The position numbers were made by a program, and so were the translations under genes. From positions 872,265-936,264 of the forward strand of contig OY970378.1 of assembly GCA_963718875.1 (NCBI GenBank): 64,000 bases of DNA, written 5' to 3'. The notes beneath the pieces were generated by a model, which saw only the letters and a list, made by a program, of their open reading frames with translations, was not told where the DNA came from and did not search any database. This stretch comes from Candidatus Parcubacteria bacterium. Lineage in GTDB: Bacteria; Patescibacteriota; Saccharimonadia; UBA4664; JBIOIQ01. Each line of letters opens with the position of its first letter. Positions within the stretch are counted from its first letter, which is position 1. Of the stretch, positions 1 to 64,000 are shown in pieces.

Positions 1-789
1 GGCGGGACCAATGTTAAGGACCGCGCCACTATCGAGGGTTAGATTATTTGAACCTAAAGATTGGACTGTTACTGCACCAGCATTGGCCGCGGTACTGGTA
101 ACCTGAATAAAGTTACCCGATGATGAGCCTTGCACTGCAAACACGTCAGCACCAAATGAACCAGAACTGTTTTGTTTAACAATCGTGCTGGAGATGTTGG
201 TCGTAGGCTGGAAAGTGTTGGTACCAGTCCAAGTTTGAGTTGATCCCAATTGACCAAATGCACTAGAGTCCAGTCCATCTAGCGCATCGGCGTTAAAGGC
301 ATATGGTGCGCTAGCTAAAGCTTGGCGTGGCGTCATTGCCCCTTCAGTAAAGCTGGCGCAGCCGTTAGTGTTACAAGTGGCTGTGGCCGGAGTTGGCAAC
401 TCTACTTCAAGATACAGAGGGAAAGTTCCGCTAAATAAGGCCGGGCTTAAAGCTGGGTCGCCTTGGGTGGTATCGCCGAACTGGATATTGAACAAACCAT
501 TGCTGATTTGAACGCGATGGTCGGAAGCCCCGTAAACTCGGTCGCCCTGCCAAACGTTGGTTCCGTTCGTAAGTGCGTCCATGATTCTAAACTTAATGTT
601 GTATGAGCCGTCTGGTAGGATATTACCGTTATTATCGGTTAAACGACCTTGAAAATTAATTTTGTAAGGTATGGTTTGGGCGGCTTCGGCCGGTAATTCC
701 AAAGACGCCAAAAAGGATGTTGCAACCAAGAGAGTTGCGACTAACGTTGATATAAACCAAGCGTTACGCCGAGTACTGATAACTCTCAT
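1..789 (-). CDS. Secreted protein, 5'-partial in window. Start ATG at 789; the reading frame stays open off the left edge with no stop through position 1. N-terminal signal peptide, S/T/G/N-rich repeats.
   Basis: Manual minus-strand translation MRVISTRRNAWFISTLVATLLVATSFLASLELPAEAAQT... with no stop through position 1. Not in the ORF track because no stop lies in the window. Confidence 0.55.
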   Translation of the reverse strand, partial: MRVISTRRNAWFISTLVATLLVATSFLASLELPAEAAQTIPYKINFQGRLTDNNGNILPDGSYNIKFRIMDALTNGTNVWQGDRVYGASDHRVQISNGLFNIQFGDTTQGDPALSPALFSGTFPLYLEVELPTPATATCNTNGCASFTEGAMTPRQALASAPYAFNADALDGLDSSAFGQLGSTQTWTGTNTFQPTTNISSTIVKQNSSGSFGADVFAVQGSSSGNFIQVTSTAANAGAVTVQSLGSNNLTLDSGAVLNIGPA

Positions 790-1401
790 TCACAAGCACC
801 TTAACATGAGCATTATAGCATTATACTTATGCTTAAATCAAGCGTGTTACTTGCTTTGTGCTTGTTCGGCTGATAGAAGTTATATGATTTGCGTACTGTG
901 CATATTATATTTTTGTAGAGCCATTATTCGCTTGCTAAGCATAATATAAAACATCTATTAAATAGCATCGTCGTGCGGCTACAACTTTGACATGCAGCTT
1001 TGCTCTCAGCCTGGAGACTTTTTTACATACGAGCAGAAGAAACTAAAGATTTTTACTATAAGGCGAAAGTCGACCTATTTAAGGCGCTTAATTTAGGTCG
1101 ATTATCGCCTTATATGGGCTGCTATTTAGCGTCAACACTCAGATCATAGTTTAAGAGATACTGAACCCGGTTCGACCCTTCGACTTCGCTCAGGGAATAA
1201 ATTCAAGCTTACGGTCTTCGACTCTGCCCATTCGACTTCTCTCAGGGCGCCCTGAGTTTCATCGAAGGGTGAGGGAAGAGCCCTCAGGCTCAGACTCGAA
1301 CGAGCAGGCAAGTTCAGTATGACAGACGAGGGGTTTAGGAATTTTTGCTTAGTAGGGTTAAAGCCCCTAAATGGTTCTTTTAATGACCTTTAAGAGGTAC
1401 G

Positions 1402-2412
1402 CTAGAAGCGCCGAGGAGGAGGCTTTGGAGACGAAGGTGGTTTTATAGATGCCGCAGATGGCGGTGGCTTAGGCTTAGATTTGGATTTGGATTTGCGCTG
1501 GCGGATAGCCAAAGCAGTGCAGACAATTGCCAAAAACGTAAAAGCGGTGACTACGATGATAAAAAAGAGAGAAGACATGATAAGGACATAGTGCGTTCCG
1601 AGATTTTCAGTGCGGCCCAGCATATTGACCGAGCCATAGACCCTAAACAGACCAAAAGAGGGAGCGCCCTTCCACTCTTGGCTAATCTTGCGGATTGTTT
1701 GCGGCAGCACCACGTGGCTGGTTTGCAGCTTGGCTTTAACGTTTCCAAATAAATCCGCTACGTATATGGAGGCGTCAGCTTGATAATGGACATTGCCCTC
1801 ATTGCTTAGACGAAGAGTAGTTTTGAGGGGTGGCTCGGTTTGCCAAAAGTCGGTTTTAAAACTTAGTAACCGTCCTTGCTCGTCTACCGCCCCGTTAACG
1901 CGCAGGTAAAGAATGGCGCCGACTCGCTTTTTACTAGCCACCCCGCTCGTGCCTTTAGGCTCCACCTTTGTTTCGGTAAAAATAACTGCGTAGTACCCTC
2001 CTGGGCCGACCCCGCTAGGCACAGAGATTTCGTATGGCACTGCCACATGCTTGCCGGGTTCTAGATGAAGTGGGACCTGGCTAGTTTTAATCCAACTAGC
2101 AACATTTGTTTGGGCGGGCTTGAGTTGAAAACTTTGAATATAGTCTTCCCCCGATACGTTATAGGGAGTGCTATATACCTTGAAGTCATAGGCTTCGGTT
2201 CCGTCGTTAATGAGAGTTAAGCTGCCACTGGCACTTTTACCCGCATCGAGCTCGTAGCGCAGGGAGGTAGGAGACATGGTCATGCTAAGACCCTGGGCGC
2301 CGGAGGACACTCCTGGAGTGGCGCCCAAAGCGCTACCCCCTGTTAGCAAAAAGTTAGCGGCTAAAGCAGCTTGAATAAATTTTTTTGTTGTAGCTGAGAA
2401 TAGTTTGTTCAA
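1402..2412 (-). CDS. DUF916/DUF3324-like (CscA-like) cell-surface protein with signal peptide, C-terminal TM helix and Lys/Pro-rich tail. The ORF runs to 2508 but the likely start is a TTG near 2412.
   Basis: Paralogous to 3083..3976, 6630..7553 and 14772..15932. Shared motifs ...EPGG[YHR][YF][AG]..F and ..GNVH.., then a C-terminal TM segment and basic tail (KSKSKSKPKPPP). Confidence 0.5.
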   Translation of the reverse strand: MNKLFSATTKKFIQAALAANFLLTGGSALGATPGVSSGAQGLSMTMSPTSLRYELDAGKSASGSLTLINDGTEAYDFKVYSTPYNVSGEDYIQSFQLKPAQTNVASWIKTSQVPLHLEPGKHVAVPYEISVPSGVGPGGYYAVIFTETKVEPKGTSGVASKKRVGAILYLRVNGAVDEQGRLLSFKTDFWQTEPPLKTTLRLSNEGNVHYQADASIYVADLFGNVKAKLQTSHVVLPQTIRKISQEWKGAPSFGLFRVYGSVNMLGRTENLGTHYVLIMSSLFFIIVVTAFTFLAIVCTALAIRQRKSKSKSKPKPPPSAASIKPPSSPKPPPRRF

Positions 2413-2426
2413 AGGCAAGACCAAAT

Positions 2427-3053
2427 TTAATTGGTTAGGGCGGTGTAGGTGACAATGTCGGTATAAGTTCCCTGCAAGACCGTGGCATTTGCCGCCACGC
2501 TGTACCAAACAGTAGTAACGTCGTTTGTACTGTTGGTAGAAGTTGTTTTGAGAGTGTTGGGTGATCCTGATGCCGGTACTCCTGCAAATGTGTCGGCAAC
2601 AAAGGCAGCGCTAGACTGCGAGCTGGTTGGGCCAGCTCCAAACCCGCCAGCTCCGTCCACTCTATACCCCCATCTACCTGAGGTTAGAGCAATGGGTGAT
2701 GCTTGAGTTCCGGTGGTGGCTGAAATGTTGTTGGAGCCTGAAACCAGGTTAGTATTGGCGTCAGCGTCTTCGAGTGTAAGGGTGTAGCCACTAATGTCGT
2801 TGGTACTTACCGTCACAGTATCGCTAGCAATGGTCTGGGCGCCGGCTACTGTAGGAAGAACATTTACATTTACTGTACCGCTGGTAGTAAACAGGCTAAT
2901 TATGGGGCTTATGACTGAACTAATAGTGGTATTGGCGCTAAAAACAGCCCCACTTAATACTGGGCTGATCATAATAAGCCCGCTTGCGACAATAGCTAGG
3001 CGTATCGGCTTAATATCTAGGAAGTGCATTTTTACCATAAGCTTTATAGACAT
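2427..3053 (-). CDS. Small secreted WxL-like protein. C-terminus ...GTYTDIVTYTALTN.
   Basis: Signal peptide MVKMHFLDIKPIRLAIVASGLIMISPVLSGAVFSA. S/T/G/A/N-rich body. C-terminal motif shared with four other proteins in the cluster. Confidence 0.5.
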   Translation of the reverse strand: MSIKLMVKMHFLDIKPIRLAIVASGLIMISPVLSGAVFSANTTISSVISPIISLFTTSGTVNVNVLPTVAGAQTIASDTVTVSTNDISGYTLTLEDADANTNLVSGSNNISATTGTQASPIALTSGRWGYRVDGAGGFGAGPTSSQSSAAFVADTFAGVPASGSPNTLKTTSTNSTNDVTTVWYSVAANATVLQGTYTDIVTYTALTN

Positions 3054-3082
3054 AATATACGCTGACTCCCAGAGAGTCAAAT

Positions 3083-3976
3083 CTAGCGCTTAAATCTAGG
3101 ACGGAGTCGACGGAATAAGACAGCAACTATGATAACTACTAGCATAAGTAGGCCCACTACTCTCCAATAGCCAGTTATTGCAAAAACTAGCGAAACATGA
3201 CTTTTGCCGGTATCTTTGTCAGTAACTAAAAGCGGAATAAGACCAACATAACTACCTGCCTTGGAAAAGCTGAATTCACGCTTGTTACCGGGAAAAACTA
3301 GTGGGCCGTTCAAGTAAGTGCGCCTACCCCACCAGGCTGCTCGGACAGATACAGTTGGGTTATAGGCAATTGCCCTAGGAGCCTCCCCCACGTTTGCATA
3401 TTGGATTGTTCCCTTTATGCCATTGCCAAACTGAAAAAAAGCCGACTTCAGGCTAGAAATTGTGCCACTTTTTTTACCTGCCCCGCCGTTATCAAGGATA
3501 AGTAACGTTCCGGCTTTGGCGCTCTGCATGATGATATTGCCACTAACTGATGTGGGCTTTGGGACGGTGGCAAAAAAAATCGCACCATAAACTCCACCTT
3601 TAGGCAGCTTGTTGGGATCGATTGTAAAAGCAACTCTTACGGCTTCACGTGGACCTAAGTCGAATTCTGAGGCCGACACTGTAATACCTCTACTTATTGC
3701 AGCATCCTGATAAAATTGCAGGTCCCCGGCTAAGTTTATTTGTCGAAAAGCGCTGACTTCACTTTTTAGTGAAATAGTAGAGTCGGATGGGTTAGAAACA
3801 TCAACAAACCCCAACTTTGAGGTAGACCCGGTTAAGCTATCTTGATATTTGAGAGGCGAGACTGAAATAGTGGGGATACTAGCGAACAGCGGTTGTGGCC
3901 GTATCAGCCCACAGAGGATCAAACTAAAAAACGCCGGGATTACTAAACCAAGCCGCAGGATAAGCAGGCGCTTCAT
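3083..3976 (-). CDS. DUF916/DUF3324-like (CscA-like) membrane-anchored surface protein
   Basis: Signal peptide, ...KGGVYGAIFFATVP... motif, C-terminal TM (VVGLLMLVVIIVAVLF) and basic tail RRLRPRFKR. A 4-nt ATGA overlap with the upstream gene indicates an operon. Confidence 0.5.
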   Translation of the reverse strand: MKRLLILRLGLVIPAFFSLILCGLIRPQPLFASIPTISVSPLKYQDSLTGSTSKLGFVDVSNPSDSTISLKSEVSAFRQINLAGDLQFYQDAAISRGITVSASEFDLGPREAVRVAFTIDPNKLPKGGVYGAIFFATVPKPTSVSGNIIMQSAKAGTLLILDNGGAGKKSGTISSLKSAFFQFGNGIKGTIQYANVGEAPRAIAYNPTVSVRAAWWGRRTYLNGPLVFPGNKREFSFSKAGSYVGLIPLLVTDKDTGKSHVSLVFAITGYWRVVGLLMLVVIIVAVLFRRLRPRFKR

Positions 3977-5334
3977 GGTTTGAGCGTGGCAGTGTAAACC
4001 ACGGAATTCGTATAAGTACCAGACTTTTGAGATGTGGCAGTGTCGGCTCGAAACCGAACTGAGCTTTTTTCTGGTACCCCACCATTAAGTCCAGTGCGGG
4101 AGTGAAATATGGTGGGAGTGGTTGGAATAAAGGCAAAGTTAAAATTGGGCGTACTCCCCCACTTGACTTCTACTTGAGTCCCACTTATAAGGCTAAATCC
4201 TAGGCCCTTGGTTGTTCCCTCATTCCAGGCTGCCGGCGTTGCGATGTTTGCTGTAACACCCGGAATAGTGGTGATTCCGTCAACGGTATGAAGCAAGTCG
4301 TGGTCCTCTTGAATATAGAGCGAATAGCCACCGGCGTCAGTGCGCACCACAGCGTCGGCATCATAAATTTGGGAGATTCCTGGTGTAATGTTTGGCACCG
4401 TAAAAGCACTAGAAGAACCGGCGGCAGCAGAAGAAAAATCATTTTCTATCTCGCGAGGACTTAATGCCCGGCTATATAATTTAACCTCATCAATAGTGCC
4501 TTTAAAAAAGTTGGCTAGGTCATCTCGAGCGCCTAGCTTTAAAGTGTTGGTGTTGGTGGTGGTGGTGCCTATTGACCCCGTGCCAACCGGCGAGCCATCG
4601 ATGTAGAGTGTGGCGCTACCACCAGATTTGGTTACTGCTATGTGCGCAAACGTCCCCGTCGGAACTGCAGAACTACTAGTGATAGTTCGTAAAGCCGTGT
4701 CAAATCCTAAAAACTGTAATTTACCTGTGGTCTGCTCAATGCGCAGCTCGTAAGTATTGTTGGCTGAGCCATTGCCGGTGGTTTTAGCGGCAATGGTGGC
4801 ATTGTTGGCATAGTCGGTAGGTTTAACCCAAGCCTCGATGGTGAGCGATCCGGTCAAGTTTAAATTGGCATTACTGGCAATATTGGTATATTGATTTGAC
4901 CCATTCAAACCCAGTCCTTGGCCCAACTTACCGCTAACCCAAGTGGGCGTCCCGCTGGAATAACCATGGTTTTCGTTGGTGCTAACGTCATAGGCCACCG
5001 TGCCAACTCCCGTATCTAAGGGGTAATACGAGACGGTCCCACTAGGCAACACCGCCAAAGTTATCGACTGAGAAAGCTGAGCCACGTAACCTTGCGTCAG
5101 TTTGTAACTTTGACTCGATCCGCTTCCTACAACCCCTTCTCCACCGGAGTCATAAAGTTTATACGAGGTTGAGGAACCGGCTCCGCCAAAGGTGCTTCCA
5201 ACATTAGGATCTAACCGATAATTTGGACTGGTTAATGAGGTGGCATGGCCTGTGATTGGCAATGCCAAGATAAGCATAACAAACCCGGCTATGTAACGTC
5301 GCACCTCTGTACTCGAATTAAGCATTACCAACAT
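3973..5334 (-). CDS. Secreted LamG/concanavalin A-like lectin domain protein with a WxL-like C-terminus (...GTYTNSVVYTATLKP). Start taken at internal ATG 5334; the ORF as listed runs to 5613.
   Basis: LamG_3-like motifs (LTIEAWVKP, TFAHIAVTKSGGSATLYIDGSPVG, FKGTIDEVKLYSRALSPREI). Signal peptide MLVMLNSSTEVRRYIAGFVMLILALPITGHA. The ORF portion upstream of 5334 overlaps the IS element. Confidence 0.6.
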   Translation of the reverse strand: MLVMLNSSTEVRRYIAGFVMLILALPITGHATSLTSPNYRLDPNVGSTFGGAGSSTSYKLYDSGGEGVVGSGSSQSYKLTQGYVAQLSQSITLAVLPSGTVSYYPLDTGVGTVAYDVSTNENHGYSSGTPTWVSGKLGQGLGLNGSNQYTNIASNANLNLTGSLTIEAWVKPTDYANNATIAAKTTGNGSANNTYELRIEQTTGKLQFLGFDTALRTITSSSAVPTGTFAHIAVTKSGGSATLYIDGSPVGTGSIGTTTTNTNTLKLGARDDLANFFKGTIDEVKLYSRALSPREIENDFSSAAAGSSSAFTVPNITPGISQIYDADAVVRTDAGGYSLYIQEDHDLLHTVDGITTIPGVTANIATPAAWNEGTTKGLGFSLISGTQVEVKWGSTPNFNFAFIPTTPTIFHSRTGLNGGVPEKSSVRFRADTATSQKSGTYTNSVVYTATLKP

Positions 5335-5375
5335 TATGCCAAACTTGTTTGGTTTTGGCCAGCTAGGAAAGGGCG

Positions 5376-6254
5376 GGTTCTGTCCACTAAAACGGAACAG
5401 ACATACTTTTAAGTAATATAAATGGGCTACTGAACAACTCTGGGTGGTTCTTTCTAGCCTGGAACTCTCTGAGTAATCCCGGTAAGAACTGATGCATGAA
5501 GCGGTCGCGGGTACGTCTGGTAAACCGATCCAGGCAGCTCCAGATCCCTTCAATGCGGTTGGTTGGTCCAAAGTGGCCAATGGAATGGTTGCAGATCTCC
5601 AGACCATAGCCAACTTCCATTAGGCCAAGGTGAGAGGCGTGAGCATCAGCAAAGATCAGGCTACCGAGAGTGGCATACTGATCGAGAAAACCTTCTATGC
5701 TATCCTGCTCACAATCTAGTATCTCAGCTAGTCTTACGAGGTTGGTTTCCCGGTCCACGATACCCATAACAATGTGTTGGTTACCATATTTCTGCCGACC
5801 TAGATAGCTCTGGTCTATCTCCAGTAGCCCGACTAACTGGCTCTTGTCGACTGGTAGTCTAGATCGCAAGCGTTCTAACCAGCGTTGGATCGTCCAGTAG
5901 GACAGCCCCGTTGAGGTGATAATGTCGCCAGGTGACTGCTTACCGCTCCAGCAAGTCACCAGTTCCAGAATCCTCCTCCAGCCGAGCTTAGACGACCCAA
6001 AGCCGACTTGTTTCTTTAAGCTCCATTTACGACGACAGGTGCCGCACCAAAGATACTGAGTAGTTATGTGGATGTTTGAGTGAGACATCCAAGGGCAAAT
6101 AGGGCCCTCGGGATAAAGATGTACTAGCACTTGGTTAAAACATTCTTGGTCTGTTACCGGTAGATCTGCTAATGTGGTCATTGGAACAAGTCTCCTTTTC
6201 TAACTGGTTAGTCCTAGTTAGATTGTAGCTTGTTCCGCTTTAGTGTAATGAACC
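5376..6254. mobile_element. IS1595-family insertion sequence (879 bp) with ~25-bp imperfect terminal inverted repeats and a 9-bp direct repeat (GAAAGGGCG) at both flanks
   Basis: Left end GGTTCTGTCCACTAAAACGGAACAG. Right end, reverse-complemented, is GGTTCATTACACTAAAGCGGAACAAG. Flanking GAAAGGGCG at 5367-5375 and 6255-6263. Single transposase ORF inside. Confidence 0.75.
5387..6181 (-). CDS. IS1595-family (ISXO2-like) DDE transposase with N-terminal zinc-ribbon
   Basis: 264 aa. N-terminal CPWMSHSNIHITTQYLWCGTCRRKW zinc ribbon. Length and architecture typical of IS1595. Sits inside the inverted-repeat-bounded element. Confidence 0.75.
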   Translation of the reverse strand: MTTLADLPVTDQECFNQVLVHLYPEGPICPWMSHSNIHITTQYLWCGTCRRKWSLKKQVGFGSSKLGWRRILELVTCWSGKQSPGDIITSTGLSYWTIQRWLERLRSRLPVDKSQLVGLLEIDQSYLGRQKYGNQHIVMGIVDRETNLVRLAEILDCEQDSIEGFLDQYATLGSLIFADAHASHLGLMEVGYGLEICNHSIGHFGPTNRIEGIWSCLDRFTRRTRDRFMHQFLPGLLREFQARKNHPELFSSPFILLKSMSVPF

Positions 6255-6352
6255 GAAAGGGCGTCTTCTAATTACCATTAGAATTCTTTCAGCCATCCGT
6301 CTTCCTTAAATCGCAACTTTTTTAGATGGCTCTATTCATTCTTTTGTACTAT

Positions 6353-6543
6353 GTACCGCCAAACTGTCAGTAATAAATGTTTTTGATTATATGACTTCTT
6401 CTAGGAAGTTTTGTTAGACTTTTGGAACATTTTGACTGATGTTTTTTTTCTGATTAGCACTCAAAGCCATGAGAGGTTGAAAGAGAAGTTTATTATCGCC
6501 TTAGCCATTTAGCACAATAAAACTAGTGACAGTTTGGCGGTAC
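6353..6543. repeat. Pair of inverted 19-bp repeats (ATGTACCGCCAAACTGTCA / TGACAGTTTGGCGGTACAT) bracketing an AT-rich ~155 bp spacer; MITE-like or operator pair
   Basis: 6353-6369 is the exact reverse complement of 6527-6543. A third near-identical copy is at 62406-62428. Confidence 0.5.
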
Positions 6544-6629
6544 ATACAAAAAAAGCTACACCTTTATCCTTGCGTTCCCATTGAAGAGCGAGTGATTATG
6601 AGCCACAACTTAAAGGCTTTTTTATTGAT

Positions 6630-7553
6630 CTAGTCTTTGCCGCTGAGTGCTCTGAAAGCCTTTTTGAATCTTTTTCGGTTACGCCAGAGCAAGAAGTACA
6701 ATACGACGAGTAGAGAGGCGGCTATGATGAGCAGTTTGTATGGAACAACTGTAAAACTGGTTTCGGCTGTTAACTGTTGTTTGTCGCCGTTGTTTAATAC
6801 CAATGTGGCCTTATAAAAACCAAACATCCACTTTTTATTAAGGGTTGTTTCGGTGCGACGGATAGCGCCAGGAATAACATTCTTGGGCTCCAGCTTGACC
6901 GTGGCAACCTTCATACCCAATAGGTTCTTAACCGTGATTGTGCCTGTCGGCTTGGCGTGAACGTTGCCAGTATCTTTTATACGAGTTTCAAACTTGATGG
7001 GCCCAATCTCGTAAAAGGCCTTTTCGGTTTTAAAACTGGCAATTTCAACCCTCTCATTGGCATTACCGGCAATACGTAAAAATATTAGTGCGCCAAGCTG
7101 CTGCTTAACCGCCGCCCCGGATTGCCCACTCGGTAGCGTGGTCTCCAGAGTGTGGAATACTAACGATCCATAGCGTCCGCCAGGCTCGGCGTTCAAAGGA
7201 ATGTCGATTTTGAAACTAACCGATTGGGTCCCCTTAGCAGGAACGTTTATTACATCGGGTGTAGCGCTAAACCATGGCGCTAAAGAATAAAGGTCGTTAT
7301 TAGTAGTGAGGTCCACTTGCCCCTCTTCGCCTTTAGCAACAAAATTATTGCGGTCAGCTGCCAGGACTAGTGGCGAGCCAGTAAGATTGATGATTTTGAA
7401 TGAGCCGGTTACCGATTGGCCGGGATTAGCCGATATTTCTAAAGATGGCGGGGATATAGCAAACCCAAGTGAATCCGCATGCGCTTGCCCAGCTATTCCA
7501 ACAGAGCTTGCGAGCAAACTTATGACAACTAAAAAGCGAACCAAGTATTTCAT
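6630..7553 (-). CDS. DUF916/DUF3324-like (CscA-like) membrane-anchored surface protein
   Basis: Signal peptide MKYLVRFLVVISLLASSVGIAGQAHA. Motifs NAEPGGRYGSLVF and DTGNVHAKPTGTITVKNLLGMKV. C-terminal TM plus RNRKRFKK tail. Confidence 0.55.
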   Translation of the reverse strand: MKYLVRFLVVISLLASSVGIAGQAHADSLGFAISPPSLEISANPGQSVTGSFKIINLTGSPLVLAADRNNFVAKGEEGQVDLTTNNDLYSLAPWFSATPDVINVPAKGTQSVSFKIDIPLNAEPGGRYGSLVFHTLETTLPSGQSGAAVKQQLGALIFLRIAGNANERVEIASFKTEKAFYEIGPIKFETRIKDTGNVHAKPTGTITVKNLLGMKVATVKLEPKNVIPGAIRRTETTLNKKWMFGFYKATLVLNNGDKQQLTAETSFTVVPYKLLIIAASLLVVLYFLLWRNRKRFKKAFRALSGKD

Positions 7554-7875
7554 ATATGCTTACAATCATAACAGCAAATAACAAATCCTAATATTTAAAT
7601 CCTGTAAAGGGACGATGTCCCCACGGGATTTTTCGTCCGAAACTCGAATGAATACTCAAAATGCAAATGTTTAAAGATTGGGATTTGAATAACTTTTTCG
7701 GATTTGATCTTTAATTATCAAAACCTGACATTTCAACAAATAACACACTTTGATGCAGTGCTAGGAGATGCTGAAGCCCGTAAGGGAGTCCCCTGATCAA
7801 GTCCGGGGCAAGCTCCGTATTGAACGCGGACTGGAGGTATCGACAACGTAATGCACTAAGTGTGTTATTTGTTTT

Positions 7876-8970
7876 TTAATAAATGGGGGTGCAGGTGTAG
7901 ATGACGGTGGTGGTGTAGGTGCCTGGTTTTGTAACACCAGAGATGCCAACTTGATGGCCGACGCGGGTGGTTTGTGAAGCTACCGGGGCGGCATCGTAGG
8001 CGACCTCTGCATTGCTGGTAGTGTTAGCCGCCCAGACATCAGGAGTGCTGGTAAAGCGGTTGACGGCTAAGGCTTGCAAGGTGGCGTCATTGGTAGTGTA
8101 GCCGTACGACTCTGTTCCGGCGGCTGAAAATGAGGTTGGTGCGGCGTTGGTTCCAGTGTGGTCAGCAATTTGATTAGCGCCCGAGGTGGGTTTAGCGGTA
8201 TAGCGTATGAATACCGTATACCCGCTGCCGGCGTTGGTGGCGACGCTTAAATCTTGGCAAACAATTGAATTAGAGGCCGTTGTTACGGTACCAAAGGGAA
8301 TGGTGGTAGACGTACTGGCCTGCGTCGATGTTGCCCCATTACAACTAGCTCCGGATGCGACCGTATTAACTGTAAAGCTTAATGTAGGGTCGACGGTTAA
8401 TGACAGGGTCGATCCTGGGGTGAAGATAAACGCTAGAGTTGTATTGTCTACGGGGCTAGTGGTGCAATCGACGTTGTCATAAGTACTAAACTGCATGAAG
8501 TAGCTAACGTTAGGGATGGAGCTGTTTACAACTCCGGCCAATACAAAAGTGGCGTTAGTGGTAGTAGACGGGGTGATGCCAGTGTTGTGGGTATAAGTTA
8601 TGTTATTGGCGGTTGGGGTTAGCGTCCAGCCAGTGCCAGAGCTATTAACTAAAGTTGATGATGCGGCGGTGACGGTGGCAGAGGCGGCGGTGAAGCCGTT
8701 GCCAATATTAACCGCTGAGCTTGGGCTGGTACTAAAAACAGCTTTAATACATTTAATACTGGCGCTGGTAACGTTGCTAGCTGTAGTCGTATAAGTAGAG
8801 GTGGCACTTGGACGAGGGTCGCTTAGAGCGACCGATGCAGGGTTTAGTTGAGCAGCATTAACAATTCCAAAGTTGAGCGACATCGTGCCCAACAAGGTAA
8901 CCCAAGCCATCCATAGTCTCATTAAACGGCCTTGTGAAGCAATGATTTTGATTTGACTATGTTTTTTCAA
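7876..8970 (-). CDS. Secreted WxL-like surface protein, C-terminus ...GTYTTTVIYTCTPIY
   Basis: Signal peptide, then conserved N-terminal segment ...ALSDPRPSATSTYTTTAS.... Thr/Ser/Ala/Asn-rich body. C-terminal motif shared with the 15934 and 17364 paralogs. Confidence 0.55.
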   Translation of the reverse strand: MKKHSQIKIIASQGRLMRLWMAWVTLLGTMSLNFGIVNAAQLNPASVALSDPRPSATSTYTTTASNVTSASIKCIKAVFSTSPSSAVNIGNGFTAASATVTAASSTLVNSSGTGWTLTPTANNITYTHNTGITPSTTTNATFVLAGVVNSSIPNVSYFMQFSTYDNVDCTTSPVDNTTLAFIFTPGSTLSLTVDPTLSFTVNTVASGASCNGATSTQASTSTTIPFGTVTTASNSIVCQDLSVATNAGSGYTVFIRYTAKPTSGANQIADHTGTNAAPTSFSAAGTESYGYTTNDATLQALAVNRFTSTPDVWAANTTSNAEVAYDAAPVASQTTRVGHQVGISGVTKPGTYTTTVIYTCTPIY

Positions 8971-9068
8971 CTGACTTCTGCCTTTGATTAATTGAGATTA
9001 CTTTGTTTAAGCATAACAATAATAAGCAAGTTGTCAACGCAGTTTTTTTTAATTCACCTTCACTCACG

Positions 9069-10769
9069 CTACTTTTCATTAGACTCATCATCGGGAGTTT
9101 GAGATTCCTGATTTGGGGTTTTGCGCTTAGACCTGCCACGCCAATCGGTAATCATCAAGAATCCGCGCTGAGCCTTGGCAGTCCCGCTCCACACCCACCC
9201 CAGGGGCTTCCAAGCTGCAGCTTTACGCAGCCAGGCAATAAGGTGCGGCTCATGAGCTGTATGCGCAATCTGATGAGCTCCTTTTAGCCTTAGCCATTTT
9301 TCCCTACGCCAAGCTAAAAATAACACTACATTAATAATAGTTGCGACAATAAGCAGAACCACAACTAGCGGCAGCAGCAAGCGCTGGTACCAAGGAGGTG
9401 GAACTGGTTTTTTGAGTGCAGTGGCAGTAATAACTAATTTGAGGTCTGGCGATGGAGAACTTTCGGCGCCAACACTATTGACCCGACTAAAACGAATGGT
9501 GTAATTGCCTGGGAACAATTGCGGTTTATAAGTATATTCCCAAGTGATGCCATTGGCAAAGCCGCCGGCTCCTTTGTCTTTGGCCTTGGAAGCTTTTTTG
9601 TCTTTGGCTAAAAATTGTTCGAGCAGCTTACCATTTAAAAAGACTGATATGGTATCCCCTGCCTCCGACTGCCCAATATAGTTCATGGGTTGTAAAATAA
9701 CTAACGACGAAGGCCAAGTCAGTATCTTGGGAGGGGCAATGCCTGTAATTTCGAAGTCGGTTTTGGCTTCTTTTGTGTTACCGGCTTTGTCGTAGGCAGT
9801 TACTACAATGGTGTGTTTACCTGGGCGCTGTTTGGGGATGGCGTCGCCAGGATTTAAGGGAAAGGCTTCTCCATCATCAATTTTGGCTGTGTAGCGGTCG
9901 ATGCCAGAGATGCCGTCATTAGCTGTAAAACTTGCCTTGGGAGTAGGATTTGAAGCATTGCTGCCGTTGTCCATTTTGACGCTAAAATCATCTGGTGGGC
10001 TAGAATCTATATGAATATCAAAATGGACAGTGCTGCCACCGGTTTGATTAGAGCCTTTTAAATGGAAATACCAAGTCCCTTCATCTAGGTCGTATGAAGT
10101 ATTAATAGTGCCGTTATTGGGACTATTTGGAACGGTGCCTGGGTTACGGTCAACCGCAAATGAGTAATTACCAACGGCCGTTGTAGCAAACCAATTTAGC
10201 TCCACGCGGCGGCTGGTATACCATTGGTTTTCGTTGGGATGAGTTCTGGAGTTTACTGTCAGTAAGGGCACCGGGGGCTTAGGAGTGTTAACGGTAAAAG
10301 TGGCGCCACTGGAGCAGCACAATACATTTGTACCCATGCCATCATTGGCCAGTATTTGACTACCGGCCACATTGACGGTATACGTGCCTGGCGTGGTGGC
10401 ATTAAATATTACGGTCACAACGCGTCCGCCGCTGCCGTTGTAGCCAGGGTTAGACAGCCCACCCGAAAAATAAACTGACGAGCCTGAACCAACAGGCCCG
10501 GCACCTCCCCCACTGGCCCAAGTGGTAAATATTGAGCCCGAGGTAGAGGCAAATGAATATTGTAAGCCGGGGGTCCAGGTAACGGTGGCTTCACCAGCAT
10601 TAATAGCTTGGCCGCCTGAGTTAATCATTATACCCACGCGAATCACGTCGCCAACATTGTAGGCGCCAGAGGATGGTGAAGCGTAAAAGCTGGCGTTGGC
10701 GGCGGCACGGGCTGTGGGGGCCGGGATAAGGCTAGCCGATAAGGAAGAAACGAAAACGGCTAGTAGCAT
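9069..10769 (-). CDS. Large surface protein: signal peptide, N-terminal cohesin-like domain, Ig-like repeats, C-terminal TM helix and cytoplasmic tail. ORF runs to 10913; likely start at MLLAVFVSS.
   Basis: Cohesin-like segment GDVIRVGIMINSGGQAINAGEATVTWTPGLQYSF...GRVVTVIFNATTPGTYTV. TM LLLPLVVVLLIVATIINVVLFLAW near the C-terminus. Confidence 0.55.
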   Translation of the reverse strand: MLLAVFVSSLSASLIPAPTARAAANASFYASPSSGAYNVGDVIRVGIMINSGGQAINAGEATVTWTPGLQYSFASTSGSIFTTWASGGGAGPVGSGSSVYFSGGLSNPGYNGSGGRVVTVIFNATTPGTYTVNVAGSQILANDGMGTNVLCCSSGATFTVNTPKPPVPLLTVNSRTHPNENQWYTSRRVELNWFATTAVGNYSFAVDRNPGTVPNSPNNGTINTSYDLDEGTWYFHLKGSNQTGGSTVHFDIHIDSSPPDDFSVKMDNGSNASNPTPKASFTANDGISGIDRYTAKIDDGEAFPLNPGDAIPKQRPGKHTIVVTAYDKAGNTKEAKTDFEITGIAPPKILTWPSSLVILQPMNYIGQSEAGDTISVFLNGKLLEQFLAKDKKASKAKDKGAGGFANGITWEYTYKPQLFPGNYTIRFSRVNSVGAESSPSPDLKLVITATALKKPVPPPWYQRLLLPLVVVLLIVATIINVVLFLAWRREKWLRLKGAHQIAHTAHEPHLIAWLRKAAAWKPLGWVWSGTAKAQRGFLMITDWRGRSKRKTPNQESQTPDDESNEK

Positions 10770-10909
10770 AAATGAGCGACCCCACGACCTTCGCGCTTGA
10801 ATCCAGTTCAAGGAAGAACCGAGAACCACAGAGAGGCGTACCCGGAAGTACGCTGACCGAGGATCGCAGGCTCTGACGACGAAATGGGCCAAGCGAGTAG
10901 GTCGTAATG

Positions 10910-11440
10910 TCATTTGATGTCTACCTCGATGGGCTTGAGCTGCAAGGGAATTGAGGTACCCAAACCATCATTAAGTTTTACGGCGGTATTACCCGTAAAA
11001 GTTAGTTTGGTTTTGAGGGGTTTTTTAGCCACCAGGGTTACACTACCAACTTTGCCTTGGCCGCGAAAACCAGGGTTAAAAATGCCACCCACAAAACTAA
11101 TGTCGCCGCTGGTATTAGAAAATTTTGGTTCATTGGGAACCCAAATAGTAAAGAATGTCTGATCCTTGCTGATGGAATCTACCTGGACCACCTTGGGGTC
11201 AAACTTTAAATATATCTCAGCCGCATTAATGGTTTGGCCAGCGGTATCAATAACAATTGGTAGTGTTAATCGGTGGTTACTACCCGAAACGGGCTGAGGT
11301 GCAGTAATAGTGGCCTCTCTCGAGGTTGGGGTTTTATTAAATAGCAAATAGCCGCCTATGACTGATATGCCAAACAGGGCAATAAAATGCCAGCGGCGGT
11401 GAGTTGGACGATTTGGTTGAGGTTTTCCCACAGTATCCAT
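10910..11440 (-). CDS. Membrane-anchored cohesin-domain protein
   Basis: N-terminal TM (WHFIALFGISVIGGYLLF). Cohesin-like LTLPIVIDTAGQTINAAEIYLKFDPKVVQVDSI...GDISFVGGIFNPGFRGQGKVGSVTLVAKK. 4-nt overlap with the downstream gene. Confidence 0.6.
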   Translation of the reverse strand: MDTVGKPQPNRPTHRRWHFIALFGISVIGGYLLFNKTPTSREATITAPQPVSGSNHRLTLPIVIDTAGQTINAAEIYLKFDPKVVQVDSISKDQTFFTIWVPNEPKFSNTSGDISFVGGIFNPGFRGQGKVGSVTLVAKKPLKTKLTFTGNTAVKLNDGLGTSIPLQLKPIEVDIK

Positions 11441-11504
11441 AAAACGCTTATGTCTATAATACCGTAAACGGAAGAATACTCAACCTTAGGAAGCGTTTAT
11501 TCTA

Positions 11505-11627
11505 ATTGTCATCCTGAAGAGGAAGGCCAGTATCAAATCGCTCGATGCGCCGTGGAGCATGGCCGCACCTACTGTTCAGGATCTCTTCTCTAGATTAAGA
11601 GGCCCTGAAACAAGTTCAGGGTGACAA
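11505..11627. repeat. MITE-like intergenic repeat, copy B. Terminal inverted repeats ATTGTCATCCTGAA / TTCAGGGTGACAAT, core GGATCTCTTCTCTAGATTAAGAGG.
   Basis: Core is 24/25 identical to 26373-26397. The TCTTCAGGATGACA end motif is shared with 26450-26466 and 34581-34598. Confidence 0.5.
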
Positions 11628-11701
11628 TTTTGGAGGTTCTTGGAGACAAAAGTGAGGGCAGTTCAGACACTTTTCTCGACAGAAATGATCCTTTTGTGAC
11701 A

Positions 11702-11749
11702 CGCTCCCGCCCACCCCAAGTGCTCAAAGTTTATTTTGAGCACTTGGGG
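11702..11749. repeat. Repeat element with a perfect 15-bp stem hairpin (CCCCAAGTGCTCAAA-GTTTAT-TTTGAGCACTTGGGG). Its first 27 bp (CGCTCCCGCCCACCCCAAG[T/C]GCTCAAA) recur at 12831-12858.
   Basis: Direct inspection. The two copies bracket a ~1.1 kb segment containing the high-GC ORF 12351..12800. Confidence 0.55.
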
Positions 11750-11857
11750 TGAGTAGAATAACAAAGGCCTTTACTGTTTCTTGACAAATTAAACTTCTTA
11801 TGCTACACTACTTGTTGTATCTGGAAATTCCAGGTAGCACATGCAAAAGGAGCAGTC

Positions 11858-12097
11858 ATGCTCAAGCACGAACTTGAACAAAAGTTTATGCTAACTTTCA
11901 GTTTTGCAAGCAACTGCAAAAGCCGTAAAGGAAACCAGCTGTGGATCGCTTCGGGTATTTACATCGAGGGAGACGGGTGGTGTGACCACGCATACTGGAC
12001 TTGCATCCGTGCTATAGTCAACCCCGCCACAAACGAGGTATATTCTTACTCTATCGAAGAGGATGATTGGCCTACCGGGCCAATGTATAACCCCTAG
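11858..12097 (+). CDS. Hypothetical small Cys-containing protein
   Basis: 79-aa ORF lying between the two 27-bp repeats. No recognisable domain. Confidence 0.3.
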   Translation: MLKHELEQKFMLTFSFASNCKSRKGNQLWIASGIYIEGDGWCDHAYWTCIRAIVNPATNEVYSYSIEEDDWPTGPMYNP

Positions 12098-12350
12098 ACT
12101 GCAGTTCCTGCGAAATTGATCTGAAATCCAAGGATACACCTTGTGCGGTACCGATTTACGAAGTAACATCTTTTTGCATCACCCGAGGGACTAGTCTCTC
12201 AAAAGCGGTTGCTGTTGCACCGCCTTTTCTCAAGCTTTCAACCGACTGGTTGACGTCTTAAGAGAAGTTCCAGCACTTTTTATTGACGTATCCGATATTT
12301 TTATGCCATAATACTTTTGACCAAATTGCTCTCTCAAGGATGTCGACAAC

Positions 12351-12800
12351 ATGACCACAAGCACCTGGGTTGGATTCGACCGCGCCCTCGCCGTAGCACT
12401 GGAGCAGTACATCAAGCCGCAACTCTCCGTGAACTTCTTCGGCCCACTCTCAGTTGCCCAGCTGCTGGAGGCCGGTTACGGAGTGTACATCTCCGGCGAC
12501 CTCAAGGACACCAAGGTTCTCGTAGTCTACCAAGACGACGAGGGCAACACATGCGTTCGCCTCGGCAACCTCCTCGCAACCATCGCGGCAAACGTGATGT
12601 CCGCCCATGACACCAAGACCCTCGCTCAACCAGATGGCGATTGGGTCTGCGTTGGCGCCACCACGTTGACCCTCTGCTCTGCCTACGGCACCATCCCTGG
12701 CAGGGTCATCTACGTCCTCGATCAGGTCACGGATTTGGGAATTTCCGGCTTCGTCGCCGGCTACCGCGCCGGCCACTGGGATGGCGGGATCGTTCCCTAG
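12351..12800 (+). CDS. Hypothetical protein encoded in a high-GC island
   Basis: 149-aa ORF with GC-rich codons, in contrast to the flanking sequence. Many overlapping alternative-frame ORFs, typical of high GC. No recognisable domain. Confidence 0.45.
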   Translation: MTTSTWVGFDRALAVALEQYIKPQLSVNFFGPLSVAQLLEAGYGVYISGDLKDTKVLVVYQDDEGNTCVRLGNLLATIAANVMSAHDTKTLAQPDGDWVCVGATTLTLCSAYGTIPGRVIYVLDQVTDLGISGFVAGYRAGHWDGGIVP

Positions 12801-12830
12801 CTAGGCAATTTGGGCATGGGAGCGCTACTC

Positions 12831-12858
12831 GCGCTCCCGCCCACCCCAAGCGCTCAAA
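12831..12858. repeat. Second (truncated) copy of the 27-bp repeat GCGCTCCCGCCCACCCCAAGCGCTCAAA
   Basis: 26/27 identical to 11702-11728. The hairpin is only partly retained. Confidence 0.5.
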
Positions 12859-12895
12859 TATTTTTGAGAATTTAGGCTAGGATTAATAAGAGCTA

Positions 12896-13243
12896 TTAAT
12901 ACCGCAACAAACCTCTTCGCTTTAGTTCACTGAATACAGCAACATAGTATGCTGGGTGTTTTTGCCAATCCGAAGGGGTTGAGCTATTTACTATTGCAAT
13001 AATATCTTCGTCAGTAGCGGGCGTTTCGCCTGCACCGAGTAACTTTTCACGAGAACCAACATTGTGAAGTACCCCAGGTTGCAACTCAATCATTCCAGCC
13101 AAGACATCCATCATTTCGCCAAGCTTTTTTTCGTCTATGCCAGGCTCAATATAAGCATTAAACTCGGGCTCATCGGCTTTCCCTCCAGAGCCAGCGTCTG
13201 GTTCTATTCTTTTACCGCCCGGAAATTCAATAAGTTCTCCCAT
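12896..13243 (-). CDS. Hypothetical acidic protein
   Basis: 115-aa ORF, directly downstream of 13256..13747. Confidence 0.4.
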   Translation of the reverse strand: MGELIEFPGGKRIEPDAGSGGKADEPEFNAYIEPGIDEKKLGEMMDVLAGMIELQPGVLHNVGSREKLLGAGETPATDEDIIAIVNSSTPSDWQKHPAYYVAVFSELKRRGLLRY

Positions 13244-13255
13244 GACTAAAGCCTA

Positions 13256-13747
13256 TTACAGATATCTTCCGCCACCTTCGACGCTTGTATCTCTTTTTTT
13301 GTCACCAATAGCCACTTGTGCTTTAGCTCGTCTGTCTCCAAGCTTTTTAGTTTCTTCTGCAATAAAACGTTCATAGTTGGGGTTATTCATGGCTGCTAGC
13401 TCAGCCAAGCACTCTTCCACCAGCTGTAAATGATATTCAATGTCGCCAGTAGCCCTTCCCGCCTCAACATCCTCGATATAACGGTCAATGGTTCCACTGT
13501 TTACATATGCGGCAGATACAACTGATGTATCCCTAGGTGACTCAGCAACAGTCGCCCCGCTTATAGATGCCATTTCAGGATATTCGGCTAACAGAGCTTC
13601 ATCTAAATCAAATTTGGCAATATTCGGATCGTATAAAGCTTCATTAGGGTCAATTTCAACTTCTTCATCAATCGCGCCCAACCCCTCTACTGGACTGACT
13701 GCTTCCGCTCCGTCTGGATTAACTTCTCCTTCTTCTGGTCTTGGCAT
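13256..13747 (-). CDS. Hypothetical acidic protein
   Basis: 163-aa ORF, Asp/Glu-rich, no recognised domain. Confidence 0.45.
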   Translation of the reverse strand: MPRPEEGEVNPDGAEAVSPVEGLGAIDEEVEIDPNEALYDPNIAKFDLDEALLAEYPEMASISGATVAESPRDTSVVSAAYVNSGTIDRYIEDVEAGRATGDIEYHLQLVEECLAELAAMNNPNYERFIAEETKKLGDRRAKAQVAIGDKKRDTSVEGGGRYL

Positions 13748-13944
13748 ATAGATTATCCTCTATCTTTCTCGCATCCTCAAAAAAGATGCTTTGCGTCGCT
13801 ATTACATTATTTTGAAATCTTTTGCATCATACCAGTTAATCGAAACTGATATCAAGACTGGCCTTCGACTACGCTCAGGCAATAAAGCGATGGATCGAAA
13901 ACCGCTTCGAAAAGATCACAGTAGGCGAGTTTGCTATGACCAGA

Positions 13945-14772
13945 CTACCCCGTCCAGTAAAACAACATGATCGACAGGTCGGTAAGGTTGGTTTTGGTGT
14001 CATCATTAATATCAGCCGGTTTATTGATGTTGGATTGCAAGTAAAAGAACATGAGGATAGAAAAGTCGGTTAGGTTGACGCGGTTGTCGTTATTTAGGTC
14101 AGCCGAAAGTACCACCGTAAAACTGGCCGGAGGCGTTTGCGGGCTTTGGTTAGCACTCGGGTTTTGCACCACACTGCTGGCAGTGTAAGTACCAAGGTGC
14201 AAGGTTCCGGAAGGTGAGGTTTGCCAATTACCGATGGAATCGGACGGGCTGGTAGTTGCAAACGAATCGCTGTATTTTGCGCCGCTCCAAAAGGTTGTGA
14301 CCGTGGAGTCTTGGCGGGTTGTCCCAACTATTGATTGAATTTGGGGCCGTTTGATGGGGTTTTTAATAATCTGGAATGTGGTGGGCAGTAAATAGCCACT
14401 CAGGGTAGTGGTATAGGCAGGCAAAATCGTGACGTCATTACTAACAGTAGCCGAAACTCGGCCGGATACATCCGTGGCATGAATGCTGTAGGTGGCTAAC
14501 CCTTGGGATTGGTTGGTAAAAGTATTATCAAAACTGCTGTCAGCTCCTGCAGTTTGAGTGCCAATAACCACGCCGTTACGCTCAAACGTTACCAACGCCC
14601 CTGGCGAGGCCTCCCCTACAAACTGAACTCCCCCGTTTTGCACTGGCAGCTCAGCCCCAATAGTTGATTCCTCGGTAAGTGCTGTTATGGCCATAATGGG
14701 GGCGCTTAAAGAGCTGAAAAAAAATAAAGCCGCTAAGGCTGTTGACGGCTTAACGTTAAAACGGGCACGCAT
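13945..14772 (-). CDS. Secreted protein with a C-terminal type-I dockerin-like duplicated repeat
   Basis: Signal peptide. C-terminus ADLNNDNRVNLTDFSILMFFYL...ADINDDTKTNLTDLSIMLFYWTG is a tandem D-x-N-x-D-x-x-x-N-x-x-D Ca-binding repeat typical of dockerin. Start overlaps the stop of the upstream gene. Confidence 0.65.
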   Translation of the reverse strand: MRARFNVKPSTALAALFFFSSLSAPIMAITALTEESTIGAELPVQNGGVQFVGEASPGALVTFERNGVVIGTQTAGADSSFDNTFTNQSQGLATYSIHATDVSGRVSATVSNDVTILPAYTTTLSGYLLPTTFQIIKNPIKRPQIQSIVGTTRQDSTVTTFWSGAKYSDSFATTSPSDSIGNWQTSPSGTLHLGTYTASSVVQNPSANQSPQTPPASFTVVLSADLNNDNRVNLTDFSILMFFYLQSNINKPADINDDTKTNLTDLSIMLFYWTG

Positions 14773-15932
14773 TAGCGACCCTTAATTAAAACCCTGGCAG
14801 CCGACGCAAGACGCTTGCGCAAGACAAACAGCAACACAAGAATGACGATGGCCATAATTAGCACCCAGAGCGGGAAGGCCCAAAAAACAGTTTCAGCGGT
14901 CAAAATTTTGTTTTGCGATCCATAAACGGCTGCCACTTGGGCGCGGTAATATCCACCCCACAGCGACTTCGTAGGCCAAATCACACTAATACGACGTTCG
15001 CCCCCAGGAAATACATTGCGGGGGTCAAGCGCTACTTGATCAACCTTGCGTCCAAAAATATCATAAATCGTAACTGTTCCGGCTGGCTTAAAGTGAACGT
15101 TGCCGGAGTTTTTAAATACCAGATCGAAAGCAATGGGACCTTGATTAAAGTAGCTTTTGGGCTTTTCGTTATTTAGGTCCTCGCCCGAGGCCACGTAGAT
15201 TTTGGTCTTGCCGTCGGAGCCCGTAACTGTTTGCCAGTCCCCAATAAAATTTTTGGTGCGAAAGCTTTTAATACTGCCTGCTTCAGTAACAGCCCCACTA
15301 ACCTTCATCAGAATAAGCGAGCCAACTCGCTGAATTACGCTGGCGCCGGTAGAATTGGAACTTGCAGCCACGACGGGGTTGAATAATACAGTGGCAAAAT
15401 GACCGCCGGGCTCAGCATTTTTGGGAACACGGATAGTAAATGGAACCAGAGCTGACGATTTGGCAGCTAAAGGGATCTGAGTGGTTGTAAAACTAAACCA
15501 ACTGGCAAAGGCGTTAGTCTTTGCGTCATCCGCTACCTTTACCGACCCTTCAGTTCCTGCCACCGTAAAATCTTGAGCGCTGGCAGTTAGTGTTACGGCC
15601 GCATCAGACTCATTGGTTACCCGAATGGTGTTACTTAAGGTGTCTCCTGGGTTAGCGCTTAGTTCATAAGTGGGTGGAGATACAGTAATACCTTGGGTTG
15701 TGGCCGCCGATACCGGTTGGCCGATTGCTATTAAAGCGATAGAGGCCAGAATTAGGCTGCCAAAAGATTTTTTTATAGATAAGAAACTCACTAGGACTTT
15801 CTCACTTGAGTGCAGTTTGGATGCAAATATCGAGTACCGTAAACGAGGCGTAGTTGACCTACGTCGAGTGCGGAACGGAGATTTTGCGCCGAAATGTGCC
15901 AAGTGTGATAGTCCTATAGTACTTATGTTCAT
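14772..15932 (-). CDS. DUF916/DUF3324-like (CscA-like) membrane-anchored surface protein
   Basis: Motifs KNAEPGGHFATVLF and NSGNVHFKPAGTVTIYDIFGRKV. C-terminal TM plus RKRLASAARVLIKGR tail. Confidence 0.55.
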   Translation of the reverse strand: MNISTIGLSHLAHFGAKSPFRTRRRSTTPRLRYSIFASKLHSSEKVLVSFLSIKKSFGSLILASIALIAIGQPVSAATTQGITVSPPTYELSANPGDTLSNTIRVTNESDAAVTLTASAQDFTVAGTEGSVKVADDAKTNAFASWFSFTTTQIPLAAKSSALVPFTIRVPKNAEPGGHFATVLFNPVVAASSNSTGASVIQRVGSLILMKVSGAVTEAGSIKSFRTKNFIGDWQTVTGSDGKTKIYVASGEDLNNEKPKSYFNQGPIAFDLVFKNSGNVHFKPAGTVTIYDIFGRKVDQVALDPRNVFPGGERRISVIWPTKSLWGGYYRAQVAAVYGSQNKILTAETVFWAFPLWVLIMAIVILVLLFVLRKRLASAARVLIKGR

Positions 15933-15933
15933 T

Positions 15934-17036
15934 CTAAAAGGTTGGAGTGCAAGTGTAAACCACTTTCCCGGTATATGTACCCGCCGGCGAGAATACGGTA
16001 AAGCGCAGTCGATATCCTATATTAACCGCATCGCTGGCCACGCTGTTGTTGGCATGGGCTACTTCGGCATCGGTATTGGTGACCCCGGCAAATAAATTAT
16101 CGGCCGTCGTAAAGCGGTTAGCCACCCCAGATAAACTGGCGTCGCTAGTAGTATAGCCAAATAATTCAGCTGGTCCGCCAGGCGTAGCCGTTGGACTCGT
16201 GTTTGTTCCCGTCCAGTCAGGTATAGAAGCTGCTCCATTTTTTAATACATCGCCGGCGGTGGTAAACTTTTAATAGTTACTTGATAGCCGCTGCCAGCAT
16301 TAGTGCTAGTCGTAAGTGTTTGCGCACAATCATAGTCAGTGTTGGGTGATAATGGCTGAATAGCTGAGCCAAATGTGACGGAGGTAGCAGTATCATTACA
16401 AAGGCTAGCTGTGCTTAAGGCACCTTTATAAATAGTGGAAGCTGGAGTCCCGGTAACATTAAAAGTTAAGGTAGGATCGATAGTAAGGCTGACTGTAACG
16501 GCCACTACAATCACGTAGGCAATGGTGGCGGAGTCGACTTCGGTGGTGTAAGTATCATCAGAATAGGTAGTAAGTCGTACAAAATAAGTCCCGGGGTTGG
16601 TGGGATTTGTAACATTACTAAACACAATTTGTTGGGATCCCGTGGGAGCCGCCACATTCGAGCTATTTTTGATCTGAAGTGAGCTCGTAACAGAGTCATT
16701 GGTCCAGCCTGAAGAGTCGCCATAGCCCACCGGTTGGCTGGCAAGGGTGGCGGCGGATGCTGAAAAGCCAGTTGGAGCTACACAACTACCAGAGCTGGTA
16801 GTGCACATTTGAGCTCGGAAAGCCTTGAGTACCGTACTACTGCCGACGGTAAAACTATAACTGTAGGAAACGTTACTCTCGGTCGGCTGGGTGTCCGATA
16901 ACGATACGCTGGCGCTACTAATAGCACCAGCGGCGGCACTGGCCGAAACCCACAGAAGCTTACTGGCAACTAATACCAATAAAACAACAATAGTAGCGTG
17001 CAATCGCACGGGGTACTTGGATATTTGCTTAGTCAT
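15934..17036 (-). pseudogene. WxL-like surface protein paralog of 17364..18308, split by a frameshift at an A4/T4 tract (~16264-16273) into ORFs 16242..17036 and 15934..16125
   Basis: The N-terminal ORF ends ...GYQVTIKSLPPPAMY*. The other frame continues ...FTTAGDVLKNGAASIPDWTGTNTSPTATPGGPAELFGYTTSDASLSGVANRF... to ...GTYTGKVVYTCTPTF and is colinear with the paralog. Confidence 0.55.
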
Positions 17037-17310
17037 AGATGTTTATTTTACGGTTTTTGTTTTAATTACCGCTACTGCTAAGTTAACAAAACTATGGCTA
17101 CCCGTCAAGAATGCTTATGCTTTTAAAATCCTTTAAGGGAAAATTTTCAATGCGGCTTTGCATCATCATTCTTGTATAAGTCTAAGTTAGACTGCTTTTA
17201 AGCACTTTGAACACGTCTATGTTAGACTTATAGTAATAGTAGACGTATGGAGAAGAGCCTACTTATTCATACTTAAAAAGATCCCTCATGCTTTTGACTG
17301 TTAAAAATTG

Positions 17311-17344
17311 GTATCCAAAAAGCTGCCACTGGAAGCGACAGCTT
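17311..17344 (-). terminator. Candidate intrinsic terminator for the 17364 gene: AAAGCTG-13-nt loop-CAGCTTT, followed on the minus strand by TTGGATACCAATTTTTAAC
   Basis: 7-bp stem immediately downstream of the stop codon, followed by a T-rich tract. Confidence 0.45.
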
Positions 17345-17363
17345 TGATGGGTATTTGTTTACT

Positions 17364-18308
17364 TTAGAATACGGGGGTACAGGTATAGACTAGAGTGCCT
17401 CGGTATACACCTGCTTCTGTTACGCCGGTGTATTTGAGTCGGTAGCCCACATTTACTTGATCATTGGCAATGGCCGTAGCATTGTAAGCTACTTGATCCG
17501 GAGTGGTGGTAAGACCGGCAAACAGATCATCCGAAGCGGTAAATCGAGTGGCTACGCCGGATAGGGTGGCGTCGTTAGTGGTGTAGCCAAACGTTTCGGC
17601 GGGAGTGACGGCAGTAGAGGCAGGCGTGGCGTTTGTTCCGGTGGAGTTAGTGATGCTCTTAGTAGCATCACTAATGAGCTTTAGGAAGTCACCACTGGTT
17701 TGCTTGCCTTGGACGGTTACTTGGTAGCCACTATTAGCGTTGGTACTGGTAGCCAGCTGTTGAGCGCAGTCATAGGTAGTGTCAGCTGAAAGTGGCGAGG
17801 CTGGACTACCAAAGGTAACGGCGGTGGCAGTATCGGTACATTTGGCGTCAACTGCCAGGGAACCTTTAAAGGTGGTGGCTGGAGCAAGTCCAGAGACAGT
17901 AAAGCTTAGAGTCGAGTCGATCGTGGCACTTACCAGTACGCTAGGAACCGTTACAAAACCAATCACAGTGGCGTCAACCAGAGTGGCGCACGTGTCATCA
18001 CTGTAGGTGTTTATTTCAATATAAAATGTGCCTCCGCTTGATGAAGTGGGATTCGTAAGTAACTGGATGGGGGTGGTGATTTGGGTACCAGATGTCACTG
18101 ACGCACCAGTGACATTGGTTTCTTTTACCGTTCCAGCCGTACTGTTGTCGATAGTCCAGTTGGCAGCCGTTAAGTTAGTGAAAACACCGTTGGTTGCGGC
18201 AGAGTTAGAAAAACCGGTCGGCGTTGTACCTTGACCGGCATTGGGCGAAGTACTCCAACGATACGTAAAACACTCAAGCGTGGCGGTAGTACTAGCCATC
18301 CAGCTCAA
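17364..18308 (-). CDS. Secreted WxL-like surface protein (...GVYRGTLVYTCTPVF). The true N-terminus probably extends to a GTG near 18503 through a second frameshift.
   Basis: The in-frame upstream sequence encodes ...AAGGLTNASATLSDPRPDAPAASVSY, matching the paralog N-termini. A signal peptide (RRNSTVNGRFRRLFNAVIVASIGLFTFNGLFSAV) lies in another frame, separated at a T/A-rich stretch around 18385-18400. Confidence 0.5.
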   Translation of the reverse strand: MSWMASTTATLECFTYRWSTSPNAGQGTTPTGFSNSAATNGVFTNLTAANWTIDNSTAGTVKETNVTGASVTSGTQITTPIQLLTNPTSSSGGTFYIEINTYSDDTCATLVDATVIGFVTVPSVLVSATIDSTLSFTVSGLAPATTFKGSLAVDAKCTDTATAVTFGSPASPLSADTTYDCAQQLATSTNANSGYQVTVQGKQTSGDFLKLISDATKSITNSTGTNATPASTAVTPAETFGYTTNDATLSGVATRFTASDDLFAGLTTTPDQVAYNATAIANDQVNVGYRLKYTGVTEAGVYRGTLVYTCTPVF

Positions 18309-18614
18309 AGTATAACTTACGCTGGCTGCAGGAGCGTCGGGGCGGGGGTCGCTTAATGTTGCACTAGCGTTAGTTAAACCGCCGGCGGCAAAACGGCCGA
18401 AAACAGACCATTGAACGTAAATAATCCAATACTAGCTACTATAACTGCGTTAAATAAGCGCCGAAAGCGCCCATTAACGGTAGAATTTCTCCTCACAAGA
18501 ACTCCTCACCTTTTATTTGTTGCATTAAGCATAACCATAATGAAAGGCTTGGTCAATAGTTTTTGCGAATCAAGAATCATGAATTATGAATAAAGGGAGA
18601 AGCGCAGCTTTGAT

Positions 18615-19322
18615 CTAGGCTCCGAAGCGACGGTTACGCTTAGCGTAATCAACTAGCGCCTCCTCCAGATCGGCTACCGTAAAGGCCGGCCAATATTTTA
18701 AGACGAATTTAAGCTCAGCGTAGGCGGCTGACCAAAGCATAAAACCACTTAGGCGCTGCTCGCCTGACGTCCGGATAATCAAATCAATTGGCGGGACGGA
18801 TGGGTCGTAAAGGTGTTGAGCTAGTTTGTCCGGAGTTACATCGTCTGCCTTTACCCCCGCACGAATCATGCTAGCTGCCGCGTCGGCTAGTTCTTGTTGG
18901 CCACCATAATTGAGGCATAGAATAATAGTTCCAGCGGTGTTTTTGGCTGTTTTTGCCTCAGCAGCCCTAATTGCAGCCGTAATTGCCGAATCTAGGTTTG
19001 TATTAGAACCCATAAAAACAACCCGTACGTTCTTTTTATGAAGCTTATTAACTTCATGGGTTGCTACCCACTTTAATAAATCCATCAGGTATGCAACTTC
19101 GGCTGGATCGCGCTGCCAATTTTCGGTGGAAAAAGCAAAAACTGAGACGTATTTTATACCCCTTTTAAAAGCTGCCTCCGCCACTAGCTTCATTCGCAAG
19201 TAGCCTCGGCGGTGGCCCTCGAAAGGTTTTAATCCCTGCTGCTTGGCCCAACGGCGATTTCCGTCAGGAATAAAGCCAATGTGCAGAGGTACTTGGGATG
19301 AGCTTGGATGATTGTTTTTCAT
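18615..19322 (-). CDS. uppS: Undecaprenyl diphosphate synthase (isoprenyl transferase)
   Basis: GFIPDGNRRWAK, VSVFAFSTENWQR, RVVFMGS, ELKFVLKYWP: canonical cis-prenyltransferase motifs. Confidence 0.9.
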   Translation of the reverse strand: MKNNHPSSSQVPLHIGFIPDGNRRWAKQQGLKPFEGHRRGYLRMKLVAEAAFKRGIKYVSVFAFSTENWQRDPAEVAYLMDLLKWVATHEVNKLHKKNVRVVFMGSNTNLDSAITAAIRAAEAKTAKNTAGTIILCLNYGGQQELADAAASMIRAGVKADDVTPDKLAQHLYDPSVPPIDLIIRTSGEQRLSGFMLWSAAYAELKFVLKYWPAFTVADLEEALVDYAKRNRRFGA

Positions 19323-19393
19323 GTATCAATATTACCACTGTTGGAAGGGCTTAATGGCCGAGTGTTGATAAAATTATAATTTTACCTTAATAA

Positions 19394-19432
19394 ACTATCG
19401 CCGTAGCATCCCCTTCCGAGGGTGCTACGGCG
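19394..19432 (-). terminator. GC-rich hairpin (ATCGCCGTAGCA...TGCTACGGCGAT) immediately downstream of the high-GC ORF 19448..19897
   Basis: 12-bp perfect stem with extended pairing; A/T-rich after it on the minus strand. Confidence 0.5.
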
Positions 19433-19447
19433 ATGTTGGCGTCGCTC

Positions 19448-19897
19448 TCAGACGGTGCGAACGACGGTGCGCTGCGTGCAGTGCTTGACGCCCCGCGCGA
19501 AGGCGCGGGTGTGGAGGATGCTGACCTCGTCGCCGACCAGCAGGAGCTGGTTGGTCATTGCGTGGGCGCTCCCGTCCGCGGGCGCAGCCACATTGGCCGG
19601 AATGACCACCCCGTAGATCCGGTGGTAGCGGTCGAGGTCGGTCTGCGAGATGTAGTGGTCGCCACCGTGCGTGCGGTGATGCTCCACGCCCTTGCCGATC
19701 ATGGCCAGGGTTCCTCGCGCGAGGGCCTCGTTGCAGGGAACGCCGGCTGCCCGGCACTCCTGGATGTACTTGGCGACGACTTGTCCCTCGGTCGGCTTGA
19801 CCGGCGGCTGATCACCGGGGGGTAGGACGGCTCGGACGGCAGCGGTGACGTTGCCGACAGCTGAGGCAACACGCTGTCGGCGTGTAGTCGTACTCAT
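19448..19897 (-). CDS. Hypothetical protein in a high-GC island
   Basis: 149-aa ORF in a ~65% GC segment with many overlapping alternative-frame ORFs. No confident domain assignment. Confidence 0.4.
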   Translation of the reverse strand: MSTTTRRQRVASAVGNVTAAVRAVLPPGDQPPVKPTEGQVVAKYIQECRAAGVPCNEALARGTLAMIGKGVEHHRTHGGDHYISQTDLDRYHRIYGVVIPANVAAPADGSAHAMTNQLLLVGDEVSILHTRAFARGVKHCTQRTVVRTV

Positions 19898-20134
19898 TCT
19901 TGGACCATCTCCTTGTCGGACCCGCTCAGGATGATGCGAGTAAGGTTACTATATGCCCGCTTGTTCGAGAAAGTCAACAGTTGTTTATGCCGAAAAAAAC
20001 GTCTTTCTGTATCTATCACAGAGTAGGACAAATAAATTACTTATGAAAAAGAGGGCTACACGTAAAAAAGAGTTGTGTTGATACTTATTTTAAAAGAAAA
20101 TTTTTGTTTTTTGTACCTAGGGCCACATACAGGT

Positions 20135-20431
20135 TTAGCTAGGATCGGGGCGCCTGTTGTGAGCCAGTTGCTTGCGAGCAGAGAGCGATAAAGTTAGCAC
20201 TACCGCTGAATATACCAGCCCCGTGACACAGCTACTTATTATGGAGGCGTGGGTGCTAACAACCAAATATGTGCCGGTGGATAGAGTAGCTCCCATTAAG
20301 CCGTAAGACAATTGCAACTTTGTTTTTGATGGCCTAAAAAACAAAAAAGTTGAGAATGCCACACTGGCTAGGGCTATCACGATGTGAATAAGTAATACCA
20401 TTACCAGTATTCTAAGGTAAAAGCTGACCAA
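20135..20431 (-). CDS. Hypothetical small membrane protein downstream of ctaB
   Basis: 98-aa ORF, hydrophobic, 20-nt overlap with the ctaB start region. Low support. Confidence 0.3.
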   Translation of the reverse strand: MVSFYLRILVMVLLIHIVIALASVAFSTFLFFRPSKTKLQLSYGLMGATLSTGTYLVVSTHASIISSCVTGLVYSAVVLTLSLSARKQLAHNRRPDPS

Positions 20432-21266
20432 AAGAAACCATTATTGAAAATGTCATAAGTACTTTGAGCGAAAACAAAAACATCTGGCGCCCCCATTGTT
20501 TATCGTCGATGGTATTAAATCCTTTTATTCCCTTACCAAGCCAAATAAGCCCAAGAATCAGCATCACTACCATATATATGTAGCCGCTATAGTGCAGAGC
20601 TGTCAAAGAGAAAGTAGCCAGTATAAACGCTACAATATATATGAGTATTTGAATTTTGGTCGTACGGGAGCCTTTTACAACCGGTAAAACTGGTATTCCA
20701 GCTGCCGCATAGTCATCCTGACGGTACATTGCTATGGCGTAAAAGTGCGGCATCTGCCAAAACACCAAAATCAAAAACAAAATGAGCGCTCCCCCATCGA
20801 AATGATTCGTAACGGCCACATATCCAGCGGCCGGTGGCATAGCTCCGGCAATACTGCCAATGATGGTGCCTAAAGGACCACGTCGCTTGGTGAATCCATA
20901 GATTGCTACATAGGTTATAAAACCCACGAGCCCTAGAAGAGCGGTTAAGACATTTGTGCCTATCAATAAAATCAAAAAGCCTAAAAGTTTTAGAATTGTG
21001 CCAAATAACAAGGCTGTAGAAGCGCTAATTTTGCCGGTGACCAGAGCTCGATTTTTTGTGCGCGCCATTTTTTGGTCAATACCGCGATCGATGTAATTAT
21101 TAAAAACACAAGCCGACGCTATCACCAGGGCAATGCCAATGAGAGTTGCGACCAACAAGCCAGCGTTAATTTTTAATTTTGACGCTAGCAGAAACCCGGC
21201 CGTGGCAGTAATAAGATTGCCATAAATAATGCCCGGCTTAGTGAGCCGGTAGTAGGTCTTGAACAA
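20412..21266 (-). CDS. ctaB: Protoheme IX farnesyltransferase (heme O synthase), UbiA family
   Basis: UbiA motif NNYIDRGIDQKMARTKNRALVTG. Multi-TM. Adjacent and divergent to the quinol oxidase operon. Confidence 0.85.
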   Translation of the reverse strand: MFKTYYRLTKPGIIYGNLITATAGFLLASKLKINAGLLVATLIGIALVIASACVFNNYIDRGIDQKMARTKNRALVTGKISASTALLFGTILKLLGFLILLIGTNVLTALLGLVGFITYVAIYGFTKRRGPLGTIIGSIAGAMPPAAGYVAVTNHFDGGALILFLILVFWQMPHFYAIAMYRQDDYAAAGIPVLPVVKGSRTTKIQILIYIVAFILATFSLTALHYSGYIYMVVMLILGLIWLGKGIKGFNTIDDKQWGRQMFLFSLKVLMTFSIMVSFGQLLP

Positions 21267-21276
21267 AACTATTTTT

Positions 21277-21846
21277 TTATTCCTTCAATTTTTTAGCAAG
21301 CAGCGAACCGACTGCATGGTGAATATGTGTGTTCCCGGTATCATCCGCTTCTTCCCGAGAATCCTCAAGAGGTCCAACCTCCTTGTACCCCAGCCTTTCA
21401 TAAAGCTCTCTTGCTCTGGGGTTGTCATCCTCAACTCCCAACATTGCTGTAACGACACCACGCTGCCTTATTCGCTCTTCCATTTCTGCAATCAACCTAG
21501 TGCCTAGCCCTAAGCCACGCAATGATTCCATCGTCGCAAGCTGCCACATATAGCCACCACCTTCGTGGTACATATAATCAATGCCGCCAATCGAAACAGG
21601 CTTACCGTTAGGAGCCCTTACCGCAAGATAGTCGACTTCGCCGGATGCTACCCTGTCTAAAGCTCGTTGAACTGAAAAAGGGTGTGATGGTCCGCCCGAC
21701 CATCCAATACCCCCCATGTCGGCTTCAGTAAGGTCAGTCACAGAAAGTGAATCAACTCCGGCAAGCTCAATCTGCCTCCGAACTTGTTGGGTCAGCGCAG
21801 TTTCATTGTCTCTCTCGTCGAAAGCATTTGCGTCGTTTTCGTTCAT
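21277..21846 (-). CDS. GNAT family N-acetyltransferase
   Basis: RGLGLGTRLIAEMEERIRQRGV (acetyl-CoA binding motif A) and LGVEDDNPRARELYERLGYK. Confidence 0.8.
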   Translation of the reverse strand: MNENDANAFDERDNETALTQQVRRQIELAGVDSLSVTDLTEADMGGIGWSGGPSHPFSVQRALDRVASGEVDYLAVRAPNGKPVSIGGIDYMYHEGGGYMWQLATMESLRGLGLGTRLIAEMEERIRQRGVVTAMLGVEDDNPRARELYERLGYKEVGPLEDSREEADDTGNTHIHHAVGSLLAKKLKE

Positions 21847-21951
21847 ATTGTGTAGGTTAGCATAAATTTTCTTTTCTGACAGGTAGGAGGATCTAGGGTC
21901 ATGGTATAGTTATTATTATGATAGCGGTTACGTCTACATGGGTTTAGGTTA

Positions 21952-22872
21952 GTGTCAAAAGTGAGCAAAAAAAGACTTAATCCGGGATGGATTGCGTTAG
22001 GCGCTTTTCTGGCGATAGTCGATTTTGTATTGCTCATCAGATATTTGCTGCACGGTAAAAACGTTGCAGTGTTTAACCCGCAAGGGTTGATTGCTCACGA
22101 GCAACTTAGTCTTATAATCTTAGTTGTAACTGTGCTCCTTACTATTGGCATCCCTACACTTTTTTTGCTGTTTTTTACAGCCTGGAAATATAGGGAATCG
22201 AATACCAAAGCAGTTCGTGTTTCTAACGGCCATCATAGTAAGTTTCTCTTCCTTGCTATATGGCTAATCCCAACCACGTTTATGATTGTACTTGCTACTA
22301 TCATGTGGTCCGCTACCCATAGGCTGGTTCCGCAAGAATCGATTGTTTCTGACGTTAAGCCCTTGAGAATCCAGGTCGTATCAATGCGCTGGAAGTGGTT
22401 GTTTATATATCCCGATCAAAAAATTGCGACGGTCAATTTTGTTCAGATTCCGCTAAATACACCGGTCCAATTTGAATTAACCGCCGATGAAGCGCCAATG
22501 AGTTCGTTCTGGATCCCAAATCTTGGCGGCCAACTGTACTCAATGACTGGCCATGTCAACCGTTTAAACCTGATGGCTGAGACGCCCGGAGATTATCCGG
22601 GGTCGTCGGCCGAAATAAATGGGGCTGGCTTTGCCGGCATGAAATTTACCGCCCGCGCCAGTAATACGGAAGATTTTGACAGTTGGGTTCAAGAAGTAAA
22701 GCAATCTCCAGATGTGCTCGATGCTGCTACATACCAAAGTATATTAAAACCGAGCGAAAACAATCCCACCGCATTCTATTCGGCCTACGACAGCAGCCTG
22801 TATGATAAAGTGGTTATGAAATATATGGGTTCACACGCCCACAAACCAACAAAATACGAGGCGGGACACTAA
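21952..22872 (+). CDS. cyoA: Quinol oxidase subunit II (CyoA-like, no CuA ligands)
   Basis: SSFWIPNLGGQLYSMTGHVNRLNLMAETPGDYPGSSAEINGAGFAGMKFTA closely parallels E. coli CyoA ([51 protein letters not shown]). No Cys/His CuA motif. Confidence 0.85.
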   Translation: MSKVSKKRLNPGWIALGAFLAIVDFVLLIRYLLHGKNVAVFNPQGLIAHEQLSLIILVVTVLLTIGIPTLFLLFFTAWKYRESNTKAVRVSNGHHSKFLFLAIWLIPTTFMIVLATIMWSATHRLVPQESIVSDVKPLRIQVVSMRWKWLFIYPDQKIATVNFVQIPLNTPVQFELTADEAPMSSFWIPNLGGQLYSMTGHVNRLNLMAETPGDYPGSSAEINGAGFAGMKFTARASNTEDFDSWVQEVKQSPDVLDAATYQSILKPSENNPTAFYSAYDSSLYDKVVMKYMGSHAHKPTKYEAGH

Positions 22873-24962
22873 TGAAAGAACTACTTCTTGGTAAATTAGA
22901 CTGGAGCGCATTGCCACACGAATGGTTTACCATTGCTGGATCGATAGCCTTTATCGCTTTGGCATTAATTGTCGCCATTGTCATCACCCGTCAGAAACGC
23001 TGGAAATGGCTGTGGAACGAATGGCTGACATCGGTTGATCCAAAAAAGATTGGAATCATGTACTTTATTGTTGGAGGCTTTATGCTTCTGCGCGGGGGCT
23101 TGGATGCCATTATGTTATGGCTCCAGCAAGCCCTGTCAGCCGGCTCTTCACACGGCTTCCTTTCGGCTGACCATTTCCAGCAAATCTTTACAGCTCACGG
23201 TAATATCATGGTTTTCTTTGTGGCCATGGCCTTTATTTTTGGACTTATTAACTACATTGTGCCGCTACAGATTGGTGCGCGTGACCTGGCGTCACCCTTC
23301 TTGAACACCTTGGGATTTTGGCTATATGTCGGTGGAGTCCTCATGGTAAACATGTTCTTCCTCTTTGGTGGCGAATATGCCGCGACGGGCTGGCTGGCGG
23401 TTGCTCCATTGAGCGGGAAAGAATTTAGCCCAGGAGTGGGTGTGGATTATTGGATATGGAGCCTGCAGATTTCTGGTATTGGTACAACGCTCGGTGCTAT
23501 TAACTTTATTATGACGATTCTAAAAATGCGCGCACCAGGCATGAGCTTTCGAAAGATGCCGCTGTTTACCTGGGGTAGCTTATGCAGCATGCTCATGGCA
23601 GTAACCGTGTTCCCGCTGCTTACCGCAACGCTCTTCTTGATGTTTTTTGACCGGTATTTAGGCACGCACTTTTTTACGACCACGGGCGGCGGTGATCCCA
23701 TGATGTATACCAATCTTATTTGGATGTGGGGACACCCAGAGGTTTATATTTTGATGCTGCCTGCCTTTGGAGTGTTTTCTGAAGTAGTTTCAACATTTAG
23801 CCGCAAGAAAATTGCCAGCTATACGTCAAACGTACTGGGGATGATTGGCGTTTCAGCGCTGGCCCTTTCTGTGTGGTTGCATCATTTCTTTACCATGGGT
23901 GCGGGTGCAAATGTAAATGCATTCTTTGGGGTTATGACAATGATAATTGCAATACCGACATCTGTCTTGGTGTTTACGTGGATAGCTACTATGCACAAAG
24001 GGCGAATACGGTTTGATACGCCTATGCTATGGTTCCTTGGGTTTATCTCTATATTTGCAATTGGCGGCATGGCCGGTGTAATGCTGGCCGTGCCGCCGGC
24101 AGATTTCCAGCTGCACAATAGTCTGTTCCTGGTGGCGCATTTCCATTCTATGGTCATTGGCGGAGTGCTGTTTGGTATCTTTTGCGGCATAACGTACTGG
24201 TTTCCAAAGATTACGGGCTTTAAGCTTAATGAGCGGATTGGCCGGAATGCCTTTTGGTGCTGGATAATTGGATTCTGCATGTCTTTTATTCCAATGTACG
24301 TACTGGGGCTTATGGGAGCCACAAGGCGGCTTGACCATTACGACTCTTCCACTGGCTGGCAGCCATTGTTTATCCTCATGTTGATCGGTGGGATAATCAT
24401 CATGGCGGGTGTGGCTTTGCAGCTTGCCCAGATTTTAGCCAGTGTTATCCAGAAAAAACGCTTGCGCGATACAACCGGTGATCCCTGGAATGGGCGAACC
24501 CTGGAATGGGCTACCGCTTCACCGCCACAGTTTTACAATTTTACCGTTATCCCACACGTTACCACTCGCGATGCATTTTGGGAAATGAAGCAACACGGAC
24601 TACCAAAACCCGCCTATGAAGATATCCATATGCCCAAAAATACAGCTGCTGGCATATATATATCTATCTTTGCCTTCTTGGTTGGCTTTGCTTTTGTGTG
24701 GGAGATTATCTGGCTGGCTGTGGTATCGATAATTGGCATTATTGTAGTGTTTGTTATTCACGCCTTCAACGAACACAGCGAGTACATCCTTACGGCTGCA
24801 GAGGTGCAACAACTCGAGGAAGCTAGGATAAAGAAAGCCCCGGTTGCTAGCCCAAACAAGCATGACGATGCGGATGAAGATATGAGTGTTTGGAAACTTG
24901 TAAAAGTTGTGTTTGCATTCATTTGGGATGTTGTAAAAAACAAACGGTGGCGAAAATGGTAA
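22872..24962 (+). CDS. cyoB: Heme-copper quinol oxidase subunit I
   Basis: GHPEVYILMLPAFGVFSEV, WLHHFFTMGA, 12+ TM segments. Confidence 0.95.
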   Translation: MKELLLGKLDWSALPHEWFTIAGSIAFIALALIVAIVITRQKRWKWLWNEWLTSVDPKKIGIMYFIVGGFMLLRGGLDAIMLWLQQALSAGSSHGFLSADHFQQIFTAHGNIMVFFVAMAFIFGLINYIVPLQIGARDLASPFLNTLGFWLYVGGVLMVNMFFLFGGEYAATGWLAVAPLSGKEFSPGVGVDYWIWSLQISGIGTTLGAINFIMTILKMRAPGMSFRKMPLFTWGSLCSMLMAVTVFPLLTATLFLMFFDRYLGTHFFTTTGGGDPMMYTNLIWMWGHPEVYILMLPAFGVFSEVVSTFSRKKIASYTSNVLGMIGVSALALSVWLHHFFTMGAGANVNAFFGVMTMIIAIPTSVLVFTWIATMHKGRIRFDTPMLWFLGFISIFAIGGMAGVMLAVPPADFQLHNSLFLVAHFHSMVIGGVLFGIFCGITYWFPKITGFKLNERIGRNAFWCWIIGFCMSFIPMYVLGLMGATRRLDHYDSSTGWQPLFILMLIGGIIIMAGVALQLAQILASVIQKKRLRDTTGDPWNGRTLEWATASPPQFYNFTVIPHVTTRDAFWEMKQHGLPKPAYEDIHMPKNTAAGIYISIFAFLVGFAFVWEIIWLAVVSIIGIIVVFVIHAFNEHSEYILTAAEVQQLEEARIKKAPVASPNKHDDADEDMSVWKLVKVVFAFIWDVVKNKRWRKW

Positions 24963-25549
24963 CAGAACCCGGGATGAGCCACCACGAATCAGAAGCCAAC
25001 GATAGAGCAATGTTTGGTTTCTGGGTTTATTTGATGACAGATCTTTTAATGTTTGCTGTTCTTTTCGCAGTGTACGCGGTGTTGCACAGCCATACGCTCG
25101 GCGGAGAGTCAGGACGTGAACTGTTTAGCCTCCCGCTGGCATTGACTGAAACCCTGATTCTTCTCACTAGTAGCTTTACGTGCGGGATCGCCATGATCGC
25201 TGCTCGCCGGGGCAACAAAACCCAAACACTCTTTTGGTTCGGCATTACGTTTGCACTTGGTCTGGCTTTCCTTGGTTTGGAATTGAAAGAATTTGCTGAG
25301 TTTATTCATGAGGGCCACACTCTACGCAGCAATGCATTCTTGTCCTCGTTCTTTGTGCTGGTGGGAACGCACGGGCTACACATTACTTCCGGACTGCTGT
25401 GGATGGCGATTACCCTGGGATTTATTTTGAAACGTGGACTTAACTCTCACATGGTGCGCAAGTTGGCCTTGCTAAGCTTGTTTTGGCACTTTCTGGATAT
25501 TGTGTGGATCTTTATCTTCACCATTGTGTACTTAAGGGCATTCGTATGA
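24956..25549 (+). CDS. cyoC: Quinol oxidase subunit III
   Basis: FGFWVYLMTDLLMFAVLFAVYAVL... resembles the CyoC N-terminus. ATGGTAA overlap with the cyoB stop. Confidence 0.9.
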   Translation: MVTEPGMSHHESEANDRAMFGFWVYLMTDLLMFAVLFAVYAVLHSHTLGGESGRELFSLPLALTETLILLTSSFTCGIAMIAARRGNKTQTLFWFGITFALGLAFLGLELKEFAEFIHEGHTLRSNAFLSSFFVLVGTHGLHITSGLLWMAITLGFILKRGLNSHMVRKLALLSLFWHFLDIVWIFIFTIVYLRAFV

Positions 25550-26239
25550 GCACTCCATCACACAACTCAAATGGCGAGTCAAAGAGCGAACATGGAACTA
25601 TGGCATCCTATGTAATCGGATTTATACTGTCTTTGGTATTCACCTTCATACCGTACTATTTGGTGGTAAGCCAAACCATTTCGGGTAACTGCTTTGCTGG
25701 CAACAATATTAGTATTTGCTGTGATACAAATGATCGTCCAAATAACATTTTTTCTGCACTTGGGGCGTGGGCCAAAACCAAATTGGAACTTGTTCTTCTT
25801 CATAGCGACGGTCGGTATTATTCTGGTCGTGGTGGGAGGCTCAATACTGATTATCAACAACCTGTACTACAATATGCTGCCACTAGACCAGGCCAAGAAG
25901 CTTACAAACGGTGAGGGTATATACCAGATAGGTGGTGAAAAGACCGGAGCTTGTCAGGAGATACAAGCCAATCACAAAATTACGATTAAAAATGGCTTAG
26001 TGAGTCCTCTGCACACTATAGCGCATAAGTGCGACACACTGACGTTTATCAATGAAGACAATGAAGTGCGAGAAATTACTTTTGGAACGCATCCTGAGCA
26101 CGGTGTGTATGCAGGGGAAGATGAACTGGTGGTTCGAAAAGGGCGAAGCAAGTCAATAACGCTGTCTGAGCCGGGTACCTATCAGTTCCATGATCATTTA
26201 CAAGCCGAGATAGCCGGCGACTTTTCCGTAACCCCGTGA
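25546..26239 (+). CDS. cyoD: Quinol oxidase subunit IV (CyoD-like) that needs a +1 frameshift near 25685, with an unusual ~115-aa C-terminal cupredoxin-like extension
   Basis: The cyoC frame encodes TM1 (SYVIGFILSLVFTFIPYYLVV). The +1 frame (open from 25670) encodes ATILVFAVIQMIVQITFFLHLG...WNLFFFIATVGIILVVVGGSILIINNLYYNM, matching CyoD. It then continues to 26239 with a beta-rich segment containing His and Cys residues. Confidence 0.55.
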
Positions 26240-26261
26240 ATAGCCTGAGCTCAACACCCCG

Positions 26262-26466
26262 ACTGTCATCCCGGACCGGAAGCCGAGCCAAACAAATGGG
26301 CAGCTCGGTGCTCCGGATCCGGCCATCGACTCTGAGGCCTGTAGTCCTCAGGCTCAGGCTCGAAGAGGATCTCTTGTCTAGATTAAGAGGTTCTCAAATA
26401 TTAGGAACGGCCATTTGATACTAGCCACGCCACGGCGCATCTTCGACTTCCTCTTCAGGATGATTG
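26262..26466. repeat. MITE-like intergenic repeat, copy C. Ends CTGTCATCCCGGA / CCTCTTCAGGATGATTG, core GGATCTCTTGTCTAGATTAAGAGG.
   Basis: Shares core and end motifs with 11505-11627. Also contains CTTCGACTTCCTC, which is related to the 25-bp repeat family. Confidence 0.5.
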
Positions 26467-26507
26467 TTAAATGCTACAATTAGCTCTTATTGTAATGGAT
26501 TTGCAAC

Positions 26508-28268
26508 ATGAATCGTACTGTTTATAAACATTTATTGAATTCTTACGGCCGCCGGTTTGGCTATTGGTTTGGTGTTGTTACAGAGTTGGTGAGGCTATTA
26601 TGTCTGCGCGTTCTAAGCGCCGTTTTTATGGCTCAAGCGGTCGCAAAAGTGGCGGCCGGAGATGTTCCCGCTGCAAAGCAGAGTATCTTGTATTTTTTGG
26701 TGCTGTTTTGTGTGGGCCTAACCGCTGGGGCAATTGGTGATCTTGTAGCCTTTAAATCGGAAAACATTCAATATCGGCGGCTGTTACTTGATTTCTACAC
26801 AAGGTTAACAGGAAAAGACATGTCGTTTTACCGAGATAATCAAACCGGCTACTTAGCGAGCGCATTCCGACAGTACTTAGATGCGGCTATAGTATTGGCG
26901 CGGTTTTTCCGTTGGAACGTACTTGGCACGATTGTATCGTTATTGGTGCCCGTAGCAGTACTTTTGTTTATCAGCTGGCGAGCTGGAGTAGCTGCGCTCG
27001 CGATAGTATTAGTTCAAGTTGTTTACGTAATATGGAGCTCCGCCAAGGCCAATAAATACCGCGATCAAACTCACGAGGTCTACCGCAAGCTAACTGGCGA
27101 AGTCGCGGATGATATTACCAATATCGTTTCACTCAAATCCGGCGGACAAGACCAAAGCAAAAGGATAGAGGCTATTGCCAAGAAAGAAACTCAGGCTTTT
27201 TGGTTGATGCGCAAAACTAACACTCTATTGGATTTTCCTCGTAGCCTCATCACGGCTGTCGGCGTGACAGCTGTTTTTTACCTGATTATATCTAAGTCTT
27301 CTTCTAGTCCAGCTTCGATTGGGTTAATTGTACTTACGCTTACATACATGTTCCAAATGATGCGTAATGTCGCTGATTTGCCCGATCTAATCCAGCGGCA
27401 TGACGACCTTATTACCAAGCTATATCCCACGCTGCAATACTTAAGTCCAGATCATGAAAATATTGTTGACCCGCCCGTTCCCCAGGATTTAAAAATTACC
27501 AATGGAGCTATTAGTATTAAAAACGTTAGTTTTAGCTACCAGTCCCACTCTCAGAGGCGTAAGCGAATTGATGTCTTCAATAATTTTAGCCTGGAGATAG
27601 CCGGCGGCGAAAGAGTGGGTGTGGTTGGGCTATCCGGTATGGGCAAAAGTACTTTAGCCAGCCTTTTGATGCGTTTTGACGATGTTGATTCGGGCACCAT
27701 TAAGATTGATGGGATTGATTTGCGTGAGGTTAAGCAGGCGGAGCTGCACCAAAAAATAGCCTACGTTCCGCAGGAGCCTTTACTATTTCATCGCACCGTT
27801 AGAGACAACATTGCCTATTTTAACCCCGCTGCAAGCCAAGCTGACATAATTCGAGCCGCCAAAGCGGCTCATGCGCACGACTTTATTGAGCGTTTGCCAA
27901 AAGGATACGACACGATTGTGGGCGAACGTGGACTTAAGTTATCCGGCGGGCAAAAACAGCGGGTGGTGATAGCTCGGGCAATTCTAAAGAACGCCCCGAT
28001 TATGATTTTTGATGAAGCCACCAGCGCTCTGGATAGTGAGAGTGAGCAAATTATTCAACAGGCCTTGCCGGAGATTATTGGCAGTCAAACTGCTATTATA
28101 ATTGCCCACCGCTTAAGTACAGTGGCGGGCTTAGACCGAATTATCGTGATCCATGATGGCGTAGTGGAAGAAGAAGGCACTCACAATCAGTTACTTAAAC
28201 AAAAAGGGCGTTATTTTGCGCTGTGGCAAAAGCAAACTGCTGGAAACGTGATAAAGCTTCCATCTTGA
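26508..28268 (+). CDS. ABC exporter, fused permease/ATPase (MsbA-like)
   Basis: Six-TM N-terminal half. Walker A GLSGMGKST, signature LSGGQKQRV, Walker B IMIFDEATSALD. Confidence 0.9.
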   Translation: MNRTVYKHLLNSYGRRFGYWFGVVTELVRLLCLRVLSAVFMAQAVAKVAAGDVPAAKQSILYFLVLFCVGLTAGAIGDLVAFKSENIQYRRLLLDFYTRLTGKDMSFYRDNQTGYLASAFRQYLDAAIVLARFFRWNVLGTIVSLLVPVAVLLFISWRAGVAALAIVLVQVVYVIWSSAKANKYRDQTHEVYRKLTGEVADDITNIVSLKSGGQDQSKRIEAIAKKETQAFWLMRKTNTLLDFPRSLITAVGVTAVFYLIISKSSSSPASIGLIVLTLTYMFQMMRNVADLPDLIQRHDDLITKLYPTLQYLSPDHENIVDPPVPQDLKITNGAISIKNVSFSYQSHSQRRKRIDVFNNFSLEIAGGERVGVVGLSGMGKSTLASLLMRFDDVDSGTIKIDGIDLREVKQAELHQKIAYVPQEPLLFHRTVRDNIAYFNPAASQADIIRAAKAAHAHDFIERLPKGYDTIVGERGLKLSGGQKQRVVIARAILKNAPIMIFDEATSALDSESEQIIQQALPEIIGSQTAIIIAHRLSTVAGLDRIIVIHDGVVEEEGTHNQLLKQKGRYFALWQKQTAGNVIKLPS

Positions 28269-28323
28269 AGTAGAGATAGGCTAGCGCCATGCACAGCAAT
28301 CAAACCCGACAGTCTCTTTACGC

Positions 28324-28725
28324 TTAAGCATCTTGAATTACTGCCAGAATGTTACCAGCAGGATCTTTAAACCATGCAATTGACGGGCCATAGCCCTCCT
28401 TGCCGCGGGCAATGCCTTTGGCGTCGGTTATTATTGGGCCATCTTGGTAGCTTTCAAACTTAACGCCGGCGGCCGTAAGCGCATCGACCGTTTGATCGAT
28501 ATTGGGAACCACAAAATTGAGCACTGTGAAAGTAGCTGGCATGTGTTGGTCGCCTTTAGGATAAAGCATTACCATGCCTCCCCCGGCCAGACGAATGTTG
28601 AGCAAATCGGGCATATGCGGATCGTCAGACACATCCAGACTTAAGGTGTTTCCATAAAAAGTTTTGGCTACGGCAACATCATTGACTGAAAAACTACTGA
28701 ATGCTTGTATGTCTTTAAACATCAT
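28324..28725 (-). CDS. VOC (glyoxalase/bleomycin-resistance fold) family protein
   Basis: 133 aa, paired beta-alpha-beta-beta-beta pattern. Weak direct motifs. Confidence 0.5.
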   Translation of the reverse strand: MMFKDIQAFSSFSVNDVAVAKTFYGNTLSLDVSDDPHMPDLLNIRLAGGGMVMLYPKGDQHMPATFTVLNFVVPNIDQTVDALTAAGVKFESYQDGPIITDAKGIARGKEGYGPSIAWFKDPAGNILAVIQDA

Positions 28726-28863
28726 AGTCTCCTAATTACATGTCTATTCTACTCTTTTTTATGGCTAGATTGAGATATGCACGAGATACCGTGCTCATGA
28801 CCAACTATTACTTTTAACCTATTTACGTGTCTTTAAATTAATGTGCTTTAATAAAAGTAGTAA

Positions 28864-29292
28864 ATGGAGAGCAAAGTGGCAGAAATTAATGCATATTTAA
28901 TGTTTAGGGGTAATTGTCGTGAGGCAATGGAGTTTTATCATAACTGTCTGGGCGGGGAGCTTTCGATTCAATCTGTGGGAGATTCACCCATGGGAGAGCA
29001 AGCTCCACCGGAAGCCAAAAATAAAATTATGCATGCGCAGCTTAAAGGCGACGGATGGCGGTTTTTCGGCTCCGACATGATGGACGACTCCCCTGCTACT
29101 CAAAGTAATACTGTTTCGGTTTGCATGGTTGGGGCCAACATTGACGAAATAAAACCTGCGTTTGATAAGTTATCGCAGGGTGGCAAGGTGACCCACGACT
29201 TGAAAAAGGAGTTTTTTGGGACATATGGCGACTTGGTAGATAAATACGGCTTTATCTGGATGTTCCAAGCCGATTCACCGGCACAATCTTAA
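28864..29292 (+). CDS. PhnB-like / VOC family protein
   Basis: AYLMFRGNCREAMEFY N-terminal motif typical of the PhnB/3-demethylubiquinone methyltransferase-like domain. Confidence 0.6.
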   Translation: MESKVAEINAYLMFRGNCREAMEFYHNCLGGELSIQSVGDSPMGEQAPPEAKNKIMHAQLKGDGWRFFGSDMMDDSPATQSNTVSVCMVGANIDEIKPAFDKLSQGGKVTHDLKKEFFGTYGDLVDKYGFIWMFQADSPAQS

Positions 29293-29297
29293 AACTA

Positions 29298-29753
29298 ATG
29301 CGAGAGATAAATCGTATTATCGTAGCGGCCATTATTTTTAGTAAAGACGAAAAGGTTTTGATGGGCAAAAAAGATCCCGGAAGTGGAGGTGTCTACATTG
29401 ATAGTTGGCATATCCCTGGAGGCGGGGTTGAAGAGGGCGAGACGCTTGATCAAGCCCTTGTAAGGGAGGTGCGGGAGGAAGTAGGTATTGATATATCGCC
29501 TTATAAGATTAAAAAGCGGGCAACGATTGGGCATGGGAGCTCCGAAAAAACTCTGAGCAATGGTGAACGGGTAATTTGTCATATGGAGTTTAATCATTTT
29601 GAGGTACTTCTGGACGAAGTATCCACAGACATTAAATTAGAACTGGCCGATGATCTTGTTGAAGCTAGGTGGTTTAGCAGAACGGAGCTCAAGCAAGTAC
29701 AACAAATTCCAGGAGGCAAAGAGTTGTTTAGGGAAATGGGTTATCTAGACTAG
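29298..29753 (+). CDS. NUDIX hydrolase
   Basis: Nudix box GGGVEEGETLDQALVREVREEVGI. Confidence 0.85.
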   Translation: MREINRIIVAAIIFSKDEKVLMGKKDPGSGGVYIDSWHIPGGGVEEGETLDQALVREVREEVGIDISPYKIKKRATIGHGSSEKTLSNGERVICHMEFNHFEVLLDEVSTDIKLELADDLVEARWFSRTELKQVQQIPGGKELFREMGYLD

Positions 29754-29770
29754 GCTGATATAATCAAGCT

Positions 29771-30250
29771 ATGAGAAAAGATATATATGAAGTTTTAGAA
29801 AGTCTTAATATTGAATACAAGGAGTATGACCATCCAGCAGTTTACACGGTGGAAGAAGCTGAAGAATATGATAGAGGTAGTGGCGCCCATAGCAAAAATC
29901 TGTTTTTGAGGAACAAAAAAGGCAACCATCATTACCTGGTTGTGGTTGATGCCTCAAAAAGGGTTAACCTGAAAGACCTCGAAAAGCGCTTACAAGAATC
30001 GGGTTTAAGCTTTGCTTCGGCCGAAAGAATGGATAAGTACCTGGGTCTTACTCCTGGAGCCGTATCCCCGTTTGGGCTAATAAATGACACAGACAAAGAG
30101 GTGCGGGTGGTAGTTGATACGGATTTGCTGGAGTTTAGCGAGCAAGGGTTTCACCCCAATGTTAATACCGCTACGCTGACTCTCAGTACCAATGACTTTA
30201 AAAGGTTTTTAGAGTCGACCAGCAACGCCGTAACTTATCTAAAGGTCTAA
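29771..30250 (+). CDS. YbaK/ProX-type aminoacyl-tRNA deacylase domain protein
   Basis: HSKNLFLRNKKGNHHYLVVVDASKRVNLKDL...GLTPGAVSPFGL pattern of the YbaK editing domain. Confidence 0.7.
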   Translation: MRKDIYEVLESLNIEYKEYDHPAVYTVEEAEEYDRGSGAHSKNLFLRNKKGNHHYLVVVDASKRVNLKDLEKRLQESGLSFASAERMDKYLGLTPGAVSPFGLINDTDKEVRVVVDTDLLEFSEQGFHPNVNTATLTLSTNDFKRFLESTSNAVTYLKV

Positions 30251-30257
30251 TGGCATC

Positions 30258-30518
30258 ATGAAAAAATCGACAAAAATATTGTTAGCCTTAATAGCGGTAA
30301 ATGTTATCTTATGGTTAATTTTTCGCAAATATAGTTATCGCACCACATTGGCAAACTTTGATTGCCCCGTGACTCAGTATGAAATAGATCATGGTTGCCC
30401 GGTAGAGATTAAAGGCACAAACGTAGTAGGGCTAGTGCCGATAATAAATATGATTTTAATTGCCGGTTCATTAATAATTTTGCTAGCCCAAACACTGCGC
30501 AAAAAACTCTCTCATTAA
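30258..30518 (+). CDS. Hypothetical small membrane protein
   Basis: 86 aa, two hydrophobic segments. Confidence 0.3.
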   Translation: MKKSTKILLALIAVNVILWLIFRKYSYRTTLANFDCPVTQYEIDHGCPVEIKGTNVVGLVPIINMILIAGSLIILLAQTLRKKLSH

Positions 30519-30542
30519 AGTTCGCCTAGATTCGTTAAGCTC

Positions 30543-30980
30543 CTATCCTTGAGCCAGCAGCGCCTTTAACGTCTCTAAATCACCGGTGAGTCTGGCTTTG
30601 GCCATAGACTGGATAACGGGTAGGGCAAACTTGAGAGTAATGCCGGTAATTTCAAATTCCAGCACGCACATCACCTCACAGCTTTGATCGCCCAAGGATG
30701 CTAAATCATATCGGGCTACAAAAGGAATGGCACCGCTTTGACTTTTAATTTCAATGGTTTTGTCAGGATCAAGTTTAACTACTTCAACCACCGAATGGTT
30801 TTTTTGACCTAACACAATGCTGGTACTTTTAAAAAGCAGCCCTTCGTGCATGTTCACCTGTGGTTTCACGCTTATCATACCGGAGTTCCATAGCGGGTAG
30901 CGACTTAAGTCGGTTAAGGCCGCGTACAACATTTCAGCTGGAAAAGGAAAAGTTACTTTGATTGTAGTGTTGTATATCAA
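30543..30980 (-). CDS. SRPBCC (Bet v1-like / polyketide cyclase) family protein
   Basis: 145 aa. N-terminus TIKVTFPFPAEMLYAALTDLSRYPLWNSG typical of SRPBCC ligand-binding proteins. Confidence 0.5.
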   Translation of the reverse strand: MIYNTTIKVTFPFPAEMLYAALTDLSRYPLWNSGMISVKPQVNMHEGLLFKSTSIVLGQKNHSVVEVVKLDPDKTIEIKSQSGAIPFVARYDLASLGDQSCEVMCVLEFEITGITLKFALPVIQSMAKARLTGDLETLKALLAQG

Positions 30981-31142
30981 GTTTGTAGGCCTGGCAGCAT
31001 ATCATAAGCATTATAGCAGAAGAGGTAGTTTCGGTGTCGCCCAAGAGCTTGAATTTTATTCCCTGAGCTTGTCGAAGGGCCGAAGGGATTTATAATTGCC
31101 AAGCCTTTATAGCTGTTTCGACTCAGCTCAACATGACAAGAA

Positions 31143-31613
31143 CTACTTTCCCCTCGAAAGTTTAAGCTTACTCAGCACATACCCAACCGCAAACGCCCCG
31201 GCTCCCAAACTATTCATTAGTAAGTCCCACGAGGTATCGGTAAGGGGCAGGTTAAAAAGGCCTGCTTCTACAGCCGTTAGCTCCACGAGTTCCATGGTTA
31301 CGCCGAGGGCAGATACTACACAAAATAAGCTGGCTAGCTCAATTAATAATGAGGCTTTCCAGCGTAATTGCTGCTTCAAGTAAAGCCAAAGGAAACCGGA
31401 AAAAACTCCCCCGCCGACAAAGTGGGTGGTAGCGGCAGTATACTGCCCTTGGATATCTGGGGACGGCAAGTACCAGGATATGAAAAAAAGGAAACAGGCT
31501 AGAATCAAAGTGAGATTTGCGACTGCTGGCTTTCCGGTAAACTTTTGGATGACAACAGGCAAGCAAAAGTACAATCCCAGCGGGACAACGATTGAAATAA
31601 GGATAAATATCAT
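31143..31613 (-). CDS. Hypothetical membrane protein (4 TM)
   Basis: 156 aa, hydrophobic. Confidence 0.4.
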   Translation of the reverse strand: MIFILISIVVPLGLYFCLPVVIQKFTGKPAVANLTLILACFLFFISWYLPSPDIQGQYTAATTHFVGGGVFSGFLWLYLKQQLRWKASLLIELASLFCVVSALGVTMELVELTAVEAGLFNLPLTDTSWDLLMNSLGAGAFAVGYVLSKLKLSRGK

Positions 31614-31650
31614 GTCGTCATCTTAACAGCTAGCAATCAAAATAAAGGAA

Positions 31651-32154
31651 TTAACTATTTTTTGAGGCCGCTATGGCGGTATTAATCTGAGCGAGTTCGG
31701 CTGTACTAAAGTCGCGCTTTTGATCGACTTGGTTGATACAAGTATTGAGCTTGGTCATGTTTGTTTGCATGGTTTTAACGTAGGCCAGCAGCTCGTCAAT
31801 TTGTGGTTTGTATTTGCTGGCGTCGGCGTTATTGCCGTCGCTAGCCACTTGGGCACGGACTTTAGCAGCCATAGACTCAGCTTTGGCGCGAATGCTGGTA
31901 CTGTAATCTTTTAAGGCACTTACACACTTAGGCTTAAGGTCCGCATGTTTGTAATTGCCATTGTCTGCGTTGGTGGTATTGGCATTTGAGTCAGTGGTGG
32001 TTTGACTAGACGAAGTTGAAGTTGTAACGGTCGTTTTGGGTTTTGAATCCGACTTAATTAAAGTTTTATTGTTGCCCAAACTAAAGCCTATACCTCCAGC
32101 CAATACTAAGGCTATTACACCTAATCCAATGAATTTATTTTTTTTTCCACTCAT
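31651..32154 (-). CDS. Hypothetical secreted/membrane-anchored protein with a Thr/Ser-rich linker
   Basis: Signal/TM FIGLGVIALVLAGGIGFSLG, TTVTTSTSSSQTTTDS linker. Confidence 0.45.
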   Translation of the reverse strand: MSGKKNKFIGLGVIALVLAGGIGFSLGNNKTLIKSDSKPKTTVTTSTSSSQTTTDSNANTTNADNGNYKHADLKPKCVSALKDYSTSIRAKAESMAAKVRAQVASDGNNADASKYKPQIDELLAYVKTMQTNMTKLNTCINQVDQKRDFSTAELAQINTAIAASKNS

Positions 32155-32298
32155 ATAAACCCCTACTACCCCCTTAAAGTTTTGTAGGTGGATATTATAG
32201 CGATATGCGGGGCAAAAGTAAAGATTGTGACCGGAGACTGATTACTTATTTAAATAGAGAACCCCGAAAAAACTCGGTGTTCTCTCGGGGCGTGAACT

Positions 32299-32550
32299 TT
32301 AGCCCAGCATCCAGGCGACCTGTCGGCGCATCTGGCGCTTAGGGATGATTTCTTCCAAGTCGCAGAGCAGCATCAGGTGGAGGGTGTCGTTGACGTGGCG
32401 ACGAACCTGCCGCTCGAGCTGCTTACGCAAGGGCTTGGCGTTGCGGCCGAAAGAGTTCCAGCCGCCGTAGTGGAGCAGGGTACCAGAGCGGTTGCTACGG
32501 CGATCCGCCAGCAGGACTCTGTGGGGGTCGGTGTTGACGGTTCGGGACAT
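32299..32550 (-). CDS. Hypothetical Arg-rich protein in a short high-GC island
   Basis: 83-aa ORF. The segment 32285-32560 is markedly GC-richer than its flanks. Confidence 0.3.
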   Translation of the reverse strand: MSRTVNTDPHRVLLADRRSNRSGTLLHYGGWNSFGRNAKPLRKQLERQVRRHVNDTLHLMLLCDLEEIIPKRQMRRQVAWMLG

Positions 32551-32872
32551 GCGGACCTTCCTTTGCTGCTTACTTAGCAGCTATGAAGTCGCACATATAT
32601 CACCTCCAAAAGTCGATGAACTATAACTACACATTTATAACACATAACTACTTTAATTACAAACCGCGATACTTCTGGGCTATCATCCTATCCCCCCTTG
32701 TCATTCCCTATCGGAAGCGGAGCGCTCCGGATAGGGAATCTAAAAAAAATAAAAGAGAAGTGTAAAAATCTTTTATCGGCTATATGCATCAGCCAAACTT
32801 CCCACTACGAAGCTAAATTTGAAGCTGCGCTAAAAACTCATTATACTTATGCTGAAAATAAGCGGAGTCGTA

Positions 32873-33100
32873 ATGGCAAATTACCATGTAGTAGAGAGCG
32901 ATAATAAGGAATGGGCAGTGGAGCGAGCTGGATCAAAGCGGGCTAGCTCAATACATAGCACGCAAAGAGGAGCTTTGGAAGCAGCCAAAACTTACACCAT
33001 TAATAGTGGTGGCGGCGAAGTTAGTGTTCATGGGGCTAATGGAAAAGTTAGAAACAAAAATACTTACGGCAAAGTCGATCACCACCCGCCCAAAGGTTAA
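32873..33100 (+). CDS. DUF2188 family small protein
   Basis: MANYHVVESDNKEWAVERAGSKRASSIHSTQRGALEAAK matches the DUF2188 pattern (YHVVP..GGWAV...A). Confidence 0.5.
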   Translation: MANYHVVESDNKEWAVERAGSKRASSIHSTQRGALEAAKTYTINSGGGEVSVHGANGKVRNKNTYGKVDHHPPKG

Positions 33101-33124
33101 ATGGCGGAATGATATGATTGACGC

Positions 33125-33631
33125 ATGAAAAAGTTGATCATAGTTTGCGGATTGCCAGGAGCTGGCAAAAGTACCCTGTCAGAGGCTTTGGCAGGTAGAT
33201 TGATGCTACCGGTATTTTCAGTCGACCCAATCGAGTCGTCAATTATCAAAAGTGGTATTAAAAAAAGTTTTGAAACCGGTTTAGCTGCCTATCTTGTAGC
33301 CGAAACGTTGGCTGGTGAGCAGCTAAAGCAAGGCTTATAGGTCATTATAGATTCTGTCAGTGCTGTGCCAGAAGCCAAAGACATGTGGCGCAAACTGTCG
33401 GCAAAGTATGATGCGAAGTTGGTAATTATAGAATGCGTTTTGGACGAAACTATCCACAAACAACGCGTTAAGGCTCGCGTCCGCAACATGCATGGCCTGC
33501 CGGAAGTTATCTGGAGTGATGTTGAGGCGCGAAAGAGCGAGTATGTGGAGTGGGAGCAGGAAAAATTGGTTTTGGATAGCGGGAACGGGCTTGAGGAAAA
33601 CTTAGAAAAAGCGCTAGAGTATATCAACTAG
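33125..33631 (+). pseudogene. P-loop kinase (AAA_33/zeta-toxin-like fold) interrupted by an in-frame TAG at 33338-33340
   Basis: GLPGAGKST Walker A. ORFs 33125..33340 and 33365..33631 are in the same frame, and the second continues VIIDSVSAVPEAKDMW...VIIECVLDE as expected for a single kinase. TAG is a genuine stop elsewhere (uppS ends in TAG). Confidence 0.5.
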
Positions 33632-33803
33632 TTTTCACCCCCGTTTAGAACTTTTGTATTGAATTCATCCATTAACAATGATGTTCCGGAATTCAGAAGG
33701 CGAATCAATAACCTGAAAATCGTAATTTGTATCTTCCAGATTAATGTTGGCAGTTTCGCGAATTTGGAGGGTGTTGTCCGGTAAGCTAATATGGCGAATT
33801 TAG

Positions 33804-34286
33804 TTAATCCGTAGCATCATTAATTTGAAAAGTGTGGTTGGTAAGTTTGTTTGGCTCGACGGTGAAGGCACATGGTACACCGTTTTGGTCGGTAGAGGTG
33901 CAATACTCTTTATTTTGGTATAGCACAAACATAGAGTAAACGCCGGCGGGTAACTCGAGCTGGAACTCGCCCTTAACCTGGGGAATTTGCTTAATGATCT
34001 GACTGCTTTGTTTGATGATGACCGTGAGCGGATCGGTAAAGGTACGGACGCTGCATGAATTTCTTGAGCCTACAGTGGTTGGCATGCAGTCACCAGTTCT
34101 GTGAGTGATGGTGCCTTTAACTCCTTGGGCTTGGGGAGCGGCAGAAGGCGATGTTACTGGCGGTATGACGGGTAAACTACGATTGTTTTTGGGCTTATTC
34201 AAAGACACGCTCAAAAAACCCGCCACTATGCCAATGGCAATGATTGCCACTATGATTGTTACGCCAAAACCCTTTTGGTTGTTCAT
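33804..34286 (-). CDS. Hypothetical membrane-anchored secreted protein
   Basis: N-terminal TM GFGVTIIVAIIAIGIVAGFLSV. Cys-containing extracellular part. Confidence 0.45.
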   Translation of the reverse strand: MNNQKGFGVTIIVAIIAIGIVAGFLSVSLNKPKNNRSLPVIPPVTSPSAAPQAQGVKGTITHRTGDCMPTTVGSRNSCSVRTFTDPLTVIIKQSSQIIKQIPQVKGEFQLELPAGVYSMFVLYQNKEYCTSTDQNGVPCAFTVEPNKLTNHTFQINDATD

Positions 34287-34356
34287 AGAAGGATTGTAGC
34301 ATTATTATTATCCACTCACCCTACTGCCCTTTTAGTTCACCGGCGAGGACAATGTT

Positions 34357-34542
34357 ATGATTTGGGCAATGGAAGACGTAGAAGACAAAAAGCGCCAGGC
34401 GTGTTTAGAAAAGCTTACTTGGGAATCTAAAGAAATGGCGGAGGCTGCCCGGGCATATGCCGGTTGGCAGTATGGTGAGTCCAAAACCCTTGCCTACCCG
34501 TGCAAGCATTGTGGCAAGTGGCGTTTGGCCCGAGCAGTTTAG
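34357..34542 (+). CDS. Hypothetical small protein with a CxxC pair
   Basis: 61 aa, ...YPCKHCGKW.... Low support. Confidence 0.25.
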   Translation: MIWAMEDVEDKKRQACLEKLTWESKEMAEAARAYAGWQYGESKTLAYPCKHCGKWRLARAV

Positions 34543-34547
34543 TTTAA

Positions 34548-34598
34548 GAGATCCTGAAAGGTAGAAGCGGCTATCGCCTTTCTCTTCAGGATGACAGC
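34548..34598. repeat. Partial MITE-like copy D (TAAGAGATCCTGAAAGG...TCTCTTCAGGATGACAGC)
   Basis: Carries the right-end TCTTCAGGATGACA motif. Sits at the left edge of a high-GC degraded segment. Confidence 0.4.
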
Positions 34599-34599
34599 T

Positions 34600-35900
34600 A
34601 CGAGCGGGCCATGCGGTTAATTGAAATGTGATCTTAGGAAAGCTGATAGAGCGTTTGCCCCTCATATCCGTAGTCTTTTAGGAGGTGTCTGAAACCGAAC
34701 TGCTGCGCGGCCCGGTTGGCGTCCTCTAGGTCAGGCGAACTTGAGGCAACGTCTCATCCAGCCTCTGGACCTCCTCTCGATAGCTAGGCCCGGGCATCTT
34801 TAGGCGCTTTTCAGCGGACATATATTCCAGGATCGCGAGACTGCCTGGGAGTGTTGTATGTCGTTCAATGATACGCTGCGACCACCATCTGTTGGGTGAT
34901 CGTCACGGTTCGGCTAGCTCCGGCATGCCTGAAATTGGGCCAGTAGTGCCGAACCTCGTTGACCTTAGCGTGATTCGGATGGCCTTTTCGAAGGCTCCGG
35001 TGGCCTCGAGGCTTTGCGCCGGATGAGCTGGCGACTTCAGCGGGTGGCAGAAAGCCAAAACGAGAGCATATCGCCACGAAACCAATCTGGGCCAGACGGT
35101 TGCTCGAACCGTCATGTAGAGGTGCCTGCTGTGAGAGTCCGCCAGACCATTGGGAAGCGTAGCTGTTATGGCCCCATTATTAAGCTCTTTAAAAACTTAA
35201 GCGGACACAAATTGTCTGGGATGGGTCGTAGCAGTCCCCCGTCACACAACATCAGTCTGGTGTACTGGTTCAAGCTGAGCAGATAGGTCACGTACGCTCA
35301 CATGCTTTGATCCAGTCCGCGTTGGTCCGGTCGTAGAGCGATGATCTCCTTGTTTCTGAGTTGTGGCAGCTCCGCTCCGGACCAAAGGTTGACTGTCTTC
35401 GCGGCGCCCTGTAAAACTCACCGATCTGGAATCATCACCCGATCGGTCTTAGGTTTGCGCTTCTTTGGTCTGCACATCGGGAGAAGACAGGTACGCGTCG
35501 AGGCCGTACATCTGCCCCCGGGCGCTGTCGCGCAAGGTGCGTATTGACGTTGCGAGCATAGCCGAGCTGGTAGTAAAGGAATTGGTAGGCGCTTTTTTTA
35601 CGTCGTCCCACTATCTCATCGGGATTGGAGGCCATCGAGTTGAGGCCTGAGCACAATGATGTACCAGAATCGACCAATTATCGAAATCACCTGGTCGATT
35701 TCTGGCTGACCAGCTTAGCCGATTTCTAGAGTTTGAAGCTGTTTGTTGAGCGATTCAAGCGCTCGCTCCAGCATTCCGAGCCTTTCGGGATCAACATTCG
35801 GGCCTCGAACGTTGACAACTACTTGGGCGTCCGGCCCAACAGCCCGACCATGTACCTCGCTTGTGACTTTTGATGAGTTCGAAAACACATAGTACTATTT
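34600..35900. other. High-GC degraded segment with no intact ORF: only 60-90-aa fragments in all six frames
   Basis: GC-rich by eye relative to flanks. Fragmented ORFs 34865..35077, 34903..35115, 35014..35286, 35341..35547, 35435..35677. Likely relic of an acquired gene or element, identity not determinable by eye. Confidence 0.4.
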
Positions 35901-36030
35901 GGGCTCAACGTCTACATTTTAGCCAAGCCTTGTAAGTTACTTTTCAGAGTCATTAAAGCTGACACTGCTTACGCGGTTGACTATTCGTAGTATTTTGAGT
36001 CAAACTACGTTTAATGTCAACAAAACAAAC

Positions 36031-36336
36031 ATGGCACATCATCATCCTCACCACATAACTAAAAAAACGCAAAAAACCAAGATGGGTCCGTTGGATTTTT
36101 TTGTGAATATTTTTATGTTTATGTCGCCTTTGTTTGAAATTCCACAAGCTTATGATATTTACAGTCAAAAAAGTTCCCACACGGTTTCTCTTACCACTTG
36201 GGCGTTGTTTTTTGTGGCCAGTATTGCTTGGTTAATATATGGTATTCGGCATAAGCTTAAGTCAATCATCATCATTCAAATCATTTACATGGTTATAGAA
36301 GCGTCAGTAGTAGTAGGAATTTTAATTTATCCATAG
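36031..36336 (+). CDS. SemiSWEET / PQ-loop family small transporter (3 TM)
   Basis: SPLFEIPQAYDIYSQKSSHTVSLTTWALFFVASIAWLIYGI contains the PQ motif and W..YG pattern. Confidence 0.5.
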   Translation: MAHHHPHHITKKTQKTKMGPLDFFVNIFMFMSPLFEIPQAYDIYSQKSSHTVSLTTWALFFVASIAWLIYGIRHKLKSIIIIQIIYMVIEASVVVGILIYP

Positions 36337-36387
36337 CTCTAGGAGCGCATAAATAAACCCCGTCTCTTACTGTGGTAAAATTCTGTT

Positions 36388-37233
36388 ATGGAAGAAAGCC
36401 AACAAAACCCTCAACAGCCTTCGGCTCCTCAAAACGGGCCAGAGCCAAAGAAGTTCCCCAAAAAGGTGCTACTCATTATCATCATTGGGCTGGCCTTAAT
36501 TGGAGGGGCTTTAGCTTATGCCATGAGTCAAGATAATGCTGCCAAAAATACGCGAACAGCCGCCAGTGAACCAGCTACAACTGATAAGCCAACTGAGCGC
36601 AAAGCGGTAGAACAAGTATTTGTAAGTCCCGTAGACGGCACCAAAACGTCAATAAATACCGGTGGCTATTATGGTGTTAGCGTAGGGAGCACTCAGTACT
36701 ATGGTACTTTAACAAAAATAAACGATAGTTATATCCGCTTATCACCCACGCTGTATGTGAAAGGGAATAATTTAGCTTTTTTTTCTAGCAATGAGCTGCA
36801 TGGACCTGAACCTATAACCTATTTTCATGTCGCAAGAGTTGCAAAAGTGCAACAGCTTGATGCGACACTAAAAGAAAACATCGCAATCATTAACGCCATT
36901 AAATCAAGTCCGTCTCAGGCAGTAGATGCTTATCCCGCAGCTGTGATTGACCAATACCTCAAACAAGGACAATTCAAAGCCTTCTTTTTTAACGACGGAC
37001 AGGTGTTTTTTGCTCGAGTCGATAGCTTAAAAGGAAACTTTTTGACGGGGAACGTCTATTATTTAGAAGGTCAGGATGGTAGCCCAACCGCCTCAACGCA
37101 ACAAATCAGTTTGGCTTTGGCCAAGCCAGCGCAATACAGTAGCCGCACCAGCAGTGAATTGCAATACTGGCAAAATATGAAAAATGACAGCCAGATTACT
37201 AAAGCAGCCTTGCAGTTTGAAGCCGACCGTTAA
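36388..37233 (+). CDS. Hypothetical membrane-anchored protein
   Basis: 281 aa, N-terminal TM VLLIIIIGLALIGGALAYA. Confidence 0.45.
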   Translation: MEESQQNPQQPSAPQNGPEPKKFPKKVLLIIIIGLALIGGALAYAMSQDNAAKNTRTAASEPATTDKPTERKAVEQVFVSPVDGTKTSINTGGYYGVSVGSTQYYGTLTKINDSYIRLSPTLYVKGNNLAFFSSNELHGPEPITYFHVARVAKVQQLDATLKENIAIINAIKSSPSQAVDAYPAAVIDQYLKQGQFKAFFFNDGQVFFARVDSLKGNFLTGNVYYLEGQDGSPTASTQQISLALAKPAQYSSRTSSELQYWQNMKNDSQITKAALQFEADR

Positions 37234-37325
37234 AACGGATATATAGCTACAAATTGTTATAAAGCCACTTAACATCCTGATCTGGTTGTATTATTTTAGC
37301 TATACACCTACAAGGAGGCTGCCTT

Positions 37326-37936
37326 GCAGTTAATCCCCGTCATTGTTTGTGCAGTTGTGATGGCGGCCTGTTCGGCGCCAACCCAGTCAACCGATCCCCC
37401 GAGTGCACCGACGCCTGGTAGTGAGTTAGCTACCACCAGCACACTTCCCAGCTACGAAGTCCTTGGAACCGGCGGATGATCTGCCGGAATCCGTGCTTTC
37501 TGCAGAATCTGGAAGTGCTTGCCTCGGCCTATCCGACCGGCGCCTAGAAGTGTGCACTGCCTATGTGTTCAACTCTTCATTAGCGGCCAGGCTGCCATAC
37601 TACAAATATGGTCGCAGCCCTAACTCTGCTCGGTCCAAAGCCGCCTTGGACCGGCTGGAGTCACGCTATAGCGGTTCCGCACTTGCCCAAATTCAAGCCC
37701 AGGTGAGGGGGTGGCCTGTCGGCGAAACCAACATTGACGTGCCAATAGTTCGCGTTGAAAGCCTTTCAGTGAGTACCGACGGCAACCAGGCAGTTCTAAC
37801 AACGCGAGAGAGTTGGGAGGTCAAGAGGGCAGGCGAAACGCTGCTGTTTAAGGAGCAAGGCGCCAGGCACGTGATCAAGCTGGAGAGAGTACCCGGCCTG
37901 GTGTTGCATAAGTGGGTGGTGACAGAGATCGCATAA
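37326..37936 (+). CDS. Putative lipoprotein, possibly one gene split by a frameshift between 37430 and 37480 (TTG-start lipobox segment plus ORF 37463..37936). Lies in a high-GC island.
   Basis: Frame 1 encodes LQLIPVIVCAVVMAACSAP... (lipobox AAC) up to the TGA at 37478. The overlapping frame opens at 37430 and continues for 157 aa. Confidence 0.35.
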
Positions 37937-38114
37937 GGTTGAAGGGGCGAGTTTACCGCCCCTTCAACCCCCGACTTTTGATAAATACAGCTACTTATCG
38001 TGCGAGCCCCAATTTGATTATGAGCAGTAAAAGTTAAAGCTCCATCCCGCTTAACGCGGGATGGAGCAGAATGCAACCCTTGGTTGCATAGGATGTAGAT
38101 TGGTTAGCCGTCCC

Positions 38115-38969
38115 CTACCCTTCGAGAGGCTTACGGCCAACAATCAAACCTCGGCCGTTGTTACCAATGCCTCCTTCCTCGAACCTAGCGATAAGCCCGG
38201 CGTCCTCGAAAGCCGGCCGGAACTCGGTGTGCCAGTCGAACATGGTGAGGTCATGAAGCTCGATGAAGTGCTCAGTTCCCTCGGGCCGAGCAACCAGGTG
38301 CTCGAGCTCCAGATGGATGACCTTGCCCGTTTTGGTGGAACGGCTAATGCGGACAACTTTCAGATCGGTCTGGTCCACCACCTGCATGCTGACATGGCCC
38401 GACCGCCACATGTGCGGCGACAGCCAAGGCTCAACGATCAACAAGCCGCCCGGAGCCACATGCCGAGCCATGTTGGTAATGGCGGCCGGAAGTTGTTCGG
38501 CCGAAAGGTGGCCAATGGCGCTGAACAAGCAGGTGACCACGTCGTACTGGCGGCCCAGGGTAAAGGTCACCATGTCGGCCAGGTAGAGCTGGATGCCGCG
38601 GCCGTAGCTGAGGCGGCCGGCACCGTGCTGAAGCTGGTCGAGATTCTGAGTGAAATTGCCATCAAGGCTGGTCCACAGTCCGGTCTCCACCTCTCTTGCG
38701 ATGGCGCCGCTGCGGTGGAAACGCTCCCAGGCTATCTGCAGCTGCGCTTCGCTGATGTCTAGCCCTTCCACCCGGAAGTGGTTGCGCAGGTGCTCCAGGT
38801 GCAAGCCAGTGCCGCAAGCTACGTCGAGCAGGCTGGGGACCTGATAGCGACGGTCAAACGATTGCAGTCGGGCCATGATGATGGCGTGCAGACGCTCAGA
38901 TTCACGACGATAATCTTTCATAGCCGTGTAAATGGCATCGTAAATCGATGCTGATTGTTCGTAGGACAC
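38115..38969 (-). CDS. Class I SAM-dependent methyltransferase (TylM1/DesVI-like motif I)
   Basis: LDVACGTGLHLEHL motif I. YDVVTCLFSAIGHL, GGLLIVEPW. Embedded in a high-GC island. Confidence 0.75.
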   Translation of the reverse strand: MSYEQSASIYDAIYTAMKDYRRESERLHAIIMARLQSFDRRYQVPSLLDVACGTGLHLEHLRNHFRVEGLDISEAQLQIAWERFHRSGAIAREVETGLWTSLDGNFTQNLDQLQHGAGRLSYGRGIQLYLADMVTFTLGRQYDVVTCLFSAIGHLSAEQLPAAITNMARHVAPGGLLIVEPWLSPHMWRSGHVSMQVVDQTDLKVVRISRSTKTGKVIHLELEHLVARPEGTEHFIELHDLTMFDWHTEFRPAFEDAGLIARFEEGGIGNNGRGLIVGRKPLEG

Positions 38970-39242
38970 AACGGTCCTTTCTGTGGTTGGGGTATTACCC
39001 CGGGATGGTCCCGGTGATAAACTTCTAAGCTTTAGAGGCTTGTCACCGGGACCCTACTTATATGTATCTAACATATGGGTTCCTTTATTTAGAACTTTGT
39101 AAGATTAGCATAAGTACCAAACTATGTCAATTATTGGTCGGCTGACTGACTAGTTATAGTCGGGCCAGCCTGGTGGCATAGGCAACGCCTTGCCGAACAT
39201 TAAGCCCGACTGCGGGTATGCTAACGCCCGAGGAGTAGGGCT

Positions 39243-39806
39243 CTACTTAATAGCTTCTAGTGTTTTTAGTTGCCCAACTAACTCTGTGTGAGCTTTTGTG
39301 GCTAAGTCGTTTGAAGCGGAGGCATGACAGGCAGAGTGAGCATCGTCGAGAATTATATGAAACCCGGGAAAGCGATATATATTGGTACTGTGGCCATGGT
39401 CGGCCTCGTGCTTATCGTCGTGAACTCCCTCATAACGCACTAGGTTTCCTAAGCCCCATTGGCACTGTGAAGTTTGGATGGCTTGGGTCGATAATCCAAC
39501 ATAGGTGTATGGTATCGCGCCCTCATCTTTGACGTCATGGACGGAACTTATTTTAAGTTTTTGCTTCTTTAGTTCGGGCCCTAACTTAAATCTAACTTTA
39601 TACGCTTTGACATAATAATATCCGTCAACTTCGCCCTCAAGCTTATCGGATGAGGCAATGCGATTTGAAGTAACTGGGGCGTTGGCTTGATGGGGTTTAT
39701 AGATGGAGTAAACAATGAATCCAACAATACCTGTAAGAGCTGCGATTAAAATAACTTCAACAATAAATCCTAAACCATGCTGATTTCTAATAATCTTGAA
39801 CAGCAT
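39243..39806 (-). CDS. Hypothetical membrane-anchored His-rich protein
   Basis: N-terminal TM GFIVEVILIAALTGIVGFIVYSI. C-terminal HDDKHEADHGHS...HSACHAS. Start taken at MLFKII. Confidence 0.4.
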   Translation of the reverse strand: MLFKIIRNQHGLGFIVEVILIAALTGIVGFIVYSIYKPHQANAPVTSNRIASSDKLEGEVDGYYYVKAYKVRFKLGPELKKQKLKISSVHDVKDEGAIPYTYVGLSTQAIQTSQCQWGLGNLVRYEGVHDDKHEADHGHSTNIYRFPGFHIILDDAHSACHASASNDLATKAHTELVGQLKTLEAIK

Positions 39807-39810
39807 TATA

Positions 39811-40623
39811 TCAGCGTGAGCCTTGACGGCTAAACATCCAGGTGGCAAGCGGTGCGCTAACGGCTATGATACCAATACACCAAATGAACGCCAACCAACC
39901 GGCATCACCCATGGGGGTACCGACGAGCCATGAGCGGATGGCGTTAATTACATGAGTTAGGGGTTGGTTTTCGGCGAAAGCTCTCAAGACCCCCGGCATA
40001 GTTTTAGTGGGAACAAAAGCACTGGAGATAAATGTTAAGGGGAAAATGATCACGAATCCTGTCCATTGGGCGGCTTCCACGCTTTTAACCAATAGTCCCA
40101 TGATGGCAGATAACCATGAAATGGCGAGCGTGAAAAGCAATGCTAAGCCGGTCACAAGTATCCATTCTTTGAGGCTGGCATTGGGCCTAAACCCAACAAT
40201 AAAGCCGACAATAATGATGATAATGCTTGAAAGTATGTTTCGGACCAAGTCGGCCGTTATATGCCCGATCAAGAGGGCGCTGGTAGTCATGGGTAGTGAA
40301 CGAAAACGATCTACGATACCGGTTTTTAGATCGACTGCCAGGTTGATAGTAGTGTAGTTGGCGCCAAAAGCTAGCATTTGTACCAATACGCCTGCAAATA
40401 AATAGTTGGCATAGCTTATGGAGCCAGTATTGATAGCGCCGCCAAAAACGTAGCGGTTAAGTATCATAAACATGATTGGAAACAAAGCGGCAGAAATAAG
40501 CTGGTCCATACTCCTAGTGATGTGAAGGATACTACGCCTAGTCATCTCCCAGGAGTCATTAAGGGCCCAAAATAGCTTGGAACGGTTTTCTGGTTGAACT
40601 GTAATGATTTTTGTTTCGTCCAT
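39811..40623 (-). CDS. ABC-2 type transporter permease
   Basis: 6 TM, 270 aa. Start overlaps the ATPase stop (ATGA). Confidence 0.8.
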   Translation of the reverse strand: MDETKIITVQPENRSKLFWALNDSWEMTRRSILHITRSMDQLISAALFPIMFMILNRYVFGGAINTGSISYANYLFAGVLVQMLAFGANYTTINLAVDLKTGIVDRFRSLPMTTSALLIGHITADLVRNILSSIIIIIVGFIVGFRPNASLKEWILVTGLALLFTLAISWLSAIMGLLVKSVEAAQWTGFVIIFPLTFISSAFVPTKTMPGVLRAFAENQPLTHVINAIRSWLVGTPMGDAGWLAFIWCIGIIAVSAPLATWMFSRQGSR

Positions 40624-41618
40624 TACTTTTTGCCTTTCACGGTTTTCGAAATGGATGGTTCGGGTTCTTTTGTGGCTGAGTGGCCGGTAAGTGACATGAA
40701 GACATCATCGAGGGTGGGACGATGAAGCGAAATGCTTTCGACCTCAATTTTGGCCGCTTCCAGGCTCTGTAAAACTTCTTTGAGCTTTTTAACGCCGCCT
40801 TCGCTGGCTATACTAATGACCCGTCGCTCGCTGTCTTGCTGCAAACCTTCGCCTTTAATAATACTGACGGCTTTTTCAAAGTTGCTGTCCGGACTAATGA
40901 TAATTTCTAGCCGATCGGAACCAACTTTGGCTTTGAGCTCGCTAGAGGTACCTTCGGCAATAACTTTGCCGTCGTCGATTACCACAATGTTATCGGCTAA
41001 GTGGTCGGCTTCGTCCATATATTGGGTAGTTAGGAGTATAGTAGTTCCGCTTTTAGCTAACTGTTTAATCGTATTCCACATACCGAGACGAGAGCGGGGG
41101 TCCAGGCCGGTGGTTGGTTCATCCAAAAAAATAACCGGTGGAGCTGCAATCAAGCTCATAGCTAGGTCAATTCGGCGTTTCATTCCCCCTGAGTATTGTT
41201 TAACCGGGCGCTTGGAGTCTTCTACCAAGTCTACTTGCTCTAGCAGCTCACGGGTGCGCCTCTTGGTGTCCTTGGTGCTAAGCCGGTAAAGCCGCCCTAT
41301 CATGAGCAGGTTTTCTTCGCCGGTTAAATACTCATCGACGGCAGCATATTGACCAGTTAAACCAATACTAGCCTTAACATCATTGGGCTGCTCGGAAACG
41401 CCATAGCCGTTAATACGAGCTATGCCGCTATCGGGCTGGAGCAAGGTGCTCAAAATCCGAATGGTGGTGGTTTTACCGGCGCCGTTTGGACCCAGCAAGG
41501 CCAAAATAGAACCGTGACCAACACTAAAATTAATGCCGTTTAAGACCTTGAGATCACCAAAAGACTTCTGTAAATCCCTTACGACAATAGCTGGCTCAGA
41601 GGTTAATGATTGCTTCAT
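40623..41618 (-). CDS. ABC transporter ATP-binding protein (DrrA-like)
   Basis: Walker A GPNGAGKTT, signature YSGGMKRRIDLA, Walker B VIFLDEPTTGLD. Confidence 0.9.
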   Translation of the reverse strand: MKQSLTSEPAIVVRDLQKSFGDLKVLNGINFSVGHGSILALLGPNGAGKTTTIRILSTLLQPDSGIARINGYGVSEQPNDVKASIGLTGQYAAVDEYLTGEENLLMIGRLYRLSTKDTKRRTRELLEQVDLVEDSKRPVKQYSGGMKRRIDLAMSLIAAPPVIFLDEPTTGLDPRSRLGMWNTIKQLAKSGTTILLTTQYMDEADHLADNIVVIDDGKVIAEGTSSELKAKVGSDRLEIIISPDSNFEKAVSIIKGEGLQQDSERRVISIASEGGVKKLKEVLQSLEAAKIEVESISLHRPTLDDVFMSLTGHSATKEPEPSISKTVKGKK

Positions 41619-41677
41619 AAACCAATATTACCTGATTTACTACTATTTTGATAAAAATATTTTGGATTTAATTGAAT

Positions 41678-41713
41678 AGCCATCCCTCTGCTCCGAAGGA
41701 CAGAGGGATGGCT
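41678..41713 (-). terminator. Perfect 13-bp stem hairpin (AGCCATCCCTCTG-10-nt loop-CAGAGGGATGGCT) 18 nt downstream of the 41732 gene stop. T-rich tract follows on the minus strand.
   Basis: Direct inspection. Followed on the minus strand by ATTCAATTAAATCCAAAATATTTTTATC. Confidence 0.55.
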
Positions 41714-41731
41714 ATTTGCGAGCAGAGGAGA

Positions 41732-42202
41732 TCATTCATTTTGCTCGATGTAGTCATGCTGCACGAGTCTGACGACGAACGTTTCCATATGCTGGGCGTC
41801 TCGCTTAGGGTGATCCCAGGAGTGAAAGCTCTTCCAGGTGACGATTTCCACAATGCTTTGACCTAAAAGGTTCACTTGACTAACTTCAGCCATTAGTCGA
41901 GTGGAGGGCTTGTCTACCTGAAACTTAGTTGCGAACAGGTTGATCTGCTGCCCCTGTACGGGCATCATGTTGCCGTAGGGGGAGGTGTCATATGTATACC
42001 TGAATACACGACGCACATTATGTGCCTTCGTTCGCGAGCGGAACCACCCACTAGCCGGGACTCTACGGGCAAGGATTACAACGACGACTGTCTTCATGAC
42101 AACCTCTTCTCTCTCGGCGGCTGGGGTGTTGAATATAATAGAACTTATTTTCTTATAAGTCAATATTTGATTGCTGAATGCTAGTGCCTCTCGACCCATC
42201 AC
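41732..42202 (-). CDS. Hypothetical protein (possibly ABM/DUF3291-like). Start probably at the internal MKTVVVV.
   Basis: 156-aa ORF, no confident motif. Confidence 0.35.
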   Translation of the reverse strand: MMGREALAFSNQILTYKKISSIIFNTPAAEREEVVMKTVVVVILARRVPASGWFRSRTKAHNVRRVFRYTYDTSPYGNMMPVQGQQINLFATKFQVDKPSTRLMAEVSQVNLLGQSIVEIVTWKSFHSWDHPKRDAQHMETFVVRLVQHDYIEQNE

Positions 42203-42239
42203 GCTCGGGGATCGTGTAAAATAGTACCAAGGAGAGCCT

Positions 42240-42509
42240 ATGTGTAGAAATATTAAAACTTTATATAATTTCGACCCCCCTGCTACGAAGGCTGAGATTA
42301 GGGATGCCTCGATGCAGTTTGTTCGAAAGCTATCAGGGTTTCAAAAACCGTCTAAAACTAATGAGGCGGCATTTGAAAAAGGGGTACAAGAAGTAGCAGG
42401 GGCGGCAAAACGCTTGCTAGATTCGCTCACCACTGTAGCCGAACCTCGGAATCGTGAAATCGAAGCAGCCCGAGCCAAAGCACGGGCAGAGCAACGATTT
42501 AAAAATTAG
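42240..42509 (+). CDS. DUF2277 family protein
   Basis: N-terminus MCRNIKTLYNFDPPATKAEIRDASMQFVRKLSG matches the characteristic DUF2277 start. Confidence 0.6.
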   Translation: MCRNIKTLYNFDPPATKAEIRDASMQFVRKLSGFQKPSKTNEAAFEKGVQEVAGAAKRLLDSLTTVAEPRNREIEAARAKARAEQRFKN

Positions 42510-42512
42510 CAA

Positions 42513-43046
42513 CTAGGCTTGCGGTGGGGTTTGCGGTGGTGAGATTTGGGCTGGTGGAGGCGTAGGCCCAGCTGTTGGAGGAGTGGGCGACGGCCCATTT
42601 ATAGCTGGAGCATTTGATGCTCCAGTGTAGTTAACTTTGTCGACTAAAAAGACGCCAACGATGGGCAAGAAGATTGCTGCCAACCAAAAGCCCGCACCTT
42701 TATCATATTTTTTTGTCATCGCGACTAGCAGGATGATAAATAGAACTAGCGAAGCAATCGAACCGAGCGAAACAACTGTTCTGATGGATTCTGGAGCAAC
42801 ACTTCCTCCGATCCCCAACACCCCGGCAAGCACACCCATCCAAACCGGCTTTTCGCCAATTTCGGCCATTACCATGCTGCTATATACCGGTACAATAGCA
42901 GCCCATCCTGGCTTACCGGCTTTTTTGAAAAGCTTCCACCAAATAATAATAACTGGAATTGCATATAGGAAGAGTAGTACTAATACTATTACAAGCATTA
43001 ACGTAAAGGCTGCTGCTGCGTCTACGTTTGTTGTTGCTTCTGTCAT
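42513..43046 (-). CDS. DUF5684-like small membrane protein with a Pro-rich tail
   Basis: WWKLFKKAGKPGWAAIVPVYS motif typical of the DUF5684 family. Confidence 0.5.
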   Translation of the reverse strand: MTEATTNVDAAAAFTLMLVIVLVLLFLYAIPVIIIWWKLFKKAGKPGWAAIVPVYSSMVMAEIGEKPVWMGVLAGVLGIGGSVAPESIRTVVSLGSIASLVLFIILLVAMTKKYDKGAGFWLAAIFLPIVGVFLVDKVNYTGASNAPAINGPSPTPPTAGPTPPPAQISPPQTPPQA

Positions 43047-43454
43047 GTTTATGTTAGGCAGGGGGCTAATGCCTTTGCCAAGTCCTTTCAGTTTATTTCA
43101 ATAAATATAGTTTAAGCATGACTAGTATAGGTGTCAATACATAATTAAAAGCCACCATTATGCCTATGATTTAACACAAGCCATTCAAGCTGTTATGCCT
43201 TATATAGACGCATTACGCTATGAGTAGATAATTATGCGCAAAAGTTTCGATTGACGCTTCGCCAGCATCAAAGTACGACTGTCTAGTGATTTAAGCCGAG
43301 GACGAAGCTGCTTTAATATGAATTAGGTTGTCAGGCTGATGCAAATATTGGCAGTAGCGAGGTCAGTAGAAACAATGTAATAATTATTATCAAAACGGCT
43401 TTTTTCATAAACAACTCCTTCGATAGGTTTATAATTATACAGGACTAAAGGGGT

Positions 43455-44897
43455 TTATGACTCGCTACTTTTGCATTGTAGCTTGAGGCGCTCAACAGGT
43501 GCATAGTTATCAGTTAGAGCTACCCCTCCGCTCAGATCATAAGTGGTAGCAGACTTGTCACCTAAAGCTGCGTTAGAATAGGCAAAAATAATATTTTGCC
43601 TATTCTTTAGTTGAGGGTCATATAGAGGATAAAGCTGGTAGTTCGTAAATGACTGCATGTATCCCGCATGAACGGCAAGAAGTAAAGGTCGGCAAGCTGC
43701 AGTGTCAGAGCCGATAATGTTTGACAATACTAGCCCGTCTGGTTTCAAACTAGCCTTTAACTTAGTGGCGTATTCGCGGGTAGCAACAGAAAATGGAATG
43801 GAAATGTCCGTGTAAACATCCACCAAGATAATGTCGTACTTGTGCTGATTGGTATTAAGATATGCCCGAGCATCTTCGGCGTAAACCGTTACATTGGGGA
43901 GGTCGGAATAGTTGAAATAGCGTTTGGCAATATTAACCAATTGAGAGTCAATTTCGGCCACGTCGATTTGGGAGGTGGGATATTTTTCACCGAGATAACG
44001 CGGCAAAGTAAATGCCCCTCCGCCAAGAATTAACATCCGTTGTTTTTGGGGCGCTTGCTCCACCAGGACGGCCATTTGTCGGGTATAGCCAAAAACGAGT
44101 TGACTCGAACCGTTTAAATACACACCAGATTGGGCCCCGTTGGGCCCTGACTCCAAAATGCGGGTAGGGTGGCCTTCATAAACAACATCGCGCACCTTGT
44201 AACGAGCTGACGGTGTATCAATGTCGGCTACTTCCCCAATGGCCGGAGTGGCAGGGAAGAACATCATCAGGCATAAAGACGCGACTATACCTGCGGCAAT
44301 GCGCTTTAATACTTGTTTGTAAGGCGCAAAAAGTAAGCTGGCGCAAGCCAGCAGTATAGTTGTAAATATTAAAGTTTCCTTCGATCCAAAAAACCCAAAA
44401 AAAATAAATCCGACTCCAAAAGTACCACTAATGCCACCCAAGGCATTGGCTGCACTGAGCAGGGCAACCGAAGTTCCCGTGGTTTCGAGAGAGCGTGTGC
44501 GTAGCCGGGCTAAATAGGGGCTAATCGCTCCTAACACAAAACTAGTTGGAAAAAACAATAGGGTTGCGACCACCAGCCCTTGTATTCGAGGGTCCTTGAT
44601 ACTAGTCCTTATAAGCTCCAGCACGGAGTCTGAAAGCACCAATGTCAAAATTACGCCAGCAGCCGCTAGCAGGAGAAGCCAGGCAATATCGGCCGGTTTA
44701 ACTCTTTTGTCTGCAAGCATCCCACCAACAGCGTAGCCAATGGAAAGAGCGGCTATGATTACACCGATGACGCTCGTCCAAACATATATGGAACTCCCTA
44801 TGCTGGGCGCAAGAATTCTGGCGGCGGCTAGCTCATAAGCAAGGAGTGAAAACCCAGTTATGAAGGCGACTGATTCAAATTTAGTCCATTTTTTCAT
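43455..44897 (-). CDS. Fused membrane domain/spermidine synthase-like protein
   Basis: Multi-TM N-terminal half. C-terminal LILGGGAFTLPRYL...VAEIDSQLVNIAKRYF...DIILVDVYTD resembles the spermidine synthase/methyltransferase fold. Start taken at MKKWTKF to avoid overlap with the downstream gene. Confidence 0.6.
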   Translation of the reverse strand: MKKWTKFESVAFITGFSLLAYELAAARILAPSIGSSIYVWTSVIGVIIAALSIGYAVGGMLADKRVKPADIAWLLLLAAAGVILTLVLSDSVLELIRTSIKDPRIQGLVVATLLFFPTSFVLGAISPYLARLRTRSLETTGTSVALLSAANALGGISGTFGVGFIFFGFFGSKETLIFTTILLACASLLFAPYKQVLKRIAAGIVASLCLMMFFPATPAIGEVADIDTPSARYKVRDVVYEGHPTRILESGPNGAQSGVYLNGSSQLVFGYTRQMAVLVEQAPQKQRMLILGGGAFTLPRYLGEKYPTSQIDVAEIDSQLVNIAKRYFNYSDLPNVTVYAEDARAYLNTNQHKYDIILVDVYTDISIPFSVATREYATKLKASLKPDGLVLSNIIGSDTAACRPLLLAVHAGYMQSFTNYQLYPLYDPQLKNRQNIIFAYSNAALGDKSATTYDLSGGVALTDNYAPVERLKLQCKSSES

Positions 44898-44916
44898 AAA
44901 ATATAAATTTTTAGTT

Positions 44917-46098
44917 TTATTTAGGGCTGACACGATATATCTTATCATCTCCACTTCTTACCGTTCCGCGGCCATCACGGTTTGAAGTTAGTAGATAAAT
45001 AAATCCATCAGGCCCCTGCTGAACATCCCGCACCCGGCCAATATCAATGTCGGAAATTTTTTGGTGCGAAAGTATTTTACCCGAGCTAGATTGGTCGAAC
45101 ACCACTCGGTAAACACCCTCCCCTTTTAACGCTGCGAACAGCAAGTTGTTTTTAAATTGAGACAAAACATTTGAGTTGTAAAACATGGCTCCAGCCGGAG
45201 CAACGGCTGGCGTAAAAATAAGCAGCGGCGTTACAAAGCGACTATCGGTTTTATCATGGCTTATAATTGGCCAGCCGTAGTTAGCACCTTTTTGGATTAT
45301 GTTTAACTCGTCTCCTCCAGGGGGGCCGTCGTTGCCAGAAGGCCCATGCTCAGTAGCAAATAACTGGTTGGTCCCGGGTTGCCAGGCTAAGCCTTGGGGG
45401 TTACGGTGCCCTAACGTCCAAAGCGGCGAGCCCGCAACGGGGTTGTCTTGCGGAATGCTACCGTCAGAATTAATGCGTAAGATTTTACCGCCCAATGAGC
45501 TAAAGTTTTGGGGATAAGCTTTGTTGGTAGCGTCGCCAGTGGTAATGTAGAGTTTTTGGTCGCTCGGGCCAAAGCTTAAGCGGCACCCGGCATGGTTAAC
45601 GGCTGCTGGAATAGCGTCGATCAAGGTGGTTGGCGGTCCGGCCAAGTTCCCTTTGTCCTCAAACTTTACCACCCGGTCGGTCATTGTGCCGTTACTCAAA
45701 GAGGCATAGCAAGCATACACTTGCTTGTTTTTGACATAATCTGGGTCGAGCGCAAGGCCCATTAGACCCTCTTCAGACTGGCTTGAAACAGTAAAAGTTG
45801 CTAGTGGCGCTGACACTAGCTTGCCCGATTGGACAATTCGAATGGAACCGGAACGCTCGCTGACCAGCCAACGGTCTTTGGCGGTAAAAACTATACTCCA
45901 AGGCACGTATAGTCCGTCTACCACAGAAGTAACAGCATAGGACACTGGGCTAGATTGGGTTGCTTGCTTTGGGTGGGGTGGGGCTATGTTGGCCTTGGGT
46001 AATGGCACATTTGGTAGTCTAAATAAAGCTATAGCGCCGCCGATCAGCAAAGTGAATAAACATATTGATATTAGTTTGCGCGGATTAATTTGAAACAT
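44917..46098 (-). CDS. PQQ-dependent soluble sugar dehydrogenase (glucose/sorbosone dehydrogenase family), secreted
   Basis: Signal peptide, beta-propeller pattern, GFIYLLTSNRDGRG and PQGLAWQPGTNQLFATEHGPSGND motifs. Confidence 0.75.
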   Translation of the reverse strand: MFQINPRKLISICLFTLLIGGAIALFRLPNVPLPKANIAPPHPKQATQSSPVSYAVTSVVDGLYVPWSIVFTAKDRWLVSERSGSIRIVQSGKLVSAPLATFTVSSQSEEGLMGLALDPDYVKNKQVYACYASLSNGTMTDRVVKFEDKGNLAGPPTTLIDAIPAAVNHAGCRLSFGPSDQKLYITTGDATNKAYPQNFSSLGGKILRINSDGSIPQDNPVAGSPLWTLGHRNPQGLAWQPGTNQLFATEHGPSGNDGPPGGDELNIIQKGANYGWPIISHDKTDSRFVTPLLIFTPAVAPAGAMFYNSNVLSQFKNNLLFAALKGEGVYRVVFDQSSSGKILSHQKISDIDIGRVRDVQQGPDGFIYLLTSNRDGRGTVRSGDDKIYRVSPK

Positions 46099-46125
46099 TT
46101 GTCTCTTTTCGGGAGTAAGCTTGAT

Positions 46126-46581
46126 TTATTGATCGCGGGCTTGTTTTAGCGCTTCGATATCGATCTTACCCATTTGCAACATTGCCTGCATAACCCTGCC
46201 GGATTTTTGTGGGTCGGGGTCGCCCATGAGTTCACCCAGGATGGTAGGGACAACTTGCCATGACAGACCAAATTTATCGGTTAGCCAGCCACACTGGCCT
46301 GGTTTGCCACCCTCACTTAGTTTATTCCAAAAGTAATCTACTTCCTCCTGGTTTTCGCAGGTTACAAATAGGGACGTACCTTGTTCGAATGTAAAGTGCG
46401 GGCCTCCATCCATGGCCATAAACTCTTGTCCATCAAGCGAAAAAGACGCATGTAAAAGTTGGTCTCCTCCCGGCATTACCATGATGCTATTAATTTTGGA
46501 GTTTTTGAATATTGATATGTAAAAATCTACAGCCTCTTTGCCGCGACTCTCGAACGTTAAAAAAGTGGTTACTTTTTGCAT
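46126..46581 (-). CDS. PhnB-like/VOC family protein
   Basis: KVTTFLTFESRGKEAVDFYISIF...GQCGWLTDKFGLSWQVVP. Confidence 0.6.
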   Translation of the reverse strand: MQKVTTFLTFESRGKEAVDFYISIFKNSKINSIMVMPGGDQLLHASFSLDGQEFMAMDGGPHFTFEQGTSLFVTCENQEEVDYFWNKLSEGGKPGQCGWLTDKFGLSWQVVPTILGELMGDPDPQKSGRVMQAMLQMGKIDIEALKQARDQ

Positions 46582-46662
46582 CTGGTTACTCCATTAGTAC
46601 TATAACTATATTCCATATATATAATAGTAACAAAGGCAACGCCGGGGTATAATACACGTATC

Positions 46663-46929
46663 TTGAATAATTATATTATATCCGGTTTCCGGAAAATCGT
46701 TGTTTTGACCGTGGGTATCCCAGTTGTTGTACTGGGTATTATTCTTATTCCTGTGCCCGGCCCCGGTCTGCTAGTAACCCTGCTGGGGCTACTGATACTT
46801 TCGCTTGAGTTTGAGTGGGCCAAAAATTACGTTATCAAAGTTAAAATGTTGCTCCGTAAAGTCACTGCTTCGGCGCGAAAAAAGCTTGAAGATGCCAAAA
46901 GCGACGGGAAACCGCAGGACAAGTTGTAA
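46663..46929 (+). CDS. PGPGW-motif small transmembrane protein
   Basis: IPVPGPGLLVTLLGLLILSLEFEWAK. Confidence 0.5.
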   Translation: MNNYIISGFRKIVVLTVGIPVVVLGIILIPVPGPGLLVTLLGLLILSLEFEWAKNYVIKVKMLLRKVTASARKKLEDAKSDGKPQDKL

Positions 46930-46955
46930 TTCATGCGCGGAAAAAACTATTTTTT

Positions 46956-47570
46956 TTAAAATTTCCAGCTTTGAACAAGGTCATCAAACGCTGAGATGTA
47001 GTCAGTAGCGTCTGGCTTTAGGGCGTAGTTAGCAAAGTAGCCTATATTATCTTTACAAAGTTTATAGGTGATAAATTTTTGATTTGGTGTTGATGATGAG
47101 GCACCGTCAACTTGCTCTATCCTAAAGCCGTTGGCGTTGTTCAGGGCAACTGATTCATAGCTGTAACTCTGGCTTTGGGTGCCTTGGGTTGGTAAATCGG
47201 CGACGCATTGGTTTGGCAAGGCGTAAAAGTTGATTGAGCCAGCAGCCAACAGATTTTTATCTGGAGCAACATTTAATAATGACTTGTTGCTGGTATCATT
47301 GACAGTATCATAGAACCAATCCTTAGGAACAGTTAGTTTGAAAGAATTGTCGGCGCTACTGACGACTTTTCCGCCTTCGTTGGTGACTTGTACTATGGTG
47401 GTTTTAGCCGTATTAGTGGGGCTTTTGACGGTTGCGACAGCTTTGGGGGGCGTTTCGGTGGCATGGTATCTTGAGTAACGAGATTGCCAAACGTAACCGC
47501 CCACAATAATTACGACCGCAACTACCACTATCAGAAACCGGTTAGATCTATGCTTGTTTTTCATTAGCAA
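46956..47570 (-). CDS. Hypothetical membrane-anchored secreted protein
   Basis: N-terminal TM FLIVVVAVVIIVGGYVW. Confidence 0.45.
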   Translation of the reverse strand: MLMKNKHRSNRFLIVVVAVVIIVGGYVWQSRYSRYHATETPPKAVATVKSPTNTAKTTIVQVTNEGGKVVSSADNSFKLTVPKDWFYDTVNDTSNKSLLNVAPDKNLLAAGSINFYALPNQCVADLPTQGTQSQSYSYESVALNNANGFRIEQVDGASSSTPNQKFITYKLCKDNIGYFANYALKPDATDYISAFDDLVQSWKF

Positions 47571-47597
47571 TACTAGTGTATCAGACGATTGCGTTCG

Positions 47598-47936
47598 TTA
47601 GCGATTAAGTCTGGCTGCTATAGCATATTGCATAAAATAGCCTTCTATACTATTTAAGTCTTCAAGTGTGGCCTCTGGCTCATAAATAGCGGCCAAAAAT
47701 TGGTCTTTTGACCTTAGGACTTCTTTGACTTTGGGTGATTTTTGCTTTATAAGCTGATCAACTGTCGCATCAAAAAGGTCGAGCGCCCTGATTACTGCTG
47801 CCTGGCAATCTTGAGGGTTGTTTTGGCGTTTGGCGTTTATTGAACGACCAACCTCACTGCCGATATTCCCCATTTGCTCGTATATGCTCATCCTAGACCA
47901 ACGCTTTCTATCTACGGTGTACTCTGCCGTTTTCAT
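47598..47936 (-). CDS. Hypothetical protein; downstream member of an overlapping two-gene module
   Basis: 112 aa. 4-nt ATGA overlap with 47933..48274. Confidence 0.4.
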   Translation of the reverse strand: MKTAEYTVDRKRWSRMSIYEQMGNIGSEVGRSINAKRQNNPQDCQAAVIRALDLFDATVDQLIKQKSPKVKEVLRSKDQFLAAIYEPEATLEDLNSIEGYFMQYAIAARLNR

Positions 47937-48274
47937 GCTTTGACGACTTTCTGGACTATTGCAACGATTTGCTGCTTAATGTCGGCATCTTCAACGCTAC
48001 GCGACATGTTATGTTGCCGCGGACGAATGTTAATCATGGAATCAAACCCTATAAAGCCATCCGTGCCAAAATTTGCTGGGTATAAGTTTATCCCCCACAG
48101 ATTTTCTTGACTTGAACCATGCTCTAGCAAAAACTGCTCCTCGTCCACATGCATTTCAGCATCGAGAACTAACAGACCTTTTTGGATATCTACAACTCCT
48201 TTTACAAAGTTACCGTACATTTTTTCGGCCATCTGTGTTAATTCGCTGGCAGTAATTAAAGATACTTGTTTCAT
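47933..48274 (-). CDS. Hypothetical protein; upstream member of an overlapping two-gene module
   Basis: 113 aa. Confidence 0.4.
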   Translation of the reverse strand: MKQVSLITASELTQMAEKMYGNFVKGVVDIQKGLLVLDAEMHVDEEQFLLEHGSSQENLWGINLYPANFGTDGFIGFDSMINIRPRQHNMSRSVEDADIKQQIVAIVQKVVKA

Positions 48275-48411
48275 GCGACCATTACCACCCCGTTAGAAAT
48301 TGCTTAGATCTACGCTTGTTTTTCATTGTAACAATAGTGTATCAGATTGCAGTCGTTAGCGATGGTTACCGACTCATAAGTAATTAACAGCCGTCATTAT
48401 TATGGAGGACT

Positions 48412-48744
48412 ATGAGGGTGATGTTAATACTCGCCAACTTAACCAAAAAAATAGAGCAGAACCGAAGCTACTCTGTCGCTACAGTCATTTTAATAGCAAC
48501 GATTTCAGCTTTGGCGTTTCATTGGTTGTTTGTCGGGTTAGTGATAAACGCAATTACAAATAGTAAAATAACCACTGCCAATCATTCTGCGAGTTTACTT
48601 ATTTCACTACTGATTGCAGCGGCTTTTCTGTATCTGTTCATGGTTATTGCAATTGCTTTCAGCGGTATATTTGCTTGGCTTGTTATGCGCATTTTTCATG
48701 TCCCTAAGGCCGGTAAAATCACTCTGTTTTCCAATTTGGTTTAG
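48412..48744 (+). CDS. Hypothetical membrane protein
   Basis: 110 aa, 3 hydrophobic segments. Confidence 0.3.
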   Translation: MRVMLILANLTKKIEQNRSYSVATVILIATISALAFHWLFVGLVINAITNSKITTANHSASLLISLLIAAAFLYLFMVIAIAFSGIFAWLVMRIFHVPKAGKITLFSNLV

Positions 48745-48886
48745 CTATGGTTTGGTACGCATTATTAAAATTTGGATTCTTTGAAGGTATAAATAGCTTG
48801 TTATTGTCAGTGGTAAGTTTTGCTTTCGTTTATGGCGTACTCGCATGTGTGTTCTCACACAAAAAGTAGCATTGAGCTCGTTATCT

Positions 48887-49819
48887 TTACTTAATTTCGA
48901 TTACCACCTTGCCTTTTATTGAGCCTGTTTCGCGAGCTTTAAAAGCTTCTCTTATTTGATCCAGAGGGAATGCCTTGTCTATATGGGGATTGACTATCCC
49001 CTTTTCCACCAGTTCCCGCAATTCGTTTAATACCTCGGTGGTAACCTTGGTACTCTGAGCCGTGGCTGTAACGCCAAATTCCGTCGCCTTAGCCTGATCG
49101 ACCTGCCCAGCCATCGAAATAACTTTCCCGCCGGTTTTTAAAACCTGGAAAGTTTTATCAAACTCTAGTCCGCCAACGTTGTCTAAAACAGCGTCGTAGT
49201 TATTCAAGACTCGAACAAAATCCTGAGATTTGTAGTCGATCACTTCATCGGCTCCGAGATTTTTGACCAAATCGATGTTTCCACCAGTTGCAGTCGTAGC
49301 CACATAAGCTCCAATATTTTTGGCTATTTGGATGGCAATAATGCCAATACCACCGGAACCGCCATGAATAAAAATTTTCTGCCCCCGTTGAAGATTGAGA
49401 GATTTAACAGCCTGTAACGCACTAACCCCCGCCAGCGGTAAAGACGCTGCTTGTTTGAAGTCTAGCCCCACCGGTGATTTTGCAACCTGACCTGCAGCGG
49501 TGGCGGCATATTCTGCAAGAGCGCCGCTACTACCCGCAACAACATTAGCTTGGCCATAGACGTTATCGCCAACACCGAAATCCGCTACACCATCCCCCAC
49601 CTCTATGATTATTCCGGCAATGTCGCCGCCTAGTGTTGCTGGGAAGTTCAGACGAATCGTGTTTTTCATATAGCCGGATCGTAGCGCGCTGTCGAAGGGA
49701 TTGAGGCTTGCTGCGTACACCTTAATCAATACTTGCCCGTTTGATACTGCCGGCTTGTCGACCTCGTTGATTTGAATTACCCATGAATCACCATAGTCAT
49801 TTATTTGCGCTGCTTTCAT
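48887..49819 (-). CDS. NADPH:quinone oxidoreductase / zinc-type alcohol dehydrogenase superfamily (MDR)
   Basis: GGSGGIGIIAIQIAKNIGAYV Rossmann motif. MDR-family architecture. Confidence 0.85.
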   Translation of the reverse strand: MKAAQINDYGDSWVIQINEVDKPAVSNGQVLIKVYAASLNPFDSALRSGYMKNTIRLNFPATLGGDIAGIIIEVGDGVADFGVGDNVYGQANVVAGSSGALAEYAATAAGQVAKSPVGLDFKQAASLPLAGVSALQAVKSLNLQRGQKIFIHGGSGGIGIIAIQIAKNIGAYVATTATGGNIDLVKNLGADEVIDYKSQDFVRVLNNYDAVLDNVGGLEFDKTFQVLKTGGKVISMAGQVDQAKATEFGVTATAQSTKVTTEVLNELRELVEKGIVNPHIDKAFPLDQIREAFKARETGSIKGKVVIEIK

Positions 49820-49856
49820 TGTCCCCTTTTTTTGTAACCGTTGATAATTTGCGGGT

Positions 49857-50066
49857 CTATTTTATGACCGTTTTATTGTTCAAATCCTTGCGATAAAGAC
49901 CAGGATTGTTACAGTATACGTCAGTTGGTAGAACATTAGCAGTAACTCGATCACAAAAAAATTTTTTCTTGATGGCTTCATCACTTAGTGGGCGCGGTTG
50001 AATAGCAAAAACGACGGCAACGATTATAGATATACTTACAAAGCCAAGGATAATAAGCTTCTTCAT
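49857..50066 (-). CDS. Hypothetical small secreted protein
   Basis: 69 aa with signal peptide. Confidence 0.3.
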   Translation of the reverse strand: MKKLIILGFVSISIIVAVVFAIQPRPLSDEAIKKKFFCDRVTANVLPTDVYCNNPGLYRKDLNNKTVIK

Positions 50067-50156
50067 GAAAGTATGATAGCATGGCGAGATTCTTTGATTG
50101 TTCTTATACGTAAACTACATTTTTCGACCTAGGTCTTTGTGTGCGATAATGCATTC

Positions 50157-50636
50157 ATGAAAACATTTCTTGAAAACAGTCGGTACGTTGTTCTAGTTGG
50201 CATTATGGGGACCTTTTTGGCACCCCTAGCGTTGTTTTTATTCGGGCTTGCCGGTGTAATTTCGGCAATATGGGACGGCCTAGCGGGTTCAAATCCGTTT
50301 AGCAGCAGTAACATAAAAGAATTAAGCATTGTCTTGGTTAACGCGATTGATATTTTTTTACTGGCAACAGTGGTGTATATAATTGCCCTTGGCTTATATG
50401 AGTTATTTATTGACGAGTCACTTAATCTTCCTCGTTGGCTGGAAGTGCATACTCTTGACGACCTGAAATCCCGCCTTCTGGGGGTAATTGTAGTTCTTTT
50501 ACCCGTGACATTTTTAGGAAAATTAGTGGAGTGGAAACAGGGTCAGGATATACTCTGGCTAGGTTTGGCAGTTGGTGCAGTACTAATTGCTATTGCTGCC
50601 ACACAGCATGTGACGGCGATCAAAGGGAAAAAGTGA
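50157..50636 (+). CDS. YqhA (UPF0114) family membrane protein
   Basis: Pattern NAIDIFLLATVVYIIALGLYELFIDE typical of UPF0114. Confidence 0.5.
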   Translation: MKTFLENSRYVVLVGIMGTFLAPLALFLFGLAGVISAIWDGLAGSNPFSSSNIKELSIVLVNAIDIFLLATVVYIIALGLYELFIDESLNLPRWLEVHTLDDLKSRLLGVIVVLLPVTFLGKLVEWKQGQDILWLGLAVGAVLIAIAATQHVTAIKGKK

Positions 50637-50657
50637 TGCAGCTCGCTAAGCTTTGGA

Positions 50658-52343
50658 TTAGGTGGCTGACAAAGCTGAGTCAAGTAAGCTGAGTTGATGT
50701 TTTCGATGTTTTTCAAAGGCTTCACGATCGCTGCCATTCTTCTTGATAAATGAAGATAGTCGCTCGGCCCCAATTAAATGAGGGAGCTGAACATACGAAG
50801 CCCCTGCCTCGTACAGAATTTGGGCTTCTTCAAAGTTTGCAGCCGGGCAGATAAAAATGGTGTCGTCTTCGATACCATTAATATGGGCGAGCAACATTTT
50901 ATTAACTTCGATGTCAGGGAGATTACTTATTACCATTTCTGCCCTATGAACAGCCATCTCCTCTAGCAGTTCTATATCGGTGGCATCTCCATATACATGG
51001 GCTATATGCTTACTGTTCAGCATGTCTATTAGATCAGGATCATAGTCTATAACAACGTAGCGTTTTTTCATTTTTCTAAAAGCGTCAATGTACTCGTGCC
51101 CGCCACTTTGATAGCCGATTAGGACAAACGGGTAGTGCCTTAAACCAACTAGCTCTTTGTTGGTCTTGGCGCGCTCAAAAACTGAAAGTGGTTTTTTGAG
51201 CTTGGCGTAAAGTTTATCGTTGTAGTTCATTAAATAGGCGGAGATTATTATAGTGATCAAGGCAGTGAGCGTCATTGTGGTGACTGTTGCCGCACCAAGT
51301 GTGCCAGTTTTCTGTGCCAGTACAACTAAGACGATCGAGAACTCGCTTATTTGAGAGAGGTGAACGGCCGCTTTAAAACCAGTTTGTTTAGTATAGTTGA
51401 GTGCGCCGAGAGTGGACAATATAACTAGTGGTTTCATTGTTATAACAATGGCGGAAAAAATAAGAGCTGGAATGATGGCCTGATATATATTTTCTATGCC
51501 CAATTGGCCGCCAAGCTCAATAAAGAATAGCAGTACAAAAAAATCTCTTAGCGGCTTGAGACGGGTGGTCATTTCTTGCGCATATGGTAAATGCGCAAGA
51601 GTAACCCCGGCAAATAAAGCCCCTACTTCAACTGAAAACCCTGCTAACTGAAAGAGGCTTGCGACACCAAACCCCCAGGCTAATGCCATTAAATACAGTA
51701 GCTCTTGGCTCTGAGCAAAACGCCTTGCAATACGCGGCATAATATATAAGCCAGAGCATGTTAATAGGATCGCGGCCAGGACGCCTTTTGCCAGCAATAA
51801 TCCAAACTCGCCAAAAGTGACAGCAGAGCCTGTGCTTGCCGAAACAAATAAAAGGGCGATTGTAGCCGCCACATCCTCCACCAGCAAAATCCCGATTGCT
51901 ATTTGGCTGTATAGTCTTAGTTGCTCTTTATGGTCAGATATGGCTTTTACAACAATGATAGTACTGCTAAATAGCAAAGCTATGGCTACTATTAAGGCCT
52001 CTTTTATTGAAAAGCCCATTAAGTAGGCTGCTGAAAATCCAATACTTCCAACTACGGCAACGATGGCAAGAAAAGTTAGTATGACTGGCTTTCCAGTGTT
52101 TTTGATAACCCGAGTATTAAGGCCGAGGCCAATCATAAATAACAGCAAAACTATGCCAATTTGGCTAAACGACTCGAAAGCGTCGTGATTATTGGTGAGA
52201 CGTAATAATGACGGCCCAGCTATAAAGCCAGTTAGAATGTAGCCGATGATTAATGGTTGTTTTAGCCACTTGAAGACTAGTGATATGCCAGCTGCCAAAG
52301 CCAAGATAATGCTGAGTTGAAGAAAAAGGGAGTGCCCTGTCAT
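50658..52343 (-). CDS. CPA2 family cation:proton antiporter with C-terminal RCK/TrkA-N domain (KefB-like)
   Basis: 12 TM, then YVVIDYDPDLIDMLNSKHIAHVYGDATDIELLEE Rossmann-like RCK segment. Confidence 0.85.
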   Translation of the reverse strand: MTGHSLFLQLSIILALAAGISLVFKWLKQPLIIGYILTGFIAGPSLLRLTNNHDAFESFSQIGIVLLLFMIGLGLNTRVIKNTGKPVILTFLAIVAVVGSIGFSAAYLMGFSIKEALIVAIALLFSSTIIVVKAISDHKEQLRLYSQIAIGILLVEDVAATIALLFVSASTGSAVTFGEFGLLLAKGVLAAILLTCSGLYIMPRIARRFAQSQELLYLMALAWGFGVASLFQLAGFSVEVGALFAGVTLAHLPYAQEMTTRLKPLRDFFVLLFFIELGGQLGIENIYQAIIPALIFSAIVITMKPLVILSTLGALNYTKQTGFKAAVHLSQISEFSIVLVVLAQKTGTLGAATVTTMTLTALITIIISAYLMNYNDKLYAKLKKPLSVFERAKTNKELVGLRHYPFVLIGYQSGGHEYIDAFRKMKKRYVVIDYDPDLIDMLNSKHIAHVYGDATDIELLEEMAVHRAEMVISNLPDIEVNKMLLAHINGIEDDTIFICPAANFEEAQILYEAGASYVQLPHLIGAERLSSFIKKNGSDREAFEKHRKHQLSLLDSALSAT

Positions 52344-52470
52344 TTAGTAGCCCATAATTGCACTTTAATTTTAGCACAAGAACTACACGTTGCGACTGGT
52401 AAAAGCAGGGTTGCAGCGGCAATGAATGCCATACTTCATTTAGCGCAGCCAGGTTTGATATAATTGGGGC

Positions 52471-52890
52471 ATGGGTACAATAAAAACAATTGTCAATGAT
52501 GCGAGTGTAGAAGATTTTTTAAATGCAGTGCCAGATGAGACGAAAAGGAATGATAGCTTTACGCTGCTTAAGTTATTTTCAAAAATTACTGGCGAGAAGC
52601 CTAAAATGTGGGGCGAGAGTATGGTTGGGTTCGGATCTTACCATTATAAATCTCAAAGAAGTAGCCAAGAAGGCGATTGGCCGCTGACCGGGTTTTCACC
52701 CAGAAAGGAGAACCTAACCCTATACATCATGCTCGGGTTCCAGGACTACCAGAGTTTACTAAAAACTCTGGGGAAACATAAAACTAGCGTGGGATGTTTA
52801 TATATTAATAAGCTGGCTGATGTCGACATGACCGTTTTAGAGCAGCTTATTAAAACTTCGTTCGTAGCCATAAAGGAACAGCATAGCTAA
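52471..52890 (+). CDS. DUF1801 (YdhG-like) domain protein
   Basis: KMWGESMVGFGSYHYKSQRSSQEGDWPLTGFSPRKENLTLYIM. Confidence 0.6.
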   Translation: MGTIKTIVNDASVEDFLNAVPDETKRNDSFTLLKLFSKITGEKPKMWGESMVGFGSYHYKSQRSSQEGDWPLTGFSPRKENLTLYIMLGFQDYQSLLKTLGKHKTSVGCLYINKLADVDMTVLEQLIKTSFVAIKEQHS

Positions 52891-53045
52891 GTCGTTTATT
52901 GTTCTGAGATCAAACCCTGAAATCCGGTCATGCCGTTCTCATTAACTTGTCGCGCTGAGAGACGAGATTTGGTACGGGCAATAACTTTGATTATGGCGGA
53001 TTTTATAACCTGTAGCTCGGTAAACTACATATAGCATGTCTCTCG

Positions 53046-54257
53046 TTATGTCCAATTGTACAGCTGATAAACCATAGTGCTTAGACATAACACAGTACCC
53101 ATATATGGCACGAGGGCAGGTACCGAAATATAGCCTTGATGCTTGGGCGAGCGGCGTTTAATAACGATGAGCGATAAGTTAATGAGCGTGAATATACTAA
53201 GCACTAACAGGCTTGTAAGCTGGGCGAGCGACACTAGCGGAAGCATAATCGTACCCACAATCATTGCTCCCAGCACCACAAGTGTTGCTGTAACAGGTGT
53301 TTTATTTTTACTGTGAATGGTTGCTAGTTTATCGTTCAACCATCCTTGTTTGGCCAGGCCATACAAAATCCGTGACCCCATAATTATTTGCACGATCACG
53401 CCGTTTATGGTGGCAACCATGCCGATAAGGCTTAGGAGCTGCACGTTGCTTGCGCCGCTTCGCTCAAATACCAATGTTAAAGGCGCGCTGCTTTTTGCGA
53501 GCTCTGCTGGTGATACTAAAGTGGTGGCAACGATAACAACCAACAGGTATAGGAAAGTTGATGCGGCTAGAGCAATTAAAATTGCCAGTGGCATCGTCCG
53601 CCGGGGATTCTTTGCCTCTTCGGACACATTAACCATATCCTCAAAGCCAATAAAAGCATAAAAGGCTAAAAAGGCACCCGCTATAACTCCTCCGGTGCCG
53701 ACTGCTGGGTCAATCGTTAGTAGACTGCTCGCCTTTAATGCGCCAAAAGCGCTTCTACCAAACCAAATAATTAGCAAGAGCCCTAACACCTCAATCGCCG
53801 TGAGCACGGCAGCGGTTTTGGCGGATTCGCCGATGCCTTTAAGGGCGATTAATCCTAATAAAAGCAGGAGGCCAACACTGGCAACGACAGGTGGAACGGC
53901 CATAAACGAACTTAGGTAGCCAGCGAAACCTTGTGACAGGGCGGCTGCTGAAGCAATACCACCCGCAACCATGGCCAGCCCAATCAATACCGATAACCAA
54001 CGTTTTCCGAATGCCTTGTGCAAGTACACTGACACACTTGCACTGGCTGGATAGCGGCTAGATAGCTCCATGTAGGAGAAGGCTGCAAATGCGGCAGTGA
54101 CCATAGCTATAATAAACGCTAAAGTCGTGCTTGTCCCCGCGAAACCCGCTACTTTACCGACCAGCACGTAGATACCGGCACCCAGGATATTTCCAAGCCC
54201 ATAAAGTGCAACTAACGGCAGCCCAAGCGACCGCTTTAATCTGATGTTTCTGCTCAT
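53046..54257 (-). CDS. APC family amino-acid permease
   Basis: 12 TM, GLPLVALYGLGNILGAGIYVLVGKVAG N-terminal APC signature. Confidence 0.85.
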   Translation of the reverse strand: MSRNIRLKRSLGLPLVALYGLGNILGAGIYVLVGKVAGFAGTSTTLAFIIAMVTAAFAAFSYMELSSRYPASASVSVYLHKAFGKRWLSVLIGLAMVAGGIASAAALSQGFAGYLSSFMAVPPVVASVGLLLLLGLIALKGIGESAKTAAVLTAIEVLGLLLIIWFGRSAFGALKASSLLTIDPAVGTGGVIAGAFLAFYAFIGFEDMVNVSEEAKNPRRTMPLAILIALAASTFLYLLVVIVATTLVSPAELAKSSAPLTLVFERSGASNVQLLSLIGMVATINGVIVQIIMGSRILYGLAKQGWLNDKLATIHSKNKTPVTATLVVLGAMIVGTIMLPLVSLAQLTSLLVLSIFTLINLSLIVIKRRSPKHQGYISVPALVPYMGTVLCLSTMVYQLYNWT

Positions 54258-54460
54258 GCTTGTTATTCTATATCCTTCAGGGCAATGTTGTGATGGTCAA
54301 ATTTCGTCTTTTTTGGCTGCCAACTCAATGATTCTATCTGCGATTTTATAACATCTTGATCGGCGTCAGACCCAGCAACACCAGTAATCAAAATTGATTG
54401 CTTCATGAAGGTAATCATAACAAAAAGATTCTACCAAAGTCTTCTGCGAAAAGTAACGGG

Positions 54461-54760
54461 CTAGCTTCCGGCAAAGGGTGACCCAAAGATGCCAACTGCA
54501 AGCTCTGTCCAAATTAAAAGGACAGATGCTACAATCACGATGGCAATAACGCCCCGGTACTTACCATTAATCTTTGTTGTTACTAATTCATAGACAAGAC
54601 CTGCGCCCATCAGCAAGGTGCCAATAACAACAAAATCCCTCAAGCCCCACTTAACCTCATTACTAAACTGCATTGCCACTAGGGGAACAAGCAAAATAAG
54701 CGCTGTTCCAATAATATAGCGGATAATGTTATTTGCTTTCATGATTTCACTCCTCTTCAT
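54461..54760 (-). CDS. Hypothetical small membrane protein
   Basis: 99 aa, 3 TM. Confidence 0.35.
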   Translation of the reverse strand: MKRSEIMKANNIIRYIIGTALILLVPLVAMQFSNEVKWGLRDFVVIGTLLMGAGLVYELVTTKINGKYRGVIAIVIVASVLLIWTELAVGIFGSPFAGS

Positions 54761-54892
54761 TGATTATAGTAGATATGTTTTAATCCTTTAGACAGTTAAG
54801 TCGTTTTTTGACTTTAAACCCACGGCAGTTTACAGAAGGCTCCGGCACACCAGTCTCGGTATATTGATTGCCTGACAAACTTATAGTTGGCT

Positions 54893-55960
54893 TCATTTTA
54901 GCTGCCTGTCGAAAAATTCTACCGATCGACTTAGTGCCACCTGAAGATTATTGGATAGATTGTGGTCGTCCCCAGGATAGGTAAATATTTCTGACGGCTT
55001 ACCTGCGGCTTGCATTTGACTGTGCAAGTTTTCAGAAAAAGCCACCGGGACATCAATATCGTTTGTACCATGGTGAAGCTGAAGCGAGCCTGATATATCT
55101 TTCAAATAGGAGTTGGCTGATATTGAATCCCAAAATTCTTTATTCTGCTCAGGAGAACCGTTGTCTTGCGTTAGTCGCTGCCGCCAGCCGCGCCGTGATG
55201 CTGATTGTGGCGCACTCGAGCTAGACGGAGGGCGCCAGCCAATCAAGTCGGGATAAGAGGCAACTACACCGCCCCAAATCACACCAGCCTTTACATCTTT
55301 GCTAGTTACCATATTGCGTAAAGTAATATACCCTCCCATCGAGTGGCCCCACATTCCAACCTTTTGAGGGTTAGCCTCGGCATAGCGCTTGATTGAGGCC
55401 ACTGCATTCAAGACATCAATCGTGTAAGAATTTGAGCCGTACCCCGAAGGGTTACCCTCGGAGTTACCATGTCCTCTGTAATCCGGCTTAAATAAAATAT
55501 ACCCTGAGCTAGAAAAAGCATCGGTGTATGCTAGATAGCGCTCAGTGGTACTGTATTCAGATGGGGGTATGTATCCGTGGTTAAACACTACTATTGGCCA
55601 GCCATCCTGAGGCTTTCCTCCGTTTGGGACTGTAAGTAAAGCGTAAATTTTGAGACCCTCAGACCTATATGAGGTAATGTAGCGTTGGTAATTCGAACCG
55701 GCTGCTAGCTGCTGCTCAATTACAATATCGCTGCCTGAGTACTCACCATTTCGCAATGATTCTATTGCTAAGGGATGTACCTGACGTGGTGGCCCTCCTT
55801 TGTCTTCTTCGATTTGGCCAGTGTACGGCACTACTTTGGTCTTAGTAAGCAAGTTTCCACCATACAATCCGGCCGCTATTAATATACTGAGGAAGCCAGC
55901 TGCGAAAACTATAAAGCGCTTATTTTTGAATTTAAAATTTTTAATCAATGTCACCCCCAT
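54893..55960 (-). CDS. Alpha/beta hydrolase (S9 prolyl oligopeptidase/dienelactone hydrolase-like), membrane-anchored
   Basis: GHSMGGYITL nucleophile elbow, YPGDDHNLS His region, N-terminal TM. Confidence 0.75.
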   Translation of the reverse strand: MGVTLIKNFKFKNKRFIVFAAGFLSILIAAGLYGGNLLTKTKVVPYTGQIEEDKGGPPRQVHPLAIESLRNGEYSGSDIVIEQQLAAGSNYQRYITSYRSEGLKIYALLTVPNGGKPQDGWPIVVFNHGYIPPSEYSTTERYLAYTDAFSSSGYILFKPDYRGHGNSEGNPSGYGSNSYTIDVLNAVASIKRYAEANPQKVGMWGHSMGGYITLRNMVTSKDVKAGVIWGGVVASYPDLIGWRPPSSSSAPQSASRRGWRQRLTQDNGSPEQNKEFWDSISANSYLKDISGSLQLHHGTNDIDVPVAFSENLHSQMQAAGKPSEIFTYPGDDHNLSNNLQVALSRSVEFFDRQLK

Positions 55961-55969
55961 CTATGAAAA

Positions 55970-56365
55970 TTATAGCAAAATGGGTAGGATTTTGTGGTCG
56001 TTATTTACAGTAGTAACACTAAAAAAGTAGCTGGACAGTATAAGTCTCGGGTCGTGCATAGTAGGAGTCCCTGTATAGGTCTTTTGGTCTGATGTGGTAC
56101 GTGTGACTAGAACAGCAAGTGGATATAATAATGGGCCAACAATAAGCAAAAGCCCTAACAAGGGTAGTCTGCGTTTTGTTAATAAGACGAAACCAGTTGC
56201 AACAACACTAAGCACGATGAGCATAAAAATCGACAAAATTATTATGTTAAGCTCTGCCCAAATGAGTGAAATTACGCATAAAGTTTGAAAAACATTGAGG
56301 TCGATAGCTACCGCTGTAAATTTGAGCAGTCGGTGCGCTTGAACATACGCTATAATAGTGTGCAT
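55970..56365 (-). CDS. Hypothetical membrane protein
   Basis: 131 aa, hydrophobic. Confidence 0.35.
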   Translation of the reverse strand: MHTIIAYVQAHRLLKFTAVAIDLNVFQTLCVISLIWAELNIIILSIFMLIVLSVVATGFVLLTKRRLPLLGLLLIVGPLLYPLAVLVTRTTSDQKTYTGTPTMHDPRLILSSYFFSVTTVNNDHKILPILL

Positions 56366-57062
56366 GGAGCTGTTTAACTTTCTGTTGCATATTGATCAGT
56401 ATTTACTGGCCATAGTTGGCCAACTCGGTATATTCAGCTATTTCTTACTTTTTTTGATCATTTTTGCCGAAACCGGTTTGGTGATCATGCCGTTCTTACC
56501 GGGCGACTCGCTGCTGTTCGCGGTTGGCACCCTGGCCGGAGGTGGCCATTTGAATATTTTTATTCTGTTGCCTACCTTGATTTTAGCCGCCATATTAGGC
56601 GACTCACTAAATTATTGGATTGGCTACCGTGTAGGAGCGCGGGCGTTTGCCGGTAAAAACTCAAGGATTTTTAAAATGCAGTACTTAAAGCAAACCGAAG
56701 ACTTCTATGCTAAGCATGGTGGCAAGACAATCATACTTGCTAGGTTTGTTCCGCTAGTTCGGACCTTTGCCCCGTTTGTGGCTGGAGTAGGCGGAATGCG
56801 TTATACGGTGTTCTTTGCCTACAACGTAATCGGTGCTTTGCTGTGGGTCTTTGGCTTAACTATGGCCGGTTACTTCTTTGGGCAAATCCCCTTCATTAAA
56901 TCTAATTTTGAGTATGCTATTTTGGGGATAGTAGCCGTCTCAGTGTTGCCAGCCGCCATCGAAGTTTTTAAGCACAAGCGCAAGAGCAAAACAGAGAAAA
57001 TGAAACCAGAGGTTCTTAAGCAAAATTTGGAAAAAGTTTTCGATGAAAAAGGGTTAAACTAA
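56358..57062 (+). CDS. DedA/VTT family membrane protein
   Basis: PFLPGDSLLFAVG...YWIGYRVG...ILARFVPLVRTFAPFVAGVGGMRY. Confidence 0.85.
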   Translation: MCMELFNFLLHIDQYLLAIVGQLGIFSYFLLFLIIFAETGLVIMPFLPGDSLLFAVGTLAGGGHLNIFILLPTLILAAILGDSLNYWIGYRVGARAFAGKNSRIFKMQYLKQTEDFYAKHGGKTIILARFVPLVRTFAPFVAGVGGMRYTVFFAYNVIGALLWVFGLTMAGYFFGQIPFIKSNFEYAILGIVAVSVLPAAIEVFKHKRKSKTEKMKPEVLKQNLEKVFDEKGLN

Positions 57063-57064
57063 GC

Positions 57065-57327
57065 GTGTAGCTCAACTTTATGACCCGCACCACTTCTCCA
57101 ACTGAACGTTGAGGTGGAATCGATACGAGCATATGTATGTGATCTGATTCACCATCGATTTCTTTGATAATGAGGCCTGGATGATACTCAGACATGTGCC
57201 TTAAATAGTTTTTTTGAGATAGACCAGCATGCTCTTGTTTAAGGCCTCCCGTCGATATTTGGTCGGCCATACCAAATGGTAGTCACATGCAAAGACTAAA
57301 GTGTGATGTGCGTCGGTATACAGACAT
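57065..57327 (-). pseudogene. IS200/IS605-family tnpA (Y1 transposase) remnant, truncated with an internal stop
   Basis: MSVYRRTSHFSLCM*...EIDGESDHIHMLVSIPPQRSVGEVVRVIK parallels IS200 TnpA (...SH..YHLV.....ADHIHMLLEIPPKMSVSSFMGYLKG). Lacks the C-terminal third. No obvious intact element ends. Confidence 0.5.
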
Positions 57328-57415
57328 AATGCTATCTTTACGCCGAAGACACGGGAAAGTACTTCGTCCCACGAGCTTACGCTCGGGGAACCAAGGGTGA
57401 AGTATTAGAGTGATT

Positions 57416-58156
57416 CTAACTCAAATGCTTGTCCAAAAATTGGCCCACAATCGCGTTCACTTCCGCAACTGCTTCGGATTGTAGCCGGTAATCATGAACT
57501 GAGTGTATTTTTTGAATCATTTTTGGCTCTGACAAGGATAGGTATATTTCTTCAACACGTTGAGGTTCCGTAAACTCATCTTCGTCACCATAAATTAATA
57601 GTTTTGCCATATTAAACTTTTGAAGCGCTGCCATTGGGTTATATTGTGCCCCGTCTTTGAAGTAGCCAATAGGAAGCTCAAATCTTTTTTGCTCTTTTGA
57701 TTTGATTGCTCCAGGCGGAAGGTCACGGTATTCAATATTAAACCCAGTTTGGATGGCCTCTTTACTAGGAGGCGAAGGCGGCCCATAAGAAGCCATTATT
57801 GCGACTATGCCTGAAACGGCTGGATTAGACGATGCCAGCATCGCAACCGCACCTCCTCGGCTATGTCCAAGAAGCAGAGTAGGCTTGTTGCCAAAATGCT
57901 CGATGACTTCATTTATGACATTGTTGTAGGTTGTAGTGGAATAATTTTGAATGTCACCGGGACTTTCCCATGTACCTGGGGGATCAAAAGATAATGCATA
58001 GTACCCTCGATCAGCCATTAGATCCACGAGGCTTGTATTGTGAATGTAGTCTTTGGAGTCTAGGCGTCCTGGAAGTATAAGGGCCAACTTAGAGGATTTT
58101 TCGTCACCTCTGGCATAGACTGCCAATTCATAGCTTTTGGTCTTGACCGTGTTCAT
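57416..58156 (-). CDS. Alpha/beta hydrolase
   Basis: GHSRGG nucleophile elbow. 246 aa. Confidence 0.75.
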   Translation of the reverse strand: MNTVKTKSYELAVYARGDEKSSKLALILPGRLDSKDYIHNTSLVDLMADRGYYALSFDPPGTWESPGDIQNYSTTTYNNVINEVIEHFGNKPTLLLGHSRGGAVAMLASSNPAVSGIVAIMASYGPPSPPSKEAIQTGFNIEYRDLPPGAIKSKEQKRFELPIGYFKDGAQYNPMAALQKFNMAKLLIYGDEDEFTEPQRVEEIYLSLSEPKMIQKIHSVHDYRLQSEAVAEVNAIVGQFLDKHLS

Positions 58157-58259
58157 ACCCTACCTGTATCGCTTTCAAGTTATTAATTAAGCATAAAGTA
58201 TTTTTGCTGGGCATAGTTGGCGAGGTTAGAACCTTAATGCGTGGATCGCTGGTGACTAT

Positions 58260-58619
58260 TCAACGCGTATCAACGTACTCGCTTTGATCAATTGTTAATT
58301 TAGTCCCTGGCAAAGAAACTGTAACTGCGTCATTATTATCATCCCAGGTAACATGTATGTTCCCAAGAGAATATGGAATATTATAAACAATACCCCTATT
58401 AGGAGAAGGCCCAATAAGTAAGGTATTGCTCCCGCCTAAAAAGCCAGGAGTAGCTCGATAATAGGCACAATACTCCGTATTGGTAATACTTGGGTTTAAT
58501 TTATGACAAGAAAGCTTGGTTTGTTTGGATATGCCATATACCAAAAACTGATAAGCAATTGTTAAAAATAATCCCGTTACAATACTAAGTATTGGGAACA
58601 TAATACGCTTTAATTTCAT
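58260..58619 (-). CDS. Hypothetical secreted protein
   Basis: Signal/TM FPILSIVTGLFLTIAYQFLVYGI. Confidence 0.4.
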   Translation of the reverse strand: MKLKRIMFPILSIVTGLFLTIAYQFLVYGISKQTKLSCHKLNPSITNTEYCAYYRATPGFLGGSNTLLIGPSPNRGIVYNIPYSLGNIHVTWDDNNDAVTVSLPGTKLTIDQSEYVDTR

Positions 58620-58700
58620 TGTTACATTATAGTATTTACGGTGGCCAAATCCTATATAGATATACTACGCTTATCGTATATTGATAACATAATAATTTCT

Positions 58701-58786
58701 TGGCTGGGGAGGAAGGATTACATTCTGTATCCATCGTCGCATGCTTGAAGTAAACTTCTGTGCGTGCTCCTCGTAATCGAACCTTC
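58701..58786 (-). repeat. 86-bp copy of the 3' portion (acceptor 3' strand, T-arm, 58-nt T-loop insert) of the aberrant tRNA-Gln-like gene at 59507..59642
   Basis: 84/86 identical to 59507-59592. Begins TGGCTGGGGAGGAAGGATT (the complement of ...AATCCTTCCTCCCCAGCCA). Confidence 0.6.
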
Positions 58787-59023
58787 CGTTCGCTTAAGCT
58801 CACTCTTCCGGTTCTCATCGTATCATCCCAGCCAAAAAGACCCGAGACAAGCTCAGGTCTTTTTGGCTGAGCATGGGGTCATTATTCCAAACTTTTGACG
58901 ACCTAGAAATCTATTATAGATAAAGAAAAATATGGGTGTGAGCCATACCATCTTATGTTAAACAGCACTCGGTTTACTTACAGCTAATTGTACTTGAAAT
59001 GGAATAGCTGTATTCTGTAAATT

Positions 59024-59419
59024 ATGAACCGATTTACTGCATGGACCGGGGAAAACCTCTCGCAAGAGTTAGACATACAAATAGAAGATAATAAGATTAG
59101 CTTGTTGCAGACAGACAGCCAGCTACTAAACTCCGACCTGGCTATAATTAAGATTTATAAACATAACGGGCGCGGAGTCCTCTACGAAATTGCCGACAAT
59201 AAGAAAAGTATTTGGCTTACTTTTGCTCAACCTTGGCTTCGAAATCTTAAGGATCTGATACTGCAAATTCGGAGAGAACGTAGTATGAATAAACGGTTTG
59301 AGAGAGCGATTACAGAGAACGGTGGCAATATAACCGCAAGACGATCAATCTCTCAATTCATAGTACATATAGTCAGTTTATTGTTAGTATTACTTGTTAT
59401 CTTGATGTTCACAAATTAG
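59024..59419 (+). CDS. Hypothetical protein with a C-terminal TM helix, located between the tRNA-fragment repeats
   Basis: 131 aa, no motif. Confidence 0.35.
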   Translation: MNRFTAWTGENLSQELDIQIEDNKISLLQTDSQLLNSDLAIIKIYKHNGRGVLYEIADNKKSIWLTFAQPWLRNLKDLILQIRRERSMNKRFERAITENGGNITARRSISQFIVHIVSLLLVLLVILMFTN

Positions 59420-59506
59420 TTTTGATATTAGCATAAAATCAGTAACTTAGTGGAACAATGCTGGCTGGGGAGAAGGTACTATGGTGGTCGATCAATACAC
59501 TCTTTT

Positions 59507-59642
59507 TGGCTGGGGAGGAAGGATTACATTCTGTATCCATCGTCGCACGCTCGAAGTAAACTTCTGTGCGTGCTCCTCGTAATCGAACCTTCGATCTCTT
59601 GAGCCAGAATCAAGCGCCTTATCCGCCTTAGGCGGACCACTC
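59507..59642 (-). pseudogene. Aberrant tRNA-Gln(CUG)-like gene: intact anticodon arm and T-stem with compensatory changes relative to the neighbouring tRNA-Gln, 58-nt insertion inside the T-loop, non-pairing acceptor and irregular D-arm
   Basis: Minus strand reads ...GGCG-CTTGA-TTCTGGC-TCAAG-AGATC-GAAGG-TTCGA-[58 nt]-AT-CCTTC-CTCCCCA-G-CCA. The 5' part GGAGTGGTCCGCCTAAGGCGGATAAGG cannot pair with the 3' acceptor strand. Confidence 0.5.
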
Positions 59643-59656
59643 CTTAATTGCTCATT

Positions 59657-59731
59657 TGGCTGGGGAAGTAGGATTCGAACCTACGATCTCCTGAGCCAGA
59701 ATCAGGCGCCTTACCGCTTGGCCATTCCCCA
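59657..59731 (-). tRNA. tRNA-Gln (anticodon CUG), CCA encoded
   Basis: TGGGGAA-TG-GCC-AAGCGGTAA-GGC-G-CCTGA-TTCTGGC-TCAGG-AGATC-GTAGG-TTCGAAT-CCTAC-TTCCCCA-G-CCA. Near-identical to E. coli tRNA-Gln in the D-arm and anticodon loop. U1-A72 pair. Confidence 0.9.
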
Positions 59732-59767
59732 GCAGATGAGCAATTACAATTCCAGATTATTTAAGAA

Positions 59768-59983
59768 TTACCGGTCTTTACCAGTCTTTAAAAAACTCTC
59801 AAGCTTTTTTGCTTCGGATTTTGTTTCATATCTTTCCGAATAAACCAGCTTCCAGGGACCACGATTCTTAGTATAGCGAGACTTACCTTCGTTATGCCAG
59901 ATCAGCCTAACTTCCACTTGCGAAGAATAGCCAACATAGTGCGTTCCTAAGGATTCACTTTTCAAAACATAGGTAGTAAACAT
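59768..59983 (-). CDS. GIY-YIG nuclease family protein (YhbQ/UPF0213-like)
   Basis: FTTYVLKSESLGTHYVGYSSQVEVRLIWHNEG...PWKLVYSERYETKSEAKKLESFLK matches the GIY-YIG core. The listed ORF extends to 60139 but the domain starts at MFTTYV. Confidence 0.65.
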   Translation of the reverse strand: MFTTYVLKSESLGTHYVGYSSQVEVRLIWHNEGKSRYTKNRGPWKLVYSERYETKSEAKKLESFLKTGKDR

Positions 59984-60162
59984 TTTTAGTTTCTTTTCTA
60001 GATTCCCTACCCGAAGCGCCAAGCCAGGCAATGGTTGGGCTTGGCTTTCCAATTCAGCCTTCGTAGCCACTTCGGCGAAGTAGGCTAGGGAATGACAGAT
60101 ACGGTGGTTTGAGGATTCACAGTCAAGCCTTAAACCCAAGAACTGGGTAATTGTACCTGTTT

Positions 60163-60468
60163 TTAGGATAGTTTGGCAATTATTAGCGCTTGGATTTGCT
60201 GGCGCTGGAGTGGGCCAAAGGAGCGGCTATCGGTGCTTTGGGTAAGATTGTCACCTTCAAGCCACACAGTGTTAGCATAAATTTTTGTAATGCGTTTAAT
60301 AATTGTGCGTTCCGAAGTTGCTGCAACTACCACTTGGCCAACTTTAAAGCGCGACCATCTTGCCCCAAGCAAAACATCGCCGGAATTATAGGCTGGAAGC
60401 ATGCTGCCACCCTGGACTCGGTAAAGTTTTACCGGAAACCACTTCATATAGTTCCTCGCTGACGACAA
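60163..60468 (-). CDS. sodX: S26/S24-type peptidase; nickel-SOD maturation protease (SodX-like)
   Basis: GGSMLPAYNSGDVLL and KRITKIYANTVWLEGDNLTQSTDSR motifs of the signal peptidase-like fold. Immediately downstream of sodN. Confidence 0.7.
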   Translation of the reverse strand: MSSARNYMKWFPVKLYRVQGGSMLPAYNSGDVLLGARWSRFKVGQVVVAATSERTIIKRITKIYANTVWLEGDNLTQSTDSRSFGPLQRQQIQALIIAKLS

Positions 60469-60864
60469 TTATGTTTTGGTTTCGGCAAAGACGGTGGCTA
60501 TCTCGTCTATCAGATCTAGTAGCTTTTGACCTTCAGCAGGATCAACCGTTTTTTTGGTAGTACCCGCTTGTTTGGTGGCGCGCCAAAATAAATCGTGCAG
60601 CTGGGGGTATTTTTCCACATGTTCTGGCTTAAAATAGTCGGTCCACAATACCCATAAATGATGTTTTACTAATTCCGCCCGAGTCTCTTTGATGATAATA
60701 GCCCGCACTTTGTCCTCGGTACTTAAACCATCGTATTTTTCCATAATTTTCGCGATTGACTCGGCTTCGATGCGTGCCTGGGCAGGGTCGTATACACCAC
60801 ATGGCAGGTCACAATGGGCATAAACTGTTTGGGCCGGCAGTTTTGCAATTAGCTGTTTGATCAT
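60469..60864 (-). CDS. sodN: Nickel superoxide dismutase precursor
   Basis: Leader MIKQLIAKLPAQTVYA followed by the Ni-hook HCDLPCGVYDP. Length about 130 aa. Confidence 0.9.
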   Translation of the reverse strand: MIKQLIAKLPAQTVYAHCDLPCGVYDPAQARIEAESIAKIMEKYDGLSTEDKVRAIIIKETRAELVKHHLWVLWTDYFKPEHVEKYPQLHDLFWRATKQAGTTKKTVDPAEGQKLLDLIDEIATVFAETKT

Positions 60865-60988
60865 AGGGTCTCCTTCATAACTACTTCTAGGTTACCATGG
60901 TTTGTCCCATCCCGAGAGGTACGCACCGATAACGTGGTCAGAGACTGGGGGCTTGAATCGGAGAGTTAGCATAAGTACAATATAAACC

Positions 60989-62083
60989 ATGAGCATAATG
61001 GTGGATGGTTTGGCCCCGCGTGGAGCAGTCTTTACTCCTACTTTGAAGTCGGCAAGGCTGCCGCTTGGCCAAGCCCTTAGTGAAAAAACTTTGCGACCAC
61101 TTTTACTAGATTTGCGCCCTCCTCAAACACCAATTCAGGCGGCTGTAGCAGAGACTGTTTGGCCTAGCGCACCAGCAGCCGCACTTCCTATCCCCGCCCG
61201 CAAACCGCTGTCGGGGCTAGCGTGGGTATTAGCGGGCGGAGTTAGTGCGGCAATTCTTGGGAGTACGGTGATAAGTGCGGCTAAAGCCATTAATTCACCC
61301 GTTCAAGCAAAAGTGGCGCCAGCGGCAGCTGTTGCGACCACACCTGCACCGACGGCTGCGGCTCAAGCTCCAGCGCCAGTTTTTAGCGTCACTTCGGCCC
61401 AGATACAATCGTTGTTAAATGACTTTGCTGCTAGCGCTGGCTCGCCAGTTTATTTGGCGGTAAAAGATCTTAAGACTGGCCAGGGTGCGGCGGTAGCATC
61501 AGACCAAACTATTACCAGCGCCAGCTTATACAAGCTGTTTGTTGCCCATGGCATATACACTTTGGTCGACTCAGGCAAATTAAATTTTTCGAGCATAGTT
61601 CCAGGAACAGGCAGCAACGTTAGTAATTGTTTGAAAGCTATGATTACGGTTTCGGATAATGCTTGCGGCGAAGCCATGGAAGGCATGCTTGGAGATAGCC
61701 GATATAATCCAACGCTGGCTCAGTATGGATTTACACATACTCGATTTGATTACCCCACCGTTACAAGCGCTAATGACGTTGCTATTTTACTTGAGCGGTT
61801 GTACAACTCAACTCTGTTGAGCCCTAATGCAACCCAATATTTTACTGATCTCTTAAAGTCTCAGCGCGTCAATAATCGCCTACCTCAAGGCCTACCGGCT
61901 GGAACAACTATTGCCCATAAAACTGGAGATGTGTTTGGGCTCGTACATGATGCGGGGATTGTTTATGGGCCAAAAACTGATTATGTGGTGGTTATGATGA
62001 GTGGACCTTGGAAAAATACAGGGGCTGCGCCGGCTAAATTTGCTGAGCTTTCCAGCAAGCTTTATACACTGTTTAATCAATAA
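60989..62083 (+). CDS. Class A beta-lactamase-like serine hydrolase, membrane-anchored with a Pro/Ala-rich N-terminal region
   Basis: SxxK (SASLYK), SDN (VSDNACGEA) and KTG (HKTGDVFG) motifs in the correct order. TM LAWVLAGGVSAAILGSTVI. Confidence 0.75.
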   Translation: MSIMVDGLAPRGAVFTPTLKSARLPLGQALSEKTLRPLLLDLRPPQTPIQAAVAETVWPSAPAAALPIPARKPLSGLAWVLAGGVSAAILGSTVISAAKAINSPVQAKVAPAAAVATTPAPTAAAQAPAPVFSVTSAQIQSLLNDFAASAGSPVYLAVKDLKTGQGAAVASDQTITSASLYKLFVAHGIYTLVDSGKLNFSSIVPGTGSNVSNCLKAMITVSDNACGEAMEGMLGDSRYNPTLAQYGFTHTRFDYPTVTSANDVAILLERLYNSTLLSPNATQYFTDLLKSQRVNNRLPQGLPAGTTIAHKTGDVFGLVHDAGIVYGPKTDYVVVMMSGPWKNTGAAPAKFAELSSKLYTLFNQ

Positions 62084-62085
62084 GC

Positions 62086-62430
62086 TTATAATCGCTCTCT
62101 TAAAAGCTGTTCAATAATTTGAATACTCCCCCTCTCAACCTGGAGCCACCGTCTTCCTCTAGAAGTAAGTCGATATTTGACTTGTTTAGAATCGGATTGA
62201 GCTGATTCTATTAACCCGATTTGAACAAGCCGCGGCAACTCACGATAAACAGCCCTATCATAAACAAATATGGTACCCATACTGTCATCGGCCATTTTTT
62301 TGTAAATTCCGTAGCCGTGATTTTCTCCCGCCAACAAGGAGGCTAATAAATACGTAACGAAAAGTCGCCTTTCGGTCATGGAGCCCCTTATCATTTTTCG
62401 TATAACTACCGCCAAACTGACAGTACCCAA
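62086..62430 (-). CDS. PadR family transcriptional regulator (start likely at MTERRL, 62376)
   Basis: GENHGYGIYKKMADDSMGTIFVYDRAVYRELPRLVQIGLIES winged-helix pattern. Confidence 0.65.
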   Translation of the reverse strand: MGTVSLAVVIRKMIRGSMTERRLFVTYLLASLLAGENHGYGIYKKMADDSMGTIFVYDRAVYRELPRLVQIGLIESAQSDSKQVKYRLTSRGRRWLQVERGSIQIIEQLLRERL

Positions 62431-62804
62431 CTATTTTAGTGAATAGAGGTCGAACAGGCAACATTTGGACATTTCTTTAAGTCAATTTGCGGTTAACTAA
62501 ATGGAGGCAGACAGAACCTGCTCTGATTGTTTTAGAGAAGAAATTAATTTTGGGTGCTCAGTTTTTTATATTTTCACTACTGACAAAATGGCGGTAGTCT
62601 GGAAAAAGACGCACCCCAAAGGTGTATATAAGTTCGTCTCATATAAGCAGGCGTTTCGGGATTCACGGAAAAATAGGTTAAATGGATACATATTATAAAG
62701 AAGTTTTGTTTTTTTGCATCCTTCTACCCGCTTATGCTCGCGACCAAGAGCGTTTTTGAGCTATAATTACGTGGCAGTTTTTCCGTTCGTTAAAAAGGAG
62801 CCCC

Positions 62805-63407
62805 TTGCCCCACGACCACGAAAGCCACGATCGCTTGCCGATCGGGGCCGGTCTGGTTCTGATCGCCTGGGCGACCTGCCAGTTTATTGCCAACCTACAT
62901 CTGCACAGCAGTTTGTTGACTGCTGCGGTGTACCATAATCTGCTCGATGGCCTAATCGCTTTGATCGCAACCGGTCTTGATAGCGTTGGGGACCGATTAC
63001 GACAACGCCATTGGGCAAAAAACGTGTCCCCTATTTCTACTCTGTCGCTTTACCTATTGATTGTTATCCTCATTGGGCACAGCGTGATAGGCGAGCCCCC
63101 GACCAGGTTTACTTGGGGTTTGGCAGTTCTCGAGACGCTGGACATTTTTGTAAACCTAGGTGTTCGGATGTGGGCAAGATCAAGCAAGTCCAGTTTGGCT
63201 CAAGCTCTGGGGCTGCACCTTCTGCTTGATTCGATGGTGGCACCAACAATCCTTGTGATGAGCCTACTACCAATAGGTAAACTATACACAGGAAGTACCT
63301 ATCTTTTGGTAGGAGGAATAGCAGCTCTTGTGATATCCGAAGCCCGCGAAGCTACGCGTGAACTCCACCTTCACTGGGAAGCCAATTGTCGAGACCGAGA
63401 TCACTAA
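62805..63407 (+). CDS. Cation diffusion facilitator (CDF)-like membrane domain protein
   Basis: Two HxxxD motifs in TM helices (AAVYHNLLD, LGLHLLLDSM). About 6 TM. No cytoplasmic C-terminal domain. Confidence 0.45.
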   Translation: MPHDHESHDRLPIGAGLVLIAWATCQFIANLHLHSSLLTAAVYHNLLDGLIALIATGLDSVGDRLRQRHWAKNVSPISTLSLYLLIVILIGHSVIGEPPTRFTWGLAVLETLDIFVNLGVRMWARSSKSSLAQALGLHLLLDSMVAPTILVMSLLPIGKLYTGSTYLLVGGIAALVISEAREATRELHLHWEANCRDRDH

Positions 63408-63457
63408 GAACCCCGACCCCCAACGCCCAAAGCGTTGAAGGTCGGGGTTCTGCCCTT

Positions 63458-64000
63458 TTACTTTAATAAATCGGGGCGATTTTTGGCAGTTTTAGCCTTT
63501 GCTGCCTCAGCTCGCCATTTGGCAATCTCAGCATGATTGCCGTTTTGGAGTACTTTGGGCACGGCCATGCCATTGAACTCAATTGGACGGGTATATTGGG
63601 GATAATCGAGTTGACCATTGGCTGATTTACTAAATGATTCGTCCCGCGCGCTTGCCTGGCCACCCAGAACGCCAGGAATGAGCCTTACAACCGCATCAAC
63701 CACCACCATAGCTGGCAGCTCTCCTCCAGTTAAAACGTAGTCGCCGATGGAAAGTTCGTAGTCGGCTAAGCTTAAAATGCGTTCGTCAAACCCTTCATAA
63801 TGGCCGGCTACTAGAATTAGCTTTGGTTCCTGGGCTAGTTCCTCAGCCAGTTTTTGGTTAAATGGCTGTCCCTGGGGACTGAGGACAATAACTTTTGAGT
63901 TGTGAGCGCTGCCTTCTGGATTAAAAGTCAGACTTACATCTTTGATGCTGGAAGGATCTGGATTAGAAGTCTGACTTTGAGTCCGAATCGCCTCAATTGC
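63458..64000 (-). CDS. trmD: tRNA (guanine37-N1)-methyltransferase, 5'-partial in window (continues beyond 64000)
   Basis: ...[33 protein letters not shown]...YTRP...[11 protein letters not shown]. The frame stays open upstream of 63709. Confidence 0.85.

Follow-up and report, generated by a model that had tools for sequence, protein, structure and literature searches.

TGTC-Tagged Hairpin Repeats Resembling Ssn-Related Motifs and a Candidate GIY-YIG Nuclease Gene in a Saccharimonadia-Like Genome

Features of the Locus

The window, by which we mean the whole 64-kb stretch of DNA analyzed here, belongs to a 1.19-Mb genome of the candidate phyla radiation (CPR; Saccharimonadia-like) and carries short hairpin units, one insertion sequence, five GC-rich segments and a small nuclease gene beside a tRNA gene (Table 1). 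All hairpin units of the window are intergenic. C, D, E, and F are singlets, whereas A and B are inverted pairs whose tags face outward. The insertion sequence is of the IS1595 family and has inverted repeats of its own (24 nt, 5376-99 and 6231-54), which are unrelated to the repeated motif; it is the only insertion sequence in the window. Tyrosine, serine or Y1 recombinases were not detected among the ~56 open reading frames (ORFs) of the window using Pfam.

Table 1. Coordinates of the hairpin units and other features in the 64-kb window.
Feature	Position	Strand	Description
Unit D, singlet	1147-1326	-	TGTC-ATACTGAA-(~143-nt GC-rich loop with sub-repeats TTCGACTTCNCTCAGGG)-TTCAGTAT-C-TCTTAAACTA
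IS1595-family transposase	5387-6181		Identified by Pfam; element at 5376-6254
Copy A, inverted dimer	11503-11629	+	Two hairpin units meeting at the palindrome TCTAGA; outer 15-bp inverted repeat AATTGTCAYCCTGAA
Unit A1	11507-11596	+	TGTC-ATCCTGAA-(56-nt loop with inner hairpin)-TTCAGGAT-C-TCTTCTCTA; exact 8-bp stem
Unit A2, minimal form	11592-11626	-	TGTC-ACCCTGAA-CTTGT-TTCAGGGC-C-TCTTAATCTA
GC-rich segment	~12300-12900
GC-rich segment	19350-19950
Copy B, inverted dimer	26262-26466	+	Additional GC-rich hairpins within
Unit B1	26265-26320	+	TGTC-ATCCCGGA...TCCGGAT-C
Unit B2	~26390-26466	-	Tag decayed to AATC
GC-rich segment	32290-32560
Unit F, sister class	32699-32744	+	TGTC-ATTCCCTATCGGAAGCG-GA-GCGCTCCGGATAGGGAAT-C-TAAAA
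Unit C, singlet	34540-34597	-	TGTC-ATCCTGAA-(26-nt stem-extending loop)-TTCAGGAT-C-TCTTAAACTA
GC-rich segment	34600-35850		Degraded
GC-rich segment	37300-39050
tRNA-Gln(CTG)	59657-59731		Directly after the GIY-YIG gene
GIY-YIG nuclease gene, single-domain, 71 aa	59768-59983	-	PF01541, E-value 2.7e-12; candidate Ssn-type enzyme
Unit E, sister class	59997-60105	-	CCGTATC-TGTC-ATTCCCTA-(loop)-TAGGGAAT-C-TAGA

Anatomy of the Hairpin Units

The preliminary description had parsed copies A and B as an element with terminal inverted repeats (TIRs) and a conserved core. That parse was wrong: when A, B, C, and D are compared, the "TIR" and the "core" prove to be pieces of one smaller hairpin unit. Read tag-first, the general unit consists of TGTC, an 8-nt arm, a loop, the complementary arm, a C, and a tail TCT(TAA...). 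Seven units (A1, A2, B1, C, D, E, and F) carry the tag TGTC, B2 having AATC, and in these same seven units a C lies directly 3' of the 3' arm. The stems begin with AT (ATCCTGAA, ATACTGAA, ATTCCCTA), the A2 arm ACCCTGAA having a C at the second position. Loop length ranges from 5 nt in the minimal form to a maximum of ~143 nt in the window. Stem changes between window copies are compensated, with C/G in unit C replaced by A/T in unit D, and T/A replaced by C/G in unit A2.

The 24-nt "core" GGATCTCTTNTCTAGATTAAGAGG is the junction of two unit tails around the palindrome TCTAGA, which accounts for its inverted position in copy B relative to the end motif, and the MITE-like look of the copies with their terminal inverted repeats is due to the inverted pairing of units. 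Copy D was recovered by a sensitive self-search of the window as a fourth copy beyond those of the preliminary description, which also lacked the sister units E and F; the latter have the same tag and tail and a different stem (ATTCCCTA/TAGGGAAT). The 5' flank of unit E, CGTATCTGTCA, is similar to the flanks of C and D, and CGT..CTGTCA is common to all three. The tail of unit C provides the stop codon of a 61-aa ORF (34357-34542). A flank of copy A (11631-11653) is similar over 23 nt to positions 1417-1439, and a Logan contig from the same sample ends inside copy A, at ~11618.

Recurrence and Folding in the Window

The recurrence of the end motif noticed in the preliminary description is real. 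The 14-mer CTCTTCAGGATGAC was matched three times in the window with at most two mismatches (11508-11521 on the minus strand, 26451-26464 on the plus strand with one mismatch, and 34582-34595 on the plus strand) as against 0.20 matches expected, and none of 100 shuffled sequences reached three. Copies A and B also align beyond the short motif: the 24-mer GGATCTCTTNTCTAGATTAAGAGG occurs exactly at 11579-11602 in A and at 26367-26390 in B, and nhmmer aligned the two copies with E-values of 7e-5 to 2e-4. The copies are collinear only if B is taken on the opposite strand, whereupon the "core" is inverted relative to the end motif. The conserved core stands as an exact repeat confined within the window to A and B, but it is only the place where the tails of two oppositely oriented units meet. 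Likewise, the motif reported at 34581-34598 exists but is not solo, being part (the 3' arm) of an entire hairpin unit of 57 nt (34540-34597). The solo motifs claimed at 19923-19940 and 37272-37285 had to be dropped, as they differ from TGTCATCCTGAAGAGG by more than three mismatches and have no hairpin architecture. Nor does copy B abut an island, as had been claimed; there is no separate island at this place, and it is the left half of B itself that is GC-rich.

The window was also scanned for the strict architecture of the units, defined as [CT]GTC followed by an 8-nt stem arm, a loop of up to 200 nt, the exact reverse complement of the arm and a C. Six matches were obtained, five of which are named units, compared to 0.67 in shuffled sequences (0/100 shuffles reached six). 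Unit A2 is absent from this set only because its first stem pair is A.C. When one stem mismatch was allowed the matches in the window were not above chance (50 vs. 38, and 19 vs. 16), so that weaker units are not callable. Target-site duplications were not found at A, B, C, or D.

The folding proposed as a check in the preliminary description was strong for copy A, with -51.4 kcal/mol as RNA (z -5.4) and -25.6 kcal/mol as DNA (z -4.7). The DNA hairpins of A2 (24 nt), C (45 nt), and F (40 nt) had z-scores of -2.5 to -3.7 relative to shuffled sequences, including -6.5 kcal/mol (z -3.7) for A2 and -12.9 kcal/mol (z -3.4) for F. In A1, D, and E the 8-bp basal stem is retained despite loops of 56-143 nt. 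Two other structured elements were considered and rejected. Copy A holds CUGAAGAG and GAAAC as in a hammerhead ribozyme, but stem III would be limited to 2 bp and Rfam gave no match; the R''/R' core sites of an integron attC site were absent on inspection.

Relatives in Metagenomes and Other Collections

For the bare unit, metagenomes were searched with the pattern TTAAGAGNNNCTGAAN{5,35}TTCAGNNNGACA, in which the three variable stem positions were left free. At least 120 metagenome contigs were matched as against ~14 expected by our estimate (~0.5 for a 5-nt loop). All three free pairs were Watson-Crick in 90 of the 112 distinct matches listed (chance 1.6%), and the loop was 5 nt long, mostly ACAAG, in 89 of these 112. 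Among the matches listed there are four main stem variants, and the commonest form is identical to unit A2. For most of the matches listed an inverted partner (TGTCATNCTGAACTTGTTTCAGNATCT) lies 15-20 nt upstream, so that they form dimers like copy A. Many metagenome copies sit within longer family-specific inverted repeats of 20-40 bp, and the longer loops often hold another complete hairpin or other insert (loci L015, L053, L069, L076, L079, and L108).

The partner hairpins provide a view of stem pairing anchored solely on GTCA. Among the matches listed 98.2% of the cells in these hairpins were paired, with 40 double-sided changes compared to 14 +/- 2.4 in shuffles (0/500 reached 40), and the pairing collapsed once the register was slid. 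In the aligned metagenome hairpins the C directly 3' of the palindrome (column C28), a position left unconstrained, is invariant (48/48), and the tail is CTC or CTA throughout. GTC is likewise invariant in 48 of 48 aligned partner hairpins, a set itself anchored on GTCA.

Other searches were negative within their scope. Rfam gave no family match by either gathering threshold or E-value, and the scan of viral collections and the search of metagenomes with the 24-nt "core" each returned 0 matches. The scan of genome contigs with GTCATCCTGAAGAGRAAGG, which is specific to the window subtype, gave 12 single matches in unrelated taxa, which is about the chance level, and CAGGATCTCTT was present in none of them. 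The plasmid BLAST search with the doublet and GC-rich segment found no match, and literal sequence matches in the literature were chance primers only. The ABC transporter of the window has its best named matches in CPR bacteria; its nearest relatives (77 and 68% identical) shared no synteny where DNA could be compared.

GIY-YIG Nuclease Genes

Among the ORFs located within 1.5 kb of a hairpin at the loci listed, a small single-domain GIY-YIG protein (~95 aa) was the only protein cluster common to at least three unrelated contigs. Inverted hairpins with their tags outward lie on both sides of these genes in 5/5 cases, a set that had been found via the hairpin. Homologs were also picked regardless of hairpins, and all three of them, P0203 (unlabelled contig), P0227 (labelled Nitrospirae), and P0164 (labelled WOR-3), were flanked on both sides as well. 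The layout at these three homologs is TGTCATNCTGAA-N5-TTCAGNATCT, 2-35 nt, the gene from ATG to stop, 0-15 nt and an inverted hairpin ending in TGACA. Combined, the genes are flanked on both sides in 8/8 cases examined and encode proteins of 97-106 aa. The protein family is very large (at least 8000 candidates) and its genes are mostly found on short contigs, as expected for repeats.

The preliminary description had stated that the window holds no recognizable cognate recombinase. On the evidence of its sequence, however, the window contains a candidate cognate enzyme for the hairpin family, namely the GIY-YIG gene at 59768-59983. The GIY-YIG domain ORF spans 59768-60139, and the gene proper comprises 71 codons read from 59983 to 59768, with unit E situated ~15 nt 5' of the start codon. 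Besides PF01541 the protein has weak NCBIfam matches, and a relative in the PDB was not found. It is only distantly related to the metagenome type flanked by hairpins (29% identity over 65 aa, pairwise E-value 0.004), and its closest relatives are tRNA-linked and are without obvious hairpin pairs. The window gene itself has a hairpin on one side only, its 3' side being occupied by the tRNA-Gln gene with no unit, and the adjacent unit is of the ATTCCCTA class and not of the ATCCTGAA class of A-D.

Interpretation

The data support a family of short, non-coding, palindromic and non-autonomous repeats. We put the probability at about three in four that these repeats are REP-like DNA hairpins of the CGTC/TGTC-tagged superfamily, also known in the form of Ssn-related motifs (SRM), which work together with a GIY-YIG nuclease of the Ssn type. 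The gene-bearing form of the family is hairpin-gene-hairpin; the simplest reading of the inverted dimers without a gene is that they derive from it and are non-autonomous. We infer that units A-D are acted on by the GIY-YIG protein of the window or by a paralog encoded in another part of the genome.

The putative mechanism is borrowed from characterized members of the system. SsnA is a 94-aa single-domain GIY-YIG protein that binds the Neisseria repeat NTS (CGTCATTCCCGCGMAVGCGGGAATCYRG) solely as single-stranded DNA (ssDNA) and modulates natural transformation in Neisseria (Chenal et al., Nat Commun 2025, PMC11893778). Cleavage by SsnA takes place a few nucleotides 5' of the repeat and is controlled by the trinucleotide GTC that precedes the palindrome; the C directly following the palindrome is the position most critical for binding (PMC11893778). 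By analogy with the Neisseria and Wolbachia members, the hairpins described here would form when the DNA is single-stranded, e.g., during replication or DNA uptake, and would then be bound by a small single-domain GIY-YIG nuclease. Binding would need the C 3' of the palindrome and cutting would need the GTC 5' of it. The cut would be expected slightly 5' of the tag, by a few nucleotides, and so in the region of the 5' flank CGT..CTGTCA, which is similar in C, D, and E.

Several other explanations share some of these observations. The preliminary description had named, as one of two options, a non-autonomous element with terminal inverted repeats that carries cargo; short palindromic non-autonomous repeats were indeed found, but the supposed TIR is the 5' hairpin arm (ATCCTGAA), whose partner TTCAGGAT lies within the unit, the cargo is unsupported, target-site duplications were not seen at A-D and singlets occur. 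A classical MITE, i.e., a deletion derivative of a DDE insertion sequence that is mobilized in trans via TGTCATCCTGAAGAGG TIRs and possibly carries cargo, would suit the 15-bp terminal inverted repeats of copy A (starting TGT...ACA), the many metagenome copies inside longer inverted repeats of 20-40 bp and the IS1595-family transposase in the window. We nevertheless regard it as very unlikely, as A-D show no target-site duplication, singlets have only one such "end", the paired ends enclose no cargo, the TIRs of the IS1595 element are unrelated, and no transposase recurs near the 120 hairpin loci listed, where only the GIY-YIG gene recurs. Mobilization of GTAG-type REP/REPIN sequences by a RAYT transposase (Y1, IS200-like) is extremely improbable: REPINs, too, consist of short tagged hairpins paired in inverted orientation, and TAG(A) is recurrent at the tail side of the units, but the tag next to the stem is TGTC and not GTAG, a Y1_Tnp domain is missing from the ~56 window ORFs (Pfam), and CGTC/TGTC repeats, which apparently have no dedicated transposase, do not flank RAYT genes (PMC3733652), GIY-YIG genes being flanked instead. 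That the family is conserved through its function in transcripts, as a terminator, attenuator, mRNA stabilizer or small RNA, appears quite unlikely despite the strong RNA fold of copy A, the intergenic position of all units (with C and D just 3' of genes) and the action of REPs as RNA elements in some species noted in a passage of PMC3733652. The units have no Rfam match, occur in both orientations within dimers as well as relative to neighboring genes, and their stems are not followed by a U-tract; moreover, the conserved, oriented tag and tail fit the positions at which protein recognizes ssDNA, with no binding of SsnA to the RNA form (PMC11893778). The units may still have a secondary effect on RNA.

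A role as recombination or attachment site for the acquisition of foreign high-GC DNA was the other proposal of the preliminary description, and here the evidence concerns the five GC-rich segments. The tag end of unit C directly abuts the degraded segment at 34600-35850, whereas unit F is ~140 bp away from the GC-rich ORF segment at 32290-32560, and ~130 bp separate copy A from a segment of 1.1 kb that lies between direct repeats of 34 nt. The co-location with foreign-looking insertions therefore stands for C but is loose for F and A, and no unit is close to the islands at 19350-19950 and 37300-39050. In favor of such a role, the dRS3/NTS repeats of Neisseria flank variable genes, are targeted by phage integration and affect transformation (PMC11893778). 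Against it, none of the five islands is bracketed by units on both sides, no integrase was found in or near them, the six-frame Pfam scan of 34597-35900 yielded nothing, two of the cited solo motifs are not real, and the proximity for six loci is marginal (P ~0.03 by our estimate if placement is uniform, not significant if both features are confined to intergenic DNA). The association between units and islands is suggestive at best and is compatible with both merely occupying variable intergenic DNA, and we consider the attachment-site explanation improbable. A bolder version of the preferred hairpin-nuclease explanation would have the hairpins serve as insertion targets and as the ends of a GIY-YIG-driven mobile element, with Ssn-type cuts by which, in a reduced CPR genome, repeats would spread and foreign DNA would be captured. 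It is prompted by the units and other DNA found in hairpin loops, both at the metagenome loci named above and in the 26-143-nt loops of A1, C, and D, and by the one unit abutting a high-GC block. We think it unlikely; if true, a GIY-YIG nuclease would here provide a route of transposition or acquisition.

Under the hairpin-nuclease explanation the supposed orphan MITE without an enzyme becomes a two-part system of tagged hairpins and a small GIY-YIG ssDNA nuclease. The 32-nt minimal hairpin and the GIY-YIG partners of 97-106 aa are candidates for new ssDNA cutting specificities. For genome annotation, the repeats account for contig breaks and for spurious small ORFs running through them, as exemplified by the peptide CHPELVSGS at the N-terminus of the L131 ORF.

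Comparison with Known Systems

The REP/REPIN-RAYT system resembles the present one in its tagged short hairpins, in the inverted doublet being probably the unit that moves or functions, in recognition as single-stranded hairpins and in having one dedicated small enzyme gene flanked by repeats. The two differ in the tag (GTAG vs. TGTC) and in the fold of the enzyme (HUH/Y1 vs. GIY-YIG), and there is no RAYT in the window.

The superfamily of CGTC-tagged REPs comprises CGTC-1 to -4 and includes the Neisseria dRS3 and Rickettsia RPE-4/-6 repeats (Di Nocera et al., BMC Genomics 2013, PMC3733652). The unpaired tag, which may also read CCTC, becomes TGTC in many of these repeats, which have stems of 8-9 bp with A/T at positions one and two, loops of 4-5 nt and short tails (consensus CCA), and which are intergenic and mostly organized as inverted dimers (PMC3733652). 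The units described here share with them the unpaired TGTC tag, the 8-bp stem, the intergenic location, the inverted dimers and the lack of an associated transposase, as well as the 4-5-nt loop in A2 and in 89 of the 112 metagenome matches listed. They differ in the tail, which is CTC/CTA instead of CCA, and in most window loops being much longer.

The closest counterparts in both repeat and enzyme are the SRM and the Neisseria NTS-Ssn system, in which ssn genes are typically flanked by SRM (NTS-ssnA-NTS; PMC11893778). Common to both are (C/T)GTC directly 5' and C directly 3' of the palindrome, stems beginning with AT, the unimportance of loop identity, many gene-less copies and, in the metagenome class, units that bracket a gene for a single-domain GIY-YIG protein of ~95-105 aa. 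Units E and F (ATTCCCTA...TAGGGAAT) have the ATTCCC/GGGAAT arms of dRS3/NTS, and A2, C, and F are hairpin-forming inverted repeats of 20-50 nt as SRM are. The NTS loop is dispensable and extendable (PMC11893778), and this fits the length of the loops in units A1, C, D, and E. However, no window unit and no metagenome hairpin of the CTGAA type matches the published SRM pattern HGTCWYN(0-2)YYVSBRHN(0-5)WNVSBRGN(0-2)RNCYNB, an operational pattern derived from 29 genomes rather than a biological definition, whereas NTS, used as a control, does match. The sole match to this pattern in the window (54438-54468) is unrelated.

The stem class ATNCTGAA/TTCAGNAT and the tail CTC/CTA thus fall outside the published pattern, which does not catch a stem class that is very abundant in environmental metagenomes. 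Further differences from the SRM/NTS-Ssn system are the window loops of 26-143 nt, the common nesting of hairpins in loops, the putative enzyme of the window, which is shorter (71 aa), tRNA-linked and accompanied by a hairpin on one side, and the host from the CPR; the term "Patescibacteria" is absent from the main text of PMC11893778. Since the units of the window fail the published SRM pattern, they are assigned to a new sequence class, and together with the new host lineage they extend a known, recently characterized system, rather than adding a new kind of element, to a CPR host and to units with greatly expanded or nested loops.

Repeated Modules and Palindromic Elements

In the window, B (26262-26466) is an inverted dimer of TGTC-tagged hairpin units, and D (1147-1326, minus strand) is a single unit with a long GC-rich loop. 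A sub-repeat, TTCGACTTCNCTCAGGG, occurs twice in the loop of D (see table), a related form, TTCGACTTCCTCTTCAGG, is found in B (26433-26456), and a 19-nt stretch, CCTCAGGCTCAGRCTCGAA, is common to both; the expanded loops are therefore themselves assemblies of repeated modules.

Many of the hairpin dimers (two inverted tagged units with outward tags) at metagenome loci such as L024, L031, L033, and L082 were enclosed by longer inverted repeats, 20-45 nt in length and each specific to its family. Dimer and enclosing repeats together form palindromic elements of 130-200 nt, of which 99-100% identical copies were found on different contigs of one metagenome. Two of these elements had possible duplications of 4-5 bp.

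The DNA directly to the right of A (11503-11629), the other inverted dimer of the window, resembles positions 1417-1439 over 23 nt (11631-11653; 20/23 positions, one gap), a similarity that may be due to chance. The matching site lies near D, at the 3' end of the ORF 1402-2508.

Nuclease Genes Beside tRNA Genes

In the window and in three other loci (L144, L146, L147) a small CPR-type GIY-YIG nuclease gene was directly followed by a tRNA gene of the same orientation. In L144, L146, and L147 a partial copy of the 5' part of the tRNA, broken up by short hairpins, was located upstream of the nuclease gene, as though the tRNA had served as the insertion site of this gene. Downstream of the intact tRNA-Gln gene of the window there are several copies of its 3' part, among them a 90-nt repeat with 97% identity, which suggests that integration or rearrangement has occurred repeatedly at this tRNA.

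Location of repeats, elements, and genes
Feature	Location	Strand	Remark
Sub-repeat TTCGACTTCNCTCAGGG in D loop	window 1179-1195, 1231-1247
IS1595-family insertion sequence	window 5376-6254
IS1595-family transposase ORF	window 5387-6181	-	PF12762, E-value 8e-8
19-nt repeat TACCGCCAAACTGWCAGTA	window 6354-6372, 6524-6542, 62405-62425		3 copies
34-nt direct repeat	window 11702-11735, 12832-12865
tRNA-Gln 3'-part copies	window 58697-58786, 59462-59481, 59503-59592, 59583-59621
GIY-YIG gene + tRNA-Gln(CTG)	window 59657-59983
GIY-YIG gene + tRNA-Gln(CTG)	L146 403-726
GIY-YIG gene + tRNA-Gln(CTG)	L147 5001-5321
GIY-YIG gene + tRNA-Glu	L144 5001-5312		15-nt overlap with tRNA
Enclosing inverted repeat, example			GAGCCTCTTGCAAAAGTCT...AGACTTTTGCAAGAGCCTC

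Other Segments of the Window

The 1.1-kb segment between the 34-nt direct repeats, which contain a near-perfect hairpin (CCCCAAGYGCTCAAA...), resembles an insertion in which a terminator-like site has been duplicated; it holds a 79-aa ORF and a high-GC 149-aa ORF (12351-12800). The GC-rich stretch at 34600-35850 (about 1.25 kb, 52-58% GC) contained no ORF of more than 90 aa, had no Pfam matches in six frames and no match in the plasmid search, and is probably a decayed foreign gene.

The IS1595-family element is bounded by imperfect terminal inverted repeats of 24 nt (GGTTCTGTCCACTAAAACGGAACA) and overlaps the annotated start of the adjacent 546-aa ORF. Beside it, two copies of TACCGCCAAACTGWCAGTA lie in inverted orientation to each other, separated by 151 nt.

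Follow-up and report, generated by a model that had tools for sequence, protein, structure and literature searches.

Atypical islets and ORFans of the Lawrence–Ochman type are recognized by a sharp local shift in GC content and codon usage, by accessory or orphan genes, and by a mixture of intact and decaying units, all of which recur in the GC-rich islands described here. The islands differ from such islets in having no integrase, tRNA or direct-repeat signature and no identified donor, and in that the slot of island 1 is filled by a homolog in relatives, with no empty site seen. Replacement-type flexible genomic islands provide a second parallel, in that the flanking genes, 5′ UTR and terminator of island 1 are conserved in three genomes while the ORF is divergent. 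Unlike the multi-gene clusters of that type, island 1 is a single 450-bp gene, and recombination is a process that we infer here.

Within the phylum itself, host-to-epibiont gene transfer in Saccharibacteria has been used for guessing hosts, and Actinobacteria are the hosts of cultivated Saccharibacteria (PMC11659515). The present locus shares with these transfers the phylum and a compositional signal towards a high-GC source, but the expected actinobacterial best hits are absent and the nearest relatives of two islands stand in Saccharibacteria-like contexts. One island gene resembles the TylM1/DesVI/CalS10 dTDP-aminosugar N,N-dimethyltransferases in its class I SAM fold, its LDVACGTG motif and its end-to-end similarity (E 1e-40 to 1e-33). 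It differs from them in an insertion of ~45 aa (residues 84–127), in the lack of deoxysugar or glycosyltransferase neighbours, and in standing alone as a monocistronic unit behind a structured leader; its family is known here from sequence. TylM1, DesVI and the like come from actinomycetes.

Results

Five GC-rich islands in a mid-GC Saccharibacteria chromosome

The window, the whole 64-kb stretch of DNA that was analysed, is chromosomal DNA of a mid-GC Saccharibacterium and has 46.2% GC. The initial annotation had considered an actinobacteria-associated epibiont as the source, and the genome proved to be that of a Saccharibacterium by cyoAB, ubiA and uppS and by 80 related loci, nearly all of them titled Saccharibacteria or Saccharimonadales. 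The five conspicuously GC-rich segments reported in that annotation are real, with 57–67% GC against the 46% background. As maximal-scoring segments they span 12361–12853 (island 1, 62% GC), 19399–19930 (island 2, 67%), 32275–32557 (island 3, 63%), 34695–35570 (island 4, 57%) and 37362–38895 (island 5, 58%), agreeing with the earlier intervals to a few tens of bases except at the end of island 4, where the scored core stops at 35570 instead of 35900. Segment scores, in descending order, of 44, 40, 26 and 16 compared with a mean maximum of 10.4 and a largest value of 15.6 in 100 block shuffles. At the same threshold, related Saccharibacteria loci (1.28 Mb) carried 0.55 islands per 64 kb, versus 4 in the window.

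The GC3-rich codons claimed for the islands were likewise confirmed, four of the island genes having GC3 of 0.72–0.82 versus 0.44±0.05 for resident genes. Among 44 resident ORFs the mean was 0.444 (SD 0.054, maximum 0.56), and the four, those of islands 1, 2 and 3 and the methyltransferase of island 5, lie 5–7 SD higher, with the GC excess at synonymous sites. In the frames initially annotated, their GC1/GC2/GC3 values are 0.61/0.44/0.78 (island 1), 0.71/0.50/0.82 (island 2), 0.63/0.42/0.82 (island 3) and 0.65/0.41/0.72 (methyltransferase). Spurious overlapping shadow ORFs were seen in other frames of the islands, as had been noted. Public gene calls at islands 1–3 are such shadow ORFs in antisense; with the calls on the wrong strand, the genes are therefore invisible to protein databases and missing from the 15-billion-protein collection.

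Three lesser GC peaks in the window (7956–8246, 10412–10904 and 61114–61377) were rejected as instances of the same phenomenon, being due to the amino-acid composition of Ala/Pro/Gly-rich segments, with the rise in GC at codon positions other than the third. The only apparent cluster among the related loci, with five GC peaks (L004), was rejected as a parallel case, its peaks being the Gly-X-Y repeats of a 1439-aa collagen-like protein.

Islands 1, 2 and 3 are single-gene units

Each of islands 1, 2 and 3 consists of one intact small gene followed by a GC-rich hairpin terminator; ribosome-binding sites were found in the island units in addition to these terminators, and a promoter-like site lies upstream of islands 1 and 2. 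The island 1 gene (12351–12800, + strand) encodes 149 aa at 61% GC and is preceded by a sigma-70-like promoter (12283–12312, +) with TTGACG, an 18-nt spacer and a TG-extended CATAAT, located in the AT-rich flank. An inverted bracket of 9–12 nt encloses the ORF. Its 5′ arm, TGACCAAATTGC, lies at 12318–12329 (+), and the CCAAATTGC core of this arm recurs upstream of the ortholog in the related contig L088. The 3′ arm, GCAATTTGGGCA, is part of a post-ORF element (12805–12870, +) that also carries a double GC-rich hairpin terminator module; the element is 89% identical to the copy in a second related contig, L087, and is kept in L088 too. A second copy of the hairpin-2 part, with a perfect 17-bp stem, lies at 11700–11745 (+), and the exact 19-mer CGCTCCCGCCCACCCCAAG is present at two places in the window, one of them in this copy.

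The island 2 gene (19448–19897, − strand) also encodes 149 aa, at 68% GC, with an AAGGAG ribosome-binding site, a sigma-70-like promoter at 19948–19977 (−; TTGACT, 18 nt, TATAGT) and a terminator-like 15-bp GC-rich hairpin directly after the stop codon (19397–19434, −). The island 3 gene (32299–32550, −) encodes 83 aa at 62% GC and is followed by an intrinsic-terminator-like hairpin of 13 pairs with a T tail (32261–32291, −). Islands 1 and 2 show no relationship to one another, neither repeats nor a mobile-element architecture common to the islands were found, and the AlphaFold models of the island 1 and 2 proteins reached a pLDDT of 46.

Actinobacterial best hits had been predicted for 19448–19897, but this gene, like 32299–32550, has no homolog in any collection tried, and for islands 2 and 3 the collections searched contained no actinobacterial, phage or plasmid homolog. 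JGI metagenome scans with the island 1 family and island 2 also gave no match. A likeness of island 3 to small basic actinophage proteins was rejected, as no search supported it.

Island 1 occupies a conserved slot with a fast-evolving ORF

When 1.84 billion representatives were scanned exhaustively with HMMER, only two full-length homologs of the island 1 protein emerged (P0129 and P0135); they are 30–37% identical to it, and both are encoded at the syntenic position in genomes related to that of the window, between conserved flanks. The predicted island 1 gene belongs to a fast-evolving three-member family, the other members of which have so far turned up only at this slot in two related contigs. 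An actinobacterial best hit had been expected for 12351–12800, and the initial annotation had named hits within the window's own lineage as the outcome that would speak against it; there was no actinobacterial hit, and homologs turned up in related Saccharibacteria only.

The slot is common to the window, L087 and L088, with 75–89% DNA identity in the flanks versus 30–37% protein identity in the ORF. Between L087, whose 5′ flank was masked with N, and the window, the Big_13 gene is 75% identical over 1281 nt and the 80 nt after the ORF are 89% identical, while the protein identity of the island 1 ORF is only 37%; L088 has the same flanks. For the genes flanking the slot dS was at least 2.7 and dN 0.19–0.22, and for the island 1 orthologs dN was 0.62–0.70. 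With divergence of the flanks near saturation, an ancestral GC-rich state should therefore have ameliorated. GC3 of the three orthologs is 0.51 in L088, 0.69 in L087 and 0.78 in the window, and the excess lies at synonymous sites and does not stem from amino-acid content, the copy in the window having the lowest GARP fraction of the three. No empty site was found at island 1, the slot being filled by an ortholog in both L087 and L088, and in 80 cyoA-anchored relatives compared for empty sites synteny was not conserved beyond the cyo operon.

The methyltransferase cassette of island 5

The SAM-dependent methyltransferase gene (38115–38969, −) encodes 284 aa of the TylM1/DesVI/CalS10 family. The TylM1/DesVI-like assignment made from the sequence alone held up in matches to PDB entries 6m83, 3pfg, 3bxo, 6uk5 and 5bsz (E 2e-40 to 9e-33), which for the top structures fall into two stretches parted by the insertion; the class I fold was recovered by Pfam Methyltransf_25, _23, _11 and _12, and LDVACGTG aligned with TylM1. 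Only one other protein, P0002, shares the insertion. The best non-self match, 76% identical, is on contig L081, and the AT-rich promoter, the leader and the unique insertion are common to both genes. The comparison with L081 (dN 0.14, dS about 1.6, dN/dS about 0.09) indicates that the predicted methyltransferase is under purifying selection.

Promoter and leader together occupy 38970–39131 (−) and are AT-rich, and the promoter, as read from the sequence, has TTGACA, a 17-nt spacer and TGc-TAATCT. The structured leader of ~110 nt is conserved along with the promoter in L081, and its long hairpin (39007–39053) carries four compensatory pair changes. A terminator hairpin of 12 pairs (9 G-C) with a T tail follows the gene at 38039–38067 (−). 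Around the gene lie ABC-transporter genes, hypothetical ORFs and a lipoprotein-like gene with a frameshift, and no dTDP-aminosugar biosynthesis or glycosyltransferase gene.

The next homologs, at 46–52% identity, are on contigs of uniformly 63–64% GC, and the contig with the 46% homolog carries MDMPI/DinB, TetR and XFP genes. Actinomycete plasmids matched at only 33–36% identity, and 28 of the 30 matching plasmid records are from Actinomycetota. An actinobacterial best hit had been anticipated for this gene as well; the actinomycete plasmid matches stand below both the L081 relative and the 63–64% GC contigs.

Apparently decayed sequence in and around islands 4 and 5

The decayed or frameshifted fragments described by the initial annotation were recovered in two places. 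Island 4 (34695–35900, no strand assigned) comprises ~1.2 kb of 53–57% GC with no ORF longer than 90 aa and a weak, shifting period-3 signal. It had no match in Pfam, Rfam or BLAST, and it folds no better than its shuffles (z = −1.35 and −0.33). Its edge (34695–34725) is a 90% match to positions 1–31 of L081. Judged by these features, island 4 is apparently a decayed import. In island 5, the lipoprotein-like gene (37324–37936, +; GC 56%, GC3 0.60, AAGGAGG ribosome-binding site) is split by a frameshift: the signal peptide and a VMAAC lipobox-like motif (37324–37479) are out of frame with the body (37463–37936). In the same region an interrupted AAA_33 kinase gene of ordinary GC is a further case of decay.

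Searches for mobile elements, phages and structured RNA

No integrase, transposase, adjacent tRNA, boundary direct repeats or target-site repeats were found at the islands. The sole tRNA in the window lies at 59657–59731 and the sole transposase domain at 5387–6181, ~6 kb from island 1. This lack of mobility signatures, like that of an empty site in relatives, counts against lateral import. An integron cassette or invertible element was rejected, there being no integrase or recombinase among the neighbouring ORFs and the islands being dispersed without an array. A phage, plasmid or defence origin was also rejected: tblastn against INPHARED and PLSDB and scans with PHROGs, PADLOC and IMG/VR were empty apart from a generic methyltransferase-domain match and one non-significant 27-residue match. 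Structured RNA was rejected as the source of the high GC, as Rfam at the gathering threshold returned one tRNA for the whole window, and permissive Rfam scans of island 4 and the methyltransferase leader gave nothing credible.

Codon usage of the islands and of candidate donors

The islands use codons in a foreign, high-GC manner, as initially proposed. Synonymous codon likelihood per codon was −0.98 to −1.18 under every high-GC model, versus −1.19 to −1.27 under resident genes. High-GC Saccharimonadales exist (L061 with 60.2% GC and gene GC3 of 0.73–0.85; L064 with 58.7% GC) and fitted the islands as well as high-GC contigs from outside the Saccharibacteria, and codon usage was accordingly discarded as a discriminator between these two kinds of donor. 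As high-GC Saccharibacteria fit just as well, GC content alone cannot name an actinobacterial host as the donor.

Third positions of the islands are 54–58% C and 19–29% G, versus 36–48% C and 30–35% G in the candidate donor genomes examined, and the C bias follows the sense strand, for genes on either DNA strand. This skew, exceeding that of every candidate donor genome examined, counts against lateral import. The searches yielded no donor sequence and, for island 1, no donor homolog closer than those in relatives: its best homolog is the 37% identical one, in a relative. Islands 2 and 3 have none.

Discussion

Our leading explanation, which may be right or wrong in about equal measure, is that the islands are accessory genes acquired laterally, with the codon usage of genomes of ~60–68% GC retained in a 46% GC Saccharibacteria chromosome. 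Each would be a self-contained unit of a single gene, set in a variable slot with conserved genes on either side. The genes of islands 1–3 and the methyltransferase would be intact and expressed from their own predicted signals, and island 4 and the frameshifted lipoprotein-like gene would be decaying imports; GC-rich pseudogenes beside intact units are the usual fate of imported DNA. At island 1, acquisition would have taken the form of slot-specific allelic replacement, with members of one Saccharibacteria-restricted family at this position in three or more related genomes and alleles that differ only in the ORF (63–70% of residues, and GC3 too) between the conserved 5′ UTR and the double-hairpin terminator. 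Homologous recombination across the conserved flanks could swap such alleles in a phylum known to take up DNA, and the GC-rich allele would most likely stem from a high-GC relative within that phylum. The methyltransferase cassette, travelling with its AT-rich sigma-70-type promoter and leader, would fit the same route. Lateral replacement from high-GC donors, probably within the phylum, is the reading we favour. The data show a foreign base composition, the make-up of the units, a slot kept with its flanks, rapid divergence of the protein and constraint on the methyltransferase, and we infer the direction of transfer, the identity of the donor and recombination as the mechanism.

Direct transfer into the epibiont from a high-GC actinobacterial host, its phages or its plasmids, for example by uptake of host DNA, is an unlikely source. 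The Actinobacteria hosts of cultivated members of the phylum (PMC11659515), the identity of the genome as a Saccharibacterium and the fit of island codon usage to 63–64% GC genomes all agree with it. The deoxysugar N,N-dimethyltransferases such as TylM1 and DesVI that make up the solved structures of the methyltransferase family, the predominance of Actinomycetota among its plasmid records, and the MDMPI/DinB, TetR and XFP genes, typical of a large high-GC genome, on the contig with the 46% homolog point the same way, and DNA of phage or accessory origin would explain why islands 2 and 3 are orphans. Against transfer from such a host, the 1.84 billion representative proteins contained no actinobacterial homolog of island 1, whose gene occurs only in related Saccharibacteria at the same position and therefore does not point to an actinobacterial host as the donor. 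The absence of actinobacterial, phage and plasmid homologs for islands 2 and 3 carries weight because gene calling is reliable in high-GC genomes, and the 76% methyltransferase relative has the same AT-rich sigma-70-type promoter, and actinomycete matches stay at only 33–36%. Of the initially proposed actinobacterial donor, the foreign high-GC usage, the Saccharibacterium recipient, the methyltransferase and the decay stood, and the predicted actinobacterial best hits did not.

Equally doubtful is that the genes have long been resident, with synonymous sites kept C- and GC-rich by an active force, either strong selection at the level of translation or mRNA on small genes of high expression or GC-biased gene conversion at slots prone to recombination. 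Counterparts of similar architecture elsewhere still have GC3 of 0.69–0.78 (island 1) and 0.72 (methyltransferase) at near-saturated synonymous divergence, and high GC3 in two lineages each could mean that the composition is actively maintained. The sense-strand C bias beyond any candidate donor, the near-consensus promoters, strong ribosome-binding sites and strong terminators, and the AT-rich promoters and leaders of GC-rich ORFs would also be in keeping with this. The ortholog in L088, however, has an ordinary GC3 of 0.51, and codon selection cannot explain GC-rich pseudogenes such as island 4 and the lipoprotein-like gene. An excess of 35 points in GC3 goes far past what expression-linked bias typically produces, which also argues against native maintenance. 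Ribosomal, EF-Tu, GroEL and DnaK genes, sought as a native high-expression codon reference, were absent from the window and the related loci.

Less probable still is a variant in which the islands would be native hypervariable small Saccharibacterial genes with conserved AT-rich promoter, 5′ UTR and terminator, driven to a C-rich GC3 of ~0.8 by GC-biased conversion at recombination hot slots or by selection matching a high-GC actinobacterial host, for instance on products or transcripts acting in or on the host. That the islands are assembly chimeras or contaminating high-GC reads joined into the contig is very improbable: the islands are short and come from an assembly of metagenome type, but their edges fall where complete transcription units begin and end, both flanks of islands 2 and 5 were recovered on single contigs in Logan assemblies of ERR12037361 (uppS–island 2–ubiA–GNAT–cyoA and ABC–ABC2–ORF–methyltransferase–ORF), and two assemblies of different samples have the slot of island 1 with its flanks.

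If such islets, which by the leading explanation would be lateral imports, mark gene flow into a Saccharibacterium, they would offer clues to its partners and to the renewal of accessory genes in ultra-small epibionts. Standard callers put islands 1–3 on the wrong strand, and protein-level transfer surveys therefore under-count this class. The conserved slot of island 1 lies beside large Ig-domain surface proteins; the hypervariable gene adjoining them makes it a candidate locus for variability in host interaction. PDB sequence and profile searches with the island 1 protein returned borderline Ig/FN3-like matches only (E = 0.005–0.17).

Composition of the GC-rich islands

Log-odds segmentation of the window (mean GC content 46.2%) delimited GC-rich segments at 12361-12853 (62%), 19399-19930 (67%), 32275-32557 (63%), 34695-35570 (57%) and 37362-38895 (58%), here islands 1-5, recovering nearly exactly the five intervals listed in the initial annotation. 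Segment scores of 44, 40, 26 and 16 equalled or exceeded the top value of 100 block shuffles (mean 10.4, maximum 15.6), and at the same threshold 1.28 Mb of related loci yielded 0.55 comparable islands per 64 kb compared to four in the window. In the reading frames first proposed, GC1/GC2/GC3 was 0.61/0.44/0.78 for the island 1 ORF, 0.71/0.50/0.82 for island 2, 0.63/0.42/0.82 for island 3 and 0.65/0.41/0.72 for the island 5 methyltransferase, the codon-position pattern of real genes of a high-GC genome. The GC3 richness claimed earlier was borne out, since these four genes lay 5.2-7.0 SD from the 44 resident ORFs (0.444±0.054, maximum 0.56). The GC-rich islands are confirmed as a real feature: a set of single-gene islets of foreign composition in the chromosome of a Saccharibacterium.

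Weaker GC peaks at 7956-8246, 10412-10904 and 61114-61377 were rejected as the same phenomenon; they come from protein stretches rich in Ala, Pro and Gly, where GC1 and GC2 equal or exceed GC3. The one apparent island cluster among the related loci, in L004 of a related Saccharibacterium, was rejected as a collagen-like repeat protein of 1439 aa (957-5276, minus strand), in which long Gly-X-Y tracts (GATGATGP...) alternate with repeated globular modules and the tracts produce false GC islands.

Genes in the window specify cytochrome bo3 oxidase subunits, heme O synthase, UppS, transporters and numerous secreted proteins with Ig domains. Of the 80 loci retrieved in a scan anchored on CyoA (top identity 74%), nearly all are titled Candidatus Saccharibacteria or Saccharimonadales. 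The suggested epibiont lineage holds at the phylum level.

Transcription units and wrong-strand gene calls

Islands 1, 2 and 3 are each predicted to be one compact transcription unit. On the plus strand, island 1 carries a TG-extended promoter-like site (12283-12312), a 149-aa ORF with a ribosome-binding site (12351-12800) and a double GC-rich hairpin 3′ of the stop codon. Island 2, on the minus strand, combines a promoter-like TTGACT/18/TATAGT element (19977-19948) with a 149-aa ORF preceded by an AAGGAG ribosome-binding site (19897-19448) and a 15-bp hairpin 3′ of the ORF; island 3, also on the minus strand, consists of a ribosome-binding site and 83-aa ORF (32550-32299) followed by a 13-pair terminator.

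Exact look-ups showed that the public annotation of this genome places antisense shadow ORFs in islands 1-3, at 12450-12776 (minus), 19433-19825 (plus) and 32377-32577 (plus) (P0137-P0139), and that the sense ORFs are absent from a 15-billion-protein collection. We take the sense ORFs to be the real genes because of their GC2 < GC1 < GC3 pattern, ribosome-binding sites before ATG starts, correctly oriented terminators and greater length, together with promoter-like sites (islands 1 and 2) and homologs (island 1). Such wrong-strand calls make protein databases blind to genes of this kind in mid-GC genomes, so that missing Saccharibacterial homologs are weak evidence; missing actinobacterial homologs are stronger evidence, because gene calling is reliable in high-GC genomes. 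The island 2 protein had no homolog in a 5.8-billion-protein collection or JGI metagenomes, and neither it nor the island 3 protein had a homolog in IMG/VR, INPHARED phages or PLSDB plasmids, or a match in Pfam, NCBIfam, PHROGs, PADLOC or PDB. Structure predictions for the island 1 and island 2 proteins proved unusable.

Island 1 occupies a conserved slot

For the island 1 protein, which shows only borderline Ig/FN3-like similarity, word-indexed searching of 5.8 billion proteins gave no match. When 1.84 billion cluster representatives were scanned exhaustively with HMMER, two relatives aligned over the full length: P0129 (147 aa, 37% identity, E = 3e-20) and P0135 (151 aa, E = 5e-4); all other matches were partial and repeat-domain. 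P0129 is encoded on L087, a 5.3-kb NCBI MAG contig that shows synteny to the window: Big_13 has 75% identity in both DNA and protein, the following gene is 70% identical in protein, the island 1 homolog comes next, the 80 nt 3′ of its stop are 89% identical to window 12803-12881, and the contig end matches the next conserved gene of the window at 13945. P0135, on contig L088, has the same upstream and downstream flanks.

An inverted bracket of 9-12 nt surrounds the ORF in the window (12318-12329/12805-12816) and in L088 (~113-124/601-612), its arms being CCAAATTGC, within the 5′ UTR, and GCAATTTGG, beyond the stop codon; the latter (3′) arm is also present in L087. The bracket could bring the two ends of the mRNA together by base pairing, or act as a site of recombination. 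The window has two copies, 1.13 kb apart (11700-11745 and 12831-12870), of a GC-rich terminator module with CGCTCCCGCCCACCCCAAG...CTCAAA as its core, and the module is kept after the island 1 orthologs in the two other genomes (L087 2830-2880, L088 625-680), with 89% conservation compared to 75% for neighbouring coding DNA.

Comparison of the window with L087 gave saturated dS (2.7 or more) and dN of 0.19-0.22 for the flanking genes, and dN of 0.62-0.70, about threefold faster, for the island 1 orthologs. Ortholog GC3 was 0.78 in the window, 0.69 in L087 and 0.51 in L088, and the difference is synonymous, GARP content being lowest in the window's ortholog. Actinobacterial best hits had been expected for this ORF; full-length homologs were found only in the window's own lineage, in the syntenic slot, an outcome that the initial annotation had named as refuting, and by that criterion the actinobacterial reading fails for island 1. 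Also excluded is a simple acquisition in the common ancestor whose composition has yet to ameliorate, because divergence that large would erase the GC signal. What remains is repeated allele replacement across conserved flanks, or active GC3 maintenance.

The methyltransferase cassette of island 5

The island 5 gene (38969-38115, minus strand; METHYLTRANSFERASE) encodes a member of the TylM1/DesVI/CalS10 aminosugar N,N-dimethyltransferase family, as the initial annotation had recognized, matching PDB 6m83, 3pfg, 3bxo, 6uk5 and 5bsz at E from 2e-40 to 9e-33; it lies outside any deoxysugar context, and the window copy is recorded on a contig of 1,189,924 bp. A promoter and ~110-nt leader precede it (39131-38970) and a terminator follows (38067-38039). 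An insertion of ~45 aa (residues 84-127) is common to the closest relative, P0002 on contig L081 (76% identity), and absent from all five further homologs aligned (P0003, P0005, P0007, P0013 and P0029). Both cassettes have an AT-rich promoter and structured leader, with 73% DNA identity from promoter through stop codon. In the leader (window 38970-39105, minus strand; L081 360-503), a long hairpin (39007-39053) keeps its pairing through 4 compensatory changes between the two sequences; the leader, which matched no Rfam family, is a possible cis-regulatory RNA. The two gene copies differ by a dN of 0.14 and a dS of ~1.6, and the dN/dS of ~0.09 indicates a functional gene; four-fold GC3 was 0.71-0.73 in both.

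The next homologs (46-52% identity) lie on contigs of uniformly 63-64% GC, at least one of which (L084) carries the kinds of genes usual for a larger genome. Actinomycete plasmid matches reached 33-36% identity, with 28 of the 30 matched records from Actinomycetota. Remote high-GC ancestry of the family, possibly actinobacterial, is plausible; the cassette found here, however, has travelled with a sigma-70-type AT-rich promoter. Upstream of the cassette, L081 1-330 contains two short GC-rich ORF ends, both with the C-terminal motif NQAAQQ[FL]G and each followed by a GC-rich hairpin, with a tiny hydrophobic ORF between them.

Gene gain and decay at 32-39 kb

The decayed or frameshifted fragments reported earlier were found in both islands 4 and 5. 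In island 5 a lipoprotein-like gene is split between frames (signal peptide 37324-37479, body 37463-37936). Island 4 (34695-35900), ~1.2 kb of 53-57% GC in an otherwise compact genome, has a weak, phase-shifting period-3 signal. Its ORFs do not exceed 90 aa, searches of Pfam and Rfam and by BLAST gave no match, and its RNA folding is no stronger than that of shuffled sequence; it is probably decayed sequence of imported DNA. An AAA_33/zeta-toxin-like P-loop kinase gene (33125-33631, plus strand) has an in-frame stop at codon 72 that its Pfam match spans, making it a pseudogene or a readthrough gene. Together, the interrupted kinase and the decay in islands 4 and 5 mark 32-39 kb as a region where genes are both gained and decaying. 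Islands 4 and 5 are loosely tied together by a 31-nt match (90% identity) between L081 1-31 and 34695-34725. A 61-aa CxxC zinc-ribbon-like ORF (34357-34542, plus strand) bordering island 4 on the left has weak PHROG matches (E = 0.005), a hint that the neighbourhood includes mobile-element remnants.

Candidate donors and mechanism

Lateral acquisition from high-GC donors is the likeliest mechanism, and we hold it with roughly even confidence. Across the 80 cyoA-related loci, Saccharimonadales span 34.5-60% GC, the GC-rich members L061 (60.2%, gene GC3 0.73-0.85), L064 (58.7%) and L034 (56.3%) coming from the same study as mid-GC relatives. Synonymous-codon models of these three loci fitted the island genes about as well as models of L082, L084 and L086, high-GC contigs around the more distant methyltransferase homologs, and both sets fitted better than resident genes; on composition, a donor among the Actinobacteria and a GC-rich member of the recipient's own phylum are thus indistinguishable. 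Exchange within the phylum is somewhat favoured for islands 1 and 5, given a family restricted to Saccharibacteria in its conserved slot and a promoter carried on the cassette. Direct host-to-epibiont transfer, which the same codon fit would accommodate, seems rather unlikely overall. Island 1 itself would reflect allelic replacement in its conserved slot, probably from high-GC Saccharimonadales.

GC3 could also be maintained in situ, either through selection acting on small genes with high expression or through GC-biased conversion in slots prone to recombination, an explanation to which we give a similarly low probability. On the sense strand, C makes up 54-58% and G only 19-29% of third positions in islands 1-3, irrespective of the DNA strand on which the gene lies, a C skew exceeding that of every candidate donor genome examined, and high GC3 is kept at two loci across deep divergence; however, the L088 ortholog has ordinary GC3, GC-rich pseudogenes exist, and the effect size also argues against it. 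No ribosomal, EF-Tu or chaperone genes, as a reference for native bias, were present in the window or the related loci examined. Chimeric assembly is very unlikely, because independent Logan assemblies of run ERR12037361 reproduced islands 2 and 5 with their junctions on either side, and the island 1 slot was seen again in two other samples.

The phenomenon is familiar in kind; the useful new details are the hypervariable slot with its conserved bracket and the systematic wrong-strand gene calls. None of the five islands had an integrase, adjacent tRNA or boundary repeat. The sole mobility gene detected in the window encodes an IS1595-family (ISXO2-like) transposase domain (5387-6181, minus strand) and adjoins no island.

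Follow-up and report, generated by a model that had tools for sequence, protein, structure and literature searches.

The two tandem genes between positions 15934 and 18496 of the window (the whole 64-kb stretch of DNA analysed here) are not WxL proteins but, most probably, divergent CPR Pam pilus pilins, and it is highly probable that the frameshift interrupting each of them is a consensus error of a long-read, most likely Nanopore-only, MAG (a one-base error, or possibly a two-base error in the second gene), the genes themselves being intact, functional tandem Pam pilins. The DNA belongs to an uncultured, ultra-small CPR bacterium living in soil. The surrounding locus represents a divergent version of the CPR Pam pilus operon, which has been described only recently, and its genes are ordinary members of a known family. 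Taken at face value, the breaks would lead to two of the organism's three main pilin genes being miscalled as pseudogenes or over-read as a phase-variation switch. The practical point concerns the quality control of a probably Nanopore-derived genome.

Two tandem pilin genes and their frame breaks

The genes, their breaks and the sequence elements next to them are as follows.

17364..18496, minus strand: gene A, encoding a two-domain pilin of the Pam type that carries a Sec signal peptide, 377 aa after one-base repair
18390..18393, minus strand: gene A break, a coding-strand T4 (plus-strand A4) in place of the T5 of the intact allele
18380..18387, no strand assigned: palindrome CGCCGGCG, 2 nt from the T4 run of gene A
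17317..17343, minus strand: terminator-like hairpin with a T5 tail just 3' of gene A (AGCTGTC, 9 nt, GGCAGCT TTTT)
15934..17036, minus strand: gene B, a tandem paralogue of gene A (~43% identity), 366-367 aa after frame repair
16245..16271, minus strand: gene B break interval, limited by stop codons in two frames, with the window one base short or two bases long
16251..16258, no strand assigned: palindrome CGCCGGCG, within the break interval of gene B

The first-pass annotation of this DNA had described two tandem frameshifted paralogues, and both breaks are indeed present in the window. Gene A starts with a GTG at 18496, located 3' of the Shine-Dalgarno-like AGGTGAGGAG, and its signal peptide is out of frame with the mature part, just as had been claimed: the signal-peptide ORF comprises 40 codons (18496..18374), whereas the mature part lies in another frame, which is open from stop to stop over 18431..17367. 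The break had been correctly placed at around 18385-18400, where it maps to the T4 run at 18390-18393, and the addition of one T to this run on the coding strand yields an unbroken 377-aa protein. In the intact allele the site reads GTT TTT (Val-Phe), directly 5' of the signal-peptide cleavage region (...SAVFA/AGGL, the slash marking the cleavage), and the L002 orthologue carries CCT GTT TTT GCA at the corresponding position. Since only ~3% of the bases of gene A fall within A/T runs of at least 4 nt, the placement of the break is not random. The hairpin 3' of gene A was read from the sequence; the terminator scanner missed it because its loop is 9 nt long.

Gene B starts with an ATG at 17036 and remains open for 264 codons, ending at 16242, while its last 111 codons (16269..15937) lie in a frame that requires either one additional base or the loss of two. 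As already noticed in the first-pass annotation, both halves are colinear with gene A; they are also colinear with the orthologues, and in blastx the subject residues 272 and 273 are continuous across the break. Candidate lesion sites within 16245-16271 are an A4 run (16268-16271), a T3 run (16264-16266) and the CC/GG runs of the GC-rich CCACCGCCGGCG. The proposal that each break sits at a 4-nt A/T homopolymer thus stands for gene A; for gene B such a placement is one option among several, because the interval also holds the T3 run and CCACCGCCGGCG. No exact match in the protein collection was obtained for gene B, whether with ten full-length repairs or with ten 219-aa variants of its C-terminal part.

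A second assembly and the cause of the breaks

Evidence on the origin of the breaks comes from a second assembly, the Logan k-mer contigs of ERR12037361, a sequencing run on the same soil sample, four contigs of which tile the window from 6225 to 34424. A Logan protein of 377 aa (P0121) is identical in every residue to the T4-to-T5 repair of gene A, with the GTG start read as M; it runs across the break as ...LFSAVFAAGGLTNAS, and the gene measures 1134 nt in Logan versus 1133 nt in the window. On a second Logan contig, gene B appears as an unbroken 219-codon ORF that reaches the gene B stop, which the window sequence is unable to give because there the C-terminal frame is open for 111 codons only, with many stops upstream. 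The same comparison covers a third gene for which a break had been listed, and this break is likewise present in the window:

25670..25695, plus strand: cyoD frame break (comparator), where the window carries one extra base or lacks two around CCATTTCGGGTAAC

In the Logan contig cyoD is an unbroken ORF of 263 codons, whereas 189 codons are open in the window, and the sign of the discrepancy is opposite to that of both pilin breaks; for gene B and cyoD, continuity in Logan was judged from gene-call lengths and coordinates. The remaining Logan gene calls that we compared have the same lengths as the window ORFs, except for one codon at the cyoA stop, and products of 192, 275, 376, 586 and 614 aa from the tiled stretch have exactly the same sequence in both assemblies, as does a 561-aa product on a fifth Logan contig (50658..52343). 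When the longest ORFs (386 aa and 235 aa), P0001 and the 393-aa GSDH gene were looked up by exact product, no match came back because the gene caller had picked other starts. Neither allele turned up in two scans of JGI metagenome contigs with exact patterns.

Overall, the window and Logan differ by three frame discrepancies in 28 kb, or ~1 per 9 kb, all of them frame-restoring in Logan. The lesions in gene A, gene B and cyoD are thus gone in a differently made assembly in which the flanking products are identical, in line with the long-read error reading that the first-pass annotation had offered as one of three. Because this assembly derives from the same soil sample and has both pilin genes intact, the breaks are most likely consensus errors. 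At ~1 frame-breaking indel per 9 kb in the checked stretch, split genes need repair before any biological reading. The kinase and the lipoprotein that had been listed as split are probably interrupted by such indels as well, with a repair due as for the pilins and cyoD. Their breaks were not located: ten pairs of overlapping ORFs on the same strand and the ORF-poor region at 34.3-35.9 kb, scanned with Pfam, gave ordinary adjacent genes or no match, and the signal of a codon-usage frame scan was too weak for a window-wide list of frameshifts.

As to the source of the data, ERR12037361 also yields P0125, a protein of MFD01275.bin.1.95, which is a Microflora Danica long-read MAG. The window most likely stems from a MAG of this sample, MFD01275, assembled from Nanopore reads only (metaFlye and one Medaka round), and we infer that ERR12037361 is the deep Nanopore run of the sample; a literature search for the run accession found no mention of it. 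The Microflora Danica long-read MAGs are described as Nanopore-only Flye assemblies with one round of Medaka “to reduce indel errors”, and the catalogue was checked for Nanopore-associated errors by the authors themselves (MFD paper). If ERR12037361 comprises the same Nanopore data, the Logan check is independent of the assembler and not of the sequencing chemistry.

The sequence context of the breaks is unlike the classic homopolymer-error pattern, as all of them lie at short runs. The window holds 38 homopolymers of at least 7 nt, none of which coincides with a break that we found, and an A8 (14717-14724) and a T7 (15768-15774), both in genes with exact products matched in Logan, are the same in both assemblies. 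Within gene A or gene B the longest run is 6 nt and lies away from the breaks, and the regions upstream contain runs of at most 5 nt. Both pilin breaks are at or beside CGCCGGCG, a rare palindrome with five copies in the 64 kb versus 0.64 expected, which points to a sequence-specific cause, whether technical or biological. On the technical side, the consensus or polishing step would have set the lengths of short runs wrongly, and a modified GCCGGC/CGCCGGCG motif beside both pilin sites may aggravate the miscalls. Compared with known indels of Nanopore-only assemblies, the discrepancies are alike in being one-base changes of either sign at short runs, here at ~1 per 9 kb, in splitting conserved genes, and in being missing from a differently made assembly of the sample's reads; they are unlike them in that the 7-9 nt homopolymers comparable between the assemblies agree, and in that two of the three errors adjoin the same GC-rich palindrome.

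Given that two assemblies of one sample disagree at exactly these pilin sites, it could also be argued that the difference is natural, with intact and frameshifted pilin alleles coexisting through phase variation or standing polymorphism and the two assemblers having chosen different ones. Surface pili are the usual targets of ON/OFF switching, the rare palindrome adjoins both sites, and the one-codon difference at the cyoA stop means that some real micro-diversity in the sample is possible. Nevertheless, we consider such heterogeneity unlikely. The tracts are merely 3-5 nt long, whereas those of known slipped-strand switches are much longer, and no hypermutable repeat tract was found in the ORFs of gene A or gene B, which offer T4/T5 in the former and A4, T3 or 2-nt runs in the latter. 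Moreover, cyoD is not a surface gene and has a like discrepancy of opposite sign, none of the relatives compared has a long tract or a broken copy, and a single cause, Nanopore-only consensus errors, covers all three sites. The suggestion of slipped-strand switching in the first-pass annotation is not supported, in view of the same short tracts and of cyoD. A resemblance to the contingency loci of Neisseria, Haemophilus and Campylobacter lies in the frame-changing length difference, the short homopolymer and the two tandem paralogues of a surface structure; unlike in those loci, the tracts here are 3-5 nt long, a respiratory gene is affected too, and the heterogeneity seen consists of two assemblers disagreeing. 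Narrower still, and very unlikely in our view, is the scenario in which both alleles are present in the soil population and the two tandem Pam pilin genes of a Saccharimonadia epibiont are turned ON and OFF by indels at very short runs beside CGCCGGCG; if true, CPR bacteria would have a non-classical, sequence-directed kind of phase or antigenic variation of their pili.

Alternatively, the two genes might be recently fixed pseudogenes of the window strain, with the Logan contigs stemming from a close co-occurring strain that has intact copies. Both genes are frameshifted in the window sequence as it stands, an intact third pilin paralogue (7876..8970) could compensate for their loss, and the cluster contains a fragment of an IS1595-type transposase. 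Set against this, the five exactly identical neighbouring products and the equal lengths elsewhere argue for the same strain, and pseudogenisation would require three independent inactivations, a respiratory oxidase subunit included, all of them missing from the sister assembly. Secondary decay is also lacking: each pilin gene has a single lesion, with the start, the RBS and the signal peptide intact and no other stops. We therefore regard pseudogenes, which had been another reading of the first-pass annotation and which are contradicted by the intact copies with otherwise identical products, as highly improbable.

Lastly, the genomic sequence could be correct and the genes expressed, the frame being restored by programmed -1 ribosomal frameshifting or by transcriptional slippage. 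An identical one-base correction would mend both lesions, each of which sits on or close to a short run of T or A. In the orthologues, however, each protein is encoded without a change of frame, and the reads contain an intact DNA allele, so that we give this explanation hardly any credence. Programmed frameshifting was rejected because neither site has an X XXY YYZ slippery heptamer, as read from the sequence, and transcriptional slippage is not efficient on runs as short as 3-4 nt. Consensus errors therefore remain our preferred explanation, and we treat gene A and gene B below as intact genes.

Pilin family and gene cluster

Gene A matches the NCBIfam model NF058581 (CPR_Pam_pilin_C) with an E-value of 9e-7 over model positions 3-148 of 148, and gene B and the third paralogue match it with 4e-6 and 1.3e-8, respectively, starting at position 2 or 3 and reaching 148 of 148. 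The scores of the window pilins (27-35 bits) stay under the NCBI cut-off of 55 bits, which makes them divergent Pam members; among the 71 homologues of gene A, 55 match NF058581, the best with an E-value of 1.6e-50. Signal peptides of both genes were read from the sequence, and the AF2 model of mature gene A (pLDDT 94.3) is all-beta with two domains (~1-147 and 161-341), for which the best Foldseek matches are the two-domain CfaE tip adhesin and a CfaE-CfaB fusion; Ig-like pilin and adhesin folds lead both fold searches. In every one of the relatives compared, both genes are full length (366-390 aa) and in the same tandem order, with gene B orthologues of 366-369 aa adjoining gene A orthologues in at least five relatives; a scan of genome contigs yielded four relatives, the source genome not being among the matches. 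The named homologues and loci belong mostly to Candidatus Saccharimonadia/Saccharibacteria, in addition to WWE3, and two homologue records are labelled otherwise, as Nanoarchaeia and as RCC1-repeat proteins (weak scores).

The first-pass annotation had called the two genes WxL-like. As a family assignment this does not stand: Pfam WxL (PF13731) has no match at E ≤ 1 to gene A, gene B or any of the 71 family members, and the mature sequences of gene A and gene B contain no W-x-L motif. A search of the gene A family profile against the PDB returned no chain at E ≤ 10 from a copy that did not include the Pam cryo-EM structures, and PDB 9i25, which by its title includes a WxL chain, gave no match to this profile either and is not in the top 50 Foldseek hits of the pilin model.

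Between 1402 and 18496, a single strand carries three pilin paralogues together with three chaperone-like genes. Besides gene A and gene B, the cluster contains the following features.

14772..15902, minus strand: WxLIP/DUF916-type protein, a PamC/PamD-like membrane-anchored chaperone with two beta domains and a C-terminal TM helix
13945..14772, minus strand: secreted protein with Ig-like (Big_6) and dockerin domains; exact product on a Logan contig, kept in relatives
10910..11440, minus strand: cohesin-domain protein (PF00963, E 5e-6; the Logan gene has a weak cohesin mark) that may pair with the dockerin protein
9069..10913, minus strand: 614-aa Ig-like (Big_13/OmpL47-type) surface protein
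7876..8970, minus strand: third Pam-type pilin paralogue, intact, from its NF058581 match (E 1.3e-8) and blastx to the pilins of relatives
6630..7553, minus strand: second WxLIP-like chaperone paralogue
2427..3080, minus strand: candidate single-domain (PamT-like) pilin, matching NF058581 only weakly (E 0.058, positions 3-146 of 148)

The gene 3' of the pilins (14772..15902), whose exact 376-aa product is common to the source contig and Logan, is the one that links the cluster to WxL systems. Its AF2 model (pLDDT 87.7) shows two beta domains and a helix at residues 345-374, and the top PDB folds are the Enterococcus faecium WxLIP (9i25/9i1y, E 6e-11), followed by the chaperones CfaA, CsuC, Caf1M and FimC, with further matches to the EcpB and DraB folds. 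At the sequence level, the protein itself matches PF06030 weakly (E 2e-4), many of its homologues carry PF06030, and its family profile matches EfmWxLIP1 (9i25_C) with an E-value of 1.2e-6. As this adjacent membrane-anchored protein is a true WxLIP homologue, “WxL-like” is fair as a remote, system-level analogy.

Comparison with known systems

Among the closest known systems is the Pam pilus, whose pilins PamA, PamB and PamE are found in Candidatus Mycosynbacter amalyticus and other CPR bacteria; according to cryo-EM, known only for PamA and PamB of M. amalyticus, these pili assemble by donor-strand exchange (bioRxiv 10.64898/2026.03.03.709456). The locus described here is alike in its Saccharimonadia origin, in the Sec signal peptide, several cysteines and two beta-rich domains of its pilins, in their mature size (~36 kDa by residue count, near PamB), and in combining several pilin paralogues with membrane-anchored two-domain chaperones in one operon. 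It is unlike the published system in having cohesin and dockerin proteins, which the preprint does not mention (bioRxiv 10.64898/2026.03.03.709456), and ATP synthase genes beside the cluster were not seen in the window. By analogy with the published system, both pilins would be exported by Sec, bound by the WxLIP-like, membrane-anchored chaperone of the downstream gene, and polymerised by donor-strand exchange into thin pili for host contact.

Chaperone-usher pili of Gram-negative bacteria (CFA/I with CfaA-CfaB-CfaE, Pap, Fim, Caf1 and Csu) resemble this system in the Foldseek matches and in the donor-strand exchange shown for Pam. In contrast to those pili, there is neither an usher nor an outer membrane here, the chaperone is membrane-anchored, and the matches have an identity of ~10% and low TM-scores (0.2-0.35).

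The commonest layout of WxL clusters in Firmicutes consists of two WxL proteins and one WxLIP (DUF916-DUF3324-TM) (PMC10599100), and the layout here is alike, a pair of secreted beta-rich proteins preceding a single WxLIP. The likeness extends to the gene 3' of the pilins, a WxLIP homologue by sequence and fold with two Ig-like domains and a C-terminal TM helix, and to the insertion of a chaperone or WxLIP strand into a domain of the partner, which has been proposed for both systems. A difference is that WxL proteins are described as surface proteins bound to peptidoglycan and not as filaments. The homology between Pam-type chaperones and the WxLIP of enterococci and lactobacilli, a link that goes unmentioned in the Pam preprint (bioRxiv 10.64898/2026.03.03.709456), suggests a common ancestry for WxL clusters and Pam pili, together with a common logic of strand insertion.

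Frame structure of the two pilin genes

The first-pass annotation had described gene A (18496..17364, minus strand) and gene B (17036..15934, minus strand) as frame-broken tandem paralogues, and this is borne out, since each consists of two open frames that become continuous after a minimal indel. Gene A begins with a GTG at 18496, with AGGTGAGGAG just upstream (minus strand), and encodes a typical Sec signal peptide followed by a stop at 18374; its mature part is open in a different frame as far as 17364. One additional T in the coding-strand run GCC GTT TT-G CC yields a continuous 377-aa protein. Gene B extends from an ATG at 17036 over 264 codons to a stop at 16242 (minus strand), and its last 111 codons (16269..15937) come into frame if one base is inserted or two are deleted. 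Proteins A and B share about 43% identity and align colinearly from end to end, and in blastx comparisons with relatives the subject residues continue without loss across the gene B break. There is one lesion per gene, and start, RBS and signal peptide are undamaged. Both breaks had been assigned to 4-nt A/T homopolymers. This assignment stands for gene A, where the site is the plus-strand A4 at 18390-18393, but for gene B it is one option among several, the stop codons of both frames bounding the lesion only to 16245-16271. This interval contains the A4 and T3 runs noted earlier plus CCACCGCCGGCG, and several repairs fit the orthologue pattern K-[ST]-[LVI]-x-x-G-[DN] about equally well.

Comparison with a k-mer assembly

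The truncated gene calls of the window are found in the database as P0001 (311 aa) and P0122 (264 aa), both from one contig of 1,189,924 bp. P0001 shares its 90% identity cluster with P0121, a 377-aa protein from the Logan k-mer assembly of run ERR12037361, which is identical to repaired gene A, junction ...SAVFAAGG... included, and thus implies T5 at this site. Gene A measures 1134 nt in Logan versus 1133 nt in the window, and the gene order on the contig is the same. A second Logan contig encodes the exact 275-aa dockerin protein and, upstream, a 219-codon ORF reaching from the contig edge to the gene B stop; since the window's C-terminal frame is open for 111 codons only, with many stops farther upstream, the Logan contig must carry a frame-restoring indel in gene B. 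On a third contig, cyoD, a comparator outside the pilin genes, shows 263 uninterrupted codons versus 189 in the window, where its N-terminal part lies in another frame and there is one base too many. Together, four Logan contigs tile window 6225-34424, in which the other compared gene calls are equal in length except for one codon at the cyoA stop, and exact-sequence look-up found five identical products in the tiled stretch; a sixth (561 aa, 50658..52343) lies on a fifth contig. The three frame discrepancies in 28 kb are of mixed sign, all restore a conserved frame in Logan, and one falls in a respiratory gene.

The frameshifts are most probably consensus errors of the assembly, a single cause that would account for all three sites. 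Sequencing error was among the options first raised and is the best supported, as Logan restores the frame in gene A, gene B and cyoD. It also fits that the orthologues of both pilin genes are intact, that the orthologous locus of a relative (L002) has the same GTT TTT at the gene A site, and that each gene carries a single lesion. An artefact falls short of certainty because none of the 38 long homopolymers (≥7 nt) in the window coincides with a break, because a palindrome adjoins both pilin breaks, and because the comparison is at consensus level only. The two long homopolymers comparable between the assemblies have the same call in both. Real length heterogeneity in the population is improbable. 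Slipped-strand ON/OFF switching of the pilin genes, also proposed earlier, is unlikely: known slippage switches require much longer tracts than the 3-5 nt present here, and neither gene has a run above 6 nt, the longest lying away from the breaks. Fixed pseudogenes, the third initial option, are very improbable, being contradicted by intact alleles in the population alongside otherwise identical proteins. Programmed frameshifting was rejected, there being no slippery site.

The palindrome CGCCGGCG occurs five times in 64 kb (0.64 expected), at 16251..16258, 18380..18387, 15982..15989, 28464 and 33941. Three of the five copies lie in the two pilin genes, two of them at or ≤2 nt from the breaks (one inside the gene B interval, another 2 nt from the gene A T run). 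It could be a modified (methylation) motif that upsets Nanopore basecalling or polishing; that the association reflects biology is less likely.

A gene B orthologue of MAG MFD01275.bin.1.95 (ENA ERZ25039476) is also encoded on an ERR12037361 Logan contig, which places the run in Microflora Danica sample MFD01275. Since Logan contigs reach 5-9 kb for each of two distinct Saccharimonadia and the read file is very large, we infer that ERR12037361 is that sample's deep Nanopore run, and that the window stems from another of its MAGs. Microflora Danica long-read MAGs are Nanopore-only, built with Flye and given a single round of Medaka polishing, and their authors checked the catalogue for Nanopore-associated errors. 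If the run is indeed the sample's Nanopore data, the Logan contigs are independent of assembler and polisher, not of sequencing chemistry.

Several further observations concern the window. By coordinate arithmetic, the Logan cyoA ends one codon later (22870..22875, TAA TGA), implying at least one substitution between assemblies and hence some micro-diversity or further error. Two Logan contigs end within gene B at AACCCCGGGAC (C4G3, window 16593), suggesting that ambiguity in the reads at short GC runs breaks up the k-mer assembly as well. The cyoD gene (~25546..26239, plus strand; broken near 25670-25695) continues C-terminally into a cupredoxin-like domain in one ORF; as this frame is a single unbroken ORF over at least 263 codons in Logan, the gene seems to encode a fusion of CyoD with a cupredoxin, within a Saccharimonadia operon for a cytochrome bo3-type oxidase. 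A GC-rich patch at 19425..19897, flanked by uppS and the heme O synthase gene, carries long ORFs that overlap on opposite strands; the Logan gene call is a 130-aa plus-strand ORF, and the patch has no family match. About 1.6 kb at 34300..35900 lack a long ORF on either strand (GC slightly up, 0.52), with no Pfam match for the fragments and no Rfam family. At 60166..61122 (minus strand), single stop codons divide one frame into three open stretches: a signal peptidase S26 fragment and nickel superoxide dismutase SodN, which are ordinary neighbouring genes, and a third stretch with no match.

A Pam-type pilus cluster and its WxL link

The original label "WxL-like" does not hold as family membership, as genes A and B have no Pfam match, the WxL domain included. 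Instead, both genes and a third paralogue (7876..8970) match NCBIfam NF058581 (CPR_Pam_pilin_C, Pam pilus system pilin subunit) over all 148 positions of the model, with E values from 1e-6 to 1e-8, under the curated cut-off. A set of 71 homologues gathered with gene A includes 55 that match NF058581 (best E 1.6e-50) and 8 that match the PamT model. AlphaFold2 models mature gene A as two all-beta domains (pLDDT 94.3). In a PDB copy without Pam structures, the model best matches CfaE, the two-domain adhesin-pilin of CFA/I fimbriae, and Ig-like adhesins and pilins of Gram-positive bacteria. Genes A and B are probably ordinary if divergent representatives of a known pilin family, described in 2026 and specific to CPR bacteria; in Candidatus Mycosynbacter amalyticus, the pilins PamA and PamB have two domains, are exported by Sec and polymerise by donor-strand exchange, and Pam pilins are encoded together with membrane-anchored PapD/FimC-like chaperones (bioRxiv 10.64898/2026.03.03.709456). 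The window holds a whole such cluster on one strand, and its gene order is the same in four related Saccharimonadia contigs.

Genes of the Pam-type cluster
18496..17364 and 17036..15934, minus strand: pilins A and B
14772..15902, minus strand: chaperone-like gene
13945..14772, minus strand: Ig/dockerin protein
10910..11440, minus strand: cohesin protein
same strand as the cluster: 614-aa Ig-like protein
7876..8970: third pilin
6630..7553: second chaperone
3973..5613: LamG/TafC-like protein
same strand as the cluster: possible single-domain pilin
1402..2508: third chaperone-like gene

The cohesin protein and the dockerin-bearing Ig-like protein lie within the pilus operon, are conserved in relatives, and may form a non-covalent docking pair on the pilus. 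An IS1595-family DDE transposase fragment (5387..6181, minus strand) overlaps the LamG/TafC-like gene at its 5' end, and a Logan contig ends next to it (~6225).

A link to WxL systems exists through the chaperone. The Pam-type membrane-anchored chaperone 14772..15902 (also 6630..7553 and 1402..2508) is homologous in both sequence and fold to the WxL-interacting protein (WxLIP) of Firmicutes: many CPR homologues carry PF06030/DUF916, a profile of the family hits E. faecium WxLIP1 (PDB 9i25_C) at E 1.2e-6, and 9i25/9i1y rank first in the PDB, above chaperone-usher chaperones, for the AlphaFold2 model of 14772..15902 (pLDDT 87.7; two beta domains and a C-terminal helix). WxL and DUF916 are unmentioned in the Pam preprint (bioRxiv 10.64898/2026.03.03.709456). 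The commonest WxL cluster comprises two WxL proteins and one WxLIP (PMC10599100), an arrangement mirrored here by two pilins and one chaperone, and the predicted insertion of a WxLIP strand into the WxL domain likewise mirrors the Pam chaperone model.
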